A DNA stretch of 64,000 nt from the NCBI GenBank assembly GCA_046704165.1, contig JBJKSI010000125.1, positions 5,672 to 69,671 of the forward strand, in the 5' to 3' direction. Numbering within the stretch: the stretch's first letter is position 1; every line of letters starts with the position of its first letter. This document shows positions 1 through 64,000 of the stretch, one piece after another. Made by a program: the position numbers and the translations under genes. The notes beneath the pieces were generated by a model, which was given only the letters and a program-made list of their open reading frames with translations, ran no database searches and was not told where the DNA came from. The DNA is from Candidatus Acidiferrales bacterium (GTDB lineage Bacteria > Acidobacteriota > Terriglobia > Acidiferrales > UBA7541).

Positions 1-522
1 AAGACAAGGCGAGGGGGCGGAAAAGGGCGAGGCGGGGAAGCGTCAACAGAGGCGGCCAAAGCGGGACACGCTGTCGAACGGTTTCGACGACAAGTGCTGT
101 GATTGGAAGAACTTGATCTTTCGGAAGCGGCACATTTTCGTGGTTTGAGGAAAGGGAATTTGGGGCACGAAGTAGCGGGAAAAGCTCCGCACAAAGACAG
201 ACCCTGCGGGACCAGGGTAGCGGATGCGGGGACGGCTCGGCAAGAGCGGGTTCTACGTGGACAGGCGTGGGCGACGGGGTGCTGGTCATAGGTTGCTTGG
301 CGCGTCGGGATGCTTCGGCCCGATGCCTTCACGGATACGGGGCGGTCCGCATCGTTGGGATCGGACCGCTGCGCTCTGCATGACAAAGATGAGAGGGTGC
401 TTGCCGACATGCTGCGCTGGGAGTTGCTTGGCTCGTCGACAGTGTTTCGCCCGGCATGGCGGGGGACGGCGCATGCGTCGCCCCTACGGCGGAGCCAGCC
501 GCGGGAGGGGGAGGAAGGCGAC

Positions 523-560
523 GGAACCCGCGCTGAGCGAGGATGCTCAGCGCGGGTTCC
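523..560 (-). terminator. Stem-loop just downstream of the TonB-dependent receptor gene
   Basis: Perfect 16-bp inverted repeat GGAACCCGCGCTGAGC / GCTCAGCGCGGGTTCC (523-538 / 545-560) with a 6-nt loop. It lies 17 nt beyond the TAA at 577-579 on the minus strand. No U-tract follows, so terminator function is inferred. Confidence 0.5.
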
Positions 561-576
561 CGCCGGTTGAAGGTAG

Positions 577-3500
577 TTAGAAGGTGACGTGAGCGGACAG
601 CTGGAGAATCCGCCCGGTGCCGGTCGTGTTCAGAATCTGGCCGAAGGTGCCGCTGATCACGTTGCCAGACGGGTTGGCGAAGTTGGCGTGGTTCCAAACG
701 TTGAACATGTCGAGACGAAGCTGAAGGGTGGCGTGCTCGGCGAACGTCGTGTCCTTCCAGAACGACATGTCGAAGTCATTGATGCCCGGCCCGTGGTACG
801 GAACGTTGCGGCCCGCGTTACCGAGGGTGCCGTAGTTTTCCGGGGAGTAGGCGCTCGGGTTGAACCAATCGTTATTGGGCGAGGTACGCGGATTGCTGTA
901 TTCCTTCACCGTTCCGACCACCTTCGGCCGATCCCAGCAACCGTAGAACGAGATTGCGCCGGAGCACGCATAGGAGCGGTAGTCCGACTCGGAGAGCTGG
1001 ATCGGGAAGCCGGTCTGGAAGGTGGTGACACCGGAGAGTCCCCAACCGGCGCTAATCTGCCGCGGGATGACGCCGAAACCCCAGTTGGGAATGTTGTATT
1101 GGTACTGGATCACGAGTCGCTGCCGGGCGTCGTATTGGGAATCGCCGTAGCCATACGCGTAATTGAACGGATCGATCAAGCCATTCGATTGCTCATAGCT
1201 CGATCCGTAGTCCAAGGCGTGGCCGTAGGTGTAGGCGCCGCGGAGCATCAGGCCGTGGGCCATCGCCTTCTGGATCACGACCTGCAGCGAGTTGTAGCTC
1301 GAGTTCAGGAAGGTGCTCTGCGTACCCACCGAACCGTAGATGGTCGAGTCCGCCACGGTACCGATGTTGTTGGAGAGCCAGCCGTACGTCCGGCCTGAGA
1401 TGCAGGCGGCTGAATTGGCCTGGGCGGTGAAGTTGCCCGCGTCGGTCGGATCGCAATAGTTCAGGTATTGCTGAACGTTGTACGGATTGCCTTCTATGGT
1501 CCCCGTCAATTTCCGGCCGAGCGATCCGACGTAGCTGACGGTCATGATCGTCGTCGGAGTGAACTGGTACTGGGTGGTCAGGTTCATGTTCATGACGTAG
1601 GGGACGTTGAAGTTCGGGGCGATGACGTTCAGCGAGAACGGCTCGTAAGGCCCGAAGTCGACCTTTGCGCCCGGTGCAGGCGGGGTGAACGGATATGCCT
1701 GGGGGAGCGAGCCGGCGGGTTGGATAACCGCCTTATTGGTTCCGCAGTCGCTGATACAGACCGCGCTGGGGTTGACCGACGTGTACGGATTGGCAAAGGC
1801 GGGCGAGAGCCCCGCGTTGCCGATGCCGTAATTTATCAGCGAGAACGGCGGAGCGAGCAGGTTTTGCAGGAGCAGTTCCTCGGTCGCGTTGTCGTAGTAC
1901 ATGCCCCAACCGCCGCGGATGACGAACTTCTGTGTGGGGTTGTAGGCGAAACCGAGACGCGGGGCGAAGTTGCTGAGGTGAGTGACGACGCCGCCGGAGC
2001 TGTTGATGCCCTGATCGCCAGGGAACAGCAGACCCCTGGGCGCGGTCGGGAACACCGTCGATTGCCTGGAAGGATCGAAGGCGTTGACCGCGACACCGTT
2101 GTTATAGAGGTCGGTCATCGGGGTGTTGACCTGCCAGCCGATACCGTAGGTGAGGGTCAATTTGGGCTTTACCTGCCATTGATCCTGGAGATAGGAGTAG
2201 ATAAACCAGCCGCGGGCGTTGATGACGCCGCCGCTGGACTGCTCGTAGAGGTCTGGGATGCCGAGCAGGTAATCCATGCCGGGAACTCCGGTGGTGAAGG
2301 TGCCACTGCCGCCGTAGGAGAAATAGCCGTTATTCACGAAGAAGAAGGGGTTGGAGACGGTGCTGCGGCGGATGTCGACGCCGACCCTGTAGTCGTGCGT
2401 ACCCCTCACGTAGGAGAGGTTGTCGCTGAGCTCTCCGGTGTCGTCAATCCGAGGTTGTGGGCCATTGTAGGAGAAGCCGAGGTCAAAATAGCCCGTCACC
2501 CCTACGAACGGGAGCCCGGCTCCGGTCTGGTCCTGGGGAACGATGCCGGTGAAGCCGGCACTGGAGGGCAGCGTCGGATTCTGCGGATTGACCGCGAGGT
2601 AATTGAAGCGCTGCCAACCGATCCGGAAATCGTTCACCATCTGAGAATTGATGATGTGGGTTTCGTTCAGGGTGTAGCGATATTCGTTCGAGTGAGAAAC
2701 CATCCCGAAACCGGGAAGCGTGCCGCCGAGGAATGGCAACGTGGAGGGGTTGTTCAGCGGCTGGATCATGAAGAAGAAGTACGCCTGGTCACTGGACGTC
2801 GGGTGATAATCCAGGCGACCCAGATACTGGTCAGACACGTAGGTGTTGTTGTTAGGGAAGGCGTAGGTGCCTGCCGGCGTATTGGGCAGCGGGACGTACG
2901 TGTCCATCAGGCTCTTGGAGACGGAGTTGAAATCCTGTGTCGGAATCATGCCCGTGCTGAAGAGCTGCGAATAGGGCGTTCCGGCGGGGCACTTGGTGCC
3001 GCCGGCGACCGTGCAGCCCGAGTTGGCATCGCCGAAAAGCGGGAAGGGCGAAACGTTCTCGCTCAGATCGCCGACCGAACCGCTCCAGTTGCCCGCGCGT
3101 TGGGCGGCGCTGAAGACCGGCGTGTTCTCCGAGCCCCCTTCGATCGTCCGGACACCCTGGTAGCCGAAGAAGAAGAAGAGTTTGTTGTGGAGCACCGGGC
3201 CGCCGATGGTGGCACCGAACTGGTTCTGGTGGAACGGCGGGGTGGTGGGCTGGAAGAAGTCGCGGGCGTTGAAGATGGTGTCGCGATAGTAGTCGTAGGC
3301 GCTGCCATGGAAGTTGTTGGTTCCATGCTTGGTGATGACGTTGACGATCGCGCCCGAGTTCCGGCCATATTCCGGGTTCGACGTGCTATCGACCACCTTC
3401 ACTTCCTGGATGGCGTCCGGGTTCAACGGGTTCACGCCGGTGCCGAACGAGGTGTTCAAGGGCAGGTCGTTGGCGTCGGTACCGTTGATCGTGTAGTCGT

Positions 3501-4059
3501 TGGCCTGGGTACGGCTGCCATTGGTGGAGAAGGTACCGAAGCGGTCGGAGGAGGCAACGACGCCCGGCAGCGTCTGCTGCAGGTTCAGCCAGTTCAGGTT
3601 CAACAGGGGGAAGTTGGTGACCGCGGTTCCCGCGAGCTGACCTCCGAGCTGCATGGTGGTCTTGTCGATCTGAATCGGCGCGGCCTTGACCTGAACGGTC
3701 TGGGTAACGGCGCCGACCTGGAGCGTCGGCTGGAGCACGTAGGTGGCAGCCGCGCGCAGAAGGATGTCGGTCTGGGTGAAGGTCTTGAAACCGTCCTTGG
3801 TGATGACGGCCGAGTAGGTGCCCGGCGGCAGCGAGCTGATGACGAAAGTTCCGTCTGCCTGTGTCGTCATCGTTCGCGTCAGGCCAATGCTGGCATTGGT
3901 GACTTTAACCGTCGCGCCAGGAATGGCCGCGCCGGACGTGTCAGTTACCGTGCCCCGTACTTTCCCTGTGGTTCCCTGCGAGTAGCCGGTTGTGGCAAGG
4001 GCCAGCAGAAGAACCAGGGAAAACAAGGGTGCTAGAAGCGCAACGGAACGCCTCTTCAT
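577..4059 (-). CDS. TonB-dependent receptor-like outer-membrane protein with N-terminal carboxypeptidase-regulatory-like domain
   Basis: 1160-aa ORF. Signal peptide MKRRSVALLAPLFSLVLLLALA, then a CarboxypepD_reg-like segment (GKVRGTVTDTSGAAIPGATVKVTN...DGTFVISSLPPGTYSAVITKDGF). A long Gly/Asn/Tyr-rich barrel ends in aromatic ...LSAHVTF. AGGGGGG Shine-Dalgarno sequence upstream of the ATG. Confidence 0.85.
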   Translation of the reverse strand: MKRRSVALLAPLFSLVLLLALATTGYSQGTTGKVRGTVTDTSGAAIPGATVKVTNASIGLTRTMTTQADGTFVISSLPPGTYSAVITKDGFKTFTQTDILLRAAATYVLQPTLQVGAVTQTVQVKAAPIQIDKTTMQLGGQLAGTAVTNFPLLNLNWLNLQQTLPGVVASSDRFGTFSTNGSRTQANDYTINGTDANDLPLNTSFGTGVNPLNPDAIQEVKVVDSTSNPEYGRNSGAIVNVITKHGTNNFHGSAYDYYRDTIFNARDFFQPTTPPFHQNQFGATIGGPVLHNKLFFFFGYQGVRTIEGGSENTPVFSAAQRAGNWSGSVGDLSENVSPFPLFGDANSGCTVAGGTKCPAGTPYSQLFSTGMIPTQDFNSVSKSLMDTYVPLPNTPAGTYAFPNNNTYVSDQYLGRLDYHPTSSDQAYFFFMIQPLNNPSTLPFLGGTLPGFGMVSHSNEYRYTLNETHIINSQMVNDFRIGWQRFNYLAVNPQNPTLPSSAGFTGIVPQDQTGAGLPFVGVTGYFDLGFSYNGPQPRIDDTGELSDNLSYVRGTHDYRVGVDIRRSTVSNPFFFVNNGYFSYGGSGTFTTGVPGMDYLLGIPDLYEQSSGGVINARGWFIYSYLQDQWQVKPKLTLTYGIGWQVNTPMTDLYNNGVAVNAFDPSRQSTVFPTAPRGLLFPGDQGINSSGGVVTHLSNFAPRLGFAYNPTQKFVIRGGWGMYYDNATEELLLQNLLAPPFSLINYGIGNAGLSPAFANPYTSVNPSAVCISDCGTNKAVIQPAGSLPQAYPFTPPAPGAKVDFGPYEPFSLNVIAPNFNVPYVMNMNLTTQYQFTPTTIMTVSYVGSLGRKLTGTIEGNPYNVQQYLNYCDPTDAGNFTAQANSAACISGRTYGWLSNNIGTVADSTIYGSVGTQSTFLNSSYNSLQVVIQKAMAHGLMLRGAYTYGHALDYGSSYEQSNGLIDPFNYAYGYGDSQYDARQRLVIQYQYNIPNWGFGVIPRQISAGWGLSGVTTFQTGFPIQLSESDYRSYACSGAISFYGCWDRPKVVGTVKEYSNPRTSPNNDWFNPSAYSPENYGTLGNAGRNVPYHGPGINDFDMSFWKDTTFAEHATLQLRLDMFNVWNHANFANPSGNVISGTFGQILNTTGTGRILQLSAHVTF

Positions 4060-4468
4060 CAGTCCCCCCTAAGCAACGCGCAAGCGCGTTAGCAGGATTG
4101 TCGAACTTGAACCTGCTGCCCCTAGCTAATGGCGCGGATTCTACACCCGAAGCGATAGGGGAAGCAAGAAGAAAAATGCCGCAAGTGCCTGTGTTTCAAC
4201 GAGTCGCGTGATGCAACCACGTTGCAGTAGCTAAGGCATGCGGGGCGGAAACTCGAGAATTGTAACCGAGATTTAATGACTTCAGATCAAAGAAGTTGCG
4301 GGAAGGCTGCGGGACGGAGTGCCTCGGCAGAAGGCCAAGTTTGCCGCAAAGACTACCTTCGGCTGAGGCGACCGGCAGCAAATCTTCGAAATTTCTTGCG
4401 GTCAGCGAAAAACCAAAGTTGCCGCCAAGGCGCCGAAGGGTTCTCCAGGCGGTTTTTCCGGAAAGTCG

Positions 4469-4503
4469 GGACCGGGTGCGAGTCGCAGGCCCGCGCCCGG
4501 TCC
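4469..4503 (-). terminator. Hairpin downstream of eno
   Basis: GGACCGGG(TGCG)...(CGCG)CCCGGTCC stem of about 12 bp including one G:U pair, with an 11-nt loop. It lies 28 nt beyond the eno stop on the minus strand. No clear U-tract. Confidence 0.4.
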
Positions 4504-4530
4504 GGATGCCGGAAGTTTGAGTCGTGGGGG

Positions 4531-5961
<1,431 letters not shown>

Positions 5962-5995
5962 CTATGCCGGGGCGGGAAAGCGGCGATGGCGCCGA

Positions 5996-7228
5996 CTATT
6001 CGGGCTCCTCGAGCATGGATTCTTCTCTCACGACAACGACGATGCCGCTTTCGGTGACGTGATAATGCTTGCGGTCTTCCTCCAGGTCGTAGCCGATCAC
6101 GGTGTGCTCGGGCAGATCGACGTGGCGATCGACGATGGCGCGGCGCACGCGGCAATGGCGGCCGACGTTGACGTGGTTATAGAGGATCGAGTCCTCGACA
6201 TCGGAAAAGCTGTTCACGCGGACGTCATAGCCGAGCACGGAGCGCAGCACGCGGCCGCCGGAGATGATCGAACCGCCTCCGATGATCGAGTCGAGCGCCA
6301 GACCCATGCGGTTGGGGTCGGAGAAGACAAACTTGGGCGTCGGATACTGATGCTGCCAGGTGATAATCGGCCAGCTTTTGTCGTAGAGGTTGAAGATGGG
6401 GCTGACGGCGACCAGATCCATATTGGCCTCGAAATAGGCGTCGATGGTGCCGACGTCACGCCAGTAGAGGGCCTCTTTCCTGTTCTCGTCGATGAAGTTG
6501 TAGGCCCAGACGCTGTGGCGATGGAGGATCTTGGGCAGGATGTCGCGACCGAAATCATGGCGCGAGAGGGCGTCCTCGGCGTCGGCGATCAGGATCGGGA
6601 TGAGCGACTGGGTGTTGAAGATGTAGACGCCCATCGAGGCCAGGCACTTGTCGGGGTGACGGGGAGAGCGCTTGGGATCGGCGGGTTTTTCCTCGAAGCC
6701 GATGATGTGGCCGCTGGAATCGACCTCGAGCACGCCGAAGCTGTGAGCGGCTTCCGCCGCATCCACCTCGATAACCGCACAGGTGACCTCGGCGCCGGTG
6801 GCCAGATGCTGATCGAGCATCTTCTGATAGTTCATCTTGTAGATGTGGTCGCCGGAGAGGACGAAAACGAAATTCGACCGCTCGCTGCCGATGGAATAGA
6901 TGTTCTGGTAAACGGCGTCGGCGGTGCCCTGATACCAGCTCTGCGAAACGCGCATCTGCGGCGGGAGGACCTCGATGAAGTCGCCGAGTCCCATCAGCGG
7001 CGACCAGCCGCGGCGGATGTGCCGGTTCAGGCTGAGCGCCTTGTATTGGCTGAGCACGAAGATACGCCGCAGGCCGCTGTTGATGCAGTTGGAGAGAGTG
7101 ACGTCGATGATGCGGTAGATGCTGCCGAAAGGGACGGCAGGTTTGGCGCGGTCGCGGGTAAGCGGCCAGAGCCGCTCGCCCTGGCCTCCGGCCAGGATGA
7201 CGGCTACGGCTTCCTGCATCGAGTGCAT
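5996..7228 (-). CDS. glgC: Glucose-1-phosphate adenylyltransferase
   Basis: 410 aa. AVILAGGQGERLWPLTRDRAKPAVPFGSIYRIIDVTLSNCINSGLRRIFVLSQYKALSLNRHI plus a C-terminal left-handed beta-helix region. The start could be the second Met (MQEAV). Confidence 0.95.
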   Translation of the reverse strand: MHSMQEAVAVILAGGQGERLWPLTRDRAKPAVPFGSIYRIIDVTLSNCINSGLRRIFVLSQYKALSLNRHIRRGWSPLMGLGDFIEVLPPQMRVSQSWYQGTADAVYQNIYSIGSERSNFVFVLSGDHIYKMNYQKMLDQHLATGAEVTCAVIEVDAAEAAHSFGVLEVDSSGHIIGFEEKPADPKRSPRHPDKCLASMGVYIFNTQSLIPILIADAEDALSRHDFGRDILPKILHRHSVWAYNFIDENRKEALYWRDVGTIDAYFEANMDLVAVSPIFNLYDKSWPIITWQHQYPTPKFVFSDPNRMGLALDSIIGGGSIISGGRVLRSVLGYDVRVNSFSDVEDSILYNHVNVGRHCRVRRAIVDRHVDLPEHTVIGYDLEEDRKHYHVTESGIVVVVREESMLEEPE

Positions 7229-7518
7229 CGGGATCGCTCCGGATGAAAGCTGCCAGCCGGACCCTTCTGCGGACCCGGCCAGATTGGTCGAAGCGTCCTA
7301 CCGAACAGGAGGGAGCCGGAAAGCGCGCCCATTGTAACAGCATTGCGGCCGTGGCCGAAGACGGGTGGGGTCCGTTTCTGGTAAATTAGTTCTTGACTTC
7401 CGAAGGGGGCTTAGCTAGTAAGGAAGCCACCAACAGAGCTCATCAGGCTCCGTGGCAACTGTGGTCCTTCGGAGACATTCCGCAAAATCAGCCCACAGGG
7501 AGAGGGGGTGAGTCTTGA

Positions 7519-7716
7519 GTGGCTGAAGTGACGATTCAGGAAGGCGAGTCTTTGGAAAACGCCCTCCGGCGCTTCAAGCGTAAGGTGCAGCAGGAAGACA
7601 TCATCAAGGAAATCAAGCGGCACAGCTACTACTTGAAGCCCGGGGAAAAGCGTCGCGCAAAAGCAGCACTCTCGCGCAAGCGACTACGGAAGAAGCTGCG
7701 CCGCGAGCAGGACTAA
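7519..7716 (+). CDS. rpsU: 30S ribosomal protein S21
   Basis: 65 aa with a GTG start. VTIQEGESLENALRRFKRKVQQEDIIKEIKRHSYYLKPGEKRRAK is the S21 signature. Confidence 0.95.
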   Translation: MAEVTIQEGESLENALRRFKRKVQQEDIIKEIKRHSYYLKPGEKRRAKAALSRKRLRKKLRREQD

Positions 7717-7867
7717 AGGCAGTTGGGTGGGGCGTGACGTTTGGCATAACCATGATCTGTGATCTGTGCCGTGGGACGGGGTGGTCCTTCCTTCGCAGGG
7801 GTTGGTTTCAGGGGCGGCCTTGGTCTCGGCATGCTGTTCCCCGGGCGGCGGGGCATCGGAGCAGCAT

Positions 7868-8188
7868 ATGGAGTTCCACGATAAGATCCTGAAGTGTGCT
7901 GAATGTGGTGCCGAGTTTGTCTTCACTGCGGGCGAGCAGATGTTTTTCGCCGAAAAGGGTTTCCGCAACGAACCCAAGCGGTGCAAGGCGTGCAAGGCAA
8001 AGCGGGCCCAGAATCCGGGTTCCTCGACGGGTATGGGAAACGGTCACCGGGTGGAAACCCGGACCACCTGCTCTCAATGCGGCAAGGAAACCACGGTGCC
8101 ATTCAAGCCGACGCAGGGGCGCCCGGTTTACTGCCGTGAGTGTTTTCAGCAACGCCGCGCGATGGGCGCCGCCAGCCGACCGTATTAA
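7868..8188 (+). CDS. Zinc-ribbon / CxxC-x17-CxxC domain protein
   Basis: The conserved part starts at ATG 7868 (MEFHDKILKCAECGAEFVFTAGEQMFFAEKGFRNEPKRCKACK ... CSQCGKETTVPFKPTQGRPVYCRECF). It has two Cys4 ribbons. The track ORF from 7766 adds a low-complexity extension that I do not trust. Confidence 0.7.
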   Translation: MEFHDKILKCAECGAEFVFTAGEQMFFAEKGFRNEPKRCKACKAKRAQNPGSSTGMGNGHRVETRTTCSQCGKETTVPFKPTQGRPVYCRECFQQRRAMGAASRPY

Positions 8189-8276
8189 AAGGAACGGCCA
8201 GCGACACCTGATCGCGTGACGGCGGCTTTGGCCGCTTCTCGGTCACCAGGCCTGTAAGATCGGTCGGGGCGGGGGT

Positions 8277-8837
8277 GTGGCGATGGCTCGATTGAGAAGC
8301 AAGAAACAGACGAAGGGGCGGCCGGCGGGCACCGCCGGCCGTCGTTCTCCGGCCGACCGCCATACGCAGATCTTGCGCGATCACTTGGTTCGCCTGCTCT
8401 GCAAGCAACAGGCCCACGCCGGTTTCGACCGCGCGGTGGAGGACTTTCCTCCGGAACTTCGCGGTGTGAGGATTCCCGGTTCGCCGCACACTCCCTGGCA
8501 ACTGCTCGAACACCTCCGCATTGCCCAGTGGGACATTCTCGAATTCTGCCGCAATCCCCGCCACGTCTCGCCGCCCTGGCCCAAGGGCTACTGGCCGCCT
8601 ACCGAAGCACCTCCCGATGATACTGCCTGGCAGAGGAGCGTAGACTCATTCCTCGCCGACCGGCAGGCAATGGTGAACCTGGTGAAGGACCCACATACCG
8701 ACCTATTCGGCAGGATTCCGCACGGCGAGGGCCAGACGATCCTGCGCGAAGCGATGCTCATTGCCGACCACAACGCCTACCACCTGGGCCAGTTCATCCT
8801 GCTGCGGCGACTGGCCGGGGCTTGGGAGACGAGCTGA
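8277..8837 (+). CDS. DinB-family (DinB_2-like) protein
   Basis: 186 aa. WQLLEHLRIAQWDILEF ... IADHNAYHLGQFILLRR matches the DinB four-helix-bundle His motifs. The start (GTG 8277 or ATG 8283) is uncertain. Confidence 0.6.
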   Translation: MAMARLRSKKQTKGRPAGTAGRRSPADRHTQILRDHLVRLLCKQQAHAGFDRAVEDFPPELRGVRIPGSPHTPWQLLEHLRIAQWDILEFCRNPRHVSPPWPKGYWPPTEAPPDDTAWQRSVDSFLADRQAMVNLVKDPHTDLFGRIPHGEGQTILREAMLIADHNAYHLGQFILLRRLAGAWETS

Positions 8838-8961
8838 AGGTCGTAACGTCGGCGCCGCTCGTTGCCGGAAACTTTGGAACAGGGACTTTTCCCCTTAGAC
8901 TGGTTGAGCCTAGAATGCGTGTGTCGATTCTCGGCCGCCGGGTCGAGGAGAGACGGAAACG

Positions 8962-9405
8962 ATGATCCGCTTCCTCAGAGATCGGGACGGCTCAGGTAAG
9001 GAGCCGCGGAACTGGGCGCTGGGACCGCTGGAGATCCGGGTGATGGGTGTGGTCTGGACCGGCGGCGAATACTCGGTGCGCGAGGTGGCGGAGCAGTTGG
9101 ACCGGCCCCTGGCGTATACCACCGTGATGACCACGCTCGATCGCCTCTACAAGAAAGGTTTTCTCACCCGACGGAAAGCCGAACGTGCCTTCCTCTATTC
9201 CCCGCGGCTGCCGCGCCGCGAATGGGAGCGCAAGATTGCAGGGGACCTGCTCAAGGGATTCCTGGCGGGACTGGGGAATTCACGCGAGCAACTGGTGTCC
9301 TTTCTGGTAGACGCGGTGGGGCAGCACGACGAAGAACTGCTTGCGGAACTCGAGAAGAAGATTCGGACGAAACGGAGAAAACTTCTCCGAAGGGGCCCGT
9401 CATGA
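8962..9405 (+). CDS. BlaI/MecI/CopY-family transcriptional repressor
   Basis: 147 aa. Winged-helix segment LGPLEIRVMGVVWTGGEYSVREVAEQLDRPLAYTTVMTTLDRLYKKGFLTRRKAERAFLYSP. The stop overlaps the next gene's start (ATGA). Confidence 0.85.
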   Translation: MIRFLRDRDGSGKEPRNWALGPLEIRVMGVVWTGGEYSVREVAEQLDRPLAYTTVMTTLDRLYKKGFLTRRKAERAFLYSPRLPRREWERKIAGDLLKGFLAGLGNSREQLVSFLVDAVGQHDEELLAELEKKIRTKRRKLLRRGPS

Positions 9406-10382
9406 TCTCGCCTTACTTGCTGCGGCTGCTTTGCCTCTCGTTCGCCACATTTTTCCTGATCTACTTGGCGCTGAACGTGGCGAGCCTGGCCGGCGCGCGC
9501 GCGGCGATCCGGCTGGCCAAACGGCTGCGGCCGCAGGTGGCGGCGCGGCTGCTACTGGCGCTGCGGCTGGCGCCGCTGGCCGTTGCACTGTTCCTGGTGC
9601 TGGGATTGTGCCTGCCGAGTTATCTGCTGCTGGAGCCGGAAGCGCGCGTCGAACGGATCGGACTGGTGTGCCTGGGCGCGGCGCTGGCCGGCGCGGCCGG
9701 CTGGGCGATTTCCGCGTGGCGGGCGCTGCGCGCGATGGCCGTCTCGCTGGCGGATGCGCGACATTTTCGGCACGCGGGACGGTTGCTGTGCGTGGCGGGA
9801 CGGTCGCTGCCGGTCTACGTGATCGACAGCGAGAAACCGCTGCTGGCGTTGGCGGGGATTTTGTGGCCGCGGATCGTAGTTTCTCGGGGCATCGTGAGCG
9901 CGCTTTCTCCGGAACAAATGGACGCGGCGCTTGCCCACGAGCTGGCGCATTGGACTTCGCGGGACAATTTGAAGCGGCTGCTGCTGCTGTTGGCGCCGGA
10001 TCCGTTTCCCTTCTGCCACGGAGCCGGACCGTTGGACCGCAGTTGGGCGAAATTCACCGAATGGCTGGCGGACGATCGGGCGGTAGCGGGCGATTCCGGA
10101 CGTTCGCTCTCGCTGGCCTCAGCACTGGTGCGCGTGGCACGGCTGGGCGCGCCGGCCAGGCACGCGCCGCTGATGGCCACGCTGGCCGCAGCGGACGACG
10201 ATCTCTCAATCCGGGTCGACCGGCTGCTGCGACCCGAGCCGGTTTGCCAGGAGCCTCGCCGACAGACTCGAATGCTGGCGGGCGGCGCGGTAGTGGCGGC
10301 GCTGGGCCTGCTGGCATTCCTGATGCTCCAGCCGGGCACGCTGTATTCGGTCCACCAGCTTCTGGAATTCCTGATTCACTAA
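9402..10382 (+). CDS. BlaR1-like M56-family membrane metalloprotease / signal transducer
   Basis: ATG 9402 overlaps the blaI-like stop. N-terminal TM helices (MISPYLLRLLCLSFATFFLIYLAL). HEXXH zinc motif AHELAHWTSRDNLKRL. No C-terminal penicillin-binding sensor domain is evident. Confidence 0.8.
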   Translation: MISPYLLRLLCLSFATFFLIYLALNVASLAGARAAIRLAKRLRPQVAARLLLALRLAPLAVALFLVLGLCLPSYLLLEPEARVERIGLVCLGAALAGAAGWAISAWRALRAMAVSLADARHFRHAGRLLCVAGRSLPVYVIDSEKPLLALAGILWPRIVVSRGIVSALSPEQMDAALAHELAHWTSRDNLKRLLLLLAPDPFPFCHGAGPLDRSWAKFTEWLADDRAVAGDSGRSLSLASALVRVARLGAPARHAPLMATLAAADDDLSIRVDRLLRPEPVCQEPRRQTRMLAGGAVVAALGLLAFLMLQPGTLYSVHQLLEFLIH

Positions 10383-10439
10383 TCGACGAGACAAGTTGAC
10401 TTGCAGGTGCGGTCGGATTTCGTACGGGCGAATTCTGCG

Positions 10440-10643
10440 AATGGTGACCGAGACGCCGTTGCTGTCGAAGTTGGCGGCGTAGACCATGTTGGTGACCGTA
10501 TTGACCGCGACGGCATCGGGATTCGAACCAACCGTGGGCGAGGCGACCACGCTGTTGGTCGAGCCGTCGATGACCGAGACGGTGCCGCTGGTCTGGTCGG
10601 CAACGTAGATCGTGTTGGTTACCGGGTTCACCGCGATGGCCTC
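10440..10643 (-). pseudogene. Relic fragment of a YVTN-type beta-propeller repeat gene
   Basis: Minus-strand reading gives (stop)EAIAVNPVTNTIYVADQTSGTVSVIDGSTNSVVASPTVGSNPDAVAVNTVTNMVYAANFDSNGVSVTI, about 1.5 YVTN repeats. A TGA lies 4 codons upstream of the only start (GTG 10631). There is no SD. The frame then runs without similarity into the 3' end of the convergent blaR1-like gene. Confidence 0.45.
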
Positions 10644-10688
10644 TCACGCACTCACTGTCAACCCGGTGGAGGGATGAAAACTTTCCGA

Positions 10689-10734
10689 AAAAAGCAACGG
10701 CCGGGCGAGCGAACTGAGTTTCCGGCTTCGCTCG
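10689..10734 (-). terminator. Hairpin plus T-run downstream of the pseudo-receiver gene
   Basis: CGAGCGAA / TTCGCTCG 8-bp stem (10706-10713 / 10727-10734). On the minus strand it is followed after about 11 nt by TTTTTT (10689-10694). Confidence 0.4.
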
Positions 10735-10767
10735 ATTGTGGTTCGGGACGTGGAGACGCGTGTGGGC

Positions 10768-11178
10768 TCAAGCGGCGACGGCGCGGGAGTTGGGTTGTTG
10801 GGCCAGCGCGGCGAGCTGGGCCTCGTTGACGATGCGTTCGATTGCCTCGAGGAATTCGGCCGGCCGGAGGGCCGGAGCGCCGAGACACGGGCTGCCGCGG
10901 TCGAGGATTGGCACCCACCAGAATCCGTCTTCCACAGGGAGGCGATAGAAAGCGGAGCAGCGCGAACGTTCGATTCGGGAGATCAGAGGACTGGCGAGGT
11001 GCAGGGGATGGATGCTGAGGAGCAGGTCGAATGAGTCAGAGGCGGCGAGCGCCAAGGCCTGCTCAACGCCGAGAGCCACCGTGCACGTGCAGTGGAGAGA
11101 CTCAAGGAGCCTGCGCACGCGAAAGAGGCCGTTCGCCGCTTCCCCGAGGAAAAGCGCTCTTGCCGTCGCGTGACCCAT
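10768..11178 (-). CDS. Hypothetical protein with degenerate receiver (REC)-like fold
   Basis: Third-codon-position GC is high. RALFLGEAANGLFRVRRLLESLHCTCTVALGVEQALALAASDSFDLLLSIHPL follows the REC beta-alpha pattern, but the acidic pocket is GE and the phospho-acceptor position is Ser. Start taken as ATG 11178; the track ORF extends to 11301. Confidence 0.4.
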   Translation of the reverse strand: MGHATARALFLGEAANGLFRVRRLLESLHCTCTVALGVEQALALAASDSFDLLLSIHPLHLASPLISRIERSRCSAFYRLPVEDGFWWVPILDRGSPCLGAPALRPAEFLEAIERIVNEAQLAALAQQPNSRAVAA

Positions 11179-12057
11179 GACTACCACTTCCGACAGGTTT
11201 GCCGTTTCCGCGGCGGTTTCTGAGTTCCATTTGAGCGGCCAAAAAATGGGAAGGCAGCGGTTGGCGGTACGATGGATCCAGCCCTGCGGCTGGTACGCCA
11301 TTACCGGAAGGCGTTTTCTTCCTTATCCGTACTCAGCCGCTGCCTATTCTCAGAGGCCGCGGATTGGCAGGTACGCTTCGAATCCCGTAGCTAGCGGGGG
11401 CGGGAATTCGCCGTACCCTGTCGCGAGAAGGGCGCAACCCCCTTTTCGTGCCGGATCGCGACGCTGGTCCTTTCGACCGGTATCGACGCCATCCGTTTTG
11501 CCTCTGAACCAGCACTGCCTAGGTGAGCACGCGAGATGCCAATCCGGCGGGCGGTACGCCTCCGCAAGTCCTTCCTGCGCTGGGCGATGTCTAGGTCGCA
11601 AATGGCGGCGAATCCGCCAAGAGAGACGCTTGGGGACTTTGCCCCAAGCGAGCGAAGAGTGACTCACCGGCGCGGCAAAACACAGGCTGCGTCTCACTGA
11701 ATCCAAAGACACCCGCAAGAGGAATCCTCCGAACGCATTAAACGCAGAACGCTTTTGCTGACCGCTGTCGCGAGCTGCTTTCACAGTGAACTTGGGCGAA
11801 GGGAAATAGTCGCTTCCGCCTTGGGAGTTTTGACGCTGCGCCGTGTGAGTTTTCCCGGGGCAGTTCTCGGGTAGATGCAAAGCGAAACGGTAATCACCAG
11901 ACATTCAAGGACTTGGGTTCATTCCCGAGAAGCTCTCTTTTGGGGACAGGCGTGCACGAACTTTGGCAAAGGCGAAGGCCGGGAAACGCTTCCAGCGGGG
12001 GAAGACGTCGCCGGCCAAGCGCAGCCGCCGCCCGGCGGCCGAGCAAGGAGAAAGACC

Positions 12058-12513
12058 ATGAAAGTAAAAAAGGCGATGACGAAAGAGCTGCAGTGCTGCA
12101 CTCCGTTCGACACGGTAGTGGACGCCGCCCGCCTGATGCAGACACACGACGTGGGCGCCATCCCGGTGATCAAGGACAAGCAGTCGATGCAGTTGGCCGG
12201 CATCATCACCGATCGGGACATCACATGCCGGGTGACCGCGGCTGGCAAGGCGCCGGGAGAAGTTCGCGTGCAGAAGGCGATGACGCCGAATCCGGTGATC
12301 TGCCATCCGGAAGACAGCCTGGACGATTGCGCGTTGCAGATGCAGAAGCACCGGGTGCGGCGTTTGCCGGTGCTCGACGAGAAGGGCGTGCTGGTGGGCA
12401 TCATCGCTCAAGGGGACATCGCGCGGCACCTGAAGGCCGAGAAGGTAGGCCGGACGGTGGCGAAGATTTCGATGCCAATGCGGCCGCGGCCCCTTCGCCA
12501 CGCCGCGGCTTGA
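12058..12513 (+). CDS. CBS-pair (Bateman domain) protein, Hrp1-like
   Basis: ATG 12058 lies 7 nt after AAGGAG. Two CBS motifs (AMTKELQCCTPFDTVVDAARLMQTHDVGAIPVI...GIITDRDI and AMTPNPVICHPEDSLDDCALQMQKHRVRRLPVLDEKGVLVGIIAQGDIARHL). No other domain. Confidence 0.85.
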   Translation: MKVKKAMTKELQCCTPFDTVVDAARLMQTHDVGAIPVIKDKQSMQLAGIITDRDITCRVTAAGKAPGEVRVQKAMTPNPVICHPEDSLDDCALQMQKHRVRRLPVLDEKGVLVGIIAQGDIARHLKAEKVGRTVAKISMPMRPRPLRHAAA

Positions 12514-12598
12514 GCGAAAGCTGGAAAAGCGGTCCGGCCCGGCTTTTGCCGCGGCAGGGGATCGGCGGCGCGCCGGGCCGTGGCCGGGAAAGGCAGCC

Positions 12599-13780
12599 AT
12601 GTTGGAGATGAGTGAAGTGCGCGCTTTTTCGAGTCTGCCGCGGCCGGTGTTGACAGCCTACCTGGATACCCACCCGGCGAAAGCATCGAACCACGGCCCG
12701 ACACCCGAATACCTGACGTGGATGAACGCCGCGGGAAAGGCCTTGTTGACCGGAGTGCCGGCCGAGGAACGGAAGCTGCTGGAGGAGCAGCTGGATCGCG
12801 TGGAGCTCTACCTCCGTGACCGGGTGCGGACGCAGCGGGGGATGCTGGTGTTTGCCGGCGCGGAGTTGTGGCAGCCGGTGCCGCTGCAGGTGGAGGTACA
12901 AAACGAGCTGCATTGGGGCCGACCGGCGCTTTCGCAGTTGCTCGGCCTGCTGAGCCGGTACAAGCCGTACGGCGTGGCGGTGGTGGACCTGAGCGGGACG
13001 CGCTTTTTCCGCTACCACCTCGGCGAACTGAGCGAAATCGAGGAGAAGAAGTTCGAGATCGATATTTCGCACTGGCGGAAGAAGGATATGGGGAAGTTCT
13101 CCCACAAGGACATCACGAAATCGCGGGGAGTGGACCGCGACAACTTCGAGCGGCGGATGGAGGAGCAATACAAGAAGCTGTGCGCGGAAACTGCCCAGCG
13201 CGCGCACCAACTGGCGGAAACACACGGCTTGGTTGCGTTCTTTCTGGTGGGCGAAGACCGGCTGATCGAGGCGATCGCGGAGTCTTTACCGGCTGATTTC
13301 CGACCGCGCGTGGTGAAGATCCAGGAAGACCTGGCGAAGGTAGTCTCGCCGGCGCTGGAAGCGAGGCTGGAGCCGCACGTGGAGGAATGGCAGCGGGCGC
13401 AGCAGTCGGAAATGGTAACATCGCTGCTCGAAGGCAAGCGCGGCACCGTAACCGGACTCGATCGGACTCTCGATGAATTGCAGAACGGAATGGTTCGGTT
13501 GCTGCTGCTCGCCGCCGATCTGGATCCGACACTGCGGCAGTGCACACGCTGCGGCCGGACCGACCGGGCGGATGGGTCCGTCTGCCTCTACTGCGGCGCC
13601 CAGTGCCGAGCGGCGAGTTTGCGCGACGTGTTGCCGGAGTTGGCGTGGAAGCACGGCGTCGAAGTGGAAATCGTGGACGAGAAGACGTCGGAACGACTGC
13701 GGGAGGCGGGCAGCATCGGTGGCTGGCTGCGGCTGCCGAAGCAGAACAGCGCCCGACGCGCGAGCCGGCGAGCGGGATAG
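12599..13780 (+). CDS. Bacterial eRF1/Pelota-like (baeRF-type) protein with C-terminal zinc-ribbon insert
   Basis: 393 aa with a three-domain layout. The central domain is YGVAVVDLSGTRFFRYHLGE...ISHWRKKDMGKFSHKDITKSRGVDRDNFERRMEE. The eRF1_3-like C-domain is VTGLDRTLDELQNGMVRLLLLAADLD..CTRCG..VCLYCG...GVEVEIVDEKTSERLREAGSIGGWLR. There is no GGQ tripeptide anywhere in the protein. Confidence 0.7.
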   Translation: MLEMSEVRAFSSLPRPVLTAYLDTHPAKASNHGPTPEYLTWMNAAGKALLTGVPAEERKLLEEQLDRVELYLRDRVRTQRGMLVFAGAELWQPVPLQVEVQNELHWGRPALSQLLGLLSRYKPYGVAVVDLSGTRFFRYHLGELSEIEEKKFEIDISHWRKKDMGKFSHKDITKSRGVDRDNFERRMEEQYKKLCAETAQRAHQLAETHGLVAFFLVGEDRLIEAIAESLPADFRPRVVKIQEDLAKVVSPALEARLEPHVEEWQRAQQSEMVTSLLEGKRGTVTGLDRTLDELQNGMVRLLLLAADLDPTLRQCTRCGRTDRADGSVCLYCGAQCRAASLRDVLPELAWKHGVEVEIVDEKTSERLREAGSIGGWLRLPKQNSARRASRRAG

Positions 13781-13859
13781 CGGGGAAAAGCCGCCGACGG
13801 GCCCTTCAGGCAGCGCATTGAAGCGGTAAGCGCCAGGGGAAGGGCGAGCGGCCGGATCG

Positions 13860-16800
13860 ATGAGCAGGCTCGCCAGGATCGTGAAAAGCAAGAGCGCGGG
13901 CTACGTTGCCGCGGTGCTGGGCGTGGCCGCAGCGACGGTGGTTTGCGCCGCGGTGCGCGGCGACATCACCGCCGGAACGGCCGCGCTCGCAATGCTATTG
14001 GTGGTGCTTTTCGTGGCGGCCGGCTGGGGCAGCCGGCCTGCATTCCTGGCATCGATCGTCGGAGTGCTCAGCCTGAGTTTCTTCTTCCTGCCGCCCATCT
14101 ACAGACTGACCATGCGCGATCCACGAAACTGGATCGACCTACTCGTTTTTTTTGTCACCGCATTCATTGCGGGTCAACTCTCCGAGCGATCGAGACGGCG
14201 TGAACAGGCGCTGCGCGAAAGCGAGGCAAACCTCAATACGGCGCAGAAGATCGCCGAGCTGGGAAGCTGGCACCTGGACATTGCACACAACCGGCTGACA
14301 TGGTCGGCGGAAGTGTTCCGCATGTTTGGAATGCCCGAGTCGGCGGTGCCGACCTACGAAATATTCTTGGACAAGGTGCATCCGGAAGACAGGGAGTTGG
14401 TGGATCGGGCCTGGCAGGATGCTCTGACGGGCGGGCACTACGACATCGAACATCGTTTGCTGGTGAGTGGCGAAGAGAAATGGGTGCGGGAAATGGCTCG
14501 GGTACGGCTGGACGCAAGCGGCAATGCCATCGAAGGAATCGGTACGGTGCAGGACATCACCGAGCGGAAGCGGAACGAGGCGGCGCTGCGGAGATCGAAC
14601 GAGGAGATGCAGGACCTGGCGCGGTTGCAGGCGACCGTGGCCGATCTGGGACAGCGAGCACTGAAGCACAGGTCGCCGGAGGAGGTAGCCGACGACGTGA
14701 CGAGCCGGGTGGCGCTGACGCTGAACGTGGACTATTGCAAGATCCTGGAATTCCTGCCGGACCGGCAGGCACTGCTGCTGCAATCGGGCGTGGGCTGGAA
14801 GCCGGGTAGCGTGGGCCACGCGACGGTGGGGATCGGCGCGGAATCGCAGGCCGGATACGCGCTGGAGACAGAGCAGCCCGTGGTGGTGCAGGACTTGAAA
14901 ACGGAAAAACGCTTCCAGGGGACTTCACTGCTGCACGAGCACGGCGTGGTGAGCGGCATCAGCGTCGTAATCCCAACCAAGGAAGGTCCCTACGGCGTGC
15001 TCAGCGTGCATTCGCGCACACGGCGGACCTTCAGCACGAACGAGGTGAACTTCCTGCAGTCGGTGGCCAACGTGCTCGGCTCGGCCATCGAGCGCCAGCA
15101 CGCCGAGATTGAACTGTGGCGGATCAACCGCGCGCAGCGCGCACTGAGCAAGTGCAACGAGGCTCTGATCCGGGCGAGTGACGAGACGGCGTTGCTACAG
15201 CAGGTGTGCTCGATCGTGGTGGAAGAGGCTGGCTACCGCTTCTGCTGGGTGGGGCGCGCGGAGCAGGACGAGCCGCGAACAGTGCGGCCGGTGGCCAAGG
15301 CGGGATTCGAGGCCGGGTACCTGGACAGCCTGGCAATCAGCTGGGCCGACACGGAGCGGGGGCGCGGGCCGGCGGGGTTGAGCGTGCGAACGCGCCAGAC
15401 TGTGGTGGCGAGGAACATCGCTACCGATCCGAAAATGGCGCCGTGGCGCGAGGAGGCGCTGAAGCGGGGCTATGCGTCGTGCCTGGCGATTCCACTGCTG
15501 ATCGATTCGAGCGTGTTCGGCTCGATCCTGATCTACGCCTCGGACCCGGAAACCTTCGGCCCCGAGGAGGTGAATCTGCTGACGGAGATGGCCTCGGATC
15601 TTGCATTTGGCATTACCACGTTGCGGACGCGGGCCGAGCGCGCCCGGGCGGAAGAGGAGGTGCGCAGGCTGAACGCGGAGCTGGAGCAGAGGGTGGCGCG
15701 CCGCACGGCACAGCTGCAGAAGGCGACCCGCGAGTTGGAACAGGCACGCGAGCGGGAGATGGAGGTGGGTTCGCGCATCCAGCAGACGCTGCTGCTCGAT
15801 CAGCCGCCGCAGGACGTGCCCGGACTGGGTGTGGCGGCGCTGACGGTGCCCTCGCAAAAGATCGACGGCGATTTCTACATTTTCCTGAAACACGGGGACG
15901 AGTCGATGGACGTGATTCTGGGAGACGTGATGGGGAAAGGCGTTCCGGCGGCATTGCTAGGATCGGCCACGAAGAGCCAGTTTCTGAAAGCGTTCACGCG
16001 CCTGCTGGACCTTTCGAAGGGGCGGGCGCTGCCGGAACCGCGTGAAGTGGTGATGCTGGCGCACGCGGGGCTGGTGCGCGAGTTGATCAACCTGGAGAGC
16101 TTCGTGACGCTGTGCTACGCGCGGCTGGATGCGGGCCGCCGGCGAATGGACCTGGTCGATTGCGGGCACACGGGAATCCTGCACTGGCGCGGCCGGACGG
16201 GGTTGTGCGAGATGCTGCACGGCAAGAACCTGCCGCTCGGCGTGGTGGAAGGGGAGATTTACGAACAGTTCACCGTTCCGGTGGAGGAGGGCGACCTGCT
16301 GTTGCTGTTCTCCGACGGGATCACCGAGGCGCGGAACGCGGCCAAGGAGCCGTTTGGCATCCAGCGACTGGAAGAATGCGTGCGGGCCTATCGAGAACTG
16401 GACCTGAGCGAACTGCTGGAGGCGATCCGGCGGGAAGTGGTAGCCTTTTCCGGCTCCGAGCAGCTGACGGACGATCTGACCAGCGTGGTGATCCGCGTGG
16501 CGGAGGCCGTGCGGCCGGTGAGGACCGCGGAAACCGCGATCCGGAGCGAGTTGACGCAGTTGCGGCGTGCGCGCGAATTCGTGCGTCAGTTCTGCCGGGA
16601 CCGCTCCGTTCCGGCACTGGGCCAGAAATGCGTGGAAGGGCTGGAGTTGGCGGTGAGCGAGGCGGCCAGCAATATCATGAAACACGCCTACCGCGGCCGG
16701 ACCGACCAGTGGATCGGGCTGGACGGAGAAGCGTTTGAGGATCGGGTGCTGTTCCGGCTGCATCATTTCGGCGAGCCGTTCGATCCGACGATGGCGAAAC

Positions 16801-16964
16801 CACCGGTGCTGGACGGGTCTTGCGAATCAGGGTTTGGTGTCTATCTGATTACTCAAATTACCGACAGTGTGCGTTACTATCGCGACGAGCGCGGACGAAA
16901 CTGCGTGGAGCTTATGAAGATCTGCAAATCCCCCGTACGTGAAAGCGAGACTGCATGGAACTAG
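13860..16964 (+). CDS. Multidomain sensor: DUF4118-like TM module, PAS, 2x GAF, coiled coil, PP2C/SpoIIE phosphatase, RsbW/SpoIIAB-like HATPase
   Basis: 1034 aa. KdpD-type membrane N-terminus. PAS (ELGSWHLDIAHNRLTWSAEVFRMFG...IEGIGTVQDITERKRNE). Two GAF regions. SpoIIE motifs (IDGDFYIF, ILGDVMGKGVPAALL, LLLFSDGITEA). C-terminal anti-sigma-kinase-like N-box and G-box (LAVSEAASNIMKHAY, ESGFGVYLI). Confidence 0.85.
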   Translation: MSRLARIVKSKSAGYVAAVLGVAAATVVCAAVRGDITAGTAALAMLLVVLFVAAGWGSRPAFLASIVGVLSLSFFFLPPIYRLTMRDPRNWIDLLVFFVTAFIAGQLSERSRRREQALRESEANLNTAQKIAELGSWHLDIAHNRLTWSAEVFRMFGMPESAVPTYEIFLDKVHPEDRELVDRAWQDALTGGHYDIEHRLLVSGEEKWVREMARVRLDASGNAIEGIGTVQDITERKRNEAALRRSNEEMQDLARLQATVADLGQRALKHRSPEEVADDVTSRVALTLNVDYCKILEFLPDRQALLLQSGVGWKPGSVGHATVGIGAESQAGYALETEQPVVVQDLKTEKRFQGTSLLHEHGVVSGISVVIPTKEGPYGVLSVHSRTRRTFSTNEVNFLQSVANVLGSAIERQHAEIELWRINRAQRALSKCNEALIRASDETALLQQVCSIVVEEAGYRFCWVGRAEQDEPRTVRPVAKAGFEAGYLDSLAISWADTERGRGPAGLSVRTRQTVVARNIATDPKMAPWREEALKRGYASCLAIPLLIDSSVFGSILIYASDPETFGPEEVNLLTEMASDLAFGITTLRTRAERARAEEEVRRLNAELEQRVARRTAQLQKATRELEQAREREMEVGSRIQQTLLLDQPPQDVPGLGVAALTVPSQKIDGDFYIFLKHGDESMDVILGDVMGKGVPAALLGSATKSQFLKAFTRLLDLSKGRALPEPREVVMLAHAGLVRELINLESFVTLCYARLDAGRRRMDLVDCGHTGILHWRGRTGLCEMLHGKNLPLGVVEGEIYEQFTVPVEEGDLLLLFSDGITEARNAAKEPFGIQRLEECVRAYRELDLSELLEAIRREVVAFSGSEQLTDDLTSVVIRVAEAVRPVRTAETAIRSELTQLRRAREFVRQFCRDRSVPALGQKCVEGLELAVSEAASNIMKHAYRGRTDQWIGLDGEAFEDRVLFRLHHFGEPFDPTMAKPPVLDGSCESGFGVYLITQITDSVRYYRDERGRNCVELMKICKSPVRESETAWN

Positions 16965-17314
16965 CTACCGACACTACCGGCAACGTAGCCGTGGTCGAGA
17001 TCCCCGTTGACGAGTTGGATGCCAGCAACGCCGGAGAACTGAAGCGCGACATCGCTCCGGTGCTGGAAAGCCACACACGTCTGGTGATCGACATGAGCCG
17101 GCTGCGTTTCATCGATAGCTCCGGGCTGGGCGCGATGCTCTCGTGCTTGCGGCAGGTGAGCGCCAAACAGGGCGACCTGAAGCTGTGCTGCATGACGCGG
17201 CAGGTTCGCGGCACGTTCGAACTGGTGCGCATGCACCGCATCTTCGACATCTTTCCCACGCGGGAGGAAGCCGTGCGCGCATTCCGTGCTCAAGGGGACG
17301 GGCACGCGAAATGA
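16955..17314 (+). CDS. STAS-domain anti-sigma-factor antagonist (SpoIIAA/RsbV-like)
   Basis: 119 aa. LVIDMSRLRFIDSSGLGAMLSCLRQV carries the conserved phosphorylatable Ser in DSSGLG. It overlaps the sensor gene by 10 nt and glgP by 4 nt (ATGA). Confidence 0.9.
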   Translation: MELATDTTGNVAVVEIPVDELDASNAGELKRDIAPVLESHTRLVIDMSRLRFIDSSGLGAMLSCLRQVSAKQGDLKLCCMTRQVRGTFELVRMHRIFDIFPTREEAVRAFRAQGDGHAK

Positions 17315-19764
17315 ACCCCTCGGTCAACGCCGTGGACGAGGCGGCAGCGAGCATCGAGGAAGCAATCTGCCGGCACGCGAAGTATTCGCTGGGTAAGGCG
17401 TGGCCGGATCTTTCCCCGCAAGACCGGTTCGCAGCGGTAGCGCTGGCCGTGCGCGACCGGATGGTGGACGGAATGCTGGAGACCGAGCGGCGGTGCGGGC
17501 GGGAAGACCCCAAGCGGTTGCATTACCTCTCCATCGAATTCCTGATCGGGCAGTCGTTGGGCAATAACCTGCGAAACCTGGGCCTTCGGGACGCGTGCCG
17601 GCAGGCTCTGCGGAACCTGGGCGCCAGCCTGGAGGAAATCGAGGAGAGCGAGCCGGACGCAGCGCTGGGCAACGGTGGGCTGGGGCGGCTGGCGGCCTGC
17701 TTCCTGGATTCGCTGGCCACGCTGCGTCTGCCCGGCTACGGCTATGGGATCAACTACGAGTACGGCTTGTTCAAGCAGGAGATCGACAACGGATACCAGC
17801 GGGAGAAGCCGGAGAACTGGCTGGCGCAAAGCAGTCCCTGGCAGATCGAGCGGCCCGATGAAGCCTGCATAGTGCCGGTCTACGGACGGATCGAGCACGG
17901 CGTGGATCGCCAAGGCGTCTACAACCCGATGTGGATGGACTGGAAGCTGCTGATCGGTGTTCCCTACGACATGCTCATCCCGGGTTACGGCGGGGAGGCG
18001 GTGCACGTTCTACGGCTCTACGCGGCGCGATCGTCCCACGATTTCGACATGCAGATCTTCAACGACGGTGATTATTTCAAAGCCGTGGAGCAGAAGATCG
18101 CCTCGGAGACCGTGTCGAAGGTGCTTTACCCTTCGGACGCAGTGATCGCCGGGCACGAGCTGCGGCTGGTGCAGGAGTACTTCCTGGTGGCCTGCGCACT
18201 GCGCGACATCGTGCGCCGGTTCGAGCAGCGGCACACGGACTTTCGCGAACTGCCGGGCAAGGCAGCCATCCAGCTGAACGACACGCATCCGGCGCTGGCG
18301 GTGACGGAGCTGATGCGAATCCTGGTGGACGAGAAGAGCCTGGAGTGGGAAGAGGCGTGGGAGATCACGCGGGCCACGCTGGCCTACACGAACCATACGC
18401 TAGCGCCGGAAGCGCTGGAGAAATGGCCGGTACCACTGCTGGAATCCATGCTGCCGCGACACTTGCAGCTGATCTACGAAATCAATGGGCGTTTCCTGCG
18501 GCAGGTGGCCGCGGCCTTTCCCGGCGACAGGGCCCGGCAACAGCGCATGTCGCTGATCGAGGAATCGGCGACGAAGCAGGCGCGCATGGTGAACCTGGCA
18601 ATTGTTGGCAGCCATTCGGTGAACGGCGTTTCGAAGATTCATACGAAGGCGTTTGAGACGATGCTGGTTCCCGATTTCTACGAGCTGTGGCCGGAGAAAT
18701 TTTCCAACAAAACGAACGGCATCACGCAGCGGCGCTGGCTGCTCGAGGCCAATCCGCGGCTGGCGGACCTGATCACGTCGACCATCGGCGACGGTTGGAT
18801 TACCGACCTGGACCGGTTGCGGGAACTCGAACGATTTTCCGAGGATTCGGGCTTTCAATCGGCTTTCGCCAAGATCAAGCGCGCGAACAAGGAGCATCTG
18901 GCCGAGATCATCCGCGAAACCACTCGGGTGGAGGCGAACCCGGATTCGCTCTTTGACGTCCACGTGAAGCGGATTCACGTTTACAAGCGGCAACTGCTGA
19001 ATGTGATGCACGTGGTGCACGAATATCTCTCTCTGATCGAGGACGGAACGACGCCGGCGGCGCCGCGAACCTTCCTCTTCGCCGGCAAGGCGGCGCCCGG
19101 CTACCGTCTCGCCAAGCAGATCATCAAGCTGATTCACAATGTGGCGCGCGTCATCAATCGCGACCCACGGGCGGCCGAGTGGATCAAGGTGGGTTTTCTG
19201 CCGGACTATCGTGTGTCGCTGGCTGAGAAGATCTTTCCCGCCGCCGACCTCAGCGAGCAGATCTCGACCGCCGGGACGGAAGCTTCAGGCACGAGCAACA
19301 TGAAGCTGGCGCTGAGCGGCGCGATCACTATCGGTACGCTCGACGGGGCCAACATCGAAATTCTCGAAGAGGTAGGCAGGGAGAACATGTTCCTCTTCGG
19401 CAAGCAGACGGCGGAGCTTCGGGCGATGCGCGAAGCGGAATCCTACCACCCGCAGGAAATCTGCAAGCGGGATCCTCGCGTACAGCGGGTCGTCGAAGCG
19501 TTCAATTCGCGGCTGTTCTGCCCCGGGGAGCCGGGCCTTTTCGCCTGGGTGCCTCCGATGCTGCTCGATCCCGGCGACAAATACTTCCACCTGGCCGATT
19601 TTCCAGACTGCCTCGGGGCGCACGAGCGAGCGGCACAGGCGTACGTCGATACGGGCCGGTGGCGGCGCATGTCAATCCTGAACGTGGCGCGCATCGGGAG
19701 GTTTTCGAGCGATCGCACGGTGGCGGAGTATGCGCGGGAGATCTGGCAGCTGAAAAGCGTATAG
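17311..19764 (+). CDS. glgP: Glycogen/maltodextrin phosphorylase
   Basis: Start ATG 17311 (MNPSVNAVDEAAASIEEAICRHAKYSLGK). YLSIEFLIGQSLGNNL, NGGLGRLAACFLDS, and the PLP-Lys motif EQISTAGTEASGTSNMKLALSGAITIGTLDGANIEI. The track ORF from 17143 is an out-of-context upstream extension. Confidence 0.95.
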   Translation: MNPSVNAVDEAAASIEEAICRHAKYSLGKAWPDLSPQDRFAAVALAVRDRMVDGMLETERRCGREDPKRLHYLSIEFLIGQSLGNNLRNLGLRDACRQALRNLGASLEEIEESEPDAALGNGGLGRLAACFLDSLATLRLPGYGYGINYEYGLFKQEIDNGYQREKPENWLAQSSPWQIERPDEACIVPVYGRIEHGVDRQGVYNPMWMDWKLLIGVPYDMLIPGYGGEAVHVLRLYAARSSHDFDMQIFNDGDYFKAVEQKIASETVSKVLYPSDAVIAGHELRLVQEYFLVACALRDIVRRFEQRHTDFRELPGKAAIQLNDTHPALAVTELMRILVDEKSLEWEEAWEITRATLAYTNHTLAPEALEKWPVPLLESMLPRHLQLIYEINGRFLRQVAAAFPGDRARQQRMSLIEESATKQARMVNLAIVGSHSVNGVSKIHTKAFETMLVPDFYELWPEKFSNKTNGITQRRWLLEANPRLADLITSTIGDGWITDLDRLRELERFSEDSGFQSAFAKIKRANKEHLAEIIRETTRVEANPDSLFDVHVKRIHVYKRQLLNVMHVVHEYLSLIEDGTTPAAPRTFLFAGKAAPGYRLAKQIIKLIHNVARVINRDPRAAEWIKVGFLPDYRVSLAEKIFPAADLSEQISTAGTEASGTSNMKLALSGAITIGTLDGANIEILEEVGRENMFLFGKQTAELRAMREAESYHPQEICKRDPRVQRVVEAFNSRLFCPGEPGLFAWVPPMLLDPGDKYFHLADFPDCLGAHERAAQAYVDTGRWRRMSILNVARIGRFSSDRTVAEYAREIWQLKSV

Positions 19765-19772
19765 CGGGGATT

Positions 19773-19804
19773 TTCCGCCGGAACTTTCGAGGTGTGCGGC
19801 GGAA
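19773..19804 (+). terminator. Weak hairpin after glgP
   Basis: TTCCGCCG / CGGCGGAA 8-bp stem with a 16-nt loop, starting 9 nt after the glgP stop and followed by GGGAATTTTA. The large loop makes this tentative. Confidence 0.3.
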
Positions 19805-19882
19805 GGGAATTTTAGAGATAGAGGGTTGAAGCTCCCCGCTACAGGGTTCGAGCACTGGGCACTGGCACGAGGGAATCGTTAA

Positions 19883-19955
19883 TGGGCCCGCCTGGATTCG
19901 AACCAGGGACCGATGGATTATGAGTCCACTGCTCTGACCGCTGAGCTACGGGCCC
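19883..19955 (-). tRNA. tRNA with CAT anticodon (elongator Met, or Ile2 if lysidine-modified)
   Basis: The reverse complement GGGCCCGTAGCTCAGCGGTCAGAGCAGTGGACTCATAATCCATCGGTCCCTGGTTCGAATCCAGGCGGGCCCA folds as a cloverleaf. Acceptor stem GGGCCCG/CGGGCCC, D stem GCTC/GAGC, anticodon loop CTCATAA, T arm CCTGG-TTCGAAT-CCAGG. A paired 1:72 base pair argues against an initiator tRNA. CCA is not encoded. Confidence 0.9.
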
Positions 19956-19965
19956 CGCAGCCCTA

Positions 19966-19994
19966 ACTATAGGCGATGCCGCGGTTTCTTGCAT
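19966..19994 (-). promoter_or_regulatory. Candidate sigma70-type promoter for the tRNA
   Basis: On the minus strand: ATGCAA, 17 nt, TATAGT. The -10 element ends about 10 nt upstream of the tRNA 5' end. The -35 element is weak (3/6). Confidence 0.35.
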
Positions 19995-20199
19995 CAGGCG
20001 CGTGCGTCGGCGGGCTGTTGAAAACGGCCAGTTGGGGAGCGGACGGCTGCCGGGAAGGACACCGGACTGATTGCTGCGGCCCGCCGATTCCCGCTAATCT
20101 GATAAGATGTCTGGCATGGGGGGGGTGCCGAGCTGATGGAGTTGCCTTCTCCTAGGCCGGTTATGCGGTGATCAGAAACCGGGCGCCACACGAGGTACC

Positions 20200-20973
20200 G
20201 TGCGCAGGGAGAACGACGTCGCGAAGCTGGACACGCCGGCTTCCCGAACCTCGCAGGAGCGACCCGCAGACCGGGAGAGTAGTTTGAAAACGAATTGCAC
20301 GGAATGCCCCATCCTCAACAACACACTTTTCCGCAGCCTCTCGACCGACCAGGTGTCGAGGTTCAATTGCATCTTTCGTCCCGCGCACTACCGAAGAAAC
20401 CAGATCATTTTCTTCGAGGGTGGCGCGGCCGATCACCTGTTCGCCATGAATTCCGGACTGGTGAAACTGGTGAAGTCGCTTGAGAACGGCCGGGAGCGCA
20501 TCACGCGCGTCCTCTTTCCCGGTGAGCTGTTCGGCCTGGAGGCGCTGAGCGAAGAGACGTATCCACTGACGGCGGTGGTGCTGCACGATGCCAAGATCTG
20601 CGCCATTCCCTGCCGGGAGTTTTTCTCTTTCCTGCACGGCAATTCCGATATTTCGCTCGACATGATCCGTTTCCTGCTGGGCGAACTCTCCCGGATGCGG
20701 AAGCAGATGACGGCGATGAGTTTCAAGGACGCCCGAGCGCGGGTGGCAATGTTCGTACTATCGCTGCTCTCGCCGGAGTTGTTGGGTAGTGGGCAGGCCT
20801 GCTCGCTCACGCTGCCCGTGACGAGCCACGAGATCGGCGAGATCCTGGAGCTCTCTCCCGAGACAGTCAGCCGGGCCTGGAGCTTCCTGCGTAGGGAAGG
20901 CCTGATTGAAAAGCGTGGCCGGGAACTGGTGATTCAGAACCTGCAGGGACTCGAAGGAGCGGCCAGCCGCTGA
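20200..20973 (+). CDS. Crp/Fnr-family transcriptional regulator
   Basis: cNMP-binding-like barrel (IIFFEGGAADHLFAMNSGLVKLVKSLENGRERITRVLFPGELFGLEAL) and C-terminal HTH (TSHEIGEILELSPETVSRAWSFLRREGLI). The start is uncertain; an in-frame TTG at 20284 follows GGGAGAG. Confidence 0.85.
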   Translation: MRRENDVAKLDTPASRTSQERPADRESSLKTNCTECPILNNTLFRSLSTDQVSRFNCIFRPAHYRRNQIIFFEGGAADHLFAMNSGLVKLVKSLENGRERITRVLFPGELFGLEALSEETYPLTAVVLHDAKICAIPCREFFSFLHGNSDISLDMIRFLLGELSRMRKQMTAMSFKDARARVAMFVLSLLSPELLGSGQACSLTLPVTSHEIGEILELSPETVSRAWSFLRREGLIEKRGRELVIQNLQGLEGAASR

Positions 20974-20995
20974 GTCTGGCGTGTTCCTCCCGGAT

Positions 20996-21018
20996 TTCTC
21001 CCCGTCGACGAAGGGGAG
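20996..21018 (+). terminator. Hairpin after the Crp/Fnr gene
   Basis: TCTCCCC-GTCGACGAA-GGGGAGA (7-bp stem) located 23 nt after the stop. No U-tract. Confidence 0.3.
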
Positions 21019-21104
21019 AGCCTTGCCGGAGTCGCGGCCGCCCGGGCAAACGGATTTGGGAAAAACGGTCTTCCCGCCGCATTGAACGCCTCATCTAAAC
21101 CTAC

Positions 21105-21134
21105 TAGTTGGCCAAATTAAAGCAATTAGTTGGC
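21105..21134 (+). repeat. Direct repeat TAGTTGGC x2 in an AT-rich island upstream of the propeller/haem operon
   Basis: TAGTTGGC occurs at 21105-21112 and 21127-21134, a 22-nt register (about two helical turns). It is embedded in CTAGTTGGCCAAATTAAAGCAATTAGTTGGCGCTAG, one of the most AT-rich stretches I noticed by eye. It is followed by TTGACT (21141) and by TTGACG-17 nt-TAGCGT (21176-21204). Confidence 0.35.
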
Positions 21135-21290
21135 GCTAGATTGACTTTTGCCATCCTACTTTAGCTCATCCGTCATTGACGCTGTTTCCCCCCTTGCCTA
21201 GCGTTACCAGACTGCCTTTGCGGGCAAACGCAGTTCAGCCAGCTCTTTAGCGGCATTCTTCGGGCCGGTTCGCATGCGGTCCAAGGGGAA

Positions 21291-22799
21291 TTGGAAACGG
21301 TGGAACAGGGCGGTGGCAGGAATCCAAGAACTTCAAGGTTTGAAAACGTATACCGAATCGTCCCGGTTATTGCGTTCCTCGTGGTTTTAGGCCTCGCCTT
21401 CGGCATTACGAGACAGTCCTTTGCAAGACCGGAACCGAGGTCGGCCGGCGTGTTGCCGCCGATCATCTTTGTCGAGGCACCGGTGGTAGTGCCTGGCTCT
21501 CCGTCGACGCGTTTTCCCCGCGGAAGCCATTTGGCACTTCTTCCACCGGCCACGCCCGCCACTACTCCTGTAAACCTGACCCCGGACTTCTTCGCCGCGG
21601 CTGATCCGCAGGTTTCCTTCGATGGCCGCCGGGTGCTCTTTGCCGGGCGGAAGACGCGGGCTGGGCACTGGCAGATCTGGGAAATGAACGTCGACGGCAC
21701 GGGCAAGAAACAGATCACCAGTGGCCGCGCGGACTGTTTCCGTCCGGCCTATCTGCCCCGAAACGAAATCGTCTACACGAGGGTGAGCGCACAGGAAGGC
21801 GCGCGCACGTCGGCGATCTACGTGGCCGGCCTGGACGGTTCCGGCGCCCATCCGATCACGTTTGGGCCCGGCGATTTCCGCGTGGAAGCCGTGCTGCACA
21901 GTGGACGAATCCTGATTTCGGCCGGATCGCGGCTGGTTTCCGGCCGCCGAGTCGAAGGATCACGGGTGTTCTACACGGTGCGAACGGATGGCTCTGGACT
22001 CAGCCTGTTTCGCTGGGACCGCCATGCGGGCGTGGTGCAGGGCGGAGCGGTTGAACTGAGGAACGGCACGGTTCTCTTCGTGGAGCGGAGAGACGGCCCT
22101 GATCGCGTAGGCGGCGGCGAGTTGGCGTGGTTCCGGCCGGGCGCGCTGCAGGATTCAAGGATCACCGCACCAGGCGCGGTTTACTGGTCGGCCAAGCGGC
22201 TGGATGGAGACCGTTTGGTTGTGGCAAAGAGGAGTTCCGACGGTCGCGGCGCGCAGGGCACATTCGGCCTCTACGTTTTCGATCTGGCCAGGCAGTCGGT
22301 GGGCAAGGCGATCTATCGCAATCCGAAGCTCTCCAGCGTGGAAGCGGTGGCCGTGGAGCCGCGTCGCGTGCCCAGGGAATATTGGAGCATCCTGCATCCC
22401 AAGCGCGATTACGGCCGGCTGATCTGCCTGAACGCCTATCTTTCCTCCGATGTGGCCTCGGGACGGCTCTCGGGAGAGATCGCTCGAGTGCGAGTGGTCG
22501 CGCTGGAACACCACCGGCAGAGAACCCTGGGCGAGGCGCCGGTGGAAAGCGACGGCTCGTTCTACGTAAAGGTGCCGGCTAATCGCCCGATTCGGTTCGA
22601 GTTGCTGAACGCGAAGGGAAAGGTGATCCACCAGCAGCAGAGCTGGATCTGGGCGCGCACGGGCGAGGACGTGCCTTGCCTGGGCTGCCATGAGAGCAAG
22701 GCGCTGGCGCCGCAGGATCGCTGGCCGCTGGCGCTGAGGGCACCCGGCGCTCCGTTTCCGCTCGGCGTGCCGGCGACTTCCCATTCCGCAACACATTGA
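21291..22799 (+). CDS. Membrane-anchored TolB-like beta-propeller protein with HzsA-like C-terminal module carrying one CxxCH haem-c motif
   Basis: 502 aa. TM helix IVPVIAFLVVLGLAFGI. TolB-type blades (PQVSFDGRRVLFAGRKTRAGHWQIWEMNVDGTGKKQIT; IYVAGLDGSGAHPITFG). C-terminal DGSFYVKVPANRPIRFELLNAKGKVI..WIWARTGEDVPCLGCHE. The start is a TTG and is uncertain. Confidence 0.6.
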   Translation: METVEQGGGRNPRTSRFENVYRIVPVIAFLVVLGLAFGITRQSFARPEPRSAGVLPPIIFVEAPVVVPGSPSTRFPRGSHLALLPPATPATTPVNLTPDFFAAADPQVSFDGRRVLFAGRKTRAGHWQIWEMNVDGTGKKQITSGRADCFRPAYLPRNEIVYTRVSAQEGARTSAIYVAGLDGSGAHPITFGPGDFRVEAVLHSGRILISAGSRLVSGRRVEGSRVFYTVRTDGSGLSLFRWDRHAGVVQGGAVELRNGTVLFVERRDGPDRVGGGELAWFRPGALQDSRITAPGAVYWSAKRLDGDRLVVAKRSSDGRGAQGTFGLYVFDLARQSVGKAIYRNPKLSSVEAVAVEPRRVPREYWSILHPKRDYGRLICLNAYLSSDVASGRLSGEIARVRVVALEHHRQRTLGEAPVESDGSFYVKVPANRPIRFELLNAKGKVIHQQQSWIWARTGEDVPCLGCHESKALAPQDRWPLALRAPGAPFPLGVPATSHSATH

Positions 22800-22806
22800 G
22801 GAGTTT

Positions 22807-24516
22807 ATGAGCATCTCCCGAAGGGACTTTCTGAGACTGGGCGCGGCCGGAGGAGCGCTGCTTGCAGTGCCGGGGATCTGGGTGGGCGCCGTCGAACCAC
22901 GGGCCGATTCAGCGATCGCCCTGCCTCAGTTCCTGGACGTGACCGCGAAGGCCGGCATCGATTTCCAGCACTCGTTCGGCGAAACGGAGCTGAGCTCGAT
23001 TCTGGAGGGGACGGGTTCTGGTTGCGTCTGGTTCGACTACAACAACGACGGCTTGCTCGACCTCTACGTCGTGAACGGGCGCTACGTGGAGGGCCTGACA
23101 AACCATTCGGAGCCCTCCGGCCGGAACGCCACGAACCATCTGTACCGGAACAACGGCGACGGCACGTTCACGGACGTGACCGCGGAAGCAGGCGTCGGCG
23201 GCAAAGGGCTGGGCACGGGCGTGACGGTAGGCGATTTCGACAACGACGGTTACCAGGACATCTACGTTACCGGATACAAGTTCGCCATCCTGTATCACAA
23301 CAACGGCGACGGCACGTTCACCGACGTGACGGGCGACGCCGGCGTGGACAATCCTTTCTTCGGCGTCGGTGCGGCGTTTCTCGATTATGACCGCGACGGG
23401 CACCTGGACCTGTTCGTCGGCAATTACCTGAATTTCGTGCCTTCCTACCACCAGTTCTACCCGGGAGACCATTACCCGGGACCGCTTGACTACCAGCCCG
23501 AATTCAACCGGCTGTTCCACAACAACGGCAACGGCACGTTTACCGACGTCTCAAAGCAATCGGGCATCGGGCGGGTGGCGGGCCGGGCGATGGGCGTGAC
23601 CGTGGGTGATTTCGACAACGACGGCTGGCCGGACATCTACGTCGCCAACGACAACATGCCCAGCTACCTCTACCACAACAACCGGGACGGCACGTTCAGC
23701 AATGTCGCCGCCAGCCTGAACGTGGCTTACGGGCAAGACGGTGAAGCGACCAGTGCCATGGGGCCGATCTTTGGCGATTACGACAACGACGGCTGGCAGG
23801 ACCTGTTCGTCTCCGATGCCCGTTTTCACCGGTTGTTCCACAACCCGGGCAAGGCCGGCGGACTCTTCGAGGACGTGACCAACCAGTCGGGTATCGGCGC
23901 TATCTGCGGGCAGTACACCGGTTGGGGCGACGGATTTTTCGATTACGACAACGACGGCTGGAAAGACATCTTCATCGTCAACGGCGGTCTGACCTGGCTG
24001 ATCCCGATGGAAAGCAATCTGCTGCGAAACAACGGCAACGGGAGGTTCACCGACGTCTCAAAGACGTCCGGCAGCTTCTTCACTCAGCGCCACGTGAACC
24101 GGGGCGTCTGCTTCGGCGACTACGACAATGACGGCTATCTCGACGCCTTCGTCAACACATTGGGCGGCAAGGGCATTCTGTTGCACAACACGCCGACCGA
24201 AGACGCGCGCAACCACTGGCTGACGGTGAAGCTGGTGGGCACGCGGAGCAATCGCGACGGCTACGGCGCTGCATTGGAGGCTGTTGCGGGCGATCTGCAC
24301 CAGTACGTGCAGGCTGTTTCGGGCTCCGGCTACCTGAGCCAAAGCGATTCACGGCCGCATTTCGGGCTGGGCTCGCATGAGCGGGTGGACAAGCTGATCG
24401 TTCGCTGGCCGAGCGGGACCGTCCAGACGCTCGAGAACATAAAAGCGGACCAGATCCTGACGGTGCGAGAGCCTGCTGGGCCGGCGCCCGCCGCGAAACC
24501 AGGCAAGGCGAGATGA
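22807..24516 (+). CDS. CRTAC1-family protein (FG-GAP/VCBS repeats plus ASPIC/UnbV C-terminal domain), Tat-exported
   Basis: 569 aa. Twin-arginine signal MSISRRDFLRLGAAGGALLAVPG. Repeated FDYNNDGLLDLYVVNG / GDFDNDGYQDIYV / GDYDNDGWQDLFV motifs. UnbV_ASPIC tail WLTVKLVGTRSNRDGYGAALEA...SGYLSQSDSRPHFGLG...VRWPSG. Confidence 0.85.
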   Translation: MSISRRDFLRLGAAGGALLAVPGIWVGAVEPRADSAIALPQFLDVTAKAGIDFQHSFGETELSSILEGTGSGCVWFDYNNDGLLDLYVVNGRYVEGLTNHSEPSGRNATNHLYRNNGDGTFTDVTAEAGVGGKGLGTGVTVGDFDNDGYQDIYVTGYKFAILYHNNGDGTFTDVTGDAGVDNPFFGVGAAFLDYDRDGHLDLFVGNYLNFVPSYHQFYPGDHYPGPLDYQPEFNRLFHNNGNGTFTDVSKQSGIGRVAGRAMGVTVGDFDNDGWPDIYVANDNMPSYLYHNNRDGTFSNVAASLNVAYGQDGEATSAMGPIFGDYDNDGWQDLFVSDARFHRLFHNPGKAGGLFEDVTNQSGIGAICGQYTGWGDGFFDYDNDGWKDIFIVNGGLTWLIPMESNLLRNNGNGRFTDVSKTSGSFFTQRHVNRGVCFGDYDNDGYLDAFVNTLGGKGILLHNTPTEDARNHWLTVKLVGTRSNRDGYGAALEAVAGDLHQYVQAVSGSGYLSQSDSRPHFGLGSHERVDKLIVRWPSGTVQTLENIKADQILTVREPAGPAPAAKPGKAR

Positions 24517-26477
24517 AGATGCGCTTGGAAAAAGAGGCAGGCAGGAAACGCAGCCGGCGCTGGCCGGTGCTAATGGGATCGCTTGGGTTGCTGTTGCTAG
24601 TGGCGGCGTTCGGCGCGCAGCGCTCGCAGGGCCGCGCGACCGACTGGCAGAGGCAGGTGCCCGGCGGAGGGCCGAGCTACCTCGATCCGATCGCGTTGAA
24701 GCTCTCGCCGCACGGCAAGCGGCTCTACGTTGTGTGCGAGGGCAACGACGAGTTGCTGGTGGTGAATACGCGCACGAGGTACGTCATCGGGCGGGTGAAG
24801 GTGGGGCATCGGCCAGAGGGGATTGCGGTGTCGCCGGACGGGAAGACGCTCTACGTTTCGAACCAATGGAGTGACTCGGTTTCGGTGATCGACGCGGCTA
24901 CGCTGCAAGTGGTGCGGACGCTGAAAACCGGCTGGGGCCCGGTGGGCGTGACGACCGACGGTTCCGGAAAGTTCCTCTATACCGCGAATACGCTTGGGGA
25001 CGACGTCTCGGTGATCGACCTGGCAACGGGCAGGGAGCTCAAGCGGCTGGCCGCCGGCCATTTCCCGGAATACGTCGCTCGCTCGCGGAACGGCCGCTGG
25101 ATCTACGTGGCGAATCTGCTTGCGCACGTGGCGCCGCCGCACGTGACGCCGTCCGCGCAGCTGACGGTGATCGATGCGGAGCGGCAGGTGGTAGCCAACC
25201 GGATCATGATTCCCGGCGCGATCCAGTTGCGGCGCATTGCGCAGGTGCCGGCAAAGGAAGGCGGCTACCTGCTGATCCCGTTTCTGCAACCCCACAATCT
25301 GATCCCGCTGATTCAGTTGCAGCAAGGCTGGTACGTGTCGCACGGCATGGCGGTGATCCGGTTGCCCGCGTCGGGCCGGGGGAAAGCGCGGGTGATCGAG
25401 GTGCTGCTCGACAACATCGACCACGCCTACGCGGACGGATTTGGCGCCGCTTGCTCCCGCAACGGGAAACTGGCGCTGGTGACGGCATCGGGCGCGAACG
25501 TAGTTTCGGTGATCGACGTAGCGAAGCTCGCCCGTCTGCTCGACCGCGTGCCGCGCAACGATCCCGAGGCGCTGGCTGACCGGCTGGATTCGGCACGGCA
25601 GTTCGTGCTCCGGCGCGTACCCACCGGGCGCAACCCGACTGCGGTGGTGATCTCGCCCGACAGCAGCACCGCCTACGTTGCCGACCGGACCGACGATACG
25701 CTGACCGTTGTGAACTTGCGGCGGCTGGGAGCGACCGCGACGATCCGGCTGGGCGGGCCGAAAGTGATCACGCGGCGGCGGCGCGGCCAGCAACTGTTTT
25801 TCGACGCACGTTTCTGCTACCAGGGCCAGGTGGCCTGCGCCACCTGCCATCCGCACGAGGGGTTTGAAGACGCGCTGGTCTGGAGCCTGGAGACGCCGGA
25901 TCTGGGCCGCGACGTCACCGAAAACCGTACTCTGCTGCAGATCGCCGGCACCTCGCCCTTCAAATGGAACGGCCTGAACCCGAACCTGGCGACGCAGGAT
26001 GGTCCGCGCACCGCGATGTACATTTTCCGCTCGCAGGGATTCAGCCACACCCAGGTGCAGGACCTCGTCCGCTTCATCCGCTCACTGCGGCTGCCGCCCA
26101 ATCCGCACCTTGGCCCCGGCGGCCGGCTGAACGCCCAGCAGCGGCGTGGGCGCGCGATTTTCTTCCGCACGAAGACGAACACCGGAGAGATCATCCCGGA
26201 TCGAGACCGCTGCTACTACTGCCACGCGCCGCTGACCCATTACACCTCCCGGGTCAAGGAGAACGTAGGCACGGGGACGCGGTACGACACGGACAAGATA
26301 TTCGATGTGCCCCAGCTCCAGGGCATATACATGCGGCCGCCGTACCTGCACAACGGCGAGGCGCTGACGCTCGAAGAGATCTGGACCAAGTACAACCCGA
26401 AGGACAAGCACGGCTACACCTCCGACATGAACAAGGTGCAGTTGAACGACCTGATCGAGTTTCTGAAGACCTTATGA
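24513..26477 (+). CDS. YVTN beta-propeller fused to a di-haem cytochrome c peroxidase/MauG-like domain
   Basis: 654 aa. The start overlaps the previous stop (ATGA). YVTN repeats (GHRPEGIAVSPDGKTLYVSNQWSDSVSVIDAATLQVV; GRNPTAVVISPDSSTAYVADRTDDTLTVVNL). Two CxxCH motifs (CATCHPHEG and CYYCHAPL) lie in a CCP-like C-terminus. Confidence 0.8.
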   Translation: MKMRLEKEAGRKRSRRWPVLMGSLGLLLLVAAFGAQRSQGRATDWQRQVPGGGPSYLDPIALKLSPHGKRLYVVCEGNDELLVVNTRTRYVIGRVKVGHRPEGIAVSPDGKTLYVSNQWSDSVSVIDAATLQVVRTLKTGWGPVGVTTDGSGKFLYTANTLGDDVSVIDLATGRELKRLAAGHFPEYVARSRNGRWIYVANLLAHVAPPHVTPSAQLTVIDAERQVVANRIMIPGAIQLRRIAQVPAKEGGYLLIPFLQPHNLIPLIQLQQGWYVSHGMAVIRLPASGRGKARVIEVLLDNIDHAYADGFGAACSRNGKLALVTASGANVVSVIDVAKLARLLDRVPRNDPEALADRLDSARQFVLRRVPTGRNPTAVVISPDSSTAYVADRTDDTLTVVNLRRLGATATIRLGGPKVITRRRRGQQLFFDARFCYQGQVACATCHPHEGFEDALVWSLETPDLGRDVTENRTLLQIAGTSPFKWNGLNPNLATQDGPRTAMYIFRSQGFSHTQVQDLVRFIRSLRLPPNPHLGPGGRLNAQQRRGRAIFFRTKTNTGEIIPDRDRCYYCHAPLTHYTSRVKENVGTGTRYDTDKIFDVPQLQGIYMRPPYLHNGEALTLEEIWTKYNPKDKHGYTSDMNKVQLNDLIEFLKTL

Positions 26478-26529
26478 CGCGGACCGGGGCATTCCCGGAT
26501 CGGCGGGCGAGCGGCCCCTGGAGGGAAAG

Positions 26530-27690
26530 ATGAGAAAGTCGTTGCTGACGTGGCTGCTGGTAAGCGCACTGGTGCTGATCGCGGCGACGGGCCTGGCGGC
26601 CGCGGGCCCGAAGGCGCAGACGCCTGCGCTCTACGCGAAATGGGTCAACTACACGCCGGCGAACGGTTTCCCTGGGGGCGAGGTGTACTGCGTGACGGTG
26701 GACGGCAACCGCGTCTGGGCGGGGACCACGCACGGGCTGGTGCTGATCGAAAACGGCCGGGTGAAGAAAGTGTTCACGAAGGCCGATGGCCTGCCAGGCG
26801 AGGCGGTGATGTCGATCGCCGTGAACAAGCAGACCGGCGACGTCTGGGTGGGCACCTTCGGCGGGCTGAGCCGGTATTCGGCCGGGCAGTTCACCAGCTT
26901 CACGAACCTGACCAGCGGACTGGCGAACGACTTGGTCTACAGCGTGGCCGTGCAGGGTAGATACGTCTGGGCGGCGACGGCCGCGGGCGTCAGCCGGTAT
27001 GACACGTTTACCGGCGACTGGAAGATTTTCAGCGACCAGAACTCGCCGTTCAAGGAGCCGTGGGCCTACGCGGTCGCGCTTGGTCCGCGGAAGGTCTACA
27101 TGGGCTTGTGGGGCGGCGGCGTGCTCGTCTATGACATCGCTCACCGCTACTGGCGGCCCTACCTCGATCCGGACGGGTCGATGGAGATCGTGCTGTACCG
27201 CAACCAGGGCCTGATCCACAACATGGTGAGCAGCATCGCCTACGACCGGGCGACGAAGATGTTTTGGGCCGGCACCTATTTTGGCCTGAGCGGCTACGAC
27301 GGGCGCGACTGGCACAACTACCTGAAGAAGGACAGCGGTCTGATCTCGGATTTCGTCAACGGTGTGCAGGTGCGCGGCAACGACGTGTGGGTGAGCACGC
27401 AGAAAGGTCTCAGCGAGCTCGACTACAAGACGAACACCTGGGTGACCTATCGGCCCGCCGACTGGCGCTCCCTCGACACGGCCAAGGCCAGAAAGGCCAA
27501 GGGCGGCGAAATCCTGATCACCTATCCCGGCGGCACCAAGCGCCGGATCAGGACGGTCACCTCGCTACCCCACAACTACATCCTGAATGTCGCCTTGCAA
27601 GGCAGGAACATCTGGGTGGCCACGGCCGACGGACTGAGTCACGGCATTCAGCAGCCCGAAAAGAAACAGGAAAGAGGAGGGACACGATGA
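26530..27690 (+). CDS. Secreted 'two-component regulator propeller' (Reg_prop-like) beta-propeller protein
   Basis: 386 aa. Signal peptide MRKSLLTWLLVSALVLIAATGLAAA. Repeated approximately 45-aa units of the type VWAGTTHGLVLIENG / VWVGTFGGLSRYSAGQ / VWAATAAGVSRYD / FWAGTYFGLSGYDG / VWVSTQKGLSELD / IWVATADGLSHG. Confidence 0.65.
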   Translation: MRKSLLTWLLVSALVLIAATGLAAAGPKAQTPALYAKWVNYTPANGFPGGEVYCVTVDGNRVWAGTTHGLVLIENGRVKKVFTKADGLPGEAVMSIAVNKQTGDVWVGTFGGLSRYSAGQFTSFTNLTSGLANDLVYSVAVQGRYVWAATAAGVSRYDTFTGDWKIFSDQNSPFKEPWAYAVALGPRKVYMGLWGGGVLVYDIAHRYWRPYLDPDGSMEIVLYRNQGLIHNMVSSIAYDRATKMFWAGTYFGLSGYDGRDWHNYLKKDSGLISDFVNGVQVRGNDVWVSTQKGLSELDYKTNTWVTYRPADWRSLDTAKARKAKGGEILITYPGGTKRRIRTVTSLPHNYILNVALQGRNIWVATADGLSHGIQQPEKKQERGGTR

Positions 27691-28187
27691 GTCAGAGAAC
27701 AGGCGGCACCAGCGTCATTTCGGAGAAGGAGACGCACAAGCCGGTCTCGCGGAAAGCCATTTGCGCTCCGCAGGCCCTGAACGAGGCGTACGACTATGAC
27801 CGCCCGTCTTCCTTTTCGCGCGGCCTGCGCCTCGACATCAAGGGAGTGACGATCCTGCTGATTTCGGGGACGGCCAGCATCGACGAGCAGGGCCGCAGCG
27901 TGCACGAGGGCGATTTTCGCGCCCAGACGCTGCGCGCCTACCAGAACATCACGGCACTGCTCGAAGCCGAGGGCGCTTCGTGGAAGGACGTGGTGCGCAC
28001 CACCTGCTACCTCCGCGACATCGAGCGCGATTATGCCGTCTTCAACGAGATCCGCACCGGGTTTTTCCGGGAGCAGCGATTGAACCCGCTGCCGGCGTCC
28101 ACCGGCATCCAGGCAATTCTGTGCCGGCCGGAATTGCTGATTGAAATGGAAGCGATGGCAATCTTCGAATCGCCCGAGCGGGGCTAG
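27687..28187 (+). CDS. RidA/YjgF-superfamily protein lacking the canonical Arg (Arg-less Rid or chorismatase-core-like)
   Basis: 166 aa. The ATG overlaps the previous stop (ATGA). ILLISGTASIDEQGRSVHEGDFRAQTLRAYQNITALLEAEGASWKDVVRTTCYLRDIERDYAVFNEIRTGFF...PASTGIQAIL..ELLIEMEAMA follows the YjgF fold pattern. It has PAS where RidA has PAR. Confidence 0.75.
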   Translation: MSQRTGGTSVISEKETHKPVSRKAICAPQALNEAYDYDRPSSFSRGLRLDIKGVTILLISGTASIDEQGRSVHEGDFRAQTLRAYQNITALLEAEGASWKDVVRTTCYLRDIERDYAVFNEIRTGFFREQRLNPLPASTGIQAILCRPELLIEMEAMAIFESPERG

Positions 28188-28323
28188 GTGGCGCGCCCGG
28201 CGGCGCATCCTTAGGCTGCCAGGCACAAGGGAGGGATCTTTCCATGAGTGACGGCTCGAGTCGTCCGCTTCCCATCGCGGCCACGTCCGGGCGGCAACCG
28301 CGGGGGCGAAAGGGAGGTCGATC

Positions 28324-29229
28324 GTGAAGATCGCAGGTAAAGTTACGCTCGCCGATCTTCCCAGAATCTGTCCGCTGGTGTGCCGAAAGACCAATCCAGG
28401 CTACGGCAACGACCATCTGCGTGTGGTCGAGGTGAGCGGCGTGCGATTCGGCCTGGACCTGCCGGTGGTGATTGCCGGTCCCTGCGCTGTGGAAAGCTGG
28501 GACCAGACGCTAAAGGTGGCGCGGCTGGCCAAGGAGGCTGGTGCCGACATGCTGCGCGGCGGAGCATTCAAGCCGCGTACCTCACCGCACGATTTCCAGG
28601 GGCTGGGCGTCGAGGGCTTGAAGATCCTCCGTGCGGCCGGCGACGAGACCGGCCTGCCGGTAGTGACCGAGGTGATCGACGTACGGCTGGTCGAGACGGT
28701 AGCCCGCTATGCCGACATGCTGCAGATCGGCGCGCGTAGCATGCAGAATTATCCGCTGCTGGTGGAGGTTGGCCGCGCGGGCAAGCCCGTGCTGCTGAAG
28801 CGCGGCATGGCGGCGAGCCTGTGCGAATGGCTGGGCTCTGCCGAATATATAGCCAATGAGGGCAATCTGGAGATCGTCCTCTGCGAGCGGGGGATCAAGG
28901 CACACCCGGGCGGCGAATATTCTCGATTCTCCCTGGACCTGAACGTGATCCCGGCGGTGCACGAGCAGACGTTCCTGCCAGTGATTGTCGATCCCAGCCA
29001 CGCGACAGGCGTGGCGGCGATGGTCGAGCCGGCCAGCCGCGGCGCGCTCGAATTCGGTTGCGACGGACTGATCATCGAGATAGCCGACGACTGCGAGAGC
29101 CGGCAGCGGCCGCAGTGCGACGCCGACCAGGCGATCGGCGCGGCGACGCTACGCCGGATCGTCGACTTCGCCAAATATCGCGAAGAGCCCGCACAGCAAA
29201 AGATTTCGGAAACGACGACGGTCAACTAG
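28324..29229 (+). CDS. 3-deoxy-7-phosphoheptulonate (DAHP) synthase, type I-beta (KDO8PS-like family)
   Basis: 301 aa. [72 protein letters not shown] 28324 lies 6 nt after GGGAGG. No ACT/FL or chorismate-mutase regulatory extension is obvious. Confidence 0.9.
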
Positions 29230-29300
29230 ACCGGCACGGCCAGCCGGCGGTGCGCCCTGCATGGAACGGGGAAACCGGCAGAAGAAGGAGAAAGGATCCG

Positions 29301-30644
29301 ATGAAGAGGGGAATCCAAGCGGCGGCGTTGCTCTTCCTGCTGGCGGCGCCCGCGTGGCCGCAATCGGCGGCAGCACAGAAGAGCGCTCAAAAACCGGCCA
29401 CCGCCATGCCCTACGCAAACATGCCGAGGCAGGCCGTGCCCTTCGGCCGGTTCCGCAAGCCGTACAAGGAATGGTACGTCGAGCCGAGCACGCTCGAATA
29501 CGACGGGGCGGCGCGCAGCGCGCCCGATCCGTCCCTGAAAACGCTGAAGACGGTGAACATCGGTTTCCTGGGACCGATCGGGAAGTCGAACCCCGATTGG
29601 CCGTATGGCGTGGCGATGCTGCACGGCGCGGAGTTGGCGATCGCCGAGGCGAACGCGAAGGGCGGCTACCGGGGCAAGCCGTTTTCGTTGAAGGTGTACG
29701 ACGATTTGCCGCTCTGGGGCGCTTCGTCGATGGACATCGTGAAGATGTACTACCAGCAGCACGTCTGGGGAATGCTCGGCTCGATCAACGGCGCCTCGAC
29801 GCATATCGAGCTGCGGGCCGCGCTGAAGCTGCAGTTGCCGATCGTCGATACGGGCACCACGGATCCCACGGTCACCGAGACCCGCATCCAGTGGCTGCTG
29901 CACAATTTTCCCGACGACCGGCAACAGGGCTACGCGCTGGCCGACTACATTTTCAACCAGCTCAAATTGAAGCGGGTGGGCATGCTGCGGGTGAACGCGC
30001 GCTACGGCCGGAAGGGTTACGAGGAGTTTTTCCGTGACGCGCTGCGCATGGGCTACCAGCCGGTGGTGGTGGTGAAGTACGCGCCGGATACGACCGATTT
30101 CGCCGCGCCGCTCCAGACGCTGAAGCAGCTTCACCTGGACGGGCTGGTCCTCTGGAGCAATGCCCGCCAGGCCGGAATGATTTTGAAACAGATGCGCGCT
30201 ATGGGAATGAAAGAGCCGGTATTCGGCAGCAGCCGCGTGGCCTACCCGCAGTTGATCAAGATTGCCGGCCCGGCCGCCCAGGGACTGGTGGCGATATCGG
30301 CGATCGACCCCGACCGGCGCAATCCGAAATGGCTGGCGTTTTGCCGCAACTACCGGCAGCGGTTCCATGCTGAGCCCGGCGCTTATGCCGCCTACGCCTT
30401 TGATGGCATGAACATGCTGATCGCCGCGATCCGCCAGGCTGGGCTCAACCGGGGACTGGTCATGGATGCGCTGCGCGATTACGAGATGAAGAAGTACCAA
30501 GGCGTGAGCGGAACAGCGTTTTTCGACTATACGCTGAACAACATCGCCCCGGTCACCTTTGCCAAGGTGGTAAACGGACACTTCGTCTATTGGCCCGAGC
30601 ACCGGACTGACTGGAAGGGCAATCCATTGGAAGCGTGGCGATGA
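29301..30644 (+). CDS. Periplasmic solute-binding protein, LivK/Peripla_BP_6-like
   Basis: ATG 29301 follows GAAGGAGAAAGG. Signal peptide MKRGIQAAALLFLLAAPAWPQSAAAQ. Type-I PBP pattern (NIGFLGPIG..., AELAIAEANAKGGYRGKPFSLKVYDD, YALADYIF..LKLKRVGML). Confidence 0.8.
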   Translation: MKRGIQAAALLFLLAAPAWPQSAAAQKSAQKPATAMPYANMPRQAVPFGRFRKPYKEWYVEPSTLEYDGAARSAPDPSLKTLKTVNIGFLGPIGKSNPDWPYGVAMLHGAELAIAEANAKGGYRGKPFSLKVYDDLPLWGASSMDIVKMYYQQHVWGMLGSINGASTHIELRAALKLQLPIVDTGTTDPTVTETRIQWLLHNFPDDRQQGYALADYIFNQLKLKRVGMLRVNARYGRKGYEEFFRDALRMGYQPVVVVKYAPDTTDFAAPLQTLKQLHLDGLVLWSNARQAGMILKQMRAMGMKEPVFGSSRVAYPQLIKIAGPAAQGLVAISAIDPDRRNPKWLAFCRNYRQRFHAEPGAYAAYAFDGMNMLIAAIRQAGLNRGLVMDALRDYEMKKYQGVSGTAFFDYTLNNIAPVTFAKVVNGHFVYWPEHRTDWKGNPLEAWR

Positions 30645-30698
30645 GCCGACCCCCGTGCTTGCGGGTTCGCCAACCGCGCAGGAGCGCATGACTGCGAG

Positions 30699-31982
30699 AT
30701 GAAAAAGTCGTTGCAAAACCGGTCAGGATTCCTGCGTTGCGCAGTTGTCGCGCTGGCTCTGGCGGGGCTTGCCACCGCGGCTTGGGGCCAGAAGAAAGCG
30801 ACACCGGCTCCCTACGCCTCGATCGCGTCGAAAGGCGTGACCTACGCCGGGCCGGGCAGGCAGCCGGCTTTCGACCTGCAAGGACGCACGATTCATATAG
30901 GCCTGCTGGCACCGCTTCACGGTCCGCAAGAGGCAGACGGGCGGGCGATCCTCGTCGCGGCACAAATGGCGTTGCGCGACGCGAACCGGCGCCCGCTGCC
31001 CGGAGGACGCCGCCTGGCGCTCTCCATTGCCGACGAGAGCGTGCCGCCGTGGGGACCGCTGGGCGACGAGATCATCCACCTGATCTTTGCGAACAAGGTT
31101 GTCGGCATTGTCACCGGCGCCGACGGCGTGGCCGCCCACCTGAGCGAGCAGATCGGCAACAAGATTGGCGTTCCCGTACTGACGCTTTCGGGCGATCCCA
31201 GCACCACGGAGATCGATCTGCCGTGGATTTTTCGGCTGGGCCCAAGCGACGTTGTACAGGCGCGGGCCTTTGCCCGGGACATCTACCGCGTGCGGGGGCT
31301 GCGCCACGTGTTGCTCGTCACCGGCAACGGACACGACGGGCGCTACGGCGGGCGGGCGTTTCTGGCCGCGGCACAGCGGCTCGGGGCTCCGGCGCCGGAT
31401 TCGCTGCTCATCAATCCATTGCAGCCCGACGCTCGCTCGCTGCTCGCCCGCGTACGGCAGCAGCCGCCGCAGGCGATCGTTTTCTGGACGTTGCCGGAAA
31501 ACGCGCGAATGCTGATCGCGGCTTTGCGGCAGGCGGGCATTCGCGCGCGCGTCTATCTGTCGCAAGAAGCGGCACAGCAGGGTTCGGGATTGAGGCTGGC
31601 ACGGGCCGGCTCGACAGTGGCGGCGCAGTCAGCCGGCTTGGCGGTTTACACCACGGCATCCGCACAGGCGCCGACGCCTGCGAGCGAGAGCTTCGGGCAG
31701 CGCTACCGGCGGGAGACGGGCATCGAGCCGAGCGCCGTCGCGGCCGAAGCTTACGACGCGGTGCGGTTGGTCGCCAGCGCCGTGCGCGCAACTGGGCCGA
31801 ATCGCGCGCGTGTGCGCGACCAGGTCGCCGGCGCGGTCGGCGTCGAGGGCGTTTCTGGCGCGATTCTCTTCGACTCGCAGGGAAACAATCGTTCGGACGT
31901 TCAGCTGGTTCGCCTGCGGCGCTTCGTCGCCGCGCCGTCGCGGCTGCCAGGGACGCACAGCTCGCTCGCTTCACAAAATTGA
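30699..31982 (+). CDS. Second periplasmic solute-binding protein, LivK/Peripla_BP_6-like
   Basis: 427 aa. Signal peptide ...CAVVALALAGLATAAWGQ. IHIGLLAPLHGPQEADGRAILVAAQMALRDAN and the later alpha/beta repeats resemble the preceding gene and type-I binding proteins. Confidence 0.75.
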   Translation: MKKSLQNRSGFLRCAVVALALAGLATAAWGQKKATPAPYASIASKGVTYAGPGRQPAFDLQGRTIHIGLLAPLHGPQEADGRAILVAAQMALRDANRRPLPGGRRLALSIADESVPPWGPLGDEIIHLIFANKVVGIVTGADGVAAHLSEQIGNKIGVPVLTLSGDPSTTEIDLPWIFRLGPSDVVQARAFARDIYRVRGLRHVLLVTGNGHDGRYGGRAFLAAAQRLGAPAPDSLLINPLQPDARSLLARVRQQPPQAIVFWTLPENARMLIAALRQAGIRARVYLSQEAAQQGSGLRLARAGSTVAAQSAGLAVYTTASAQAPTPASESFGQRYRRETGIEPSAVAAEAYDAVRLVASAVRATGPNRARVRDQVAGAVGVEGVSGAILFDSQGNNRSDVQLVRLRRFVAAPSRLPGTHSSLASQN

Positions 31983-32004
31983 GGGCAGTTTCGAGGAGAC
32001 AACA

Positions 32005-33711
32005 ATGCCAGGCCTGAATTCCGGTTCCGACATCTACGACGTCATCATCGTCGGTTCGGGCGCCGGTGGCGGCATGGCCGCCTACAACCTGACGAAGGCC
32101 GGCGCCAAGTGCCTGATGCTCGAGGCCGGTGGCTGGTACGATGCCGCCAAAGACTCGAAGTGGCTGGAATGGGTCTACGACGCCCCGCACCGCGGCGACG
32201 TGAAGCCGCACCCCACACTCGACTATTTCATGGCCGTTGTCGGTGGTTGGCAGGTGAAGGGTGAGCCATACGTTCTGGCCCGCGGCAGCAAGTTTATGTG
32301 GTTTCGCTCGCGGATGCTCGGCGGCCGGACGAATGCCTGGGGCCGTATCTCGCTCCGCATGGGACCCTACGATTTCAAGCCGCACAGCCGCGACGGCAAG
32401 GGGTTCGACTGGCCCATCGCCTACGAAGACCTGGCGCCCTATTACGACAAGACCGAGGAACTGATTGGCGTCTTCGGGTCAAAGGAGGGTTTGGAAAACC
32501 TGCCCGATGGGAAGTTTCTGCCGCCGCCAGCGCCGCGCTGCTACGAGTTGCTCGTCCAGCAGGCGTGCCAAAAACTCAATATCCCCTGCATCCCGTCGCG
32601 GCTGGCAATCCTCACGCGGCCGCTCCACGGCCGGCCCTCGTGCCACTACGTGTCGCAATGCGGCCGCTGCTGCCGGATGGGCTCGAATTTTTCCTCGCCG
32701 GTCGTGCTGCTGACGCCGGCGCGGATGACCGGCAATCTGGAGATACGCACTGACGCGATGGTGCGGCAGGTGCTGACCGGGCCCGACGGCCGGGCCACCG
32801 GCGTCTCCTACATCGACAAGAAAACGCGGCAGGAGGTGCAGGTCCACGCCAAGGTGGTGGTGCTGGCGGCCAGTTCGTGCGAGACGTCGCGGCTGCTGCT
32901 GAATTCCCGCAGCAGCCGGTTCCCCGACGGGATCGGCAACTCCGGCGGCATGGTGGGTAAATATGTGATGGACACCGTCATGTCGGACGTGAGCGGCTTT
33001 GTCCCAAAAATGATGGATCTGCCGCCGCACAACGGTGATGGCGTCGGCGGCATGCACCTCTACATGCCGTGGTGGAACTACCAGAAGCAGGCGCGGAACG
33101 AAATGCCATTTTCGCGCGGCTATCACATCGAATTCAGTGGTGGCCGCCAGGGTATGCCTTCGCCGGGCATCGTGGGGGGAACGGGCTGGCTGCTGGATGC
33201 CGGGTACGGCAAGCAGTTGAAGCAAGATTGCCGGAAACTCTACGGCTCGTTCCTCTATCTGACTGGCCGCGGCGAAATGATTCCCAACGAAAAGAGCTAC
33301 TGCGAAATCGACAACAAAGTCGTGGACGAGTGGGGCATCCCGGTCCTGAAATTCCATTTCGAGTGGGGCCGGGACGAGATCCTGATGGCTCGCCATATGC
33401 AAAAAACCTTTCGGAAGATCATTGAGACCGCCGGGGGGCAGGTGACGGAATCGTTTGACGCCGACGACCAGTGGGGCATTTCCGAGGGCGGCCAGGGAAT
33501 TCATGAGGTGGGTGGGGTACGCATGGGCAGCGATCCGAAGAGTTCGGTGCTCAATCCCCACTGTCAGGCGTGGGACTGTAAAAACCTCTTCGTCGCCGAT
33601 GGCGGGCCCTTCGTCAGTCTGTCGAACAAGAACCCGACGCTGACGATCATGGCGCTTGCCTGGCGCACGTCGGAATACATCACCGATCAGATGCGGAAAG
33701 GAAATCTCTAG
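32005..33711 (+). CDS. GMC-family FAD-dependent oxidoreductase
   Basis: ATG 32005. Rossmann motif YDVIIVGSGAGGGMAAYNLTKAGAKCLMLEAG. C-terminal GMC segment HEVGGVRMGSDPKSSVLNPHCQAWDCKNLFVADGGPFVSLSNKNPTLTIMALAWR. Confidence 0.9.
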   Translation: MPGLNSGSDIYDVIIVGSGAGGGMAAYNLTKAGAKCLMLEAGGWYDAAKDSKWLEWVYDAPHRGDVKPHPTLDYFMAVVGGWQVKGEPYVLARGSKFMWFRSRMLGGRTNAWGRISLRMGPYDFKPHSRDGKGFDWPIAYEDLAPYYDKTEELIGVFGSKEGLENLPDGKFLPPPAPRCYELLVQQACQKLNIPCIPSRLAILTRPLHGRPSCHYVSQCGRCCRMGSNFSSPVVLLTPARMTGNLEIRTDAMVRQVLTGPDGRATGVSYIDKKTRQEVQVHAKVVVLAASSCETSRLLLNSRSSRFPDGIGNSGGMVGKYVMDTVMSDVSGFVPKMMDLPPHNGDGVGGMHLYMPWWNYQKQARNEMPFSRGYHIEFSGGRQGMPSPGIVGGTGWLLDAGYGKQLKQDCRKLYGSFLYLTGRGEMIPNEKSYCEIDNKVVDEWGIPVLKFHFEWGRDEILMARHMQKTFRKIIETAGGQVTESFDADDQWGISEGGQGIHEVGGVRMGSDPKSSVLNPHCQAWDCKNLFVADGGPFVSLSNKNPTLTIMALAWRTSEYITDQMRKGNL

Positions 33712-33751
33712 GGCCGGCGAAAGCTGTGCGGCGCCGAGCAACGGAGGGGGA

Positions 33752-34393
33752 ATGGAAGACAAACCGAAAGACAAAGGCCTGCGTTTTGAGCGGCGCGACT
33801 TCCTGAAGTTCATCACCGCCGTGCAGGCGGCAGCGCTGGTTTCCCTCACGCCGTTCGCCGCTCAGGCGGCGCGCGCTATGCCTCCGCAAGCTGCCGCGTC
33901 GCAGGCCGCGGCCGGCGGGCATCCCAAGGCCTTGAATCCCCACGAGTGGCGAACCATCCGCATTCTCTGTAACTGGCTGCTGCCGGCCGACGAGCGCTCG
34001 GGCGGGGCCATCGAAGCCGGCGTGCCGGAGTTTCTCGACGACTGGCTGAACTGGAAACGCGGTGATCTGCTCGACGAGATTCGCGGCGGACTCACCTGGA
34101 TCGACATGGAGAGCAACCGCTCGTTCCAATACGATTTCGCCGATTGCTCCGCCGGGCAGCAGAAACAGATCCTCGACCGGATTGCCTTTCCGAAGAAGGC
34201 GGCTCCGGAAGACGCCAGCGCGGCTGCTTTTTTCAACGATCTGCGCGATCTGGTGGTTAGTGGCTATTTCACCAGCCGGATGGGCATCCGCGAACTCCCC
34301 TACCTGGGCAACCAGCCGCAGTCGGCTTGGCATGGATGCCCAGAGGAAGTGATGGCCAAGCTGGAAGTGGGCAAGTTCAGCCGAAACGCCTGA
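33752..34393 (+). CDS. Gluconate 2-dehydrogenase subunit-3-family small Tat subunit
   Basis: ATG 33752. Tat signal RFERRDFLKFITAVQAAALV. NPHEWRTIRILCNWLLPADERSGGAIEAGVPEFLD is typical of the small partner of membrane-associated GMC dehydrogenases. Confidence 0.7.
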   Translation: MEDKPKDKGLRFERRDFLKFITAVQAAALVSLTPFAAQAARAMPPQAAASQAAAGGHPKALNPHEWRTIRILCNWLLPADERSGGAIEAGVPEFLDDWLNWKRGDLLDEIRGGLTWIDMESNRSFQYDFADCSAGQQKQILDRIAFPKKAAPEDASAAAFFNDLRDLVVSGYFTSRMGIRELPYLGNQPQSAWHGCPEEVMAKLEVGKFSRNA

Positions 34394-34520
34394 GCGACCC
34401 GACCGGCGTTTTGCTCCTGGTGAAGATCTTGTAGCGGCGGGCTTCAGCCACCAGTCTTTCTCCGCTCTCACTGCCTCTTTGCCACCCTGAATCACGGCAC
34501 CACGCAGGGTGCGGTTGCGG

Positions 34521-37148
34521 CTATTCGTAGCGCAGCGAGGATGCGGGGTCGAGTTTCGACGCGCGGCGAGCGGGCAGGTAGCAAGCCAGCAATGCTGTCA
34601 GTAGAATTGCGGCTGCGGCTGCGGCGTAGCTCAGCGGATCGGTGGGACGAATGTGGTAGAGGTAGCTTCGGAGCACGCGCGTCACGCCCCAGGCTCCGCC
34701 GAGTCCCAAGGCCAGTCCCACCACGGTCGCCAGCGCCCCTTGCCGAAGAACCATGCCGAGCACGTTTTCGCGTTGTGCGCCGAGCGCGAGGCGCACGCCG
34801 ATTTCGTGAGTCCGCTGTCCCGCCCAGAACGCCACCACCCCGTAAACGCCGATCAACGCCAGCAACAGCGCCAAACCGGAGTAGACGGCGAGCAGTAGCG
34901 TCCGAAACAGCGGCGCGACTTCGTTGCTCCAGACGTTCCGCTCCATCGTGGTGGCCGAGTACAGTAACTGGCTGCTGTCCACGCTCCAGATGGCCCGGCG
35001 GATCGCCGGCTCAACGCTAGCCGGCGCCACACGCGTTTTCACAAGCAGAAAGGCTGAAGATGGACCTGGCATGGCTGGCATGGAGGCAGGCGGAAGCTGA
35101 TCGAAGGGCAAATAGACTTCCGGTTGCACCGGTTGACCAAAGAATGATCGGGTGTCACCCACCACGCCGACGATTCGCCACGGTCCCGCGGCCCGCTTCA
35201 TCAGGAAGCTGACTTCGTGGCCCAAGGGATTTTCGTGCGGCCAATACCGCCGCGCCATGGCTTGATTGACCACGGCTACCTTGGCCGAGGACTGGCTATC
35301 CTGCCGGTCGAAGACCCTGCCCTTGATCAGCGGAATTTTCAGCGTGTGGAAATAGCCGGGGCTTGGCGTTGCAAGTTGCAGACCGACCCGTTTGCTTTTG
35401 ACCACGCCGATGGCAAAAGTGCCGCCCGTGAAAGGAACGCTACTCGTGACGGCGGCAGCCGAGACGCCCCTCACGGCACGGATTTTCTCCAGCACTTGGC
35501 CGAAGAAGGCGGCTTGCGCAGCTGCTGCACTGTGACGCCGAGATGACGGGATAGTGATTTCGACGACGTTGTGCGGGTCAAACCCCAGGCTGCGACCGGT
35601 GAGCCGGTAAAAGCTGCGGAGGAAAAGTGCCGAGCCGACCAGTAGGACCGTGGCCAGAGCGACTTCTACGGTAACCAGGACGAAGCGTAGCCGTTCTCGC
35701 CGCATTTGTCCGAAAACGCCCATGCCCGGCACTCCCTCTTTCAGCCAGGCGTTCAAATCGAGCTTCGAGGCTTCAAAGCTGGGCAGCAGGCCGGCGAGCA
35801 GGCCTGCGAGAAGCGCCAGAGAAAGAGTGAAGCAGAAGACCCGTGCGTCGATTCCCAGATGGCCGGTGCGGGGCAGCAGCGAGGCCGCTGACTGGCGCAC
35901 GAAGCCAATTGCCCAGAAGGCCCCGGCAAGTCCCAAGGCGCCGCCTCCAAGCGCCAACAGCAGGCTCTCGGCTAACAGCAGGCGGACGATGCGCCGGCGC
36001 GTGGCGCCGAGCGTCAGTCGGATGGCGATTTCCTTTTGCCTCCGCATGCCACGCGCCACCAGCAGCCCGGCGATATTCGCGCAGGCGATCAGCAGTACGA
36101 ACCCGGCCGCGCCGAGCAACGCCAGCAGCAGGGCGCGCTCACTGCCGACCATCTGGTCGAGCAGGCCGATGGCCTGCAGTCCGAAGCCGCGCTCGCGTGG
36201 GTATTGCTCACCCACCAGTTCCGCAACCGAGCGCAAGCCGGCTTGCGCCTGAGCGATGGTGACGCCGGGTTTGAGCCGAGCGATCATCGTGAGGTCATGG
36301 TTCAGCGCGGCTTGGCCGGTGGAACGCAGCTTCAATGGCAGCCAGACGTCAACGCCGGGATAGTCGAAGCCTCTGGGCATGACGCCGATGACGGTGTAGA
36401 CGTTCTCATCGAGCGTGATCGTCTTTTCCAACACGTTGCGCTTGCCGCCGAAATTGCTTTGCCAAAAGGTATGGCTGAGGATCGCCACATGGGCGCCCGT
36501 TTGTTCGTCCTGGGCAGTGAAACCACGGCCCAGCACCGGCTGCACTTGAAAGAGGGGGAAGAGACTGGCGGTGATTTTTGCCGCGGGAATGCCCTCAGCC
36601 TTTCCGGCCGTAGCGAAAGTCGGGAAGGAGAAATGGAAAAGAGCCACCTGCTGAAAACTGCGAGCCCTGGCCCGTGTCACGAAGTAGTCGGCGGGCGCGG
36701 GGGCGATTTCCGAGGAGCCGCTCTTTTGCGTGACCCAGATATTGACCAATTGTCCGGAATGAGTATAGGGCAGGGGGCGCAGCAGAATGCCGTTCACCAG
36801 GCTGAACATCGTGGTGTTTGCGCCGACGCCCAGGGCCAAGGTAATGATCGCTATGGCGGCGAAGCCGGGAGATCGGTGCAGCAGACGCAAGCCAATGCGG
36901 AAGTCCTGGATGAGCGTTTCGAGGAAATTCGTGCCGATGGCTTCGCGACATTCCTGCTTGAAGCGCTCGACGCCGCCGAATTCGATGCGGGCGCGGCGCT
37001 CGGCCTCGGCGCGCGGTAGCCCGGAACGTTCGAGGTCGTCGGCGCGGCTGGCAATGTGCGCGCGCAGTTCCTCGTCCATCTCGGCGTCCAGGCGCGAACG
37101 GCGGAAGAGCGCCGAGGCAATCGTGCGGAGGAATGCCAGCGGCCTCAT
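34521..37148 (-). CDS. ADOP-family duplicated MacB/FtsX-type permease
   Basis: Start ATG 37148 overlaps the PadR stop (ATGA). N-terminus ...EMDEELRAHIASRADDLERSGLPRAEAERRARIEFGG...LIQDFRIGLRLLHRSPGFAAIAIITLALGVGANTTMFSLVNGILLRPLPY, followed by two MacB_PCD plus FtsX halves. The track ORF to 37292 over-extends. Confidence 0.85.
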   Translation of the reverse strand: MRPLAFLRTIASALFRRSRLDAEMDEELRAHIASRADDLERSGLPRAEAERRARIEFGGVERFKQECREAIGTNFLETLIQDFRIGLRLLHRSPGFAAIAIITLALGVGANTTMFSLVNGILLRPLPYTHSGQLVNIWVTQKSGSSEIAPAPADYFVTRARARSFQQVALFHFSFPTFATAGKAEGIPAAKITASLFPLFQVQPVLGRGFTAQDEQTGAHVAILSHTFWQSNFGGKRNVLEKTITLDENVYTVIGVMPRGFDYPGVDVWLPLKLRSTGQAALNHDLTMIARLKPGVTIAQAQAGLRSVAELVGEQYPRERGFGLQAIGLLDQMVGSERALLLALLGAAGFVLLIACANIAGLLVARGMRRQKEIAIRLTLGATRRRIVRLLLAESLLLALGGGALGLAGAFWAIGFVRQSAASLLPRTGHLGIDARVFCFTLSLALLAGLLAGLLPSFEASKLDLNAWLKEGVPGMGVFGQMRRERLRFVLVTVEVALATVLLVGSALFLRSFYRLTGRSLGFDPHNVVEITIPSSRRHSAAAAQAAFFGQVLEKIRAVRGVSAAAVTSSVPFTGGTFAIGVVKSKRVGLQLATPSPGYFHTLKIPLIKGRVFDRQDSQSSAKVAVVNQAMARRYWPHENPLGHEVSFLMKRAAGPWRIVGVVGDTRSFFGQPVQPEVYLPFDQLPPASMPAMPGPSSAFLLVKTRVAPASVEPAIRRAIWSVDSSQLLYSATTMERNVWSNEVAPLFRTLLLAVYSGLALLLALIGVYGVVAFWAGQRTHEIGVRLALGAQRENVLGMVLRQGALATVVGLALGLGGAWGVTRVLRSYLYHIRPTDPLSYAAAAAAILLTALLACYLPARRASKLDPASSLRYE

Positions 37149-37486
37149 TCCTCCTCCGGTTGTGCTCTCAGCGCCGCGGCCATGGCGGTGGCCAGGCGGT
37201 TCCAACCCGCCTGTTCCTCGCGCAGGCGCTTCCGGCCGGCCGCGGTCAGCTCGTAGAACTTGGCGCGGCGGTTGTTTTCCGACGTGCCCCACTTCGTCTT
37301 GAGCAGTCCCTGCCGCACCAGGCGAAACAGGGCGGGATAGAGCGCGCCCTGCTCGATCAACAGCGCGCCGCCCGAGATCTGGCCGATGCGGACGAGGATG
37401 CCGTAGCCGTGGAGCGGGCTGAGCGAGACGGCCTTGAGAATGAGCAGGTCAAGCGTGCCGGGCAGAACGCGGGATTGCGGTGCCAC
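37145..37486 (-). CDS. PadR-family transcriptional regulator
   Basis: 113 aa with a GTG start after AGGAGG. LDLLILKAVSLSPLHGYGILVRIGQISGGALLIEQGALYPALFRLVRQGLLKTKWGTSENNRRAKFYELTAAGRKRL. Confidence 0.9.
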   Translation of the reverse strand: MAPQSRVLPGTLDLLILKAVSLSPLHGYGILVRIGQISGGALLIEQGALYPALFRLVRQGLLKTKWGTSENNRRAKFYELTAAGRKRLREEQAGWNRLATAMAAALRAQPEEE

Positions 37487-37491
37487 GATTC

Positions 37492-37510
37492 CTCCTAAGC
37501 GTGTTAGGAG
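37492..37510 (-). promoter_or_regulatory. Inverted repeat overlapping the PadR Shine-Dalgarno sequence
   Basis: CTCCTAA-GCGTG-TTAGGAG (7-bp arms). The minus-strand transcript would read CUCCUAACACGCUUAGGAGGAAUC-GUG, so the 3' arm contains the SD. It is either a PadR operator or an SD-sequestering hairpin. Confidence 0.3.
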
Positions 37511-37627
37511 AATAGTGCTGCTCCCTTAAGCAGTCAAGGGGTAAATTGGCGCCGAACGAGAAAGGCACTCGGCCAAGGGAGACTTCGGTGCAGGAATCGA
37601 GGGGGCAGTACGGGCCGGAATGGATCT

Positions 37628-37680
37628 GCGGGCGGCTTACTCGTGGCACAGGGGGGATTGTGCCACGGGCAGCCGCCCGC
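37628..37680 (-). terminator. Nested stem-loop downstream of the SDR gene
   Basis: Outer stem GCGGGCGGCT / AGCCGCCCGC (37628-37637 / 37671-37680) encloses inner stem GTGGCACA / TGTGCCAC (37643-37650 / 37659-37666). It starts 12 nt beyond the stop at 37692. No U-tract. Confidence 0.45.
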
Positions 37681-37691
37681 AAAGGATTCGG

Positions 37692-38483
37692 CTAGACCAC
37701 TGAGCGGATCAAGCCGCCGTCCACCTGGAGCGTGGCTCCGGTGATGTAGGAAGCTGCGTCGGAGAAGAGAAACGCGACGGCACGTGCCAGTTCCGCCGGC
37801 TCGCCGTAGCGACCGAGCGGAATCCTGGCGAGCTGCCGGCGGCGCTGCTCCTCGACGGGGATGCCAAGGCGTTTGCCGGCGGCCAGGTCGAGTTGCGCCA
37901 CGCGCTCGGTGGCAATCCGGCCAGGCACCAACTGGTTTACGCGAATTTTCTTCGGCGCCAGCTCGTCGGCGAGCGTCTTGGCCAGCGCGGAGACCGAGCC
38001 GCGGACCACGTTCGAGAGGCCAAGATTGGCGATGGGCTGTTTGATCGAGGAAGAAGTGGGGATCACGATGCTTCCTCCACCGCGCTCGGCCATCACGGGC
38101 ACTGCCAGACGGACCATGCGGACCACGCTGAGCAGCAGCAACTCGAAGGCCTTCTGCCAGGAGGCGTCGTCAAACACGTGGGCTTCGCCCGGAGGAGGGC
38201 CGCCGGCGTTCGGATAGAGCAGATCGACGCCGCCGAACGTGCTGACAGTCTGTTTATGCCAGCGCTCGAGCGCTTCGGCCGAGCGGATGTCGGCGGCTAT
38301 GGCGCAGACGCTGGCGCCGGTTTCACGCTCCAACTTCTGTCCCGCTTCGCGAATCGCGGCTTCGTCCAGATCGGAAATGGACACCTGGCACCCCTCGGCA
38401 GCCAGTTCCCGCGCCACGGCGTTGCCCAACCCGCGGGCGGCGCCGGAAACCATGGCGACTTTTCCCTTCAGATGGAGATCCAT
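37692..38483 (-). CDS. Short-chain dehydrogenase/reductase (SDR)
   Basis: 263 aa. KGKVAMVSGAARGLGNAVARELAAEG (TGxxxGxG-type motif), NAGG, and a C-terminal ITGATLQVDGG tail. Confidence 0.9.
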   Translation of the reverse strand: MDLHLKGKVAMVSGAARGLGNAVARELAAEGCQVSISDLDEAAIREAGQKLERETGASVCAIAADIRSAEALERWHKQTVSTFGGVDLLYPNAGGPPPGEAHVFDDASWQKAFELLLLSVVRMVRLAVPVMAERGGGSIVIPTSSSIKQPIANLGLSNVVRGSVSALAKTLADELAPKKIRVNQLVPGRIATERVAQLDLAAGKRLGIPVEEQRRRQLARIPLGRYGEPAELARAVAFLFSDAASYITGATLQVDGGLIRSVV

Positions 38484-39418
38484 GTGTCCTCCTTGTATTC
38501 GCGGCGGAGCCAGCCGAGCAGGCTGTCGAGCGCGGCGATGGTGGCGGGATCGGGTTTGGCACCCGGCGCGCGGATGGTCGCGTCGGTAATCGCGCCACGG
38601 CGGTGCAACACTTCCTTGCGAAGCGCGACACCGAGTACCTGCTGGAATTCAAAGCGCATGAGCGGGACGTAACGGTAGAAGACGCCGGCGGCTTCCTCGG
38701 TCTTTCCCGCCTGGTAGAGCTTCACCACGCGGACGAGAATTTCCGGATAGGCGAAGCCAGTCATCGTCCCGGAAGCGCCGGAGATCAGTTCCTCGAGGAG
38801 GAAAACACCGCCCAATCCACCGAGAATCTGGAGGCCCGAACCGGCGGCGGCCAGGATCTTCGCGGTCTTAAAGGGTGTCGGTGGATCTTCGAGCTTAATG
38901 GCGCGCGCGTTGGGCACTTCCTTGGCGATGCGCGCCAGGATGGCCGGCTCGATGGTGAAGCCCTGCACCGGCGGATAGTCCTGCACGACGATCGGGATGT
39001 CCACGGCCGAGCCCAGCCCGGCGTAGAAGGCGGTAATGGCGTCGGAGGAAGGCTGAGCGAGCCTCGGCGGGCTCACCATCACGGCCGAGGCACCGGCGGC
39101 CTTCGCGGCGCGGCTGTATTCGATGGTGGTGCGCAGGCCGTTGGAACTGGCGCCCGCAACCACCGGCACGCGGCCGTTGGTGCGGCGGACGACGGCTTCG
39201 AGCACCGCCGAGCGCTCTTTTTCGTTGAGCCGGGCGACTTCGGACGTGACGCCAAGCGTGGTCAGGCCGTTGACACCGGCGGACAAATATAAGTTAATGA
39301 CGCGGCCGAGACTGTCGAGGTCTAGCTCTCCCGAGGCATCGAATGGGGTGGGTAGTACGGAAAACACGCCACGAAATTCGGGTGCCGAGGACGAACCGAT
39401 TGAAGACGAGGATTGCAT
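38468..39418 (-). CDS. Dihydrodipicolinate-synthase-family (DHDPS/NAL-type) lyase
   Basis: ATG 39418 follows GAGGGAGGAA. FRGVFSVLPTPFDASGELDLDSLGRVINLYLSAGVNGLTTLGVTSEVARLNEKER...VVAGASSNGLRTTIEYSRAAKAAGASAVMVSPP. It overlaps the SDR start by 16 nt. Confidence 0.85.
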   Translation of the reverse strand: MQSSSSIGSSSAPEFRGVFSVLPTPFDASGELDLDSLGRVINLYLSAGVNGLTTLGVTSEVARLNEKERSAVLEAVVRRTNGRVPVVAGASSNGLRTTIEYSRAAKAAGASAVMVSPPRLAQPSSDAITAFYAGLGSAVDIPIVVQDYPPVQGFTIEPAILARIAKEVPNARAIKLEDPPTPFKTAKILAAAGSGLQILGGLGGVFLLEELISGASGTMTGFAYPEILVRVVKLYQAGKTEEAAGVFYRYVPLMRFEFQQVLGVALRKEVLHRRGAITDATIRAPGAKPDPATIAALDSLLGWLRREYKEDTWISI

Positions 39419-39468
39419 TTGCGAGTTCCTCCCTCTAAAATCCGCAATTGTATACAAAAAGGAGACCC

Positions 39469-40257
39469 GTGAAAAGCGGTCCTTCGCTCCCAGCTTCTTC
39501 GCGGCGCCAAAGCGGACCCGGCCCAAGGAACACGCCGAGGCCGGGCCAGTCATCCAGGCTCCCTGCCGGGAACCATGAACGCAGCGTCGACGTTGCCTAC
39601 CGCAAGTTGCGCGAGCTGATCGTGCGTGGCCGGCTGGCGCCGGGCACGCGGCTGGTCGAGGCTGATATTGCCGAGCGCCTGGAGGTCAGCCGCACTCCAG
39701 TGCGCAGTGCACTGCACCGGCTGCAGCAGGAGGGCTACGTCATCGCCGTCCGCAGCGCGCGGCAATCGCGGCTGGCGGTGGCCCCGCTGACCAAGGAGGA
39801 CGCCCGCGAGCTCTATTGGATCGTTGGCCATATCGAGGGGCTGGCCGGGAGGCTGCTCGCCCAGCTTGATCAGGAGAAGCGGGAGAGCGTGATCGAGCAG
39901 CTGCGGGCCATGAACCGGGAGCTCTCGGAGCTGGCGACGACGAGGCACGGCGATCCCAGCCGAATTTTCGAGCTCGACATGGGCTTTCATCGCGTGCTGG
40001 TGGAATCGGCGGCCGGACCGCGGCTGCTGGCGATCCACGCGGCGATCAAGCCCCAGACCGAGCGCTATTGGCGTCTTTACGCCAGCGCCATCATCGACGA
40101 CCTGGGCCAGTCGGTGAACGAACACGTGGCGATCATTGAAAGCATCGCCAGCGGCGATCCCGACGCGGCCGAGCAGGCCATCCGAACCAACTGGCTGGAC
40201 GGCGCCGAGCGACTGGCCCGCGTGATCGACAGCCTGGGCGAACGCGGCAGTTGGTAG
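39469..40257 (+). CDS. GntR-family regulator with FCD (FadR C-terminal) domain
   Basis: GTG 39469 lies about 5 nt after AAGGAG. HTH YRKLRELIVRGRLAPGTRLVEADIAERLEVSRTPVRSALHRLQQEGYV. FCD-like helices with HRVLVES...EHVAIIESIASGDPDAAEQAI. It is divergent from the DHDPS-like gene. Confidence 0.8.
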   Translation: MKSGPSLPASSRRQSGPGPRNTPRPGQSSRLPAGNHERSVDVAYRKLRELIVRGRLAPGTRLVEADIAERLEVSRTPVRSALHRLQQEGYVIAVRSARQSRLAVAPLTKEDARELYWIVGHIEGLAGRLLAQLDQEKRESVIEQLRAMNRELSELATTRHGDPSRIFELDMGFHRVLVESAAGPRLLAIHAAIKPQTERYWRLYASAIIDDLGQSVNEHVAIIESIASGDPDAAEQAIRTNWLDGAERLARVIDSLGERGSW

Positions 40258-40403
40258 CCGGAACGGGTTTCAGATACAGCGGAAGGCCGCCGGCATGGCC
40301 GGACGGCAACAGGAAGGGAAGAGACAAAAAGGATGTGTGGGCTCCGCTCAGCGCGGCACAGCAGTAGCAGCGAACTAAAAATTCTCTATGGATAGGACTC
40401 CTC

Positions 40404-41327
40404 ATGGGTGTAATGCGAACCATTCTGTTGAAGGGTGCGGAAAACCGGTGGCTGCGCGAGCGTGCTTCCCATTATCGTTTTGTTCAGCGGGCGCTGCGGC
40501 GGTTCATGCCGGGCGAACGGCTTGAAGACGCAATCGAGGCGGCACGCCTGTTGCGCGAACAGGGCCTCAACACGATTTTTACCCGGCTCGGCGAGAACCT
40601 CACCGAGCGATCCCAGGCCACCGACGTGGTCAATCATTATGTCGACGTGCTCCATCGCATCGCAGCACTCAATCTGCCCGCGGTGATCTCCATCAAGCTC
40701 ACCCAGCTCGGCCTGGATATGGACCGGGAATTCTGTTTCCAGAACCTCTGCCAGTTGATCGAAGCGGCGCCCAATGGGGACATCGTCTGGGTCGACATGG
40801 AATCCAGCTCTTATGTCGACGTCACGCTCGACATCTATCGCCGCGCTCGTGCGAAATACGAAAACGTCGGTGTCTGCCTGCAGGCCTACCTCTACCGCAC
40901 CGCCAAGGACATGGAATCGCTGCTGCCGCTTGGACCGGGCATACGCTTGGTGAAGGGCGCCTACAACGAACCGCCCGAGATCGCGTTTCCTGTGAAGAGC
41001 GACGTGGATGACAACTATTTCAAATTGGCCTCGACCATGCTGAGCCCGAAGGCGCAACAGGCGGGCATGCGCGCGGTAATCGGCACGCACGATCGTGACC
41101 TGATCCATCGCATCCAGGCGGTGGCGAAGCAGAACGGCTTGGCGAAGGACAGTTTCCAGTTCCACATGCTCTACGGGATTCAGCGTGCCGAGCAGCTGCA
41201 GTTGGCCGCTGACGGTTGGCGTGCCGGCATCCTGATTTCCTACGGCAAGGACTGGTTCCCATGGTACATGCGGCGGCTGGCGGAACGGCCGGCGAACCTC
41301 TGGTTCGTTCTGCGCAATATGATTTGA
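40404..41327 (+). CDS. Monofunctional proline dehydrogenase (PutA PRODH-domain family)
   Basis: 307 aa. FMPGERLEDAIEAARLLREQGLNTIFTRLGE, ISIKLTQLG, VWVDMESSSYVDVTLDIY, VCLQAYLYRT, IRLVKGAY, IGTHD, FQFHMLYGI. Confidence 0.85.
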   Translation: MGVMRTILLKGAENRWLRERASHYRFVQRALRRFMPGERLEDAIEAARLLREQGLNTIFTRLGENLTERSQATDVVNHYVDVLHRIAALNLPAVISIKLTQLGLDMDREFCFQNLCQLIEAAPNGDIVWVDMESSSYVDVTLDIYRRARAKYENVGVCLQAYLYRTAKDMESLLPLGPGIRLVKGAYNEPPEIAFPVKSDVDDNYFKLASTMLSPKAQQAGMRAVIGTHDRDLIHRIQAVAKQNGLAKDSFQFHMLYGIQRAEQLQLAADGWRAGILISYGKDWFPWYMRRLAERPANLWFVLRNMI

Positions 41328-41394
41328 TTGGAACGCGGGTGTGGACTGCGGCAGCTTCAGTCGAAAATAGTCACGAAAAGCGAGGACCGCGCGG

Positions 41395-42903
41395 ATGGCG
41401 CAGGAAACTCTAAAGCAGTCGGCGGATGCCCGGAACGAGCAGGGCGAAGGGTTTGTACGCGGTTTGGGGCTGTTCGATTCGGTGATGGTGGTGGTAGGCA
41501 TCATGATCGGGTCGGGCATCTTTATCGTCTCGGCCGACATGGCCCGCAAGATCGGCAGCTCGGGCGGGTTGTTGCTGGCCTGGGTGATCACCGGCGCGCT
41601 GACGATCGCCGCCGCGCTCAGCTATGGCGAACTGGCGTCGATGATTCCTCGCGCCGGCGGGATGTACACCTACCTGACGGAGGCGTACACGCCGCTCTGG
41701 GGATTTCTCTACGGTTGGACGCTTTTCGGCGTGATCCAGACGGGGACAATCGCCGCCGTGGGCGTTGCCTTCGCCCTGTTCACCGGCGTGCTGTGGCCCT
41801 CGATCAGCCAGACGAACTACATCATCGCTCCCATCCACGTCAGCAGCGGTTACGCGTTTTCACTCTCGACGGCGCAGCTGCTGGCGATCATCGTGATCGT
41901 TTTGCTTACCTGGACGAACTGCCGAGGGCTCGAATACGGCAAGATCGTGCAGAACCTGTTCACCGGGGCGAAGACGCTGGCGCTGGTGGGACTGATCGCC
42001 GTTGGCCTGATCTTCGGCTGGAACGCCAAGGCGGTGCACGAGAACTTCACGCACATGTGGCACGTGACTGGCACGGTGCCGCTGTCCGCTGGGTTGAGTG
42101 CGGTGACGGTTTTCGGGCTGTTCGTGGCGCTCTCGATTGCGCAATCCGGGTCGCTCTTCGCCGCTGATTCCTGGCACGACATCACCTTCGCCGCCGACGA
42201 AGTGCGCGACCCGAGGCGCACGCTACCCCGTGCGCTGGCGATCGGCAGCGTGTTGGTCATCGTGCTCTACCTGCTCGCCAACGTTGCCTATCTCGCTGTG
42301 CTTCCGCTGCCCGCGCTGCAACACGCGCCGGGCGACCGGGTGGCCACGGCCATGCTCCGCGCCGTCTTCCCGGCCTACGGCCCCGCGTTGATGGCGATCC
42401 TGATCATGATCTCCACCTTTGGCTGCATCAACGGGCTGGTGCTCGCCGGCGGACGCGCCTATTACGCCATGTCGCGCGACAAGCTGTTCTTCAAGGCGGC
42501 AGGCCGGCTCAACAAGGCGCGCGTGCCGGGCTGGGCGCTGGTGGCGCAGGGCGTATGGGCTGTGTTCCTGGTGTTGCCGCGCACCTACAATCCGCTCACG
42601 CACCAGTACGGCAACCTCTACAGCAACCTGCTCGAATACATTATCTCGTCGGCACTGGTCTTCTACGTACTCACGATTGCCGGCGTTTTCCGGCTGCGGA
42701 AGAAGCGGCCCGACGCCGAGCGGCCGTTCCACGTGCCCGGCTATCCGGTGGTGCCCGCGCTTTACATCGTCGGCGCCTTCATCATTCTGGTGCTGCTGTT
42801 CGCCTATCGGCCGGCGACCACGTGGCCTGGACTCGTCATCACGCTGCTCGGCCTGCCAATCTACCTTCTGTTCCTGCGCAAGCGAGCCACTGGCCGCGCC
42901 TGA
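41395..42903 (+). CDS. APC-superfamily amino-acid permease
   Basis: 502 aa with about 12 TM helices. RGLGLFDSVMVVVGIMIGSGIFIVSADMA and YGELASMIPRAGGMYTYL are typical APC motifs. Confidence 0.85.
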   Translation: MAQETLKQSADARNEQGEGFVRGLGLFDSVMVVVGIMIGSGIFIVSADMARKIGSSGGLLLAWVITGALTIAAALSYGELASMIPRAGGMYTYLTEAYTPLWGFLYGWTLFGVIQTGTIAAVGVAFALFTGVLWPSISQTNYIIAPIHVSSGYAFSLSTAQLLAIIVIVLLTWTNCRGLEYGKIVQNLFTGAKTLALVGLIAVGLIFGWNAKAVHENFTHMWHVTGTVPLSAGLSAVTVFGLFVALSIAQSGSLFAADSWHDITFAADEVRDPRRTLPRALAIGSVLVIVLYLLANVAYLAVLPLPALQHAPGDRVATAMLRAVFPAYGPALMAILIMISTFGCINGLVLAGGRAYYAMSRDKLFFKAAGRLNKARVPGWALVAQGVWAVFLVLPRTYNPLTHQYGNLYSNLLEYIISSALVFYVLTIAGVFRLRKKRPDAERPFHVPGYPVVPALYIVGAFIILVLLFAYRPATTWPGLVITLLGLPIYLLFLRKRATGRA

Positions 42904-43087
42904 GGGCAGGAGACGGCGGACCGCGTTAGGCGGCGATCAACCAGGCAGCTGTGCCTTCGTGTTGAAGGGTGTCTTGCGGCGCCGGGGACACTTCGCTCAG
43001 CGCGACAGCGACGGCGTTTATCGGTGGCCGCTAAGGTTTTCGTGCCGCCTGCTGTTCCCGCTGCCCGCGGAATGGAGGGACTGTCCA

Positions 43088-44167
43088 GTGCAATTTTCGC
43101 GCATGATCACTGCCGTCGACGCTCACGCCTGCGGCGAACCCGGCCGCGTAATCACCGGGGGTGTTCCTGATGTTCCTGGCCGGTCGATGTTCGAGAAGAT
43201 GACCTTCCTGGCACAGCATCAGGACGGCCTGCGCAAACTGATGCTGCGCGAGCCTCGCGGCTACCCTGCCGCCAACTGCAACCTGATCCTGCCGCCGACG
43301 CGGCCCGAGGCCCAGGCCGGCTACGTGATCATGGAGCAGACGGAATACGTGCCGATGTCGGGGACGAACACGATCTGCGTGGCCACGGTGCTGCTCGAGA
43401 CGGGCATGGTTCCCGCCGAGGAGCCTGAGACGCGCCTGATTCTGGAAAGCCCCGCCGGGCTGATTGAAATCACCGCCGAAGTCTCCGGCAGCCGGGTGAC
43501 CAAGGTGACTTTCCGCAACGTGCCGGCCTTCGCCGTCCACGTCGACGCGCCCATCGAAGTGAAAGGCCTTGGCACGGTGAAGGTGGACGTCGCCTGGGGT
43601 GGCATGTTCTACGTGATTGCGGACGCCGAGCCGCTCGGCCTGCGTCTCGAACCGGCCGCGGCGCGCGATATCGTCCGCGTCGGCGAGATGATCAAGGCCG
43701 CAGCATGCGAGCAGTTGCCGGTGGAGCATCCGGAAAATCCCGCGATTCACGACGTCACCATCGCCGAGCTTACCGGTCCGCCAAGCCGGCCGGGCATTTC
43801 CGGCCGCAATGCCGTTGTCGTCTCCACAGGCGAGCTCGACTGGAGCCGGCCCGAATCCTGGACCGGCGCGCTCGATCGCTCCCCTTGCGGCACGGGCACC
43901 TGCGCCCGCATGGCCGCGCTTCACGCCAAGGGAAGACTGGCGCTGGGCGAGGATTTCGTTCACGAAGGCATCCTCGGCACCACCTTCACCGGCCGCCTGA
44001 TCGAGGAGACGCGCATCGGTTCCTACCGCGCCGTCGTCCCCACGCTTTCCGGCCGCGCCTGGATCACCGGCATCGCTCAGTACGTAGTCGAGCCCGACGA
44101 TCCTTTCCCCGAAGGTTTCACCGTCGGCGACATCTGGGGCGCCGCCACCGACAAGCCCCACTCCTAG
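43088..44167 (+). CDS. Proline-racemase-superfamily enzyme (4-hydroxyproline epimerase / 3-hydroxyproline dehydratase-like) with a Ser/Cys catalytic pair
   Basis: GTG 43088 follows GGAGGGA (ATG 43103 is an alternative start). ITAVDAHACGEPGRVITGG. The first catalytic position reads VPMSGTNT (Ser where racemases have Cys). The second reads LDRSPCGTGTCARMA (Cys kept). Confidence 0.85.
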   Translation: MQFSRMITAVDAHACGEPGRVITGGVPDVPGRSMFEKMTFLAQHQDGLRKLMLREPRGYPAANCNLILPPTRPEAQAGYVIMEQTEYVPMSGTNTICVATVLLETGMVPAEEPETRLILESPAGLIEITAEVSGSRVTKVTFRNVPAFAVHVDAPIEVKGLGTVKVDVAWGGMFYVIADAEPLGLRLEPAAARDIVRVGEMIKAAACEQLPVEHPENPAIHDVTIAELTGPPSRPGISGRNAVVVSTGELDWSRPESWTGALDRSPCGTGTCARMAALHAKGRLALGEDFVHEGILGTTFTGRLIEETRIGSYRAVVPTLSGRAWITGIAQYVVEPDDPFPEGFTVGDIWGAATDKPHS

Positions 44168-44300
44168 CCGCTAGGTACGCGGACTGAACACGTGTGCCAG
44201 GAGACGTGCAAACCTATCGCAGTGACGAGTCGGCCGGTGGGCCGCAAGCCGTTCAGATCACAACCTTTCATGATGCATTTTGGGGCTTGGGCGACCGGCT

Positions 44301-45278
44301 TTACGAGGAATAACCGTTTGGGTGGCGCTCTGCCCATTGCCAGGCGCTGCGGAGGATCTCCTCGAGGTTGCGCTGCGGCCGCCAGCCCAGTTCCTGGGCG
44401 ACGAGCGAGCTGTCGGCGACGAGTGCCGGCGGATCGCCCGATCGGCGGCCATGTTGTTCGACCGGGATGCAGCGGCCCGTGATGCGTTCGGCCGTCTCGA
44501 TCACCTGACGCACGGAATAGCCGTGGCCGGTGCCGAGGTTATAAATGGAGCCGCCCCGCGCGGCGTGCTCGATCGCCGCCAGATGCGCTTCGGCGATGTC
44601 GAGCACGTGGATGTAGTCGCGGATACAGGTGCCGTCGGGCGTGGGGTAGTCGGTGCCGAAGATCCCGATTGCAGGCGCGCGGCCGGCTGCGGCGGCGAGC
44701 AGGCGGGGAATCAGATGGGATTCGGGAACGTGATTTTCGCCAAAACGCTCGGTGGCGCCCGAGGCGTTGAAGTAGCGTAGGGCCACGTAGCCCAGCCCTT
44801 CGGCGCCCCGTGCTACTTCGAGCAGCCGCTCGCAGACGAGCTAGCAGTACCCGTAGGGATTCACCGGCAGCGTAGGATCGTCCTCGGTGATAGGCGTCTT
44901 CCGGGGCGTGCCGTAGACGGCGGCCGTGGAGCTGAAGACGATGCGTTTTACTCCCGCCGTCAGCATCGCTTCGAGCAGCGTCAGCGTGCCCCCGACGTTC
45001 TCACGGTAGTAGAAGAGCGGCCGGCGCATCGACTCTTCCACCTCGATCGCCGCGGCCATATGTACCACTGCTGCAATCGATTCCGCGGCGAACACGCGGT
45101 CGATCGCAGCCCGGTCGTTCAGGTCCGCCTCGATCAGCCGCGCGCCCTCGGGCACCGCAGCGCGATGGCCGGCACGAAGATTGTCGAGGATCAGCGTCGG
45201 GTAGCCGCGCGAAACGAGCAACTCGGCGACGACACTGCCGATGTAGCCGGCGCCACCGGTAACCAGAATCCTGTCCAT
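44301..45278 (-). pseudogene. galE: UDP-glucose 4-epimerase gene interrupted by one in-frame TAG at the catalytic Lys codon
   Basis: N-terminal part MDRILVTGGAGYIGS...VFSSTAAVYG...NPYGYC, then TAG (44841-44843), then in the same frame LVCERLLEVARGAEGLGYVALRYFNASGA...RDYIHVLDIAEAHL. Aligned to E. coli SPYGKSKLMVEQIL, the stop falls on K153 of the YxxxK motif. No other lesion is seen. Confidence 0.8.
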
Positions 45279-45402
45279 AGTCGTGTGAGTCTCCGCTTCC
45301 GAATCCGAATTTTCCGCGCCGTCGTGGGGGATCGCCTCTAGTGTAGCGGAAATCGCCGCGCGTCCCGGCGACACTTTTCCCGGCATCGGGAGTAGGCGGC
45401 GT

Positions 45403-46467
45403 TTATTGGATCAGGGACTGCCCCGGCTGGCTGAACGGCGCGGCAGACGGGCGGCCGAGATCGGCAATGGCTTCGACGATGGCCCCGGTGACCAGTTCGG
45501 GCTCGTCGAGCTGGATCCAGTGGCCGCTCTTGCGGGCCACAATGTGCCGGCCGTGCGAAGAGAGCTTCGTGATGGCGATCTGCTCGGCCAGCCGCAACGG
45601 CTCGGCGCTGCCCGCGGAGATCACGATCACCGGTTTTCCCTCGAGTCCATTGCCCGCGCGCAACACCTCGGCGGCGCTTTCCGGCAGCGCCTCGATCTGG
45701 CCAGCCATGGCGGAATAGAACTTCGGCTGCACCCAAAAGGAGTAGACGATCGAGCGCAACTCGGGTGGCAGGCGCCTGAGCGGCGCAATCATCGAAGGCG
45801 TATTGACAAGCGTGCCGTCGCTGATGAAAAGGAGCGTGGCGCGCGCGAGCGTGTGCGCCCCTATGCGGACCAGCAGGGCCACCAGCCGCGTCATGCCGAA
45901 TCGACCCAGCGTTGCGGCGCGCCGGCACAGCTTCGCCCCATGCTGGAGCTTACGCCGTTCCCGTTCGCTGAGCGGCACCCACTCGCCCGGCCCGACTGGA
46001 TCCACCAGCACCAGACCGGCGACCTCCTCAGGATGGAGGGCGGCAAAGAGCCGCGTGGTGAGTCCGGCAAAGGAATGGCCGACGAGAATGTACGGCGGAG
46101 GAACGCCGGCCCGGTCGAGCAGCCGGCGCAGCTCCTCGACGATGCTTTCGGCTGTGCGCGGCTCCGGACCCGGATCGCTCCAGCCGAGCCCTGCGCGGTC
46201 GTAGGCCACCGTGCGCACCAGCCGCGATAGGTCGGGCATCACGTGATGCCAGCTCAGAACGCTGCCCGGCAGCCCCGCGTCGAATACCACCGTTGGCTCG
46301 CCGCTGCCGCGCGAGTAGATGTGCAGCCGATGGCCGCCGATGTCGACCAGTTGGCCCGGTGGTGGATGCCGGCGACGGTCAGCCGCAGAGCCCAGCGCCT
46401 GATAGGTCATACCGGCGAGTAGCAGCAGGATGAACGTGAGAACAGCGGTGACCAGCGTGACGAGCAA
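45403..46467 (-). CDS. Alpha/beta-fold hydrolase with N-terminal membrane anchor
   Basis: 354 aa. TM MLVTLVTAVLTFILLLLAG. VVFDAGLPGSVLSWHHV, nucleophile elbow LVGHSFAG, C-terminal ...SGHWIQLDEPELV. Confidence 0.8.
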   Translation of the reverse strand: MLVTLVTAVLTFILLLLAGMTYQALGSAADRRRHPPPGQLVDIGGHRLHIYSRGSGEPTVVFDAGLPGSVLSWHHVMPDLSRLVRTVAYDRAGLGWSDPGPEPRTAESIVEELRRLLDRAGVPPPYILVGHSFAGLTTRLFAALHPEEVAGLVLVDPVGPGEWVPLSERERRKLQHGAKLCRRAATLGRFGMTRLVALLVRIGAHTLARATLLFISDGTLVNTPSMIAPLRRLPPELRSIVYSFWVQPKFYSAMAGQIEALPESAAEVLRAGNGLEGKPVIVISAGSAEPLRLAEQIAITKLSSHGRHIVARKSGHWIQLDEPELVTGAIVEAIADLGRPSAAPFSQPGQSLIQ

Positions 46468-46574
46468 GGAAGTGTCTGCCCTCCCGACTTCATGCTAGCC
46501 CCAGGCCGCACGCCAATGCCAGTGCGTGAATGGGAACGGCGCCCGGAATGCCGCAGCCGGCACGTCCAGAAGGT

Positions 46575-46859
46575 TCAGGAGGTCATGCGGTCGCGAATTT
46601 CGCGCTCGTATTCGGGAAAATATCGGCTGATATCGCTCAGGTCGAACTGCCGGAGGATCGACTCCTTTGGCTCATGCTCGAGCAGGAACTCGAAGGAACG
46701 CTTCAGCAGCTCTTCGAGCGGAGCCTTTCCGCCGGAGATTTGGCGGGCATAGGTGGGTTCGACGGTAACCATGTGGCGGGTTTCGCTGCCGTCCTCGCGG
46801 ACGGTGATTTCGAAGCGATTTTCGTTCTCGGATTGGACGGTGATTTGAGCGGCCATCAA
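46575..46859 (-). CDS. Conserved-looking small hypothetical protein
   Basis: 94 aa with coding-like composition. FEITVREDGSETRHMVTVEPTYARQI...LLKRSFEFLLEHEPKESILRQFDLSDISRYFPEYEREI resembles an uncharacterised family I recall only vaguely. No function assigned. Confidence 0.55.
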   Translation of the reverse strand: MMAAQITVQSENENRFEITVREDGSETRHMVTVEPTYARQISGGKAPLEELLKRSFEFLLEHEPKESILRQFDLSDISRYFPEYEREIRDRMTS

Positions 46860-46999
46860 GACACCTCAATTTCAGATGGTAGGCACTACACACTGGCCGG
46901 GTCAACCGGCGCGCGTTTCCCCGAGCGGCGAGCCCCGGGTTCGCGGATAATACCGTAGCTGGAGGCGCCGAAGGCAGGCGAGGCTCCGGGGGAGGGAAG

Positions 47000-47347
47000 A
47001 TGGAGACACTCGAACAGTTTGAGGAATTCCGCGCGGCGATGAATCGCCGGATCGAGGAGAGCGATCACCTGGGGCTCAAGCGCTTCTTCGCGCTCGACCA
47101 CCAGGCCTACGAGCCCGGCCCGCTCGACGCAAAAACGAAGGAACTGCTGGGTCTGGTGGCTTCGGCCGTGCTCCGCTGTGACGACTGTGTCACCTATCAC
47201 CTGACGCGTTGCGCCGAGGAGGGCTGGACGCGCGCCGAGGTGATTGACGCGCTCAACGTTGCCCTCGTGGTCGGCGGTTCGATCACCATCCCGCACCTGC
47301 GGCGCGCCTTTGCGCGAATGCAGGAAATCGACGCGCTGAAGGGATAG
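47000..47347 (+). CDS. Carboxymuconolactone-decarboxylase (AhpD-like) family protein
   Basis: 115 aa. ATG follows GGGGGAGGG. LDAKTKELLGLVASAVLRCDDCVTYHLTRCAEEGWTRAEVIDALNVALVVGG contains the CxxC of AhpD-like proteins. Confidence 0.8.
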   Translation: METLEQFEEFRAAMNRRIEESDHLGLKRFFALDHQAYEPGPLDAKTKELLGLVASAVLRCDDCVTYHLTRCAEEGWTRAEVIDALNVALVVGGSITIPHLRRAFARMQEIDALKG

Positions 47348-47403
47348 CCACCGGCCGACGCGAGCTTTGCCGTTTCGGACCGAAATCGCACTAGAATAAG
47401 GCA

Positions 47404-48366
47404 ATGCATTCCCAGGACGCGCACCCCGGACATTCTCATGCCGAAGCCCTGCTCGATTCCGCTCATCCCGGACGGCTGACGGCGCGGCTGAAATGGGCCC
47501 TGGCGGCGACGGTCGGCCTGGTGGTGGCCGAACTGGTTGGCGGACTTTCCAGCCATTCGATCGCGCTGATCACCGACGGCGTTCACAACCTCACGGACAC
47601 GCCGACGCTGATCATCTCCTGGCTGGCTGCGCAGTGGGCGTTGCGTCCGCCTACCAGCGAAAAGACCTACGGCTACCGCCGCGCGGGCATTCTGGCGGCC
47701 TTCACCAACGCGCTGGTGCTGGTGCTGGTCGCGGTATATCTGATCTGGCAATCCTACGAAAGGTTCCGGAGCCCGGTCACGGTTCACACCGGCACGATGC
47801 TGGTTCTTGGCGCGTTGGCGCTGGCGGTGAACGGCGGCATCACACTCGCGCTGGTGCGCGGGCGCGCCGACCTGAACCTGCGCAGCGTGCTGATCCACAA
47901 CTTCGGCGACGCGCTTTCGAATCTCGGCATCCTTGTCGGCGCGCTCATCATCCACTGGACCCACGCCGAATGGATCGATCCCCTGATCGGGCTCGGCATC
48001 GGCGCCATGGTGCTCTGGACCACGATCGGCATCCTACGAGACAGCAGCCACATCCTGCTCGAGGGACTACCCAAGCAGATGCGACTGGAAGATGTTGCCA
48101 ACGTGATCCTCTCCGTCGAGCCGGTGCAGGAGGTGCACGACATCCACGTCTGGACGCTTGGCACCGGCCATTACGTTCTCTCCTGCCACATCTGCATACC
48201 CGACATGCACATCGAGGAGAGTGAACTCCTCCTGCAGCGCATCAACGATCGCCTGGCCGCGCGCTTCCACATTCACCACACCACCATCCAGTTCGAACGG
48301 GCACGACCGGCGCCGACGCCCGGTCTCTACATGCCTGCCCCATTCGATTCCAGCACCCATTCCTGA
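47404..48366 (+). CDS. Cation-diffusion-facilitator (CzcD/ZitB-like) metal efflux transporter
   Basis: 320 aa. His-rich N-terminus. LVVAELVGGLSSHSIALITDGVHNLTD, HNFGDALSNLG, and a C-terminal cytoplasmic domain VHDIHVWTLGTGHYVLSCHI. Confidence 0.9.
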   Translation: MHSQDAHPGHSHAEALLDSAHPGRLTARLKWALAATVGLVVAELVGGLSSHSIALITDGVHNLTDTPTLIISWLAAQWALRPPTSEKTYGYRRAGILAAFTNALVLVLVAVYLIWQSYERFRSPVTVHTGTMLVLGALALAVNGGITLALVRGRADLNLRSVLIHNFGDALSNLGILVGALIIHWTHAEWIDPLIGLGIGAMVLWTTIGILRDSSHILLEGLPKQMRLEDVANVILSVEPVQEVHDIHVWTLGTGHYVLSCHICIPDMHIEESELLLQRINDRLAARFHIHHTTIQFERARPAPTPGLYMPAPFDSSTHS

Positions 48367-48423
48367 ACAGTGGAACCCTACTAAAAGCTTGTGGGATTGT
48401 GGTGTTACCCGTATGGCGTAAGG

Positions 48424-49266
48424 CTAAGGCGTCAGGTGAAGGATGGTGCCCCGCTCGGCATTGCGCTGCTCGGTGGCTTTCATGTTGATCTGGTCGATTG
48501 GCACGCTGCGCCGCATGCCCGCGGCAGTGATGTAGACGATCTGTCGGCCCTCTTCGCTGAAAGCGACGGCGTGAATCACCTTCCCGTTTCGCCGCACCAG
48601 CAGGAACTGGCCCAGGTCGGGCAGCGGGGGAGCCGGAGCGGGTTGTGCCGCCGGAGCAGGGGCGGCTGCTCGGGCAGGCACCGGCTGGGCCGTCGGCTGA
48701 GGTGCGGGCTGCTGCACCAGGATGATCTGTGGCTGCGAGGGCGTGACGACCATGGGCGATTCCCCGTAAGCGGGCCAGAAGGCTGCCGGTTGCACGCGCG
48801 GCAAACTCTCCGCCTGCCGCAACTCCATCTGTGTCAACGGATCGATCAAGGCCAGCACCTGCAAGTTGCTATTGATGGCCGCCAGGTGGCTGAAATCGAA
48901 TCCCAGCCCGGGGGCGGGGTTGAGCAACTGGCCGATTGGGATGGGTGTGCCGCCGAAATCCTCTGTCACCACGTTCGGCGAGGAGGATGTCGGGACGGGC
49001 GCCACACCAGTGCCGGTGGGGAGCTTGGCCATGTCAGGGGAGGCTACTGGACGCTGCGGGGCGATCCGAATCACCCTCACAGGCGTAGCGGTGTTCATTC
49101 TCACGGGGGGCGGCGCCGGACGGACATAGGTGATTGTGCGATTGGGCAGCATCACCGGCCGGGCCGGGGGCGCGGCACGCTGCACGGGCACTCGCCTCAC
49201 CTGCGCCTCAATGGGAAGCGTTGCAAAAACGATCGCCAGGACCGCCAAGCCAGCCTTGCCGCGCAT
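48424..49266 (-). CDS. Secreted proline-rich hypothetical protein
   Basis: Start taken at ATG 49266 (MRGKAGLAVLAIVFATLPIEAQ, signal-like). A long Pro/Ala/Gln-rich linker leads to a structured tail FLLVRRNGKVIHAVAFSEEGRQIVYITAAGMRRSVPIDQIN. No family recognised. Confidence 0.45.
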   Translation of the reverse strand: MRGKAGLAVLAIVFATLPIEAQVRRVPVQRAAPPARPVMLPNRTITYVRPAPPPVRMNTATPVRVIRIAPQRPVASPDMAKLPTGTGVAPVPTSSSPNVVTEDFGGTPIPIGQLLNPAPGLGFDFSHLAAINSNLQVLALIDPLTQMELRQAESLPRVQPAAFWPAYGESPMVVTPSQPQIILVQQPAPQPTAQPVPARAAAPAPAAQPAPAPPLPDLGQFLLVRRNGKVIHAVAFSEEGRQIVYITAAGMRRSVPIDQINMKATEQRNAERGTILHLTP

Positions 49267-49362
49267 TGCCTCCCTCCAGCGGGATGCCGGGTCCTTGGGC
49301 CCGTACAGCTCCATTTTACCCCCATTCCGCCCACCGGGACCGACGCTATTCTGAATTCACCT

Positions 49363-49390
49363 TTGCGCAACCCCCGGCCTATGCTATAAA
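49363..49390 (+). promoter_or_regulatory. Candidate sigma70-type promoter upstream of the zinc-ribbon micro-ORF
   Basis: TTGCGC (49363-49368), 16 nt, TATAAA (49385-49390), ending 14 nt upstream of ATG 49405. This implies a very short or leaderless-like 5' UTR. Confidence 0.35.
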
Positions 49391-49404
49391 TTTTTGCCCG
49401 TCGG

Positions 49405-49569
49405 ATGGCAGAGCGAAAGCAGCAGCCGGTTGACGGAAAAAGGGCGGAACCCCAGAGGGAACACGCTTCGGAGTATTGTCCCGTCTGTTCCCGCCGGCTG
49501 GAGAATCGTGCCTGCAAGCTGGTGTGTCCAGTCTGCGGCTACTACATGTCCTGTTCGGATTACTATTAG
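49405..49569 (+). CDS. 54-aa Cys-rich zinc-ribbon microprotein (below the ORF-track length cut-off)
   Basis: My own translation: [54 protein letters not shown]. It has two CPVC knuckles plus three more Cys. It sits in a gap otherwise lacking an ORF, 77 nt upstream of a STAS gene. There is no clear SD. Confidence 0.45.
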
Positions 49570-49645
49570 TGACCGAAGGATGGTGCCCGGATGCACCACC
49601 GATATCGGGTAAATCCGGAATTCTGACGCGTGAGGAGGCTCGAAC

Positions 49646-49993
49646 GTGCCGCTGAAAATGACCGAGCGAAAGTTGGGTGATGTGTCGGTGCTGGATCTCG
49701 ATGGACGCATCGTCTTGGGAGAGGAATCGAGTGCGCTGCGGGAACGAGTGAAGAACCTGCTGGGGCAGGACCGCAAGAGGATCGTGCTCAACATGGGCGC
49801 CGTGTCGTACATCGACAGCGCCGGCCTTGGCGCGCTGGTTGCCTCCTTTACCAGCGCCAAGAATCAGGGAGCCACGCTGAAACTGGTCAACTTGGGCCAG
49901 AAATTCCGTGAAGTGCTGCAAGTGACCAAGCTGCTCACTGTTTTCGAGGTGTACGACACCGAGCCTGCGGCGATCTCGAGCTTTCCGAAGTAG
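49646..49993 (+). CDS. Second STAS-domain anti-sigma-factor antagonist
   Basis: 115 aa with a GTG start. VLDLDGRIVLGEESSALRERVKNLL...IVLNMGAVSYIDSAGLGALVASFTSAKNQGATLKLVNL. The phospho-acceptor Ser of DSxGLG is retained. Confidence 0.85.
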   Translation: MPLKMTERKLGDVSVLDLDGRIVLGEESSALRERVKNLLGQDRKRIVLNMGAVSYIDSAGLGALVASFTSAKNQGATLKLVNLGQKFREVLQVTKLLTVFEVYDTEPAAISSFPK

Positions 49994-49999
49994 TCCCGC

Positions 50000-51334
50000 T
50001 CAGCCGTCGAGCCGGTAGAGTGTGAGGCCGCTGAGCAGTTTCGGATAGAAATCTGTCGATTTCTCGGGCAGCACTCGGCCGGCAAAGGCGGCTTCGGTTA
50101 CCTGGCTGATCGGAGTGGGGTTCAGCAGCAGGGCGACCTGTGCGCTTCCTGCATCGACGGCGGCAAACGCCGCTTCGGCGTCCCGCTCGTAGCCGATGCG
50201 CTCCTCCCCGGAAACCTCATCTTGCGTGATCCCGAGTCCCCGCTCGAGGATCACGCGGTGCAGCAGCACCACGTCCAGCCGCCGCTCTTCGGGCGCCAGA
50301 TCCTTTAGCCGTCGATCCACGTCGACCGAGTTTCTTGGCAGAAGCAGGTAGAAGGCCCCGCCGCCGGCATAGGCGCCGATGGCGGGTCGCATCTTCCCGC
50401 GCTTCTCCATGTCGTGCTGGAATTCGGCGAGCGCCGTTTCGCGCTCGGCTGTGCTACCGAACGTGTAGGCGTACCAGTCGAAGGTCTCCGCCAGCCTGGC
50501 GCGGAAAGCCTCGAAATCGAAACCCTCCAGCCCGGAAATCAGGCGATGCGTCGGCAGGATCGTCAATCCCTCGCCTTCGGCGTCGAAGAGCGCCATCATC
50601 CCCTTTTCGCTGGGCGCCGTTGGGTCCACCGAGCCGGCCGCGCGCCGGCATTCGTCGCGATAGGCCAGGGCGGTCTCGTACCGATGGTGCCCGTCGGCAA
50701 TCACCAGTTGCCTGTCTGCCATGCGGCCGGCGATCGCGGCGATTGCGTCCGGGCCACTCAGCGCCCAGAGCCTGTGAATTACGCCGTTTTCGTCGGTCAG
50801 CTCGACGATCGGTTCGCGCTGCGCCGCCTCGCTCACCGCGCGCTCGATCGTGCGTTCCGGGTCCTGGTAGAGCAGGAAGAGCAGGCCGGTCTGCGTCCGC
50901 GTATGCCGCAGCAGCTCCAGGCGGTCGGCCTTCGGGCCTGGCAGGGTACGCTCGTGTCGGAAAACGACGTTGGCCGCGTAGTCCTCCAGCCGCCCCAACG
51001 CGATGAAGCCTTTGCGCGTGCGGCGCTGGCCGGTGCCGGGCACGGTGTATTCCTGGAAATAGGGGTAGAAGGAAGGTTCGACGTCGTGCATCAGCACGCC
51101 CTGGCGCATCCACTCGTCCAGGCTGGAGGCGGCGCGCGTGTATACGTTATTCGTGGCCGAATCGCCAGGCCGAGCCACGCCCTTTTCCACGTGGATGAAA
51201 TTATAAGGGCTTGCCGTCAGGTAGCGTTCCCGCATCGGCTCGCTGATCTTGTCGTATGGCTGGGTCACCACGTCTGCCGGGCGCACCTTCCGGGGGTCGT
51301 ATCTCCATGCGCGAAAGGGAAAGATTTCGGCCAT
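50000..51334 (-). CDS. DUF1015-family protein
   Basis: 444 aa. The N-terminus MAEIFPFRAWRYDP...VVTQPYDKIS and the IADGHHRYETAL motif are hallmarks of DUF1015. Confidence 0.8.
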   Translation of the reverse strand: MAEIFPFRAWRYDPRKVRPADVVTQPYDKISEPMRERYLTASPYNFIHVEKGVARPGDSATNNVYTRAASSLDEWMRQGVLMHDVEPSFYPYFQEYTVPGTGQRRTRKGFIALGRLEDYAANVVFRHERTLPGPKADRLELLRHTRTQTGLLFLLYQDPERTIERAVSEAAQREPIVELTDENGVIHRLWALSGPDAIAAIAGRMADRQLVIADGHHRYETALAYRDECRRAAGSVDPTAPSEKGMMALFDAEGEGLTILPTHRLISGLEGFDFEAFRARLAETFDWYAYTFGSTAERETALAEFQHDMEKRGKMRPAIGAYAGGGAFYLLLPRNSVDVDRRLKDLAPEERRLDVVLLHRVILERGLGITQDEVSGEERIGYERDAEAAFAAVDAGSAQVALLLNPTPISQVTEAAFAGRVLPEKSTDFYPKLLSGLTLYRLDG

Positions 51335-51493
51335 TTGCCTGTCTACCTGTCCTTATGTGGAGTGGAAAACGTCGATTTTAACAGCGCCTCGGCCCTCGGC
51401 CAATTTGCGCCGCGAGAAAATGCCGGGCATGCTAGAAGAAGAGCAATGCTCACCCCCGAAATCGTGCGGAGCGGCAGGAGGAGAAGGAACCAC

Positions 51494-52165
51494 GTGTCGA
51501 AATATTTTCCCGAAGTGAAGGTGCTCGTCTTCGATCTCGACGGGACGCTGATCGATTCCAAGCGCGACCTGGTGCTCGCCGTCAACGCCACGCGCCGGAA
51601 TCTGGGGCTCGACGCGCTCAGCGACGAGCTTGTCTCGAGCTACGTGGGCGACGGCATGCAGAAGTTGGTGGAACGCGCGCTGGGCGAAGGTTGCCCGACG
51701 CGGCGGATCGAGCAGGCGATGGACTTCTTCCTCGAATACTACCGCGAGCACATGCTCGACAACACTGTCACCTATCCTGGCGTACGCGAGGCCCTCGAAG
51801 TGCTCCGCTCTCGTCCGCTCGCCGTGCTCACCAACAAGCCGGTCAAGTTTAGCCGCGCGATCCTGGAGGGTTTGGGCATCGCGCCCTATTTTCGTCAGGT
51901 CTACGGTGGCAACAGTTTCGAGACGAAAAAGCCGGATCCGCTCGGGATGAACACGCTGCTCAGGGAATTCCAGATGGCGCCTCGGCAGGCGATGCTGGTG
52001 GGTGATTCCATCGTCGATATCCAGACCGCTCGCAACGCCGGCACGTGGTCGGCCGGAGTCACCTACGGCCTCGGCAGCGCCAAGCTCGATACCCTGCCGC
52101 CCGACGTCCTGTTCGATACGCTCGTCGACCTGCCTGCCTGCCTCGCCGCCCCCGCCGAAGCCTGA
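51494..52165 (+). CDS. HAD-superfamily hydrolase, phosphoglycolate-phosphatase-like
   Basis: GTG 51494 follows GGAGGAG (ATG 51446 is an alternative start). Motif I VLVFDLDGTLIDS, motif II LAVLTNK, motif III/IV KKPDP...LVGDSIVDIQTARNAG. The 583-aa track ORF is an artefactual upstream extension. Confidence 0.85.
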   Translation: MSKYFPEVKVLVFDLDGTLIDSKRDLVLAVNATRRNLGLDALSDELVSSYVGDGMQKLVERALGEGCPTRRIEQAMDFFLEYYREHMLDNTVTYPGVREALEVLRSRPLAVLTNKPVKFSRAILEGLGIAPYFRQVYGGNSFETKKPDPLGMNTLLREFQMAPRQAMLVGDSIVDIQTARNAGTWSAGVTYGLGSAKLDTLPPDVLFDTLVDLPACLAAPAEA

Positions 52166-52239
52166 GGCTGGCTGTCACCTTACCTTGTGGTGGATTTTCG
52201 GTTAAGCGCGCAGGCAGGAGTACTCGCTCCACTGGGTGG

Positions 52240-53202
52240 CTACGAGTCCGCCGGCTGCTGCTCGACCTGTGCGTATTCGGAGAGGTACCACTCCCAGGTG
52301 CGGCGCAAACCTTCCTCGAAATTGACGCTTGGCTCGTACCCGAGGATCTTGCGGGCGAGCGAGATATCGGCCAGGGAATGGAGGATGTCGCCCTTGCGCG
52401 GCGGTTCGTAACGCGCCTTGGCCGGACGACCGGCCAGCCGCTCGAGGACGCCGAGTGTCTGGTTCAGCGTGACGCGTGAGCCTGTGGCGACGTTCATCAT
52501 GCGGCCGGAAACACCTTCGGCCGTACAAGCCGCCAGGACTGCCTGAACCACGTTGTCGATGTAGGTGAAATCGCGCGACTGCTCGCCGTCACCGAAAACC
52601 ACCGGCTGCTCGCCGCGAATCAGCGCCAGCATGAAGCGCGCCAGCACGCCGGAATAGGGCGAGCCCGGCTCCTGACGCGGCCCGAAAACGTTGAAAAAGC
52701 GCAGCGCCACCGTTTCCAGCCCGTAGACGCGGGTGAAGACCTGCAAATAGAGTTCGCCGGCAAATTTCGAGACGCCATACGGGGAGATCGGCGCCGCGGC
52801 CATCGTTTCAACCTTCGGGAGCGTGGGCTGGTCTCCATAGGCGGAAGAGGAGGCGGCATAGACGAGCCGGCGCACGCCCGCATCGCGCGCGGCCAGCAGC
52901 ACCTTCAGCGTCCCATCGACGTTGACCGTGTTTGTATCGAGCGGTGATTCCACCGAGCGCGGCACCGACGTCCGCGCCGCCAGGTGGATGACGAAATCGG
53001 CGCCCCGCGCGGCCCGCTGCACCGCTTCGAGATCGGTGACGCTCTCGCGGTGAAACTCCACGCGATCGAGCAAGCCCGCCAGGTTGCTCTCCTTGCCGGT
53101 CGAGAGATCGTCGATCACCACGATCGTTTCGCCTCGCCGTGCCAGTTCCCGCACGATCCCCGAACCGATGAAGCCTGCTCCGCCAGTGACTAAAAAGCGC
53201 AC
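52240..53202 (-). CDS. NAD-dependent nucleotide-sugar epimerase (WbpP/TviC-like extended SDR)
   Basis: 320 aa. MRFLVTGGAGFIGS, an intact catalytic SPYGVSKFAGE (YxxxK), LRFFNVFGPRQ, RDFTYIDNVV. Confidence 0.9.
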   Translation of the reverse strand: MRFLVTGGAGFIGSGIVRELARRGETIVVIDDLSTGKESNLAGLLDRVEFHRESVTDLEAVQRAARGADFVIHLAARTSVPRSVESPLDTNTVNVDGTLKVLLAARDAGVRRLVYAASSSAYGDQPTLPKVETMAAAPISPYGVSKFAGELYLQVFTRVYGLETVALRFFNVFGPRQEPGSPYSGVLARFMLALIRGEQPVVFGDGEQSRDFTYIDNVVQAVLAACTAEGVSGRMMNVATGSRVTLNQTLGVLERLAGRPAKARYEPPRKGDILHSLADISLARKILGYEPSVNFEEGLRRTWEWYLSEYAQVEQQPADS

Positions 53203-53359
53203 GCCGTCCTCCCGGGGATTTTTCCCCGTCCTTGCCGTTTGTTCTCGCTACAATCGTTCCATCTGGGAAAAGCGTCTAGGCCGACTATAGCCTCGCCGCC
53301 GCCTGGCCGCAACCGGGCCAAGCCGCCGAGGTAAATGCCCATTCCCGGGCGCGGCGAGA

Positions 53360-54172
53360 GTGGGGAAAAGGATGCGTTTGCAAAGGTCCACAGTCGCGGT
53401 TTCGTTCCTCATTGCCGCCTGGCTCGCTGCGGCAGGGCTGGTCTTCGCTGGCAGTTCTCCGGCCACCGGACACGCCGGTTCTCCAGGCGCTGCCGATGGC
53501 TGGACGGTCGAAGGGTTGAAACCGAAGACACCGTTCCACGTGGGCGAGAAGCTGCTCTACGAGATCGGCTACATGAGCATGCCCCAGGCGGCCACGGCAG
53601 AGTTGAAAGTGTTGCCGCACCTCGATTTTTACGGCCATCGCGGCGCCTGGCATTTCCAGGCCATGGCCCACACCGAGGACCCGTTGCGCTACGTCCTGGT
53701 GCTCGACGACCAGTTCGATTCCTACGCCGCCGCTTCCACGCTCGCCACGCTGCAATACGAGCTCTACCTGCACGAGAGGGGGACGAACTCCACGCGCAAA
53801 TTCTCGCTCAACGAGAGCACGCCGGGCACCGACAGGATCAACGCACCGTCCGATACCCGCGACCCTCTGGCCGCGCTCTACGCGCTGCGCGCAAACAACT
53901 GGCAGCGCCGGCCGGTAGTGCACTCGCCGGTCTACGACGGCACGCACTTTTACCGCATGACGGCCCGCATCACCCAGGCCCACGATTCGGTCACCGTGCC
54001 CGCCGGAACGTTCAATGCCTCGCAGATTTCCGTCAGCGTCTCCTCCGCCAGCGTGAATCAAGGCATGCAATTCACCATCTGGTTGGCCAACGATGCCGCA
54101 CACACGCCGGTCGAGGTCGACGCCGTGGTTCCCGTCGGCACGGTGAAGGCCATGCTGCTGCGCGTCGAATAG
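53360..54172 (+). CDS. DUF3108-like secreted protein
   Basis: 270 aa. Signal-like AVSFLIAAWLAAAGLVFAG. GEKLLYEIGYMSMPQAATAELKV and DPLAALYALR...FTIWLANDAAHTPVEVDAVVPVGTVKAMLL resemble DUF3108. The start is uncertain. Confidence 0.5.
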   Translation: MGKRMRLQRSTVAVSFLIAAWLAAAGLVFAGSSPATGHAGSPGAADGWTVEGLKPKTPFHVGEKLLYEIGYMSMPQAATAELKVLPHLDFYGHRGAWHFQAMAHTEDPLRYVLVLDDQFDSYAAASTLATLQYELYLHERGTNSTRKFSLNESTPGTDRINAPSDTRDPLAALYALRANNWQRRPVVHSPVYDGTHFYRMTARITQAHDSVTVPAGTFNASQISVSVSSASVNQGMQFTIWLANDAAHTPVEVDAVVPVGTVKAMLLRVE

Positions 54173-54286
54173 CCCAGGCACCTCGCCTTCGTTCTGTTGC
54201 CTCCTGCCTCTTTCCGTGCTTGTGTGGCGCCGCCCTTCAGTGCGGCAAGCGCCAGGGAAACGCGGTCTAACGCGACGTGCGCTGTA

Positions 54287-55006
54287 TCACCGCCCCGTGT
54301 AAAGCACCACTCCGGCGGAAACCTCCACGTCATGCACCAGTCCCGTCACAGGGAAAAAGCCTGCGCCAGGCGAACCTGGGCCGGTGGGCGCGCCGAGCCT
54401 GGGCGGCGCGAGAACGTAGTCGCGGACGCCAACCCGAAAGCCGAAATGCTTTGTGAGCTTTTCCTCCACACCGAAACCGTAATTGAAATCGAATTTGTCG
54501 CCACTCGAAAGCGTCGCCGGGCCGGCGATGAATCCCTGGGTCGACGCAACGCGCTTGGCCTCATCTGTGGGGCTGAAGCGCAGGAAACCGACGCCGAAGG
54601 CTGCGAACGGGCGCATGCGGCTGCCCGGCCCGGCGAGGAAATAGAGAACGTCGCCGCTCACTTGTTGCACACGCGCGCCAAAACCGCGCACGAGCGGCGG
54701 CACCTGATTGAGGTCGCGGACGCGTAGATTGTTTGTGCCGTAGGCGTAGGAGCCTTCCACCGAAAGATGCCCGGTGATGTCGAGTGTGGCGCGTACGCCG
54801 GCCCGGCCGCCGCTGGCATACGAGGTGTGATAGGTCTGGCCGTTGGCCAGGAAGGTGCGGTCAGATTTCAGGAACGAGCCGGCGCCGAAGAGCGTGAATC
54901 GCAGGTTTCTCCCCTGCGCGGCCAGTCCGGGAGTGAACAGCAGAACCAGCAGCGCAATGGCGGAGGGTAAAACCAATTTACGAAAGGAAAGGAATGTTCC
55001 GCGCAT
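54287..55006 (-). CDS. Outer-membrane beta-barrel (OmpA-like barrel / OMP_b-brl) protein
   Basis: ATG 55006 (MRGTFLSFRKLVLPSAIALLVLLFTPGLAAQ signal). Alternating-hydrophobic strands with aromatic girdle (FTLFGAGSF, GVRATLDITGHLSVEGSYAYG, YGFGVEEKL, GFRVGVRDY). Confidence 0.5.
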   Translation of the reverse strand: MRGTFLSFRKLVLPSAIALLVLLFTPGLAAQGRNLRFTLFGAGSFLKSDRTFLANGQTYHTSYASGGRAGVRATLDITGHLSVEGSYAYGTNNLRVRDLNQVPPLVRGFGARVQQVSGDVLYFLAGPGSRMRPFAAFGVGFLRFSPTDEAKRVASTQGFIAGPATLSSGDKFDFNYGFGVEEKLTKHFGFRVGVRDYVLAPPRLGAPTGPGSPGAGFFPVTGLVHDVEVSAGVVLYTGR

Positions 55007-55253
55007 GTTTTTCCCCTGGAATAGCGGTCTTGTCTCTACGCTTAGCAGAGAAGCGCTGCGAAGTCCACAGAACTCCATCGGAATCGCGCTGGGAGGGAGA
55101 GAAAACGCCGACGAGACGCCGGCGTTGCAAAAGCCGGGCGGCGACCGGTTCGAGTGGCGCGGACATTCCTGTCCGCGGGTCTCGGCCCTCGCTGCGCAGG
55201 CTGCAACAGGCACTGCGGTCGCTGTATCTCGCCGGTTTTTCCCGCTCGTCCAG

Positions 55254-56624
55254 CTAGCAGCGAACGATCCTTTCCCGGTTGCGCGTCACGCTCTTTGTGG
55301 CGTTGCGGGTGTCGATCACCAGCGGTGCCGCATTCACGATTGACTGGTAGTCGTAGGCGGAATGGTCCGTGGCGACCAACACGCAGTCGTATCCGGCCAG
55401 CTTTTCCGGCGAGATGTCGGCCGACTGCATGTGCGAATAGTCGTAGTGGCGCATCTTGTGGAGCTTCGGGAAGTAGGGATCGTTGTAATCCACCACCGCA
55501 CCGCGATGCTGGAGCAGTTCGATGATCTTCAGTGAAGGCGATTCGCGCAGATCGTCGATGTCCTTCTTGTAGGAGACGCCGAGCACCAGCACCCGCGATC
55601 CCTTCAGGCTCTTCTCGCGATCGTTCAGCGCCCCAGCCACGGCGTCCACCACGTGGTAGGGCATGGCGATGTTGATTTCGCCGGCCAGCTCGATGAAGCG
55701 CGTGGCGAAATCGTATTCGTGCGCCTTCCACGAAAGATAGAACGGATCGATCGGGATGCAGTGCCCGCCCAGTCCCGGACCGGGCCAGAAGGGCATGAAA
55801 CCGAATGGCTTGGTGGAAGCGGTCTCGATCACTTCCCAGATGTCGACGTTCATGCGCAGCGAGAGCATCTTCAGCTCGTTGACCAGCGCGATGTTCACGC
55901 CGCGGAAGATGTTTTCGAGCAGCTTCACCATCTCGGCCGTTCGCGTCGACGTGACGGGGACCACGCGAGCCACGCCTTGCGCGTAAAGGGCCGCCGCGGC
56001 ACGGCTGCTGGCCGGATTGATGCCGCCGACCACCTTGGGGATCTTGCGCAGCGTGTATTCTTTGTTGCCGGGATCCTCGCGCTCGGGCGAGAAAGCCAGG
56101 TAGAAGTCGCTAGCCACCTCCTCGCGCGCCGAGATCGGGCAGCGCAGGCCATTCTCTTCCAGGATCGGCAGCACCAGTTCGTCGGTGGTGCCGGGATATG
56201 TGGTGCTTTCGAGCACGACGAGTTGCCCCGGCTGCAGCGTCTTGGCGATCGCCTTGGCTGTGTCAACCACATAGGTCAAGTCGGGCTGGCGCCGCTCGTC
56301 GAGCGGCGTGGGCACGCAGATCAGGATCGCGTCCATCTCGGCGAGGCGGCCGAAATCCACAGTGGCTTCGAACCTGCCGGACTCGCGCCGTTGGCGGATC
56401 TCCTCGGCGGAAATGTGGCGGATGTAGGTCTCGCCGGCGTTGAGTTTTTCTACTTTGGCCGGATCGAGATCGAAGCCGGTGACGCGATGCCCCACTTCGG
56501 CAAAACGCAGGGCGAGCGGCAGACCCACATAGCCGCAGCCGATGATGCCAATCTTCAAGTCTTTGTTGTCGAAACGTTCCGCAGTTCTGTTGTCCATGAG
56601 AATCCAGCCTTTCACATTTTCCAT
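55254..56624 (-). CDS. Nucleotide-sugar 6-dehydrogenase (UDP-glucose/GDP-mannose dehydrogenase family; WbpA/TviB/WecC-like)
   Basis: 456 aa. KIGIIGCGYVGLPLALRFAEVGHRVTGFDLD, CVPTP, the catalytic region GLGGHCIPIDP, and a C-terminal VLGVSYKKDIDDLRESP. The start may be the downstream Met (MDNRT). Confidence 0.9.
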   Translation of the reverse strand: MENVKGWILMDNRTAERFDNKDLKIGIIGCGYVGLPLALRFAEVGHRVTGFDLDPAKVEKLNAGETYIRHISAEEIRQRRESGRFEATVDFGRLAEMDAILICVPTPLDERRQPDLTYVVDTAKAIAKTLQPGQLVVLESTTYPGTTDELVLPILEENGLRCPISAREEVASDFYLAFSPEREDPGNKEYTLRKIPKVVGGINPASSRAAAALYAQGVARVVPVTSTRTAEMVKLLENIFRGVNIALVNELKMLSLRMNVDIWEVIETASTKPFGFMPFWPGPGLGGHCIPIDPFYLSWKAHEYDFATRFIELAGEINIAMPYHVVDAVAGALNDREKSLKGSRVLVLGVSYKKDIDDLRESPSLKIIELLQHRGAVVDYNDPYFPKLHKMRHYDYSHMQSADISPEKLAGYDCVLVATDHSAYDYQSIVNAAPLVIDTRNATKSVTRNRERIVRC

Positions 56625-56890
56625 GCCGCGTTCGAGAGATGGCGGGAAAGCCTCCTCAGTAAGTCAAACTATAGCAGGGAACTGGGGTGGTCGAAACTCT
56701 GCCCGTTGCGCTCAGAGCGGCGATTTCGCGTATGCGAACGTTTGAGCTTTTAGCAATAACTCTTTGGGCCGCGACGCTCGCGAGTCTACCCACCCTTGCC
56801 GCCCGCTTCCGTCTATGATTCCGCAAACGAGTGCGGAAACCGGTCTGGAAGCTTCAAGACGGGGATAGGGGAGCCGGGAGTGAAGACGCG

Positions 56891-57370
56891 ATGAAACAGC
56901 AGTGCTACATGGGCCTGATCTATCTGAACTGGGTTGTCTACCTCGGCGGTTTGCTCTACCTCGTCTGGCTCGGCAACTACGCGGTGGCGGGTTTCTGGCT
57001 GGTGGTCTTGCCGTTGGGGTTGTGGGCCTACCTCCGGCTGTTTCCGGCGATTTCAACCTACCTTGGATATGGCAGCGTTGAAGACCAGCGCACGAGAGGC
57101 GTGGTCTACCAGCCGGTGCAGGCCAAGGTATACCTCTATGTGGCGCTCGGCTGCCCGTTTTGCCCTCTGGTGGAGAGTCGCCTGAGGTCGCTGCGGGCGA
57201 AAATGGGTTTCGAAATCGAAAAGATCGACGTCACCTACTATCCCGATCTGCTCAAGAAGAAAGGCATTCGCGCCGTGCCGGTGGTCGAGGTCGGCGAGCG
57301 GCGTCTGGTGGGCCACGCCACCACCGACCAATTGGCTGCCTTGATTACGGGCAGCGCCAAAGCCGCTTGA
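56891..57370 (+). CDS. Membrane-anchored thioredoxin/glutaredoxin-fold protein
   Basis: ATG 56891. Two or three TM helices (LIYLNWVVYLGGLLYLVWLGNYAVAGFWLVVLPLGLWAYL), then VYLYVALGCPFCPLVESRL...GIRAVPVVEVGERRLVG, a CPFC redox motif in a Grx-like fold. Confidence 0.45.
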   Translation: MKQQCYMGLIYLNWVVYLGGLLYLVWLGNYAVAGFWLVVLPLGLWAYLRLFPAISTYLGYGSVEDQRTRGVVYQPVQAKVYLYVALGCPFCPLVESRLRSLRAKMGFEIEKIDVTYYPDLLKKKGIRAVPVVEVGERRLVGHATTDQLAALITGSAKAA

Positions 57371-57395
57371 GTGTGCCCTCCTTGCCGGCGAAGCC

Positions 57396-58973
57396 TCAGT
57401 GCCCTCGCGATTCCGATTTGTATTGCGGTTTGTGCATCAGCCAGGCCAGCGGCGCCACCACCACGAACAGTACGGCGAGCAGCCGGAAATCGTCCACGTA
57501 GCTGAGCACTGCCGCCTGCTGCAGCGTGAGCCGGTAGACCATCGCCATCGCCTGCTTTGTGGCCTCCACCGCGCCCGAGCCGTGGCTCAGGAAATCGGAC
57601 CGGATCCCGGCAAGGAAGTTGTGCAGAACGTTGCTGGTGTTCGTCACATGGGCCACCAGCCGTGTCTGGTGCCTCTGTCGGCTGCGCGCCAGTTCCGTTG
57701 CCACGATCGAGATGCCCACGCTGGCGCCGATATTCCGCATCAGCGCGATGATGCTGGTGGCGTAGCCCATCTCCTCGCTCGGAATGGGATCGACGGTGAT
57801 CGTCGCCAGCGGTGGAAAGGTGAACGACAGGCCCGCGCCCATCAGCACCTGCGGCCAGACGAAACTCCACGGCCCGGCGCTCAGGTTCAGCAGCGAGAAC
57901 GAGTACACGCCCACGGCCGAAACCAGCAGCCCGCAGAAAATCATCGCCCGCATGTCCCATCGCCGCCCGATCAGGATTCCGGCAATCGGCATTAAGGCCA
58001 TCGTCGCCATTCCTCGAGGAGAATTCCAGAACCCGGCAGTGATCGCCGGGAAGCCTAACAACTCCTGCATGTAGAGCGGAATCAGCACGATGCTGCCGTA
58101 AAGCACGAAGCCGAGAATCGCCGAGAGCGCCGTGCCCACGGCGAACGTGCGGAACTTCAGCAGCCGGAAATGCACCAGCGGGTGTTTCGATAGCAGTTCC
58201 CAGATCACGAACGTCACCAGGCAGACGACCGCGATGATCGCCAGTGCCACGATGAAGTGCGATCCGAACCAGTCGTCCTCCTGGCCTTTGTCCAGCATCA
58301 CCTGCAGCGCGGCGATGCCCGTCACCAGCATCCCAAGGCCCCAGTAATCCATACGCAGCCCGCCGCGGCGGATATACGGCGGATCATGGATGAACAGGTA
58401 GAGCAGGATCAGTCCGAGGATGCCGAACGGCAAATTGATGAAGAAAACCCAGCGCCAGGAATAGTCGGTTGTCAACCAGCCGCCCAGCACCGGCGCCAGG
58501 ATCGGTGCCACGACGATCCCCACGCCCCAGAACGCCATCGCATGGCCCCGCTCCTCGCGCGGAAACGTTTCGAGCAGGATCGCCCGCGTCGTTGGCTGCA
58601 GCGAACCGCCTGCCACCCCCTGCACCACGCGGAAAAAGATCAGCAGCGGCAGCGTCGGCGCCAGTCCGCATAACATGCTGGCCACCGTGAAGCCGCCGAC
58701 GGCCAGCATCAACAGCCGCTTCCGTCCAAAGTAATTCGCCAGCCAGCCGGCCAGCGGCAGCACCACCGCGTTCGAAACCAGGTAGGAAGTGAGGACCCAT
58801 GTTGCTTCGCTGGTCGTGGCGGAGAGGTTTCCGGCGATATAGGGCAGGCTGACGTTGACGGCCGAAGTGTCGATCAACTCCATCATCGCGCTGGCCATTA
58901 CCGCGATCGCCACCAGCCAGCGGCCGACGTTCGGGCTGTCAACCGAATTGTCGAAGGAAGTCGACGTGGCCAT
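57396..58973 (-). CDS. MFS transporter, DHA2 (EmrB/QacA, 14-TM) family
   Basis: 525 aa. MMELIDTSAVNVSLPYIAGNLSAT...WVLTSYLVSNAVVLPLAGWLANYFGRKRLL...FRVVQGVAGG. No adjacent HlyD/EmrA-type adaptor gene. Confidence 0.9.
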   Translation of the reverse strand: MATSTSFDNSVDSPNVGRWLVAIAVMASAMMELIDTSAVNVSLPYIAGNLSATTSEATWVLTSYLVSNAVVLPLAGWLANYFGRKRLLMLAVGGFTVASMLCGLAPTLPLLIFFRVVQGVAGGSLQPTTRAILLETFPREERGHAMAFWGVGIVVAPILAPVLGGWLTTDYSWRWVFFINLPFGILGLILLYLFIHDPPYIRRGGLRMDYWGLGMLVTGIAALQVMLDKGQEDDWFGSHFIVALAIIAVVCLVTFVIWELLSKHPLVHFRLLKFRTFAVGTALSAILGFVLYGSIVLIPLYMQELLGFPAITAGFWNSPRGMATMALMPIAGILIGRRWDMRAMIFCGLLVSAVGVYSFSLLNLSAGPWSFVWPQVLMGAGLSFTFPPLATITVDPIPSEEMGYATSIIALMRNIGASVGISIVATELARSRQRHQTRLVAHVTNTSNVLHNFLAGIRSDFLSHGSGAVEATKQAMAMVYRLTLQQAAVLSYVDDFRLLAVLFVVVAPLAWLMHKPQYKSESRGH

Positions 58974-59185
58974 GGAGACGGAGTCGGGAAATCCACGGGC
59001 GCGGCGGCAGGTCCGCGCCGCGCTCTACGAAATCCCTCCTTTCAGCGAGAACTTACTTCTGCGCCAAGAAAGACAAGATCGCCCCGCCCCGTTTCGAAAT
59101 CTTGCATCGGTTTACATCTTCGCGCAGATTCCCCGGCCGCGGCAAAAACGCTGAGTGCTTTCTCTCTCATCGGGTTTTCGCGGGC

Positions 59186-59215
59186 AAAAAAAGAGGCCCG
59201 GTTTTTCGCCGGGCC
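59186..59215 (-). terminator. Rho-independent terminator of the BON-domain gene
   Basis: Minus strand reads GGCCCGG-CGAAAAA-CCGGGCC followed by TCTTTTTTT. 7-bp GC stem (59195-59201 / 59209-59215). U-tract equals the forward A-run at 59186-59192. It lies about 33 nt after the stop at 59248. Confidence 0.75.
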
Positions 59216-59247
59216 CCGCGCTTGGGTGCCTTGCCGGAGGGACGAAC

Positions 59248-59880
59248 TTACACGACACGCAGCTTGTTTTTCACGGAGAAGACGTCCGGAACGGACCTCG
59301 CTCGCATGCCCGCGAATTGGCGGTCCGCCTGGTTTTCCACCACGCCGTAGAGCGTCACCCGGCCGTTATTCACCACGATGTGGATGCGGGGATTGACACC
59401 CAGCACGTAATGGAAAAGTGGCGATTGATGCATGAAGAGGGCCTGGAATTCTTCCATCCGGACCTGCCGGTTGAACGGCGAGACCGGAAGGTTCTTGACG
59501 TGGTTCACTACGTGTTCCACGCCGGGCAGTCCCTTCACGTAGCGCCCGACCGACTTGCGGGAAAGCGGAAACACCACCTGACCCCCCAGGATGACCGTCT
59601 TGCCCCGAATTCTGTAGTCGAGGTTGTCGAAAACGTTGTACCAGGGAATTGTGACCAGCCGTTTCCGGACCTCCTTGGAGAGTTTCCTAACCTGCGCGCC
59701 GGGCTGCGCGGAATTCGTCCGATAGATGGTTCCGGGCGGCGCGGCTGCCCCGAAGGCGGCCGAACTGCCGACGGTACCCATTGCGAAAACCAGTAGGACA
59801 GCCAGCATCCATCCCTTTATGCCAATGATCTTGTAGACTTTCTTCTGAGTGTCCATGGGCTGCCTCCTTTCCATGTCCAC
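59248..59880 (-). CDS. BON-domain (OsmY-like) periplasmic protein
   Basis: 210 aa. TM/signal GWMLAVLLVFAMGTVGSSAAFG. Two BON-like units (VRKRLVTIPWYNVFDNLDYRIRGKTVILGGQV...VKGLPGVEHVVNHV and IHIVVNNGRVTLYGVVENQADRQFAGMRARSVPDVFSVKNKL). Confidence 0.75.
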   Translation of the reverse strand: MDMERRQPMDTQKKVYKIIGIKGWMLAVLLVFAMGTVGSSAAFGAAAPPGTIYRTNSAQPGAQVRKLSKEVRKRLVTIPWYNVFDNLDYRIRGKTVILGGQVVFPLSRKSVGRYVKGLPGVEHVVNHVKNLPVSPFNRQVRMEEFQALFMHQSPLFHYVLGVNPRIHIVVNNGRVTLYGVVENQADRQFAGMRARSVPDVFSVKNKLRVV

Positions 59881-59974
59881 TGCCGGTTCCCGTTTTCCGG
59901 AACCTAGTTGTTTAGATGATGAGATCCCCGGGAAGCATCAGAAATGGCTTTTCGAACCAGATTTTTCGCTTCCT

Positions 59975-60003
59975 GAATGAAGTGGAATGACTTAGCTTGA
60001 ATG
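59975..60003 (+). repeat. Three direct GAATGA repeats in the BON/atp divergent intergenic region
   Basis: GAATGA at 59975-59980, 59985-59990 and 59998-60003 (10-nt and 13-nt registers), in a locally AT-rich stretch. Possible regulator binding sites; function unknown. Confidence 0.3.
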
Positions 60004-60133
60004 ACAGGAGTATTTGGCGCCGGATTGGGCTTCGTGGCGGCGCCGTTCCGTTTCGGGTTTCTCCCCGCGGACCGGCGTGCGGCTTAGTCCCGTGAAGGTT
60101 GACACATGGAGGAAAAGTTGTCTTCAGGCGTCG

Positions 60134-60162
60134 TTGACGCCCCGAAGGCCAGATGCTATAAG
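60134..60162 (+). promoter_or_regulatory. Candidate sigma70-type promoter of the atp (b'-b-delta-alpha-gamma) operon
   Basis: TTGACG (60134-60139), 17 nt, TATAAG (60157-60162), about 60 nt upstream of the first atp start codon. Confidence 0.4.
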
Positions 60163-60224
60163 TTTCCCTTTTATCCGGTCCTGGAAATCACCCCGAGAAG
60201 GGCACAAACTGCAAGGGTGGAACT

Positions 60225-60695
60225 GTGGGAATACTGCACCAGACCCTGAACCTGATCGTCTCGTCGCTGCCGACGGTCTTTATCGTATTCCTCTTCTACC
60301 TGTTCGCGCGGGGTGTGTTTTTCAAGCCGATGCTGCGCATGCTCGACGAGCGCACCGCGCGAACCGAAGGGGCGCGGAGCGATGCGGCGCGGCTCGACGC
60401 CCAGGCACAGGAAAAACTGGCCCTCTACCATCGCGCCCTCGATAAGGTGCGCACTGAAATCTATGGCGAACAGGAAGCCGCCCGCCACACCGCGCTCGAG
60501 GAGCGCAGCCGGCTGCTCCACGAGACTCGCGCCAAGGCCAGCGAGCGGGTCCGCCGCGAAAAAGAGCGCCTCGACGGCGAACTGGCCGGTGCCAGCGCCC
60601 AGGTGGACCGCGAAAGCGGGCATCTGGCGGAACAGGCGGCGCAGGCGGTGCTGTCCGAATCCTCCCCGGTCGGGGAAACGGCGGGAGAGGCGTGA
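60225..60695 (+). CDS. F-type ATP synthase subunit b' (b-like)
   Basis: 156 aa with a GTG start after AAGGGTGGA. A single N-terminal TM (LIVSSLPTVFIVFLFYLFARGVFFKPMLRMLDERT), then a long charged Ala/Arg/Glu helix. The stop overlaps the next start (GTGA). Confidence 0.75.
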   Translation: MGILHQTLNLIVSSLPTVFIVFLFYLFARGVFFKPMLRMLDERTARTEGARSDAARLDAQAQEKLALYHRALDKVRTEIYGEQEAARHTALEERSRLLHETRAKASERVRREKERLDGELAGASAQVDRESGHLAEQAAQAVLSESSPVGETAGEA

Positions 60696-61288
60696 TGAGG
60701 ATCGAAAGGAAATCGCTGATGAAGCGGCTCCCGCCGGCGTCGGCGCTGCTGCTGCTCGCTCCGGTGGCTGCCGCGGCGCAGGTATCGGGCGTCGAAGCCC
60801 ACCCCGTCACCGACTGGATCTTCCGCTGGCTGAATTTCGCGCTGGTCTTCGGCGTGGGCGGCTGGTGGGTCGGGCGCAAACTGAAGGTAGTGTTCCGGCG
60901 CCGCGCGGACAAGATCTACGCCACGATCGCCGAGGCTGAAGCCGAGCGCCGGCAGGCGATCGAGCGCCTGCAGGCCGCCGAGGCGAGCCTGGCCGGGCTT
61001 GAGCGCGAAGCGGCCGAGATGCGCGATCGGGCGCGCCGCGATTCGGCTGCCGAAGCCGATCGCATTCGCGCCATGGCCCGCGAGGATGCCGAGCGGATCG
61101 AACGTGCCGCTGACGCGGAAATCGCGGCGGCCGAGCGCACCGCGGTGAATCGGCTGCGCGACCTGGCCGTCGCGCGTACGATCGAGCGCGCCCGCGAACT
61201 GGTTGTTCGGCGCATGACTCCGGCGGTCGACGCCCGGCTGTTCCAGCGGTTTGTCGCCGCGCTGGATCGCGTGGGGAGCCGCTCATGA
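60692..61288 (+). CDS. atpF: F-type ATP synthase subunit b
   Basis: 198 aa. Hydrophobic N-terminus (WLNFALVFGVGGWWVG) plus an extended coiled helix (AEAERRQAIERLQAAEASLAGLEREAAEMRDRARRD...). It sits directly before atpH with an ATGA overlap. Confidence 0.75.
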   Translation: MMRIERKSLMKRLPPASALLLLAPVAAAAQVSGVEAHPVTDWIFRWLNFALVFGVGGWWVGRKLKVVFRRRADKIYATIAEAEAERRQAIERLQAAEASLAGLEREAAEMRDRARRDSAAEADRIRAMAREDAERIERAADAEIAAAERTAVNRLRDLAVARTIERARELVVRRMTPAVDARLFQRFVAALDRVGSRS

Positions 61289-61818
61289 CCCCCGAACGCA
61301 GCTACGCCGAAGCCCTGGCCGACGTTGCTCTGGCAGAAAACCGAGCCGAGGCGGTCCGTCGCGAGCTTTCCGATTTCCTGAAGATGATGGCCGAATCCGC
61401 CGACTTGCGGAACTTCCTCGAAAGTCCGGCGGTGACCGTCGAGGCCAAACACTCGGTGATCGCCAAGCTGGTCGAGCGCATGGGTGCCAGCGAGGCGCTT
61501 CGGAATTTCCTCTACCTCATCGTCGATCACCAGCGCGTCACGCTGCTCGCCGCCATCGGCGAGGCGTTTGGCCGCGAGCTGAACTCGCGGCTCGGTATTC
61601 TGGAAGCCGCGATCAGCGCCGCGCGCCAGCTCTCCGAGGAAGAGAAACGGACGCTGGTGGCCGTGCTCGAACGGCAAACCGGCAAGAAGGTCGAGGCAAG
61701 CTATCGGGTCGATCCGGAACTGCTCGGCGGCGCTGTGGTGCGCATCGGCTCGACCGTGTACGACGGATCGGTGCGCAACGGTTTGGAGCGCTTGCGCGCC
61801 CGCATGGCGGCTGTATAA
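61285..61818 (+). CDS. atpH: F-type ATP synthase subunit delta (OSCP)
   Basis: 177 aa. YAEALADVALAENRAEAVRRELSDF..., C-terminal VDPELLGGAVVRIGSTVYDGSVRNGLERL is the OSCP signature. Confidence 0.85.
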   Translation: MTPERSYAEALADVALAENRAEAVRRELSDFLKMMAESADLRNFLESPAVTVEAKHSVIAKLVERMGASEALRNFLYLIVDHQRVTLLAAIGEAFGRELNSRLGILEAAISAARQLSEEEKRTLVAVLERQTGKKVEASYRVDPELLGGAVVRIGSTVYDGSVRNGLERLRARMAAV

Positions 61819-61836
61819 CTGAACGAAGGAAGGCTT

Positions 61837-63390
<1,554 letters not shown>

Positions 63391-63410
63391 GGAGAGACGA
63401 GCCAGCTTCG

Positions 63411-64000
63411 ATGCCCACACTCCTCGAATACCGGAACCGGCTCCGCTCGGTGCGCCAGACGCAGCAGATCACCCGGGCGATGAAGTTCGTCGCCGCTGCC
63501 CAGTTGAAGCGTGCCCAGTCCCGGGTGTTTGCCGCGCGGCCCTACGCTCAGGAAATCGTAAAGGTGCTGCACTCGGCCGCCGGCCGTGTCGAAACGTTGC
63601 TGCATCCGCTGCTGGAGCAGCGATCCGAGGAGCGGTTGCTGGTGCTCGTGCTCACCGCCGACAAGGGCCTCTGCGGCGCCTTCAACAGCAATGTGCTGCG
63701 TCGCGCCAACGCCTTCTTCCGCGAGCACAGCGACCGCGAGCTGCAAGTGATTGCGATCGGCCGTCGGGGCCGCGACTCCTTGCGCAAGCAGCGCGTCAAT
63801 CTGGTCGGCGAATACGCCGACATCTTCCGCCATCTCGAGTTCAGCCACGCGCAGCAGATCGCCCACCAAGCGGCCGAACTTTACACCGAGCCCAAGGTCG
63901 ACGCCGTCTACGCCGTCTACAACGAATTCAAGAACGTGTTGACCCAGAAACTCGTGGTCGAAAGGGTGCTGCCCCTGGCTCCGGAAGTCGTCAAGCCCGA
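63411..64000 (+). CDS. atpG: F-type ATP synthase subunit gamma (5' part; runs off the window)
   Basis: My own translation from ATG 63411: MPTLLEYRNRLRSVRQTQQITRAMKFVAAAQLKRAQSRVFAARPYAQEI...LLVLVLTADKGLCGAFNSNVLR, the canonical gamma N-terminus. It is absent from the ORF track because there is no stop in the window. Confidence 0.9.
   Translation, partial: MPTLLEYRNRLRSVRQTQQITRAMKFVAAAQLKRAQSRVFAARPYAQEIVKVLHSAAGRVETLLHPLLEQRSEERLLVLVLTADKGLCGAFNSNVLRRANAFFREHSDRELQVIAIGRRGRDSLRKQRVNLVGEYADIFRHLEFSHAQQIAHQAAELYTEPKVDAVYAVYNEFKNVLTQKLVVERVLPLAPEVVKP

Follow-up and report, generated by a model that had tools for sequence, protein, structure and literature searches.

The question raised by this locus is whether five consecutive genes, which encode a CBS-pair protein, an eRF1-like protein, a membrane sensor, a STAS protein and GlgP, form a single dormancy and energy-reserve module, as a preliminary description of the window (the whole 64,000-nt stretch of DNA that was analysed) had proposed. 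The five + strand open reading frames lie where that description had placed them, its gene identifications all agree with the Pfam domains, and the spacing it gave was reproduced: gaps of 85 and 79 nt are followed by overlaps of 10 and 4 nt, the last being an ATGA at 17311-17314 that can be seen directly in the sequence and in which the STAS stop overlaps the GlgP start. A terminator scan of the + strand found no terminator-like site between any of the five genes, and the genes of the string may be co-transcribed. The convergent tRNA-Met bounds the string as had been described, and both ARAGORN and Rfam call it. The hairpin that was said to close the string does exist, but as a possible terminator it is unconvincing: its folding does not stand out from that of shuffled sequence (z = -1.0), only four U follow, and it was not called by the terminator scan.

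Table 1. Positions in the window of the five genes, the elements that flank them and the context genes
Feature	Position	Strand	Description and evidence
Enolase	4531-5826		Context gene; adjoins the GlgC-type gene
GlgC-type glucose-1-phosphate adenylyltransferase	5996-7228	-	Context gene; Pfam NTP_transferase + LbH_GLGC
Structured non-coding element	11244-11545	+ favoured	~300 nt; conservation and RNAalifold covariation
CBS-pair gene	12058-12513	+	151 aa, Hrp1-like class; Pfam CBS x2, E = 8e-30
Balon-family gene	12599-13780	+	393 aa, bacterial aeRF1-like; Pfam PF18854 baeRF_family10
Membrane sensor gene	13860-16964	+	1034 aa; Pfam DUF4118-PAS-GAF-GAF-SpoIIE-HATPase_c_2
STAS gene	16955-17314	+	119 aa, single-domain, anti-sigma-antagonist type; Pfam STAS, E = 1.4e-20
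GlgP gene	17311-19764	+	817 aa, GT35; Pfam Phosphorylase, 1027 bits
Hairpin 3' of the GlgP stop	19771-19806	+	Folding -16.8 kcal/mol
tRNA-Met (CAU)	19883-19955	-	Convergent; ARAGORN and Rfam tRNA, 74.6 bits
Crp/FNR-family regulator	20200-20973	+	Context gene 3' of the tRNA; Pfam cNMP_binding + HTH_Crp_2

Besides the window, only its closest relatives (L001 and L129/L130, with at least 68% identity in the Balon-family protein) carry the full string, and it is absent from 35 of the 36 loci seeded on the eRF1-like gene. In L002 and L003, at 58% Balon identity, the CBS-Balon pair is kept and the sensor-STAS-GlgP trio is gone, and the remaining 33 loci are also without sensor, STAS and GlgP; among 80 loci seeded on GlgP, none carries a CBS or eRF1-like (baeRF) gene in its flanks. 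With the full string present only in those close relatives, the conservation of the whole arrangement in related genomes that would be expected of one module mostly fails. The proposal of a single module was right in that the string is real and in that a dormancy and energy-reserve theme suits each part, but the five genes are not conserved as a single module. Two pairings are conserved and evolve independently, CBS with Balon (unit A, 12058-13780) and sensor-STAS with GlgP (unit B, 13860-19764), and we consider it probable that the string consists of two stress units, each conserved on its own, that have become neighbours in this lineage. Because the full string is confined to close relatives while its halves are conserved apart, the 79-nt junction between the Balon-family and sensor genes would be a recent join.

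The eRF1-like protein of unit A is, judging by homology in sequence and in modelled fold, a Balon-family ribosome hibernation factor. It matches baeRF_family10 (PF18854) with 63.4 bits against a Pfam cut-off of 27.1, the best PDB match of the family profile is 8v9j_z, the Balon Msmeg1130 (E = 7.8e-16), and the top Foldseek matches of its AF2 model (pLDDT 87.7) are 8v9j/8v9l with TM 0.77-0.84, compared with 0.4-0.5 for aRF1/eRF1. With ribosome-bound Balon, its best match in both sequence and structure, it shares a three-domain aeRF1-like fold, a sequence from which the GGQ and NIKS motifs are absent, a stress-gene setting (USP, Hsp20, HPF) and a CBS (Hrp1-like) neighbour. It differs in that its identity to Msmeg1130 is only ~18% and in that it keeps, at the apparent insertion site of the C-domain, an intact Cys4 zinc ribbon (C315, C318, C329, C332) that is invariant. 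No HP motif was identified at the aligned position, and a 'GSQ'-like loop kept by distant family members is lost in the window clade (RGVD). A two-strand insert occupies the C-domain insertion site in many baeRF families. The earlier statement that no such system had been described holds for the combination of genes, but the eRF1-like family itself has been described, as Balon (Nature 2024, PMC10901736), with P. urativorans Balon, M. smegmatis Msmeg1130 and M. tuberculosis Rv2629 as members; these factors correspond to the clade that Burroughs and Aravind named baeRF-1 in 2019 (PMC6514570). The M. tuberculosis parallel drawn at the outset holds: Rv2629 has since been characterised structurally as a Balon hibernation factor, and in the Balon paper stress-operon contexts are reported, as is a mycobacterial copy close to Hrp1 (PMC10901736). 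Pfam, run on one representative per cluster of neighbouring genes, placed tandem universal stress protein (USP) genes in 18 of the 36 Balon-seeded loci and also identified Hsp20, an HPF-CSD fusion, Crp/FNR, PFK and a PRTase as neighbours. By homology, the window protein would bind ribosomes and occupy the A site of idle ones with no release of peptide.

In 14 of the 36 Balon-seeded loci a CBS-pair gene lies no more than 700 nt from the Balon gene; the arrangement varies between upstream, divergent and convergent. The distant CBS neighbours share only ~30% identity with the window CBS protein. The basis of the CBS-Balon link is adjacency only. The resemblance to Hrp1 (Rv2626c, of the M. tuberculosis DosR regulon) that had been recognized in the CBS protein is real, with E = 5e-17 for 1Y5H and the 'DIARHL' stretch included, but generic: Rv2626c ranks fourth among the PDB CBS proteins that match the window protein, which is equally close to other CBS-pair proteins, and the 1Y5H construct stops before the C-terminal tail that the preliminary description had quoted. 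Both proteins consist of two CBS domains alone, are of similar size and have a Balon gene nearby, which is directly adjacent (85 nt) in the window and a few genes away in mycobacteria. Archaeal HibA (PMC13324472) and AHA (PMC12934967) are also reported to couple a CBS module to a hibernation factor, there by fusion of CBS to an HPF/RaiA domain, whereas the CBS protein of the window is encoded by a separate bacterial gene beside a Balon-type factor. The CBS-pair protein could couple hibernation to adenylate or energy status.

The 750 nt upstream of the CBS gene were described as having no convincing open reading frame, which is correct (a 184-aa frame on the - strand has no Pfam match), but the region is not empty and holds a conserved structured block. 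Copies of this element with 70-72% identity are present in L001, L002 and L003, and a fifth copy in L129 (7749-8056). The element shows no codon periodicity (p = 0.59), no reading frame stays open across all five copies, and an Rfam search gave no match even at E <= 10. RNAalifold predicted 89 pairs, 18 of which have changes on both sides; shuffles gave 8.5 +/- 1.9 of these and slid controls 0-5. The element may be a leader or a small RNA, with the + strand favoured; in every copy the CBS gene follows 450-520 nt downstream, and the element could control, or accompany, the CBS-Balon pair.

The sensor of unit B is a membrane protein in which a PP2C phosphatase domain is fused to an RsbW-like Ser-kinase domain. 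The metal-binding motifs of its PP2C domain and the N-box of its kinase domain are invariant across 28 homologues, but the G1 box of the kinase reads H-x-G-x-x-F-D and not D-x-G, and this replacement of Asp by a His that is invariant in the fused clade means that kinase activity of the clade is not assured. The STAS protein has its predicted phospho-acceptor, Ser55, within FIDSSGLG, and the D-S-x-G motif is also invariant in a second, distant clade, the sample of which was seeded from GlgP-adjacent STAS proteins and is biased towards GlgP contexts. We propose that unit B is a partner-switching set tied to glycogen breakdown, in which the DUF4118-PAS-GAF-GAF input would set the balance between the phosphatase and the kinase of the sensor, and this balance would in turn set the phosphorylation state of Ser55. 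GlgP would be translationally coupled to STAS, and one phospho-form of STAS may bind GlgP and alter its activity, so that starvation or redox signals would gate the mobilisation of glycogen. This putative contact is proposed by analogy with HPr, a small phospho-protein that binds and regulates E. coli GlgP (PMC13324651; review PMC11046441); the analogy is functional, as HPr is a PTS His-phosphocarrier of unrelated fold and a role for STAS is not described there.

The linkage of STAS to GlgP was followed in relatives of the locus. In 28 of the 33 testable relatives (GlgP identity of at least 66%), a STAS gene on the strand of GlgP is found no more than 600 nt upstream of it, a count that reflects shared descent in part because most GlgP-linked loci are probably Acidobacteriota. 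The link is kept through at least seven different arrangements: a kinase separate from the phosphatase, a REC-PP2C-kinase protein with a separate histidine kinase feeding in (L119), Hpt-STAS-RsbW-GlgP (L122, L124, L126), GlgP-STAS-RsbW (L125, L077), GlgP followed by REC-PP2C, STAS-STAS-GlgP, and STAS separated from GlgP by an inserted zwf gene. A UDP-glucose pyrophosphorylase or a GlgC-like pair replaces GlgP in loci labelled Syntrophorhabdaceae and in a locus of 39% GC. The sensor-STAS-GlgP link is present in several bacterial lineages (the taxonomic labels of MAGs being unreliable, with NC10-labelled and Verrucomicrobiae-labelled loci forming one lineage by synteny), and it was not found in the literature searched, which gave no paper tying partner switching to GlgP. 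Linkage of STAS and GlgP in an operon is equally compatible with co-expression.

A fused PP2C and RsbW-like kinase with a small STAS target is also found in HptB-HsbR-HsbA of Pseudomonas aeruginosa, SypE-SypA of Vibrio fischeri and Rv1364c of M. tuberculosis, and the REC input and Hpt protein of the HptB pathway reappear in some relatives. Unit B differs from the three in its input, which is not REC, in its linked gene, which is the catabolic GlgP and not a flagellar, biofilm or sigma gene, and in the change of Asp to His in the G1 box. Unit B could be canonical partner switching with its output, a sigma factor or other regulator, encoded elsewhere, and GlgP would be only a co-transcribed member of the regulon and no direct target of STAS, which we regard as possible but doubtful. 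The RsbW-like domain has the classic fold of anti-sigma factors, and Rv1364c, with a domain order similar to that of the window sensor, acts on SigF; SypA acts on polysaccharide production and not on a sigma factor. In the Synechocystis icfG cluster (slr1856-slr1861), which comprises two STAS proteins, the PP2C IcfG, the RsbW-like kinase Slr1861 and the isoamylase slr1857, Slr1861 is an anti-SigC factor despite the isoamylase in the cluster (PMC12329169). That cluster resembles unit B in having a glycogen-degrading enzyme inside a partner-switching set and a tie to carbon/glucose metabolism, and differs in that the enzyme is a debranching isoamylase, the known output is SigC and the components are separate proteins. 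Against a sigma output, Sigma70 was listed for no gene among the Pfam families of the 11 Pfam-annotated loci, and, of the components, it is STAS that remains directly beside GlgP, even with no kinase or phosphatase nearby (L097/L098, L080, L104). The enzymes that stand in for GlgP in other lineages belong to the glucose-1-phosphate node, and the STAS protein is unusually conserved at 70-80% identity (the best 120 of 2319 homologues all reach 70% identity or more). Outputs other than sigma factors have been documented in such systems: the partner-switching-like module HenR / All4160 of Anabaena regulates a polysaccharide enzyme, its STAS phospho-switch acting directly on the enzyme and not on a sigma factor, although the process is exopolysaccharide synthesis and not the breakdown of a storage glucan, and the enzyme family is different (bioRxiv 10.64898/2026.04.08.717354).

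Less probable still is that the five genes are one co-transcribed, integrated dormancy operon joining energy sensing, ribosome silencing, signalling and glycogen use, a reading we consider unlikely. The common strand, the short gaps and overlaps and the lack of + strand terminator-like sites between the genes are what such an operon would show, the gene order is kept in three relatives (L001, L129/L130), again with short gaps and no terminator, a starvation theme suits every part, and GlgC and enolase lie upstream; but the full combination is limited to those relatives, is missing from the remaining 35 loci seeded on Balon and from every one of the 80 seeded on GlgP, and either half is conserved without the other. 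That the adjacency of STAS and GlgP is inherited synteny of no functional meaning is very improbable: most linked loci are related (GlgP identity 60-76%, probably one phylum), but the trio is conserved while its flanking genes vary, the link outlasts no fewer than seven rearrangements and reshufflings of domains, the junctions are tight (-17 to +21 nt), and the annotated linked loci span 39% to 63% GC.

Returning to the two juxtaposed units and their surroundings, the GlgC-type context gene is syntenic in L002, L004, L005 and L129, with 82-91% identity, and the cluster of the Crp/FNR regulator (C6) is present in 6 Balon loci.

The five plus-strand ORFs reported in the preliminary description were confirmed in the window at the coordinates in the table, as were, by Pfam, all of the domains claimed for them. 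The spacing was also as claimed, with gaps of 85 nt (12514-12598) and 79 nt (13781-13859) followed by overlaps of 10 nt (16955-16964) and 4 nt, the last of which could be read directly as ATGA at 17311-17314. The convergent tRNA-Met proposed as the boundary of the string is in place; the hairpin said to close the string is present, but shuffled sequence folds equally well and the U-tract is poor. The terminator scan gave no terminator-like site on the plus strand between the five genes and positions 10300-20300 yielded no sigma-70-like promoter; such promoter and terminator scans are uninformative for Acidobacteriota. None of the intergenic hairpins beats shuffled sequence, there is no FNR-type (TTGA-N6-TCAA) or CRP-type palindrome in 9000-21500, and a search of the region against Rfam returned no match except the tRNA.

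Features of the window and gene arrangements in the comparison loci (L numbers denote genome loci retrieved for comparison)
Feature	Location	Strand	Content
CBS gene	12058-12513	+	Pfam CBS x2
eRF1-like gene (Balon homologue)	12599-13780	+	Pfam baeRF_family10
Sensor gene	13860-16964	+	Pfam DUF4118-PAS-GAF-GAF-SpoIIE-HATPase_c_2
Kinase domain of sensor	16530-16960		PF13581 HATPase_c_2, E = 2.4e-18
STAS gene	16955-17314	+	Pfam STAS
GlgP gene	17311-19764	+	Pfam Phosphorylase, 1027 bits
Hairpin after GlgP	19771-19806
tRNA-Met, convergent	19883-19955
Crp/FNR-family regulator	20200-20973
Enolase and GlgC	4531-7228	-
S21 to BlaI/BlaR-like pair	7519-10382	+
Three downstream ORFs	21291-26477
Upstream element, window	11244-11545
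Upstream element, L001	5063-5371
Upstream element, L002	8717-9013
Upstream element, L003	1457-1725
Upstream element, L129	7749-8056
L056			Phosphatase and kinase as two separate genes
L069			PP2C, sensor, Hpt, STAS, stand-alone kinase, GlgP
L078			Single ORF REC-PP2C-kinase-STAS, then GlgP
L097, L098			Two STAS genes, then GlgP, 4-nt overlap
L077, L080, L104			GlgP then STAS, with or without kinase
L101, L102, L116			GlgP, 6 nt, then REC-PP2C
L119			DUF4118-PAS histidine kinase, REC protein, REC-SpoIIE-HATPase_c_2, STAS, GlgP (Pfam)
L117, L120, L121			Fused trio (Pfam)
NC10- and Verrucomicrobiae-labelled MAGs, second STAS clade			Hpt-STAS-RsbW-GlgP operons
L125, second STAS clade			GlgP-STAS-RsbW operon
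L123	6001-8293		Hpt / REC-PP2C / STAS / RsbW module, no GlgP beside
L127	6001-8210		Same module, no GlgP beside
L128	6001-9311		Same module, no GlgP beside

The five genes had been interpreted as one dormancy and energy-reserve module. We used an alignment of eRF1-like homologues, with one genome per species, to retrieve 36 loci, most of them labelled Acidobacteriota or Terriglobia, and searched these by tblastn with the window proteins. Only one of the 36 (L001, 68% identity) contains the complete string. In L002 and L003 (58% identity) the string is reduced to the CBS and eRF1-like genes, and the sensor, STAS and GlgP genes are likewise absent from the remaining 33. Two further loci, L129 and L130, found through a 72%-identical homologue, also carry the string and share the upstream synteny of the window (enolase, GlgC, S21, BlaI, BlaR). 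The reverse test, a metagenome scan seeded with GlgP, yielded 80 loci at 53-76% identity, none of which has a CBS or eRF1-like match in its flanks (up to 8 kb). The full string is thus kept in L001, L129 and L130 only and its two halves occur apart elsewhere, so that, by the measure of conservation in related genomes that the preliminary description itself had proposed, the five genes are a lineage-specific juxtaposition rather than one conserved module. The theme of that interpretation was right and its unit was wrong; what is of value here is the linkage of the sensor, STAS and GlgP genes, the pairing of CBS with Balon and the candidate RNA upstream of that pair.

A STAS gene lies at most 600 nt upstream of GlgP on the same strand in 28 of the 33 testable relatives, defined as those with a GlgP identity of at least 66% and 450 nt or more of sequence upstream; in two further relatives zwf (glucose-6-phosphate dehydrogenase) sits between the two genes. 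The linkage declines with GlgP identity, to 7 of 16 loci at 60-65% and 2 of 14 below 60%. The genes on either side of the sensor-STAS-GlgP trio show no conservation, and GlgX (isoamylase) is a common convergent neighbour in the GlgP loci. The arrangement of the other components varies, as listed in the table; judged from its domains, the phosphorelay of L119 delivers the input that is fused into the sensor of the window. A second clade of STAS proteins, 35-40% identical to that of the window, occurs in comparable operons, where the NC10- and Verrucomicrobiae-labelled loci were counted as one lineage and not as two phyla because they share downstream synteny. The module with second-clade STAS adjoins UDP-glucose pyrophosphorylase in Syntrophorhabdaceae-labelled loci and a convergent GlgC-like pair on a contig of 39% GC, the annotated loci ranging from 39% to 63% GC. 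Since these enzymes take the place of GlgP, the contexts point to the glycogen and glucose-1-phosphate node as their common denominator. Two apparent gene fusions were discarded. The ORF at 5212-9216 of L109 reads as REC-PP2C-kinase-STAS-GlgP, with GlgP lacking its first ~144 residues, but in its near-twin L078 STAS ends at a normal stop codon and GlgP is complete. L109 therefore probably reflects a deletion or misassembly and was set aside as evidence of interaction; the 1684-aa 'GlgP' ORF of L096 is a high-GC run-on.

The PP2C domain of the sensor matches PF07228 (E = 2.3e-40), and its motifs DGDFY, GDVMGKG, SDG and DD are invariant in 28 homologues. In the kinase domain, the 28 fused homologues (L037-L116) show no variation in the N-box or G2 box, and the G1 box reads H-x-G-x-x-F-D in all 28, an invariant His replacing the Asp of GHKL kinases. 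The stand-alone RsbW-like kinases of the second clade (L122, L125) retain this Asp. Because of the His, the fused domain is only a putative kinase, and it may have an altered use of nucleotide or be a pseudokinase. The STAS protein is a single domain with a predicted phospho-acceptor, Ser55, in FIDSSGLG; the D, S and G of this D-S-x-G motif are invariant in the distant STAS clade. Its conservation is unusual, with at least 70% identity in each of the 120 best of 2319 homologues. GlgP is a full-length GT35 phosphorylase (PF00343 covering 2-713 of 713) with the PLP-lysine motif 'EASGTSNMK'.

The best-supported reading of the trio is that the PAS and GAF domains would tip the sensor towards phosphatase or kinase activity, that the resulting balance would determine the phosphorylation state of Ser55 and that one form of STAS would act on GlgP. 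In the main rival reading, a sigma factor with its gene elsewhere is the output and GlgP is simply co-expressed, which we regard as possible but rather unlikely. Against it, no Sigma70 is among the Pfam families listed for the genes of 11 annotated loci; the window ORFs covered by the Pfam scans likewise gave no sigma factor. A direct relationship between STAS and GlgP is favored, if only indirectly, by three observations: STAS is the component that keeps its adjacency to GlgP, the gene junctions are tight or overlapping, and the annotated loci showed no sigma factor gene. Each element has precedents. The combination of a fused PP2C-kinase and STAS with Hpt and REC input matches HptB-HsbR-HsbA, and SypE-SypA reportedly acts on polysaccharide production. 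In the Synechocystis icfG cluster an isoamylase is embedded among Rsb-like genes (PMC12329169), whereas in the present trio it is GlgP that is linked, and in an Anabaena module a polysaccharide enzyme is regulated directly (bioRxiv 10.64898/2026.04.08.717354). HPr binds, phosphorylates and regulates E. coli GlgP (PMC13324651; PMC11046441), and HPr of the PTS is the sole protein regulator named for bacterial GlgP in a 2024 review of prokaryotic alpha-glucan enzymes (PMC11046441).

No open-access paper that we found connects glycogen phosphorylase with STAS, anti-sigma antagonists or partner switching, any papers returned being unrelated in title and abstract. The Acidobacteriota abound in soil, grow slowly and are hard to culture, and little is known of the control of their carbon reserves. 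If true, the sensor-STAS-GlgP circuit would offer a testable path from environmental sensing to glycogen mobilisation outside the enterobacteria. It would represent partner switching with a catabolic enzyme of storage carbon as the switched partner in several bacterial lineages and would join the few partner-switching systems whose output is something other than a sigma factor.

The eRF1-like protein is a member of the bacterial aeRF1-like clade (baeRF_family10 PF18854, 63.4 bits against a cut-off of 27.1). The family profile matches the Balon protein Msmeg1130 (MSMEG_1130; PDB 8v9j_z) over residues 17-378 with E = 7.8e-16, archaeal and eukaryotic release factors giving far weaker matches. An AlphaFold2 model (pLDDT 87.7) found ribosome-bound Msmeg1130 as its best Foldseek matches (8v9j_z, 8v9l_z; TM 0.77-0.84, rmsd 3.4-3.7 A), followed by other Balon structures, with aRF1/eRF1 at a TM of only about 0.4-0.5; as modelled, the protein has the three-domain aeRF1-like fold in the Balon conformation. 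The translation contains neither GGQ (peptide release) nor NIKS (stop codon). One loop reads SRGVDRD in the clade of the window (where RGAD also occurs) and TRGSQRD in distant family members, the Gln of the latter being reminiscent of catalytic release factors. The HP motif with which the N domain of Msmeg1130 contacts the decoding centre (FIHPL) aligns with ALSQL, and the family has an invariant E-x-x-W-G-x-P instead. A Cys4 zinc ribbon (CxxC...CxxC: C315, C318, C329, C332) is invariant in all aligned family members and was modelled with short strands; it appears to occupy the insertion site of the C domain, a place taken in many baeRF families by an insert of two strands. In Balon it is a beta-hairpin insertion in the C domain that binds EF-Tu(GDP); the zinc ribbon may be its counterpart. 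Together with EF-Tu(GDP), Balon occupies the ribosomal A site, both in idle and in translating ribosomes; translation in vitro is inhibited by Rv2629 and Msmeg1130, and Balon genes are housed in stress operons, one mycobacterial copy lying near Hrp1 (PMC10901736). The family was first delineated as baeRF-1 and associated with HPF (PMC6514570); the Balon family and its vicinity to Hrp1 are thus already known.

The CBS protein (151 aa) consists of two CBS stretches with no other Pfam domain. The resemblance to Hrp1 claimed for it was borne out in so far as 1Y5H was matched with E = 5.4e-17, including 'DIARHL', but three other CBS proteins ranked higher. Hrp1 (Rv2626c) is likewise a stand-alone CBS pair, and the protein of the window is no nearer to it than to other CBS pairs. 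In 14 of the 36 loci the Balon gene has a stand-alone CBS-pair gene no more than 700 nt away, whose orientation varies between upstream on the same strand, divergent and convergent, and tandem USP genes occur in 18. Other recurrent neighbors are Hsp20, an HPF-cold-shock fusion, Crp/FNR, PFK, phosphoribosyltransferase, PpsA-like and GroEL-like genes, the last two labelled by sequence inspection only and the rest, like USP, by Pfam with one representative per cluster. The content of these neighborhoods is similar to that of the DosR regulon. According to two reports, archaeal hibernation factors fuse HPF with CBS modules (HibA PMC13324472; AHA PMC12934967), and, because such fusions exist, CBS-mediated energy sensing for hibernation is by analogy a reasonable inference. 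The CBS-Balon pairing would be for bacteria what the CBS-HPF fusions are for archaea, and would therefore offer a way to learn how ribosome hibernation is informed of energy status.

The ~750 nt upstream of the CBS gene, described as free of any convincing ORF, are empty only in part and contain a conserved non-coding block of ~300 nt, of which there are five copies (table). The window copy is 70-72% identical to those of L001, L002 and L003, and all five lie 450-520 nt 5' of the CBS start, also where the adjacent minus-strand ORF is missing. RNAalifold on these five related sequences gave 89 pairs in 12 helices, 18 of the pairs having changes on both sides, compared with 8.5 +/- 1.9 in shuffled controls (0 of 500 reaching 18) and 0-5 in slid ones. 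There is no codon periodicity in the element and no frame is open across the five copies. Rfam returned nothing for it even at E <= 10, and nhmmer over the window and loci returned the known copies only, a later search of L129 and L130 giving one more. G-U counts, with 92.8% of cells paired on the plus strand and 87.0% on the minus strand with the structure mirrored, favor the plus strand in a comparison that is biased towards the strand of the structure prediction. The element is a good candidate for a structured RNA or a long leader, and, with no Rfam match, it could be a new structured RNA family. Our full proposal is that STAS would be a direct phospho-dependent regulator of GlgP, and elsewhere of other glucose-1-phosphate enzymes, and, separately, that the element would be a new hibernation-linked class of structured RNA; we advance it tentatively, expecting it to fail sooner than to hold.

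On the minus strand, 5-7 kb upstream of the string, are the genes for enolase and GlgC, and the plus-strand genes that follow encode ribosomal protein S21, a treble-clef zinc-finger protein, a DinB-family protein and a BlaI/BlaR-like pair. This entire block (4531-10382) is syntenic in L129 and partly so in L002, L004 and L005. Just beyond the tRNA there is a Crp/FNR-family regulator whose protein cluster also adjoins a Balon gene in 6 loci, in some of them with a small STAS-like ORF in front of it (cluster C18, without a Pfam match). The three ORFs further downstream are apparently unrelated to the string and encode a protein with a hydrazine-synthase-alpha-like middle domain, a TAT-signal FG-GAP/ASPIC protein and a protein combining a beta-propeller with a di-haem cytochrome c peroxidase-like part.

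Follow-up and report, generated by a model that had tools for sequence, protein, structure and literature searches.

A probable Balon-type ribosome hibernation factor with a zinc ribbon and a CBS-pair gene neighbour in an acidobacterium

Balon-type factors were recognised only in 2024 (PMC10901736). Balon of Psychrobacter urativorans (PDB 8RD8/8RDV/8RDW) and the homologous proteins Msmeg1130 and Rv2629 from mycobacteria (PDB 8V9J/8V9L/8V9K) have been characterised as A-site hibernation factors by cryo-EM and biochemistry (Helena-Bueno et al., Nature 2024, PMC10901736). The three structures all represent proteins of Psychrobacter and mycobacteria, in which the C-domain insert contains no Cys. 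The family is marked by a three-domain aeRF1-like fold from which the NIKS and GGQ motifs are absent (PMC10901736, PMC13324472), by a beta-hairpin or beta-loop inserted at the EF-Tu site of the C domain, by an HP motif in the N domain touching A1492/A1913, by inhibition of translation from the A site with recruitment of EF-Tu(GDP), and by stress-operon contexts that include RaiA, RtcB and the CBS protein Hrp1, the latter near one mycobacterial Balon copy (PMC10901736). Among the bacterial members of the release-factor superfamily (baeRFs), Burroughs & Aravind single out family 10 as retaining a conserved Gln, propose its Gln-bearing members as alternative peptidyl-tRNA hydrolases or release factors for special circumstances, link weak loop conservation to inactivity of baeRF families, and report a linkage of baeRF and HPF genes (PMC6514570).

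We analysed a window of 64,000 nucleotides, that is, the whole stretch of DNA from a Candidatus Acidiferrales bacterium. With a probability of about 0.7, the product of the gene considered here is a ribosome hibernation factor of the Balon type, from Pfam family 10 within the bacterial aeRF1 (baeRF-1) clade. The features of the locus are as follows.

11820..11957, + strand: two conserved blocks, 11820-11858 and 11938-11957, of non-coding sequence upstream of the CBS gene (alignment A2)
12058..12513, + strand: stand-alone CBS-pair protein, 151 aa (two Pfam CBS domains, E 8e-30)
12599..13780, + strand: gene for the 393-aa Balon-type / baeRF family 10 protein (ORF, Pfam, NCBIfam, Foldseek)
12599..12961, + strand: N-terminal domain, residues 1-121 (secondary structure of the model, conserved columns, motif search)
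12962..13348, + strand: middle RNase-H-like domain, about residues 122-250 (Pfam match region, model)
13052..13156, + strand: Gln-free loop at the GGQ position, residues 152-186 (alignment A1, model, motif search, tree)
13127..13141, + strand: G177-V178-D179-R180-D181 (translation, tree with residue states)
13394..13732, + strand: C-terminal eRF1_3 / L7Ae-like domain, about residues 266-378 (TIGR03676, A1 profile)
13541..13597, + strand: Cys4 zinc ribbon, residues 315-333, C315-x2-C318-x10-C329-x2-C332 (motif search, alignments)
13860..16964, + strand: DUF4118-PAS-GAF-GAF-SpoIIE(PP2C)-HATPase_c_2 sensor (Pfam)
16955..17314, + strand: STAS anti-sigma-antagonist-like protein (Pfam STAS, 73 bits; ORF coordinates)
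17311..19764, + strand: glycogen phosphorylase (ORF, translation, PF00343 on a syntenic orthologue)

The ORF starts with ATG, and its N-terminus matches that of 21 homologues in A1, an alignment of 22 sequences formed by the window protein and these close relatives. The Pfam model baeRF_family10 (PF18854) scores 63.4 bits over residues 109-240 at a gathering cut-off of 27.1; the same domain is precomputed in all 35 homologues retrieved, and residues 77-374 of Msmeg1130, rebuilt from the profile alignment, yield 126 bits on this model. This bears out, by the HMM test that the earlier note had itself proposed, its claim of a bacterial member of the archaeo-eukaryotic release-factor fold. Its description of the baeRFs as essentially uncharacterised is outdated, as Msmeg1130, of the same Pfam family, has been characterised together with Rv2629 and Balon (PMC10901736).

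The NCBIfam model MSMEG_1130_fam_RHF is aligned over nearly its whole length, residues 17-378 falling on positions 20-386 of its 387 (E 1.9e-17), at a sub-threshold score. The equivalog cut-offs are missed by far, both for the MSMEG_1130 family (NF052288, 63.3 vs 480 bits) and for the Rv2629 family (NF052289, 32.1 vs 320 bits), hence the window protein is a homologue of these families and no equivalog. A single-sequence search of the PDB produced marginal matches only (Balon, E 0.0066), and a match to a coiled-coil spike construct in that search was discarded as spurious; thus a profile search was required. The profile of the A1 clade matches Msmeg1130 with E 7.5e-16, and hhalign aligns the clade to it over 283 columns with 97.4% probability, although the identity is only 18%. 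Neither the single-sequence nor the profile search of the PDB yielded a sequence-level match to Balon of P. urativorans. The best matches in Pfam, NCBIfam and the PDB sequences are baeRF/Balon homologues, aRF1 being reached via the C domain only, and by these matches the protein appears to belong to the bacterial lineage apart from aeRF1 and Pelota.

Other memberships were considered and rejected. For a class-1 release factor of the aRF1/eRF1 type, GGQ and NIKS are absent and TIGR03676 scores 16.7 vs 234.7 bits; for Vms1/VLRF1, acVLRF1 scores 19.8 vs 27.1 bits and the window protein contains no G..Q. Host_attach (PF10116) is absent among the window-protein matches at E<=1. One relative (P0028) scores 30.4 bits on Host_attach at a cut-off of 26.7.

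The AlphaFold model of the window protein (pLDDT 86.7, pTM 0.79) has the three-domain, eRF1-like layout read earlier from the letters, and the Foldseek search supports it. The top matches are 8v9l_z and 8v9j_z, Msmeg1130 on the 70S ribosome, with E 1.6e-24, TM 0.79/0.83 and an rmsd of 3.5 A over 396 columns, the three domains having the ribosome-bound arrangement. Rv2629 and P. urativorans Balon follow at TM about 0.63-0.69; the latter shares the superfamily and the architecture (E 3e-16 to 9e-15), but with 11-12% identity and an rmsd of 7.5-7.8 A. The aRF1/eRF1 structures rank next after the Balon homologues (TM about 0.2-0.50).

The N-terminal domain contains no NIKS motif, as established by motif search. 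Its N102-E103-x-x-W106-G107 is invariant in A1 and is followed by a nearly invariant P109. The N-domain His-Pro of Msmeg1130 is not conserved here, aligning to S112-Q113; the residue numbers of the Balon HP motif are absent from the text of PMC10901736. In the C domain, TIGR03676 (aRF1_eRF1) yields a partial match, residues 266-366, and the A1 profile matches the C domains of the aRF1 structures 3ir9 and 4af1 (E 4.7e-5 and 2e-3). The order of domains is that of archaeal aRF1, while the whole-protein TM to the aRF1 structures (PDB 3IR9, 4AF1) is only about 0.2-0.45, and aRF1, unlike the window protein, is a stop-codon-dependent release factor with both GGQ and NIKS.

The middle domain is modelled as three strands, a loop and a long helix. 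The loop comes after the beta-strands 124-129, 133-140 and 143-151 and before the helix 178-209, a position in the model that corresponds topologically to the GGQ loop described by Burroughs & Aravind (PMC6514570); the pLDDT over residues 160-180 is 54-55. Residues 158-186 read HWRKKDMGKFSHKDITKSRGVDRDNFERR. The motif search found neither GGQ nor G..Q in the window protein and not a single Gln from residue 114 to residue 189, in agreement with the claim that the protein has no GGQ and that its loop is Gln-free. S157, W159 and G177 are invariant in A1, and at least 90% of its sequences share K161, K162, G165, R176, D181 and R186, the centre (167-173) being variable in both length and sequence. 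Since Burroughs & Aravind connect inactive baeRF families with poor conservation of the loop, a loop as strongly conserved as this one may do something more specific.

The earlier note had allowed that a proper alignment might reveal a missed Gln. Such a Gln does exist in sister acidobacterial lineages, where R-G-[ST]-Q-R-D is conserved and G-H-V-T-G-Q is also frequent; in the terminal clade of the window protein its position is taken by D179 (or Ala), with no Gln anywhere in the loop. The core representatives of family 10, e.g. P0127 and P0184, share with the window protein the Pfam model, the Cys4 ribbon and the invariant Gly at the junction of loop and helix, but they carry K-Q-G-G-[WL]-S-Q with the candidate catalytic Gln flagged by Burroughs & Aravind, and in the tree with residue states the window protein falls in an acidobacterial clade separate from them. 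Hence the Gln expected of family 10 (Burroughs & Aravind 2019) is absent from the loop. Msmeg1130 too has no GGxSQ, so a conserved loop Gln is not defining for the Pfam family as built, and the GGQ motif by which aeRF1 triggers peptide release is reported as absent from it (PMC10901736). The loop motif here is SxW[RK]KK...RGxDRD, against PFGQAPQERAGQMRE in Msmeg1130.

The zinc ribbon of the C domain has the sequence CTRCGRTDRADGSVCLYCG. The earlier reading, CTRCG-x10-CLYCG, was right about the Cys4 ribbon but not about the spacer, which between these two motifs is 9 residues long (CTRCG-x9-CLYCG). C315, C318, C329 and C332 are invariant in A1. Nearly all of the 153 distinct sequences compared, full-length relatives and locus translations, have all four; only one distant clade, which has no insert, is without them, and in a few outliers they are partly missing. 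In the profile alignments the ribbon falls on the CxxC...CxxC of archaeal aRF1, as well as on the Cys-less insert of equal length in Msmeg1130. It is thus best described, by alignment, as an ancestral aRF1 feature that was retained, and not as a novel insert. As Burroughs & Aravind describe a "2-beta-strand insert at the ZnR site" (PMC6514570), the ribbon may by alignment be equivalent to the EF-Tu-binding beta-loop of Balon, a zinc ribbon here taking the place of the beta-loop described in PMC10901736.

The CBS gene, adjacent also according to the earlier note, lies 85 nt upstream of the baeRF gene on the same strand, and this adjacency is conserved in the closest species. An orthologue occupies the same position at the loci L001/L002, L003 (identical to L011), L010 and L012; L010 and L012 are the other loci of the D179 clade with upstream sequence. 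The gap is 85-89 nt, with both genes on one strand, where measured (the window, L001, L003). In two close relatives with Ala at position 179 (L013 and L014) no CBS gene is found within 6 kb. The CBS protein is similar to Rv2626c/Hrp1 over its full length (E 5e-17).

Both non-coding blocks upstream of the CBS gene are conserved in five orthologous loci (A2), and they are possibly promoter or operator elements. No consensus sigma-70, sigma-54 or Crp site was found in them above chance. The promoter scan of 11000-17500 yielded no sigma-70-like site, and terminator-like sites in this interval were fewer than expected from shuffled sequence. In the window, matches to the sigma-54 and Crp/FNR consensus were no more numerous than chance predicts, with nothing convincing upstream of the CBS or baeRF genes. 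Rfam found in the whole window one tRNA only (19883-19955, minus strand), and no riboswitch or leader.

Downstream, at a distance of 79 nt, is the sensor gene, which is syntenic in L001, L002 and L010 only. The start of the STAS gene overlaps its end, and the likely ATG of the glycogen phosphorylase gene in turn overlaps the STAS stop codon. No HPF/RaiA gene is present at this locus. PADLOC returned no defence-system match for the baeRF, CBS, sensor and STAS proteins, so that nothing here supports a role in conflict or defence.

The neighbourhoods of relatives extend this picture. Fusions of HPF (S30AE) with a cold-shock domain (CSD) adjoin the baeRF gene or are located near it in four loci of the seed search, and the three of them that were re-scanned all exceeded the Pfam cut-offs. 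Among the relatives, about 17 loci have Usp genes, about 13 have CBS-pair genes and six have Crp-type regulators; in one locus (L006) RtcB with Archease and a glycogen phosphorylase are nearby. These contexts match the reported Balon stress operons and baeRF-HPF linkage: together with the CBS pair, the partner-switching sensor with STAS and the glycogen phosphorylase of the window itself, the Usp, HPF-CSD, Crp and RtcB genes of the relatives form a stress-response or hibernation neighbourhood. They point to dormancy, not rescue.

Given this similarity to Msmeg1130 and Rv2629 (Pfam family, fold, absence of GGQ and NIKS, an insert at the same C-domain site, a stress or dormancy context with a CBS-pair neighbour), the protein is most likely, by homology, a non-hydrolytic A-site hibernation factor. 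It would take its place in the ribosomal A site when the cell is starved, hypoxic or otherwise stressed. In the absence of a NIKS motif, its N domain would contact the decoding centre but read no mRNA. The middle domain would push its basic and aromatic loop (S157-x-W159-R-K-K ... R176-G177) towards the peptidyl-transferase centre, presumably with no peptide release, because the loop has no Gln. The C domain would offer its zinc-stabilised insert where the beta-loop of Balon contacts EF-Tu(GDP), and the ribosomes would be reversibly silenced and stored. For the product of the upstream gene, a role as nucleotide or energy sensor, or as co-factor, is plausible. As the loop has no catalytic Gln, a non-hydrolytic ribosome binder, already proposed in the earlier note, is the best reading, with ribosome binding itself suggested by homology. 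Against hibernation count the low identity to Msmeg1130, the missed equivalog cut-offs, the absence of HPF/RaiA from the locus itself, the failure to locate the HP motif, the low pLDDT (about 55) of the loop that should reach the peptidyl-transferase centre, and the strong conservation of this loop.

An elaboration of the hibernation explanation, rather than its replacement, makes the protein the output of a two-protein energy switch, in which the CBS pair senses adenine nucleotides by binding them and either gates the A-site factor or joins it on the ribosome, while Cys4 adds sensitivity to zinc or redox state. Such a switch is conceivable, if doubtful. It is consistent with the orthologous CBS gene directly upstream in the D179-clade loci, with other CBS-pair genes near more distant relatives (L017, L019, L025, L027, L034-L037), with the resemblance to Hrp1 and the latter's place near a mycobacterial Balon copy (PMC10901736), and with CBS modules in the archaeal hibernation factors Hib/HibA (PMC13324472) and Sri/Dri (PMC13004131). 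However, what ties the two proteins together is adjacency, which is not seen in L013 and L014; CBS pairs are generic sensors of very wide occurrence, the resemblance to Hrp1 and Sri is one at domain level, and in place of a single pair the archaeal factors contain four CBS domains or are fused to HPF.

The protein is unlikely to be a rescue factor of the Pelota/Dom34 type, which would enter the empty A site of stalled ribosomes and promote the dissociation of subunits, or recycling, with no hydrolysis. The superfamily fold is the same, Pelota structures are significant in Foldseek (E 1e-8 to 1e-4), and Pelota binds the A site without hydrolysis, having, like the window protein, no catalytic Gln; a Dom34-like non-catalytic rescue role for baeRF-1 was considered by Burroughs & Aravind (PMC6514570), and RtcB with Archease is found near one relative. 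But Pelota/Dom34 is the poorest structural match in the superfamily, ranked under Balon and eRF1 (TM about 0.2-0.4 vs 0.8 for Balon), and no Pfam Pelota or eRF1_1 match was found. The genes nearby are those of dormancy (Usp, HPF fusions, CBS, glycogen phosphorylase), with no known rescue or quality-control gene among them, whereas the Pelota context is rescue with Hbs1/ABCE1. ABCE1, the splitting partner of Pelota, is not known from bacteria. Moreover, those members of this Pfam family that have been studied by experiment act as hibernation factors (PMC10901736). Hence "Pelota-like" is the weaker analogy. Of the earlier interpretation as a whole, the fold, the absence of a catalytic Gln and the CBS neighbour were retained, and the uncharacterised status and the Pelota analogy were not.

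About equally improbable is a functional transition within the acidobacteria. The Gln-bearing sisters (R-G-S-Q-R-D, G-H-V-T-G-Q), some with an adjacent HPF fusion, would have remained peptidyl-tRNA hydrolases acting on stalled or hibernating ribosomes, and the terminal clade of the window protein, through H166K first and Q179D second, would have become a purely steric A-site blocker and acquired a dedicated CBS-pair partner. If true, the two proteins would form an energy-sensing hibernation module comparable to the archaeal CBS-HPF factors, in which the intact zinc ribbon would be the element that faces EF-Tu or responds to zinc or redox state.

The least probable reading is an alternative peptidyl-tRNA hydrolase or release factor for special circumstances, with another loop residue positioning water: it draws on the Gln flagged in family 10 and retained in the core and the acidobacterial sisters and on the strong constraint at the loop flanks in A1, but the clade of the window protein has Asp (or Ala) in a Gln-free loop, a NIKS-like stop-codon reader is absent, and Msmeg1130 has A-G-Q at the aligned Gly and yet is reported as a translation-inhibiting hibernation factor (PMC10901736), thus a nearby Gln is no evidence of hydrolysis.

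The Balon-type hibernation factor is therefore preferred, and the protein is a fairly ordinary acidobacterial Balon relative that has kept the ancestral zinc ribbon and lost the Gln of its sister lineages. Current understanding is not overturned; the outcome is an annotation upgrade and two testable side questions. Our literature searches found no answer to the question of Burroughs & Aravind (2019) about hydrolysis by bacterial aeRF1 homologues, and the derived Gln-to-Asp change, set against the Gln-bearing sisters, provides a natural pair for testing it. As the zinc-ribbon-bearing form, the protein links Balon directly to archaeal aRF1, and it would make a useful test of whether a true zinc ribbon, as the EF-Tu-facing insert, acts alike. 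In its conserved CBS neighbour the gene has a parallel to Hrp1 of mycobacteria and to the CBS hibernation factors of archaea. The Balon family is thereby extended to soil Acidobacteriota, slow growers in which dormancy is central.

The baeRF gene encodes a protein whose N-terminus matches the start of 21 homologues in a 22-sequence alignment (A1):

12599-13780, + strand: baeRF gene, ORF of 393 aa

A HMMER search against the baeRF, eRF1 and Host_attach models, suggested in the earlier note, is positive: residues 109-240 give 63.4 bits on Pfam baeRF_family10, whose cut-off is 27.1, and families 2 and 5 likewise exceed their cut-offs. The acVLRF1 score is under the cut-off, and eRF1_1/2/3 and Host_attach are absent from the reported Pfam matches. 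The NCBIfam model "MSMEG_1130 family ribosome hibernation factor" matches residues 17-378 with its positions 20-386 of 387 (E 1.9e-17), and the score over this span, 63 bits, is far under the equivalog cut-off of 480; the protein misses the NCBIfam equivalog cut-offs. MSMEG_1130 (Msmeg1130) is one of the homologues of the hibernation factor Balon with a ribosome-bound structure (Helena-Bueno et al., Nature 2024, PMC10901736). The view that bacterial aeRF1 homologues are all but uncharacterised by experiment held good in 2019 but not since the Balon work of 2024 (PMC10901736). Residues 77-374 of Msmeg1130, reconstructed from the HMMER alignment and scanned against Pfam, yield 126 bits with baeRF_family10. 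Thus this Pfam family is common to the window protein and an experimentally characterised hibernation factor. Of the features by which Balon is operationally recognised, the fold, the lack of NIKS or GGQ, the bacterial lineage and the stress context are present. Membership in aRF1/eRF1, Pelota, VLRF1 and Host_attach was rejected.

The gene belongs to a same-strand series whose members overlap or lie a short distance apart, the others being:

12058-12513, + strand: CBS pair
13860-16964, + strand: DUF4118-PAS-GAF-GAF-PP2C-HATPase_c_2 sensor
16955-17314, + strand: STAS
about 17311-19764, + strand: glycogen phosphorylase

The 1034-aa sensor combines in one chain DUF4118, PAS, a GAF pair, a phosphatase of the PP2C (SpoIIE) type and an RsbW-like kinase (HATPase_c_2). 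The stop of its gene overlaps the STAS start, and the STAS stop in turn overlaps the probable glycogen phosphorylase ATG. The region 13860-17314 has the appearance of a condensed stress module of the partner-switching type; it is found together with the baeRF gene in the closest relatives only. Upstream, on the same strand, are genes for a double treble-clef zinc-finger protein (zf_Tbcl + zf_Tbcl_2, 7868-8188), a DinB_2 protein (8277-8837) and a BlaI/BlaR-like repressor paired with an M56/M48 peptidase (8962-9405 and about 9400-10382), just ahead of which the syntenic locus L001 has the gene for ribosomal protein S21. A tRNA gene (19883-19955, - strand) directly follows glycogen phosphorylase, and next comes a Crp/FNR-type regulator (cNMP_binding + HTH_Crp_2, 20137-20970, + strand). 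The GC skew is strongly positive (0.14-0.19) both in the opening 8 kb and at 12-18 kb, and its cumulative curve climbs along most of the window; this is consistent with most genes at 1-20000 being on the + (leading) strand. PADLOC found nothing.

Two non-coding blocks 5' of the CBS gene, 11820-11858 (TTGGGAGTTTTGACGCTGCGCC..GAGTTTTCCCGG) and 11938-11957 (TTTTGGGGACAGGCGTGCAC), are kept in five orthologous loci. The GG-N10-GC spacing of the second recalls the sigma-54 -24/-12 element, the match to the consensus being poor. A GC-rich inverted repeat, GCCGCC-N4-GGCGGC (hairpin 12023-12040), closely precedes the ribosome-binding site. Scans for promoters, sigma-54 sites, Crp sites and Rfam families gave nothing above chance.

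Seed proteins were run against 36 GTDB species-representative genome loci, the earlier metagenome loci and the window. The full arrangement from CBS to glycogen phosphorylase is syntenic in L001/L002 and L010, and L003 (=L011) and L012 retain only its CBS-baeRF pair. Near more distant relatives, the scan finds Usp genes (about 17 loci), other CBS-pair genes (L017, L019, L025, L027, L034-L037) and Crp-type regulators (6 loci; compare the Crp/FNR gene of the window). RtcB+Archease and glycogen phosphorylase are close to the relative in L006. In four loci, a chimeric protein joining HPF (S30AE) to a cold-shock domain is encoded near the relatives, and the three that were re-scanned all pass the Pfam cut-offs:

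L007, 7201-7845: HPF/RaiA (Ribosomal_S30AE)+cold-shock fusion, both Pfam cut-offs passed
L022, 7360-8058: HPF/RaiA (Ribosomal_S30AE)+cold-shock fusion, both Pfam cut-offs passed
L018, 4823-5524: HPF/RaiA (Ribosomal_S30AE)+cold-shock fusion, both Pfam cut-offs passed
L020, 3831-4545: HPF/RaiA+cold-shock fusion, seed search only, split over two ORFs

These fusions adjoin or lie near Gln-bearing relatives. The neighbours are of the kinds reported for Balon genes, namely RaiA, RtcB and the hypoxia factor Hrp1 (PMC10901736), and match the reported baeRF-HPF linkage (PMC6514570); chimeric hpf genes often adjoin Balon genes (2025 preprint). The homologues in L013 and L014 (6001-7173 and 6001-7206), from bins labelled Candidatus Dormiibacterota and Patescibacteria group, are 50-51% identical to the window protein, with Ala179 and no CBS neighbour, which suggests that the gene was transferred horizontally or that acidobacterial contigs were mis-binned.

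The CBS protein matches Rv2626c/Hrp1 over the full length (E 5e-17), but many other CBS pairs score similarly. Since archaeal hibernation factors have CBS modules (Hib/HibA, PMC13324472; Sri/Dri, PMC13004131), the CBS link proposed in the earlier note, by adjacency only, seems reasonable. A CBS-gated or zinc/redox-gated module is possible, though doubtful, and would elaborate the hibernation-factor reading rather than exclude it.

The C-domain contains a Cys motif:

13541-13597, + strand: CTRCGRTDRADGSVCLYCG, residues 315-333

The motif had been described as CTRCG-x10-CLYCG; it is present, but the spacer between the CxxCG units is 9 residues. No A1 sequence lacks any of the four Cys. Among 153 distinct full-length relatives and translations of loci, almost every one has the complete set, apart from one distant clade without the insert, which has none, and a few outliers with an incomplete set. 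Hence the Cys are maintained by selection, not chance. In the clade-profile alignment, CxxC...CxxC falls directly on the same motif in the C domains of archaeal aRF1 (3IR9, E 4.7e-5; 4AF1), and the Msmeg1130 counterpart is an equal-length Cys-less stretch, VRYVGTVGADGSLYADGEIAPHSHAATKDSR (HMMER; hhalign, probability 97.4%). This agrees with the description by Burroughs & Aravind (PMC6514570), where the C (Pelota) domain of aeRF1 often has a zinc-ribbon insertion, and an insert of two strands, possibly a degenerate ribbon, occupies that site in many baeRF families. Thus the Cys4 ribbon pointed out earlier is a retained ancestral feature and not a novel insert. The Balon C domain contacts EF-Tu(GDP) by a unique beta-hairpin or beta-loop (PMC10901736), of which the ribbon, judging from the alignments, would be the intact counterpart.

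The AlphaFold2 model, built with the 22-sequence alignment, is confident (mean pLDDT 86.7, pTM 0.79); its only poorly defined parts are the C-terminal tail and the middle of the loop, with a pLDDT of about 55 around residues 160-180. Foldseek against the PDB gave:

8v9l_z / 8v9j_z, Msmeg1130 on M. smegmatis 70S: TM 0.79 (query) / 0.83 (target), E 1.6e-24, rmsd 3.5 A, 396 columns
Rv2629 and P. urativorans Balon: TM 0.63-0.67
aRF1 / eRF1: TM 0.22-0.50
Pelota / Dom34: TM 0.21-0.41

By this ranking, the predicted domain arrangement is that of ribosome-bound Balon. A Pelota-like factor, as proposed earlier, that acts in rescue or splitting is improbable, as Pelota is the superfamily branch least similar to the protein.

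The loop at the GGQ position, HWRKKDMGKFSHKDITKSRGVDRDNFERR, occupies residues 158-186. The protein has no GGQ, as stated earlier, and the motif search found no G..Q or NIKS in it either; Gln is absent between residues 114 and 189. In the model, strands 124-129, 133-140 and 143-151 are followed by loop 152-177 and long helix 178-209, the same topology in which Burroughs & Aravind placed the aeRF1-domain catalytic loop (PMC6514570). Since they singled out family 10 as keeping a conserved Gln (PMC6514570), the clade profile was searched against 1.84 billion representatives (3127 matches at E<=1e-3) and the full-length matches were aligned. Three states are seen beside the conserved G177: K-Q-G-G-[WL]-S-Q in the core of family 10, for example P0127 (142 bits on baeRF_family10) and P0184; R-G-[ST]-Q-R-D, often preceded by G-H-V-T-G-Q, in most acidobacterial relatives; and R-G-[AVST]-D-[RH]-D in the terminal clade of the window protein and P0002-P0019, L013 and L014 having Ala in place of this Asp (position 179). 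In the neighbour-joining tree, the Asp clade sits inside the Gln-bearing radiation. Hence the earlier statement is right for this protein, yet Gln is present in sister lineages and, in the family context, its absence is a derived loss, rather than the state of a family always without Gln. The tree places His166-to-Lys one step before the Asp change: G-H-V becomes G-K-[VF] in lineages retaining Gln179 (P0022, P0039, L018, L022), and Q179D is confined to the Lys166 background (P0001-P0019). This ordered H166K/Q179D pair may be a compensatory or coupled change.

The flanks of the loop are still strongly conserved: every A1 sequence has S157, W159 and G177, and each of K161, K162, G165, R176, D181 and R186 is conserved in 90% or more of them. 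The loop is therefore under constraint for something that is not Gln-dependent catalysis. Msmeg1130 reads A-G-Q at the aligned Gly and yet is reported as a hibernation factor that inhibits translation, without the aeRF1-type GGQ that triggers peptide release (PMC10901736); thus a nearby Gln alone is no evidence of hydrolase activity, and a residual or alternative hydrolase is very improbable.

With a probability of about 0.72, the protein would bind the ribosome as a Balon-type, non-hydrolytic A-site hibernation factor. Its fold, family, lack of the motifs and gene context come from the analysis itself; binding to the ribosome, contact with EF-Tu and the part played by the CBS protein are inferences. 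Unlike the solved Balon homologues, the protein keeps the zinc ribbon intact, and its conserved loop motif is another one.

Follow-up and report, generated by a model that had tools for sequence, protein, structure and literature searches.

A conserved cassette of sensor, STAS and glycogen phosphorylase genes

Within the window (i.e., the whole stretch of 64,000 nucleotides that was analysed), a sensor gene, a STAS gene and glgP follow one another on the forward strand and form a conserved three-gene cassette, with the following features:

13860-16964, + strand: sensor gene, encoding a bifunctional membrane sensor of 1034 aa (Pfam)
13902-14219, + strand: DUF4118 domain of the sensor, KdpD-like transmembrane (Pfam, 1e-24)
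14268-14573, + strand: PAS domain of the sensor (Pfam)
14673-15095, + strand: first GAF domain of the sensor (Pfam)
15177-15614, + strand: second GAF domain of the sensor (Pfam)
15897-16499, + strand: PP2C/SpoIIE phosphatase domain of the sensor, residues 680-880 (Pfam SpoIIE, 2.3e-40)
16542-16916, + strand: RsbW-like HATPase_c_2 kinase domain of the sensor, residues 895-1019 (Pfam HATPase_c_2, 2.4e-18)
16955-16964, + strand: overlap of 10 nt shared by the sensor 3' end and the STAS 5' end (sequence and independent gene calls)
16955-17314, + strand: STAS gene, encoding a single-domain STAS protein of the anti-sigma-antagonist family, 119 aa (PF01740 and TIGR00377)
17311-17314, + strand: overlap ATGA of the STAS stop and the glgP start (sequence and gene calls)
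17311-19764, + strand: glgP, encoding glycogen (alpha-glucan) phosphorylase GlgP, GT35, 817 aa (PF00343 and TIGR02093)

Both junctions claimed in the original prediction were confirmed: the STAS start overlaps the sensor gene by 10 nt, with the sensor stop codon TAG (16962-16964) falling within the STAS open reading frame, and the STAS stop codon TGA (17312-17314) overlaps the glgP start codon ATG (17311-17313), as borne out by the sequence and the translations. The same 10-nt and 4-nt overlaps were present in independent gene calls of three other contigs with an identical STAS. A second, orphan STAS gene is located at positions 49646-49993 of the window.

Domain content and functional motifs

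The STAS protein was recognised by PF01740 (1.4e-20, 73.4 bits against a cut-off of 22.6) and TIGR00377 (73.2 bits against a cut-off of 53.45). Its predicted phospho-acceptor, Ser55 (codon 17117-17119), lies in the motif FIDSSGLGA and, as had been proposed, is intact: D54-S55-S56-G57 are in register with D57-S58-S59-G60 of SpoIIAA (1TH8), so that Ser55 aligns with the phospho-acceptor Ser58. The DSSG motif, at the start of helix 2, was invariant in 33 of 33 STAS homologues. Homologues were abundant (n=2319), and the best 120 of these 2319 were 70–94% identical to the query. As the STAS core is also strongly conserved in outgroups linked to glycosyltransferases, its conservation is not specific to GlgP; E20 was the sole residue clearly enriched in the linked clade described below. 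No true fusion of STAS and GlgP turned up, long matches being frameshift chimeras. Fused kinase-STAS forms do occur among more distant homologues (P0128, P0150, P0157, P0251); a fused sensor-PP2C-kinase-STAS protein of the Rv1364c type was rejected for the window, where STAS is a separate open reading frame in a different reading frame.

GlgP matched PF00343 over 713 of 713 positions (E=0) and TIGR02093 with 1089 bits (cut-off 553), and it carries the PLP-lysine motif EASGTSNMK. Its best PDB match was rabbit muscle phosphorylase (872 bits), and animal phosphorylase scored above E. coli MalP in the comparison. The alignment with the rabbit enzyme begins past the Ser14 segment, residue 14 of GlgP being paired with residue 15 of 2FFR_A and preceded by 13 unrelated residues; GlgP thus lacks the Ser14 regulatory peptide, and an animal-type, phosphorylation-regulated phosphorylase was rejected on these grounds.

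The PDB relatives of the sensor were P. aeruginosa RssB, SpoIIE and RsbW. In its PP2C domain, all four metal-binding Asp motifs (GD, DVMGKG, SDG and DDLT) align with SpoIIE, while the kinase domain retains the N-box (E..N..H) and the G2 box (SGFG). The G1-box Asp (ADEGD in RsbW) is replaced by His in the window sensor and throughout the linked clade, meaning that kinase activity is not assured; the mechanism proposed below presumes a kinase that is active despite this unusual G1 box. The sensor has no N-terminal receiver domain by Pfam and carries DUF4118-PAS-GAF-GAF in its place.

The original prediction had also stressed that the window contains no sigma factor gene. This holds as an observation: no sigma-70 or sigma-54 domain was detected among 53 open reading frames of at least about 100 aa (50 covered by Pfam and 3 more by NCBIfam), with the 50 Pfam-scanned frames being mostly at least about 120 aa long, the STAS gene included. 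Likewise, the annotated neighbours of the cassettes and the 64-kb window yielded no sigma or anti-sigma gene, although an anti-sigma-type, RsbW-like kinase domain does exist there, fused at the C-terminus of the sensor. As an argument for a non-sigma output, this absence says little, since the targets of HsbR/CrsR and of the Synechocystis icfG cluster are sigma factors whose genes lie at other sites; HsbR and CrsR, for example, sequester RpoS, which is encoded far from the module (PMC6482189).

Linkage of the module to glycogen genes in relatives

We surveyed loci with a STAS at least 59% identical to that of the window and with informative flanks. glgP lies directly downstream of STAS in 26 such loci, one gene further downstream in two (L093, after glgX, and L129, after zwf) and upstream of the sensor in three (L015, L016, L117), while three loci have only a GlgX-type debranching enzyme and no adjoining GlgP (L089, L092, L113). 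At a STAS identity of at least 70%, 18 of the 19 informative loci were linked. Adjacency of STAS and glgP is therefore far beyond chance, given that over 30 independent loci show the association, in three gene orders; the hypothesis would have fallen with its absence from relatives, and it survives. Two more distant STAS genes (L080, L141) also stand beside a GlgP. Members of the clade without a glycogen gene nearby are L014 as well as L009 and L017, which are nested within the linked clade, lie near kdp genes and lack any glgP within 7 kb; the STAS gene of L109 is followed by a LuxR-type response regulator. In more distant members of the fused-enzyme family, the genes that follow encode glycosyltransferases, an epimerase or a sugar transferase, and never a sigma factor.

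Dozens of uncultured bacteria from soil and water share the linkage. Carriers are labelled as Acidobacteriota, Nitrospinota, Rokubacteria, Acetobacteraceae and Gallionellaceae; those with a name are, without exception, metagenome-assembled genomes, and their STAS proteins are mutually 59–85% identical. Sensor inputs vary among them, from DUF4118-PAS-GAF-GAF (the window and L001) to GAF-PAS (L005) and REC (L004), where genes for a histidine kinase and a REC protein lie ahead of the sensor gene. Genes for kdp and ion transport are frequent near the modules.

In most loci, the distance from the STAS stop to the glgP start fell between about -26 and +26 nt; in five (L112, L011, L007, L091, L096), it was 61–420 nt. 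The proposed stoichiometric co-translation of the two genes consequently fits the ATGA overlap found at some loci but does not hold as a conserved feature, given gaps of up to 420 nt and the three loci in which glgP lies beyond the sensor.

Co-variation of STAS and GlgP

In a neighbour-joining tree of the PP2C, HATPase and STAS sequences, all linked modules fell into one clade, within which linkage survives rearrangement of gene order; the cassette GlgPs were also monophyletic. Pairwise distances of STAS correlated more strongly with those of GlgP (r=0.82) than with those of PP2C or HATPase (0.67–0.68). When PP2C and HATPase were controlled for, the partial Mantel correlation between STAS and GlgP across 15 loci was 0.64, a value reached in 0 of 5000 permutations and robust to leave-outs, in a test that is anticonservative on phylogenetically structured data. 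By contrast, STAS was not significantly correlated with PP2C or HATPase once GlgP was controlled for. GlgP and HATPase distances correlated at r=0.65 with the other domains uncontrolled, and the partial correlation between GlgP and PP2C was weak. The same co-variation signal would arise from recombination that exchanged the sensors and left STAS and glgP joined.

A putative serine-phosphorylation switch for glycogen breakdown

Partner switching is known to act on sigma factors, on a few signalling enzymes and on polysaccharide synthesis. The most likely reading of our data is that the cassette encodes a partner switch of the HsbR/HsbA type with glycogen catabolism (GlgP, often GlgX and once Zwf), rather than a sigma factor, as its conserved partner in the genome; we found no description of such a dedicated switch in the literature that we consulted. 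We are confident that the module is functionally linked to glycogen catabolism. Direct contact between STAS and GlgP, as judged from sequence, is a more tentative proposition, and the loci with GlgX only or with an inserted zwf fit a link at the level of the pathway as well as they fit a specific STAS-GlgP contact.

In the mechanism that we propose, signals would be perceived by the membrane DUF4118 and the cytoplasmic PAS and GAF domains or, in relatives, by a receiver domain that takes its input from a histidine kinase. The signals would set the balance of kinase and phosphatase and therefore the phosphorylation state of STAS, with Ser55 as the predicted substrate site of the PP2C and RsbW-like domains of the sensor. 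One form of STAS would then bind GlgP and alter its activity, so that glycogen breakdown would be turned on or off post-translationally. Our analysis shows the gene structure, the domain content, the intact catalytic and phospho-acceptor motifs, the conserved linkage and the co-variation; STAS as the output, its contact with GlgP and the sign of the effect are inferred. The recurrence of the linkage suggests, short of proof, that a serine-phosphorylation switch governs glycogen breakdown. That GlgP is under a dedicated post-translational switch of this kind in a widespread uncultured clade, with STAS as its GlgP-binding allosteric subunit, is a proposal that we advance with some reserve. STAS domains acting on enzymes have precedents: in its phosphorylated form, HsbA binds the diguanylate cyclase HsbD (PMC5085249), and the glycosyltransferase All4160 is under the control of a STAS domain (PMC13555669). 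The variable inputs (membrane/PAS/GAF or receiver) and the nearby kdp and ion-transport genes are a hint of a tie between glycogen use and ionic or osmotic state.

An alternative that we regard as possible, if rather doubtful, is a conventional partner switch acting on a target encoded at another site, be it a sigma factor, an anti-sigma factor or some other regulator. STAS and GlgP would then not touch, and glgP, with glgX or zwf, would only be co-transcribed with the module, as part of the regulon of the switch or of the same stress or starvation response. HsbR and CrsR, with the same PP2C-kinase fusion and adjoining STAS, do sequester a distant RpoS (PMC6482189), and the kinase of the icfG cluster is an anti-SigC factor despite the isoamylase gene in that cluster (PMC12329169). 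The same alternative draws on the variable neighbour of the module, expected of a pathway operon, on the clade members lacking a nearby glycogen gene, on the LuxR-type regulator of L109 and on the gaps of 158–420 nt before glgP that permit separate expression in some loci. However, neither the window nor the annotated neighbourhoods supply such a sigma or anti-sigma target, and simple co-transcription predicts neither the retention of glgP over three gene orders nor co-variation of STAS and GlgP beyond that with the sensor domains.

It is improbable that GlgP instead takes the place of the sigma factor, being held (i.e., inhibited or tethered to the membrane) by the HATPase_c_2 domain of the sensor until displaced by unphosphorylated STAS. 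The canonical output is indeed held by the kinase domain and not by STAS, as RpoS is by HsbR and CrsR (PMC6482189), and the clade-wide change of the G1-box Asp to His could mark a shift towards a binding role. Nonetheless, the invariant N-box and G2 box suggest that nucleotide is still bound, GlgP distances track those of STAS better than the uncontrolled HATPase distances, and the partial correlation of GlgP with PP2C is weak. Moreover, we know of no case in which a HATPase_c_2 domain sequesters a metabolic enzyme. Finally, adjacency without regulatory meaning (hitch-hiking gene order, inherited in one lineage or spread as a horizontally transferred block) is very improbable: the linked loci do form a single clade, and their metagenomic carriers and STAS identities are compatible with recent spread of a block, but the linkage outlasts rearrangement (glgP downstream, upstream or separated by glgX or zwf) and replacement of the sensor input, spans records labelled as different phyla, comes with further glycogen-catabolic genes around the module and is paralleled by the distant STAS of L080 and L141, which adjoin GlgP independently.

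If the switch that we propose is real, GlgP would be the first enzyme of central metabolism shown to be an output of partner switching, and the range of enzymes governed by STAS proteins would be wider. A conserved cassette in which such a switch is linked with GlgP, GlgX and Zwf is a testable candidate for phosphorylation-dependent mobilisation of carbon stores in Acidobacteriota-like soil bacteria.

Comparison with known systems

By architecture, the closest characterised relatives are HsbR and CrsR, from the HptB-HsbR-HsbA system of Pseudomonas aeruginosa and the CrsR-CrsA system of Shewanella oneidensis; the P. aeruginosa RssB PP2C structure (E=1e-7) was the only match bearing on HsbR. As in the window, a PP2C domain is followed by an RsbW-like kinase in one polypeptide and the STAS gene adjoins; in these systems, the phosphorylation state of STAS decides its partner (PMC5085249, PMC6482189). 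The likeness extends to the relative L004, with its REC-PP2C-HATPase_c_2 layout and preceding histidine kinase. The window module differs from HsbR/CrsR in its input (membrane DUF4118-PAS-GAF-GAF, not a receiver), its conserved neighbour (glgP/glgX, not flagellar or hpt genes) and the G1-box change from Asp to His, and has no known RpoS or FlgM partner.

Compared at the level of domain families, the icfG cluster of Synechocystis sp. PCC 6803 (slr1856-slr1861) similarly brings partner-switch genes together with a glycogen-type enzyme. It encodes the RsbW-like kinase Slr1861, the PP2C phosphatase IcfG, the STAS proteins Slr1856 and Slr1859 and a glycogen-debranching-type isoamylase (slr1857), and it is linked to carbon and glucose metabolism; its kinase is a demonstrated anti-SigC factor, which makes the output transcriptional (PMC12329169). 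Unlike in the window, its kinase and phosphatase are separate proteins, and its enzyme is an isoamylase, not GlgP.

In Vibrio fischeri SypE-SypA, a STAS protein controlled by a kinase/phosphatase regulates carbohydrate-active enzymes post-transcriptionally. A STAS domain under such control likewise regulates a carbohydrate-active enzyme post-transcriptionally in HenR-All4160 of Anabaena (PMC13555669). Both recall the more distant relatives of the window module, which are followed by glycosyltransferases, yet the targets are enzymes of polysaccharide synthesis, not glycogen degradation, and the STAS domain of All4160 is fused to the glycosyltransferase whereas that of the window is separate. 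A SypE/SypA module was rejected for the window, where the order is input-PP2C-kinase (kinase-REC-PP2C in SypE) and the neighbour is glgP, glycosyltransferase neighbours being confined to distant relatives.

To our knowledge, control of bacterial glycogen breakdown at the level of the enzyme is poorly understood, with little described beyond HPr and GlgP in E. coli, where GlgP activity depends on the phosphorylation state of this small binding partner. STAS and HPr share no homology; the putative STAS-GlgP interaction would be analogous in logic only. In animals, glycogen phosphorylase is itself phosphorylated, under the control of phosphorylase kinase and PP1, at an N-terminal Ser14 peptide that the window GlgP lacks; the switch proposed here would be a bacterial counterpart of that kinase/phosphatase control, assembled from unrelated parts.

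A sensor, a STAS gene and glgP form one overlapping run

We examined the cassette as a run of three genes that read in the same direction, each overlapping the next. Its genes and the feature that follows them are (window coordinates):

13860-16964, + strand: membrane sensor, 1034 aa; Pfam domains DUF4118, PAS, two GAF, SpoIIE/PP2C phosphatase (2.3e-40) and a C-terminal HATPase_c_2 of the RsbW/SpoIIAB kind (2.4e-18)
16955-17314, + strand: STAS protein, 119 aa; PF01740 (1.4e-20) and TIGR00377 'anti-sigma factor antagonist' above cut-off
17311-19764, + strand: glycogen phosphorylase GlgP, 817 aa; PF00343 over its full length, TIGR02093 at 1089 bits
19883-19955, - strand: tRNA-Met (CAT), found with Rfam, directly beyond glgP

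As the opposite-strand tRNA-Met comes next, glgP is the final gene of the co-directional run. The original prediction, that the STAS gene starts inside the 3' end of the sensor gene and ends in an ATGA overlap with glgP, holds at both junctions: the STAS reading frame begins before the sensor's TAG stop (an overlap of 10 nt), the STAS stop TGA and the glgP start ATG overlap as ATGA, and gene calls on three other contigs with an identical STAS reproduce both overlaps. Rfam at gathering threshold gave the tRNA-Met only, i.e., no riboswitch or RNA leader; a scan of 11000-21300 found no sigma-70-like promoter and, inside the operon, no terminator-like site, a result that is uninformative. GlgP carries the PLP-lysine motif EASGTSNMK and lacks the Ser14 regulatory peptide; among structures it matched rabbit muscle phosphorylase best (872 bits), ahead of bacterial GlgP (about 774) and E. 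coli MalP (718).

Several neighbours surround the run. Directly before the sensor lie genes for a CBS-pair protein (11875-12513, +) and a baeRF_family10 eRF1-like protein (12599-13780, +), a pair retained in the 85%-identical relative L001 (3008-4731) and absent from other cassettes. The glucose-1-phosphate adenylyltransferase gene glgC (5996-7228, -; NF001947, 571 bits) is found about 10 kb upstream, and glycogen synthesis and breakdown genes thus share one neighbourhood. Beyond the tRNA come a Crp/FNR-type regulator (cNMP_binding plus HTH_Crp_2; 20200-20973, +) and a secreted or redox-type run, seemingly unconnected with the cassette, encoding a protein with a hydrazine-synthase-alpha middle domain (21291-22799, +), a TAT-signal FG-GAP/ASPIC protein (22807-24516, +) and a protein with beta-propeller and di-haem cytochrome c peroxidase domains (24513-26477, +). 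A second STAS gene (49646-49993, +; single-domain, 115 aa, motif IDSAGLG, 63 bits to TIGR00377) is an orphan, with neither a kinase nor a phosphatase beside it, and is convergent with a 444-aa reading frame (50000-51334, -) that has no NCBIfam match.

The switch residues are retained, with one change in the kinase domain

The phosphorylatable serine of the STAS motif DSSGLG had been described as intact, and alignment agrees: FIDSSGLGA is in register with SpoIIAA (1TH8), Ser55 pairs with the phospho-acceptor Ser58 of SpoIIAA, and the DSSGLG-type motif is invariant across 33 aligned homologues. The PP2C domain likewise retains, in alignment, the four Asp-containing metal-binding motifs of SpoIIE. 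In the kinase domain (16542-16916) the N-box (E..N..H) and G2 box (SGFG) are retained and invariant, and this invariance suggests that the domain would still bind nucleotide. The G1-box Asp, which makes the adenine contact in GHKL ATPases, is the exception: the ADEGD of RsbW is replaced by LHHFGEPFD, near residues 967-975 of the sensor, with His in the place of Asp. The same change occurs in every glgP-linked relative and several outgroups, and the Asp is kept in three more distant relatives (L021, L030 and L056). Altered nucleotide specificity is a possible consequence, as is a pseudokinase.

We also asked whether any STAS residues distinguish the glgP-linked loci. The conserved core (FVDSSGLGA..SCLR..GGDLKLC..VR..FELVRMHR.F.I) is equally conserved in glycosyltransferase-linked outgroups, only E20 differs between the two sets (plus V18, E28 and I96, weakly), and no convincing GlgP-specific surface emerged. 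This shared conservation is probably due to contacts made with the kinase and phosphatase domains, not with GlgP.

Linkage to glycogen catabolism is conserved and its junctions vary

Our search returned 2319 STAS homologues, the best 120 clusters being 70-94% identical to the window protein. We then took 160 further loci from species-representative genomes and metagenome contigs, and classified them by tblastn, with GlgX and the window PP2C, HATPase, STAS and GlgP as queries.

Position of glycogen genes at loci with STAS at least 59% identical to the window protein and an informative flank
glgP immediately 3' of STAS: 26 loci
glgP one gene beyond: 2 loci (L093, after a convergent GlgX-type isoamylase; L129, after glucose-6-phosphate dehydrogenase)
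glgP directly 5' of the sensor: 3 loci (L015, L016 and L117; domains checked in L016)
GlgX-type enzyme alone beside STAS: 3 loci (L089 and L092, convergent; L113, same strand and overlapping the STAS 3' end)
Neither glgP nor GlgX: 19 loci

The STAS-glgP adjacency is therefore conserved in relatives, with glgP directly downstream in 26 loci, and at STAS identities of at least 70% the linkage is present in 18 of 19 informative loci. Most of the 19 loci with neither gene have an incomplete upstream flank, and in sequence they cluster with loci of the glgP-upstream or kdp-associated type; L009, L014 and L017 lack glgP within 7 kb on either side. A GlgX gene also adjoins five glgP-linked cassettes (L005, L011, L015, L091 and L096). 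What is not conserved is the ATGA coupling itself, as the junctions extend from short overlaps up to gaps of 61-420 nt, with glgP beyond the sensor in three loci.

Sensor inputs differ from one trio to another: L001 has DUF4118-PAS-GAF-GAF; L004 has a REC-SpoIIE-HATPase_c_2 protein, with genes for a histidine kinase and a receiver protein ahead of it; and L005 (record labelled Gallionellaceae) has a GAF-PAS input. Two long-read contigs also carry the trio, with glgP fragmented by frameshifts. Apparent natural STAS-GlgP fusions (P0215, P0122 and P0127) proved to be HATPase-STAS-GlgP frameshift chimeras from error-prone assemblies. Among the best 150 representatives from an exhaustive HMMER search with the STAS protein (1.84 billion representatives) there was no genuine STAS-GlgP fusion; the genuine STAS fusions were only HATPase_c_2 plus STAS or sensor plus STAS.

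The linked cassette is known from uncultured carriers only. All named carriers are metagenome-assembled genomes (labelled Terriglobia/Acidobacteriota, Nitrospinota, Rokubacteria, Acetobacteraceae, Gallionellaceae and Binataceae), and no glgP-linked locus in the species-representative genome set came from a cultured organism. In cultured matches (Geomonas, Citrifermentans, Geobacter, Methylocystis and Pseudacidovorax) the STAS identity does not exceed 46% and glgP is absent.

One clade holds the linked loci, and STAS and GlgP distances co-vary

In a neighbour-joining tree of PP2C, HATPase and STAS, one clade holds all linked loci regardless of gene order, with L009 and L017 falling inside this clade, whose sister group (L014 and L020) is unlinked. 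Cassette GlgPs are monophyletic, the upstream-type L016 lying near the base. Potassium and magnesium transport genes often adjoin modules of this clade, e.g., kdpA/kdpB/kdpC in L009, L087, L088 and L116 (with kdpA immediately after STAS in L116), as well as a P-type cation ATPase (L004), MgtE (L014) and CNNM (L005). DUF4118 is a KdpD-type membrane domain; as the usual input domain it hints, together with these neighbours, at an ionic or osmotic input signal. Two more distant loci pair STAS and glgP with no adjacent PP2C or partner-switch kinase: L080 (Desulfovermiculus; 4381-7321; STAS 41% identical), with glgP and then STAS, and L141 (5456-8967; STAS 47% identical), with STAS, a PRK/uridine-kinase-family gene and a divergent GlgP, and a FecR-type anti-sigma gene upstream.

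Across the 15 loci with full data, pairwise distances correlated at 0.82 between STAS and GlgP, compared with 0.67 for STAS and PP2C, 0.68 for STAS and HATPase, and 0.85 for PP2C and HATPase, which belong to one fused protein. The partial Mantel correlation between STAS and GlgP, with both sensor domains controlled for, was 0.64 (0 of 5000 permutations as high; 0.64-0.68 in leave-out tests); with GlgP controlled, STAS showed no significant correlation with PP2C or HATPase in these 15 loci. This co-variation is the sole result bearing on a specific STAS-GlgP relationship, and it is suggestive rather than decisive, because partial Mantel tests reject too readily on tree-structured data. Recombination that exchanged the sensor but left STAS and glgP joined would produce this pattern as well, and L012 looks like such a case. 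Under either reading, STAS and GlgP are the conserved core of the cassette.

A partner-switching module with a probable link to glycogen catabolism

A functional link between the module and glycogen catabolism is very probable. For its mechanism we tentatively favour direct binding, in which one phosphorylation state of STAS would bind GlgP and alter its activity. STAS action on an enzyme has precedents in HsbA~P, whose target is the diguanylate cyclase HsbD (PMC5085249), and in the STAS domain carried by the glycosyltransferase All4160 (PMC13555669).

The main competing account, which we consider somewhat doubtful, is that the switch target is encoded elsewhere and glgP is merely co-transcribed. 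HsbR/CrsR, the closest characterised architecture, hold RpoS encoded elsewhere (PMC6482189), and in Synechocystis the icfG cluster includes a gene for an isoamylase, but the kinase of that cluster, Slr1861, is an anti-SigC factor (PMC12329169). The reported absence of a sigma factor from the window stands, with no sigma-70 or sigma-54 domain in 53 reading frames (50, mostly of at least about 120 aa, searched with Pfam and 3 more with NCBIfam); as an argument it is weak, since these known systems act on sigma factors encoded elsewhere. An anti-sigma-type kinase domain is present in the window, fused to the sensor. A further variant, with GlgP held by the kinase domain, is improbable, and adjacency by chance or hitch-hiking is barely credible.

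The original prediction had supposed the STAS-glgP regulatory link to be undescribed, and our full-text literature search indeed found no published connection of STAS or partner switching to glycogen phosphorylase. On the outer branches of the fused PP2C-HATPase and STAS family (STAS 45-55% identical), the next genes encode glycosyltransferases (L022 and L027), a nucleotide-sugar epimerase (L031) and a sugar transferase (L056), neighbours that resemble the Syp theme of polysaccharide control. The description that fits the cassette best is an HsbR/HsbA-type partner-switching module that has variable input and has glycogen catabolism as its conserved genomic partner; its components and logic are already known, and the conserved partner is new.
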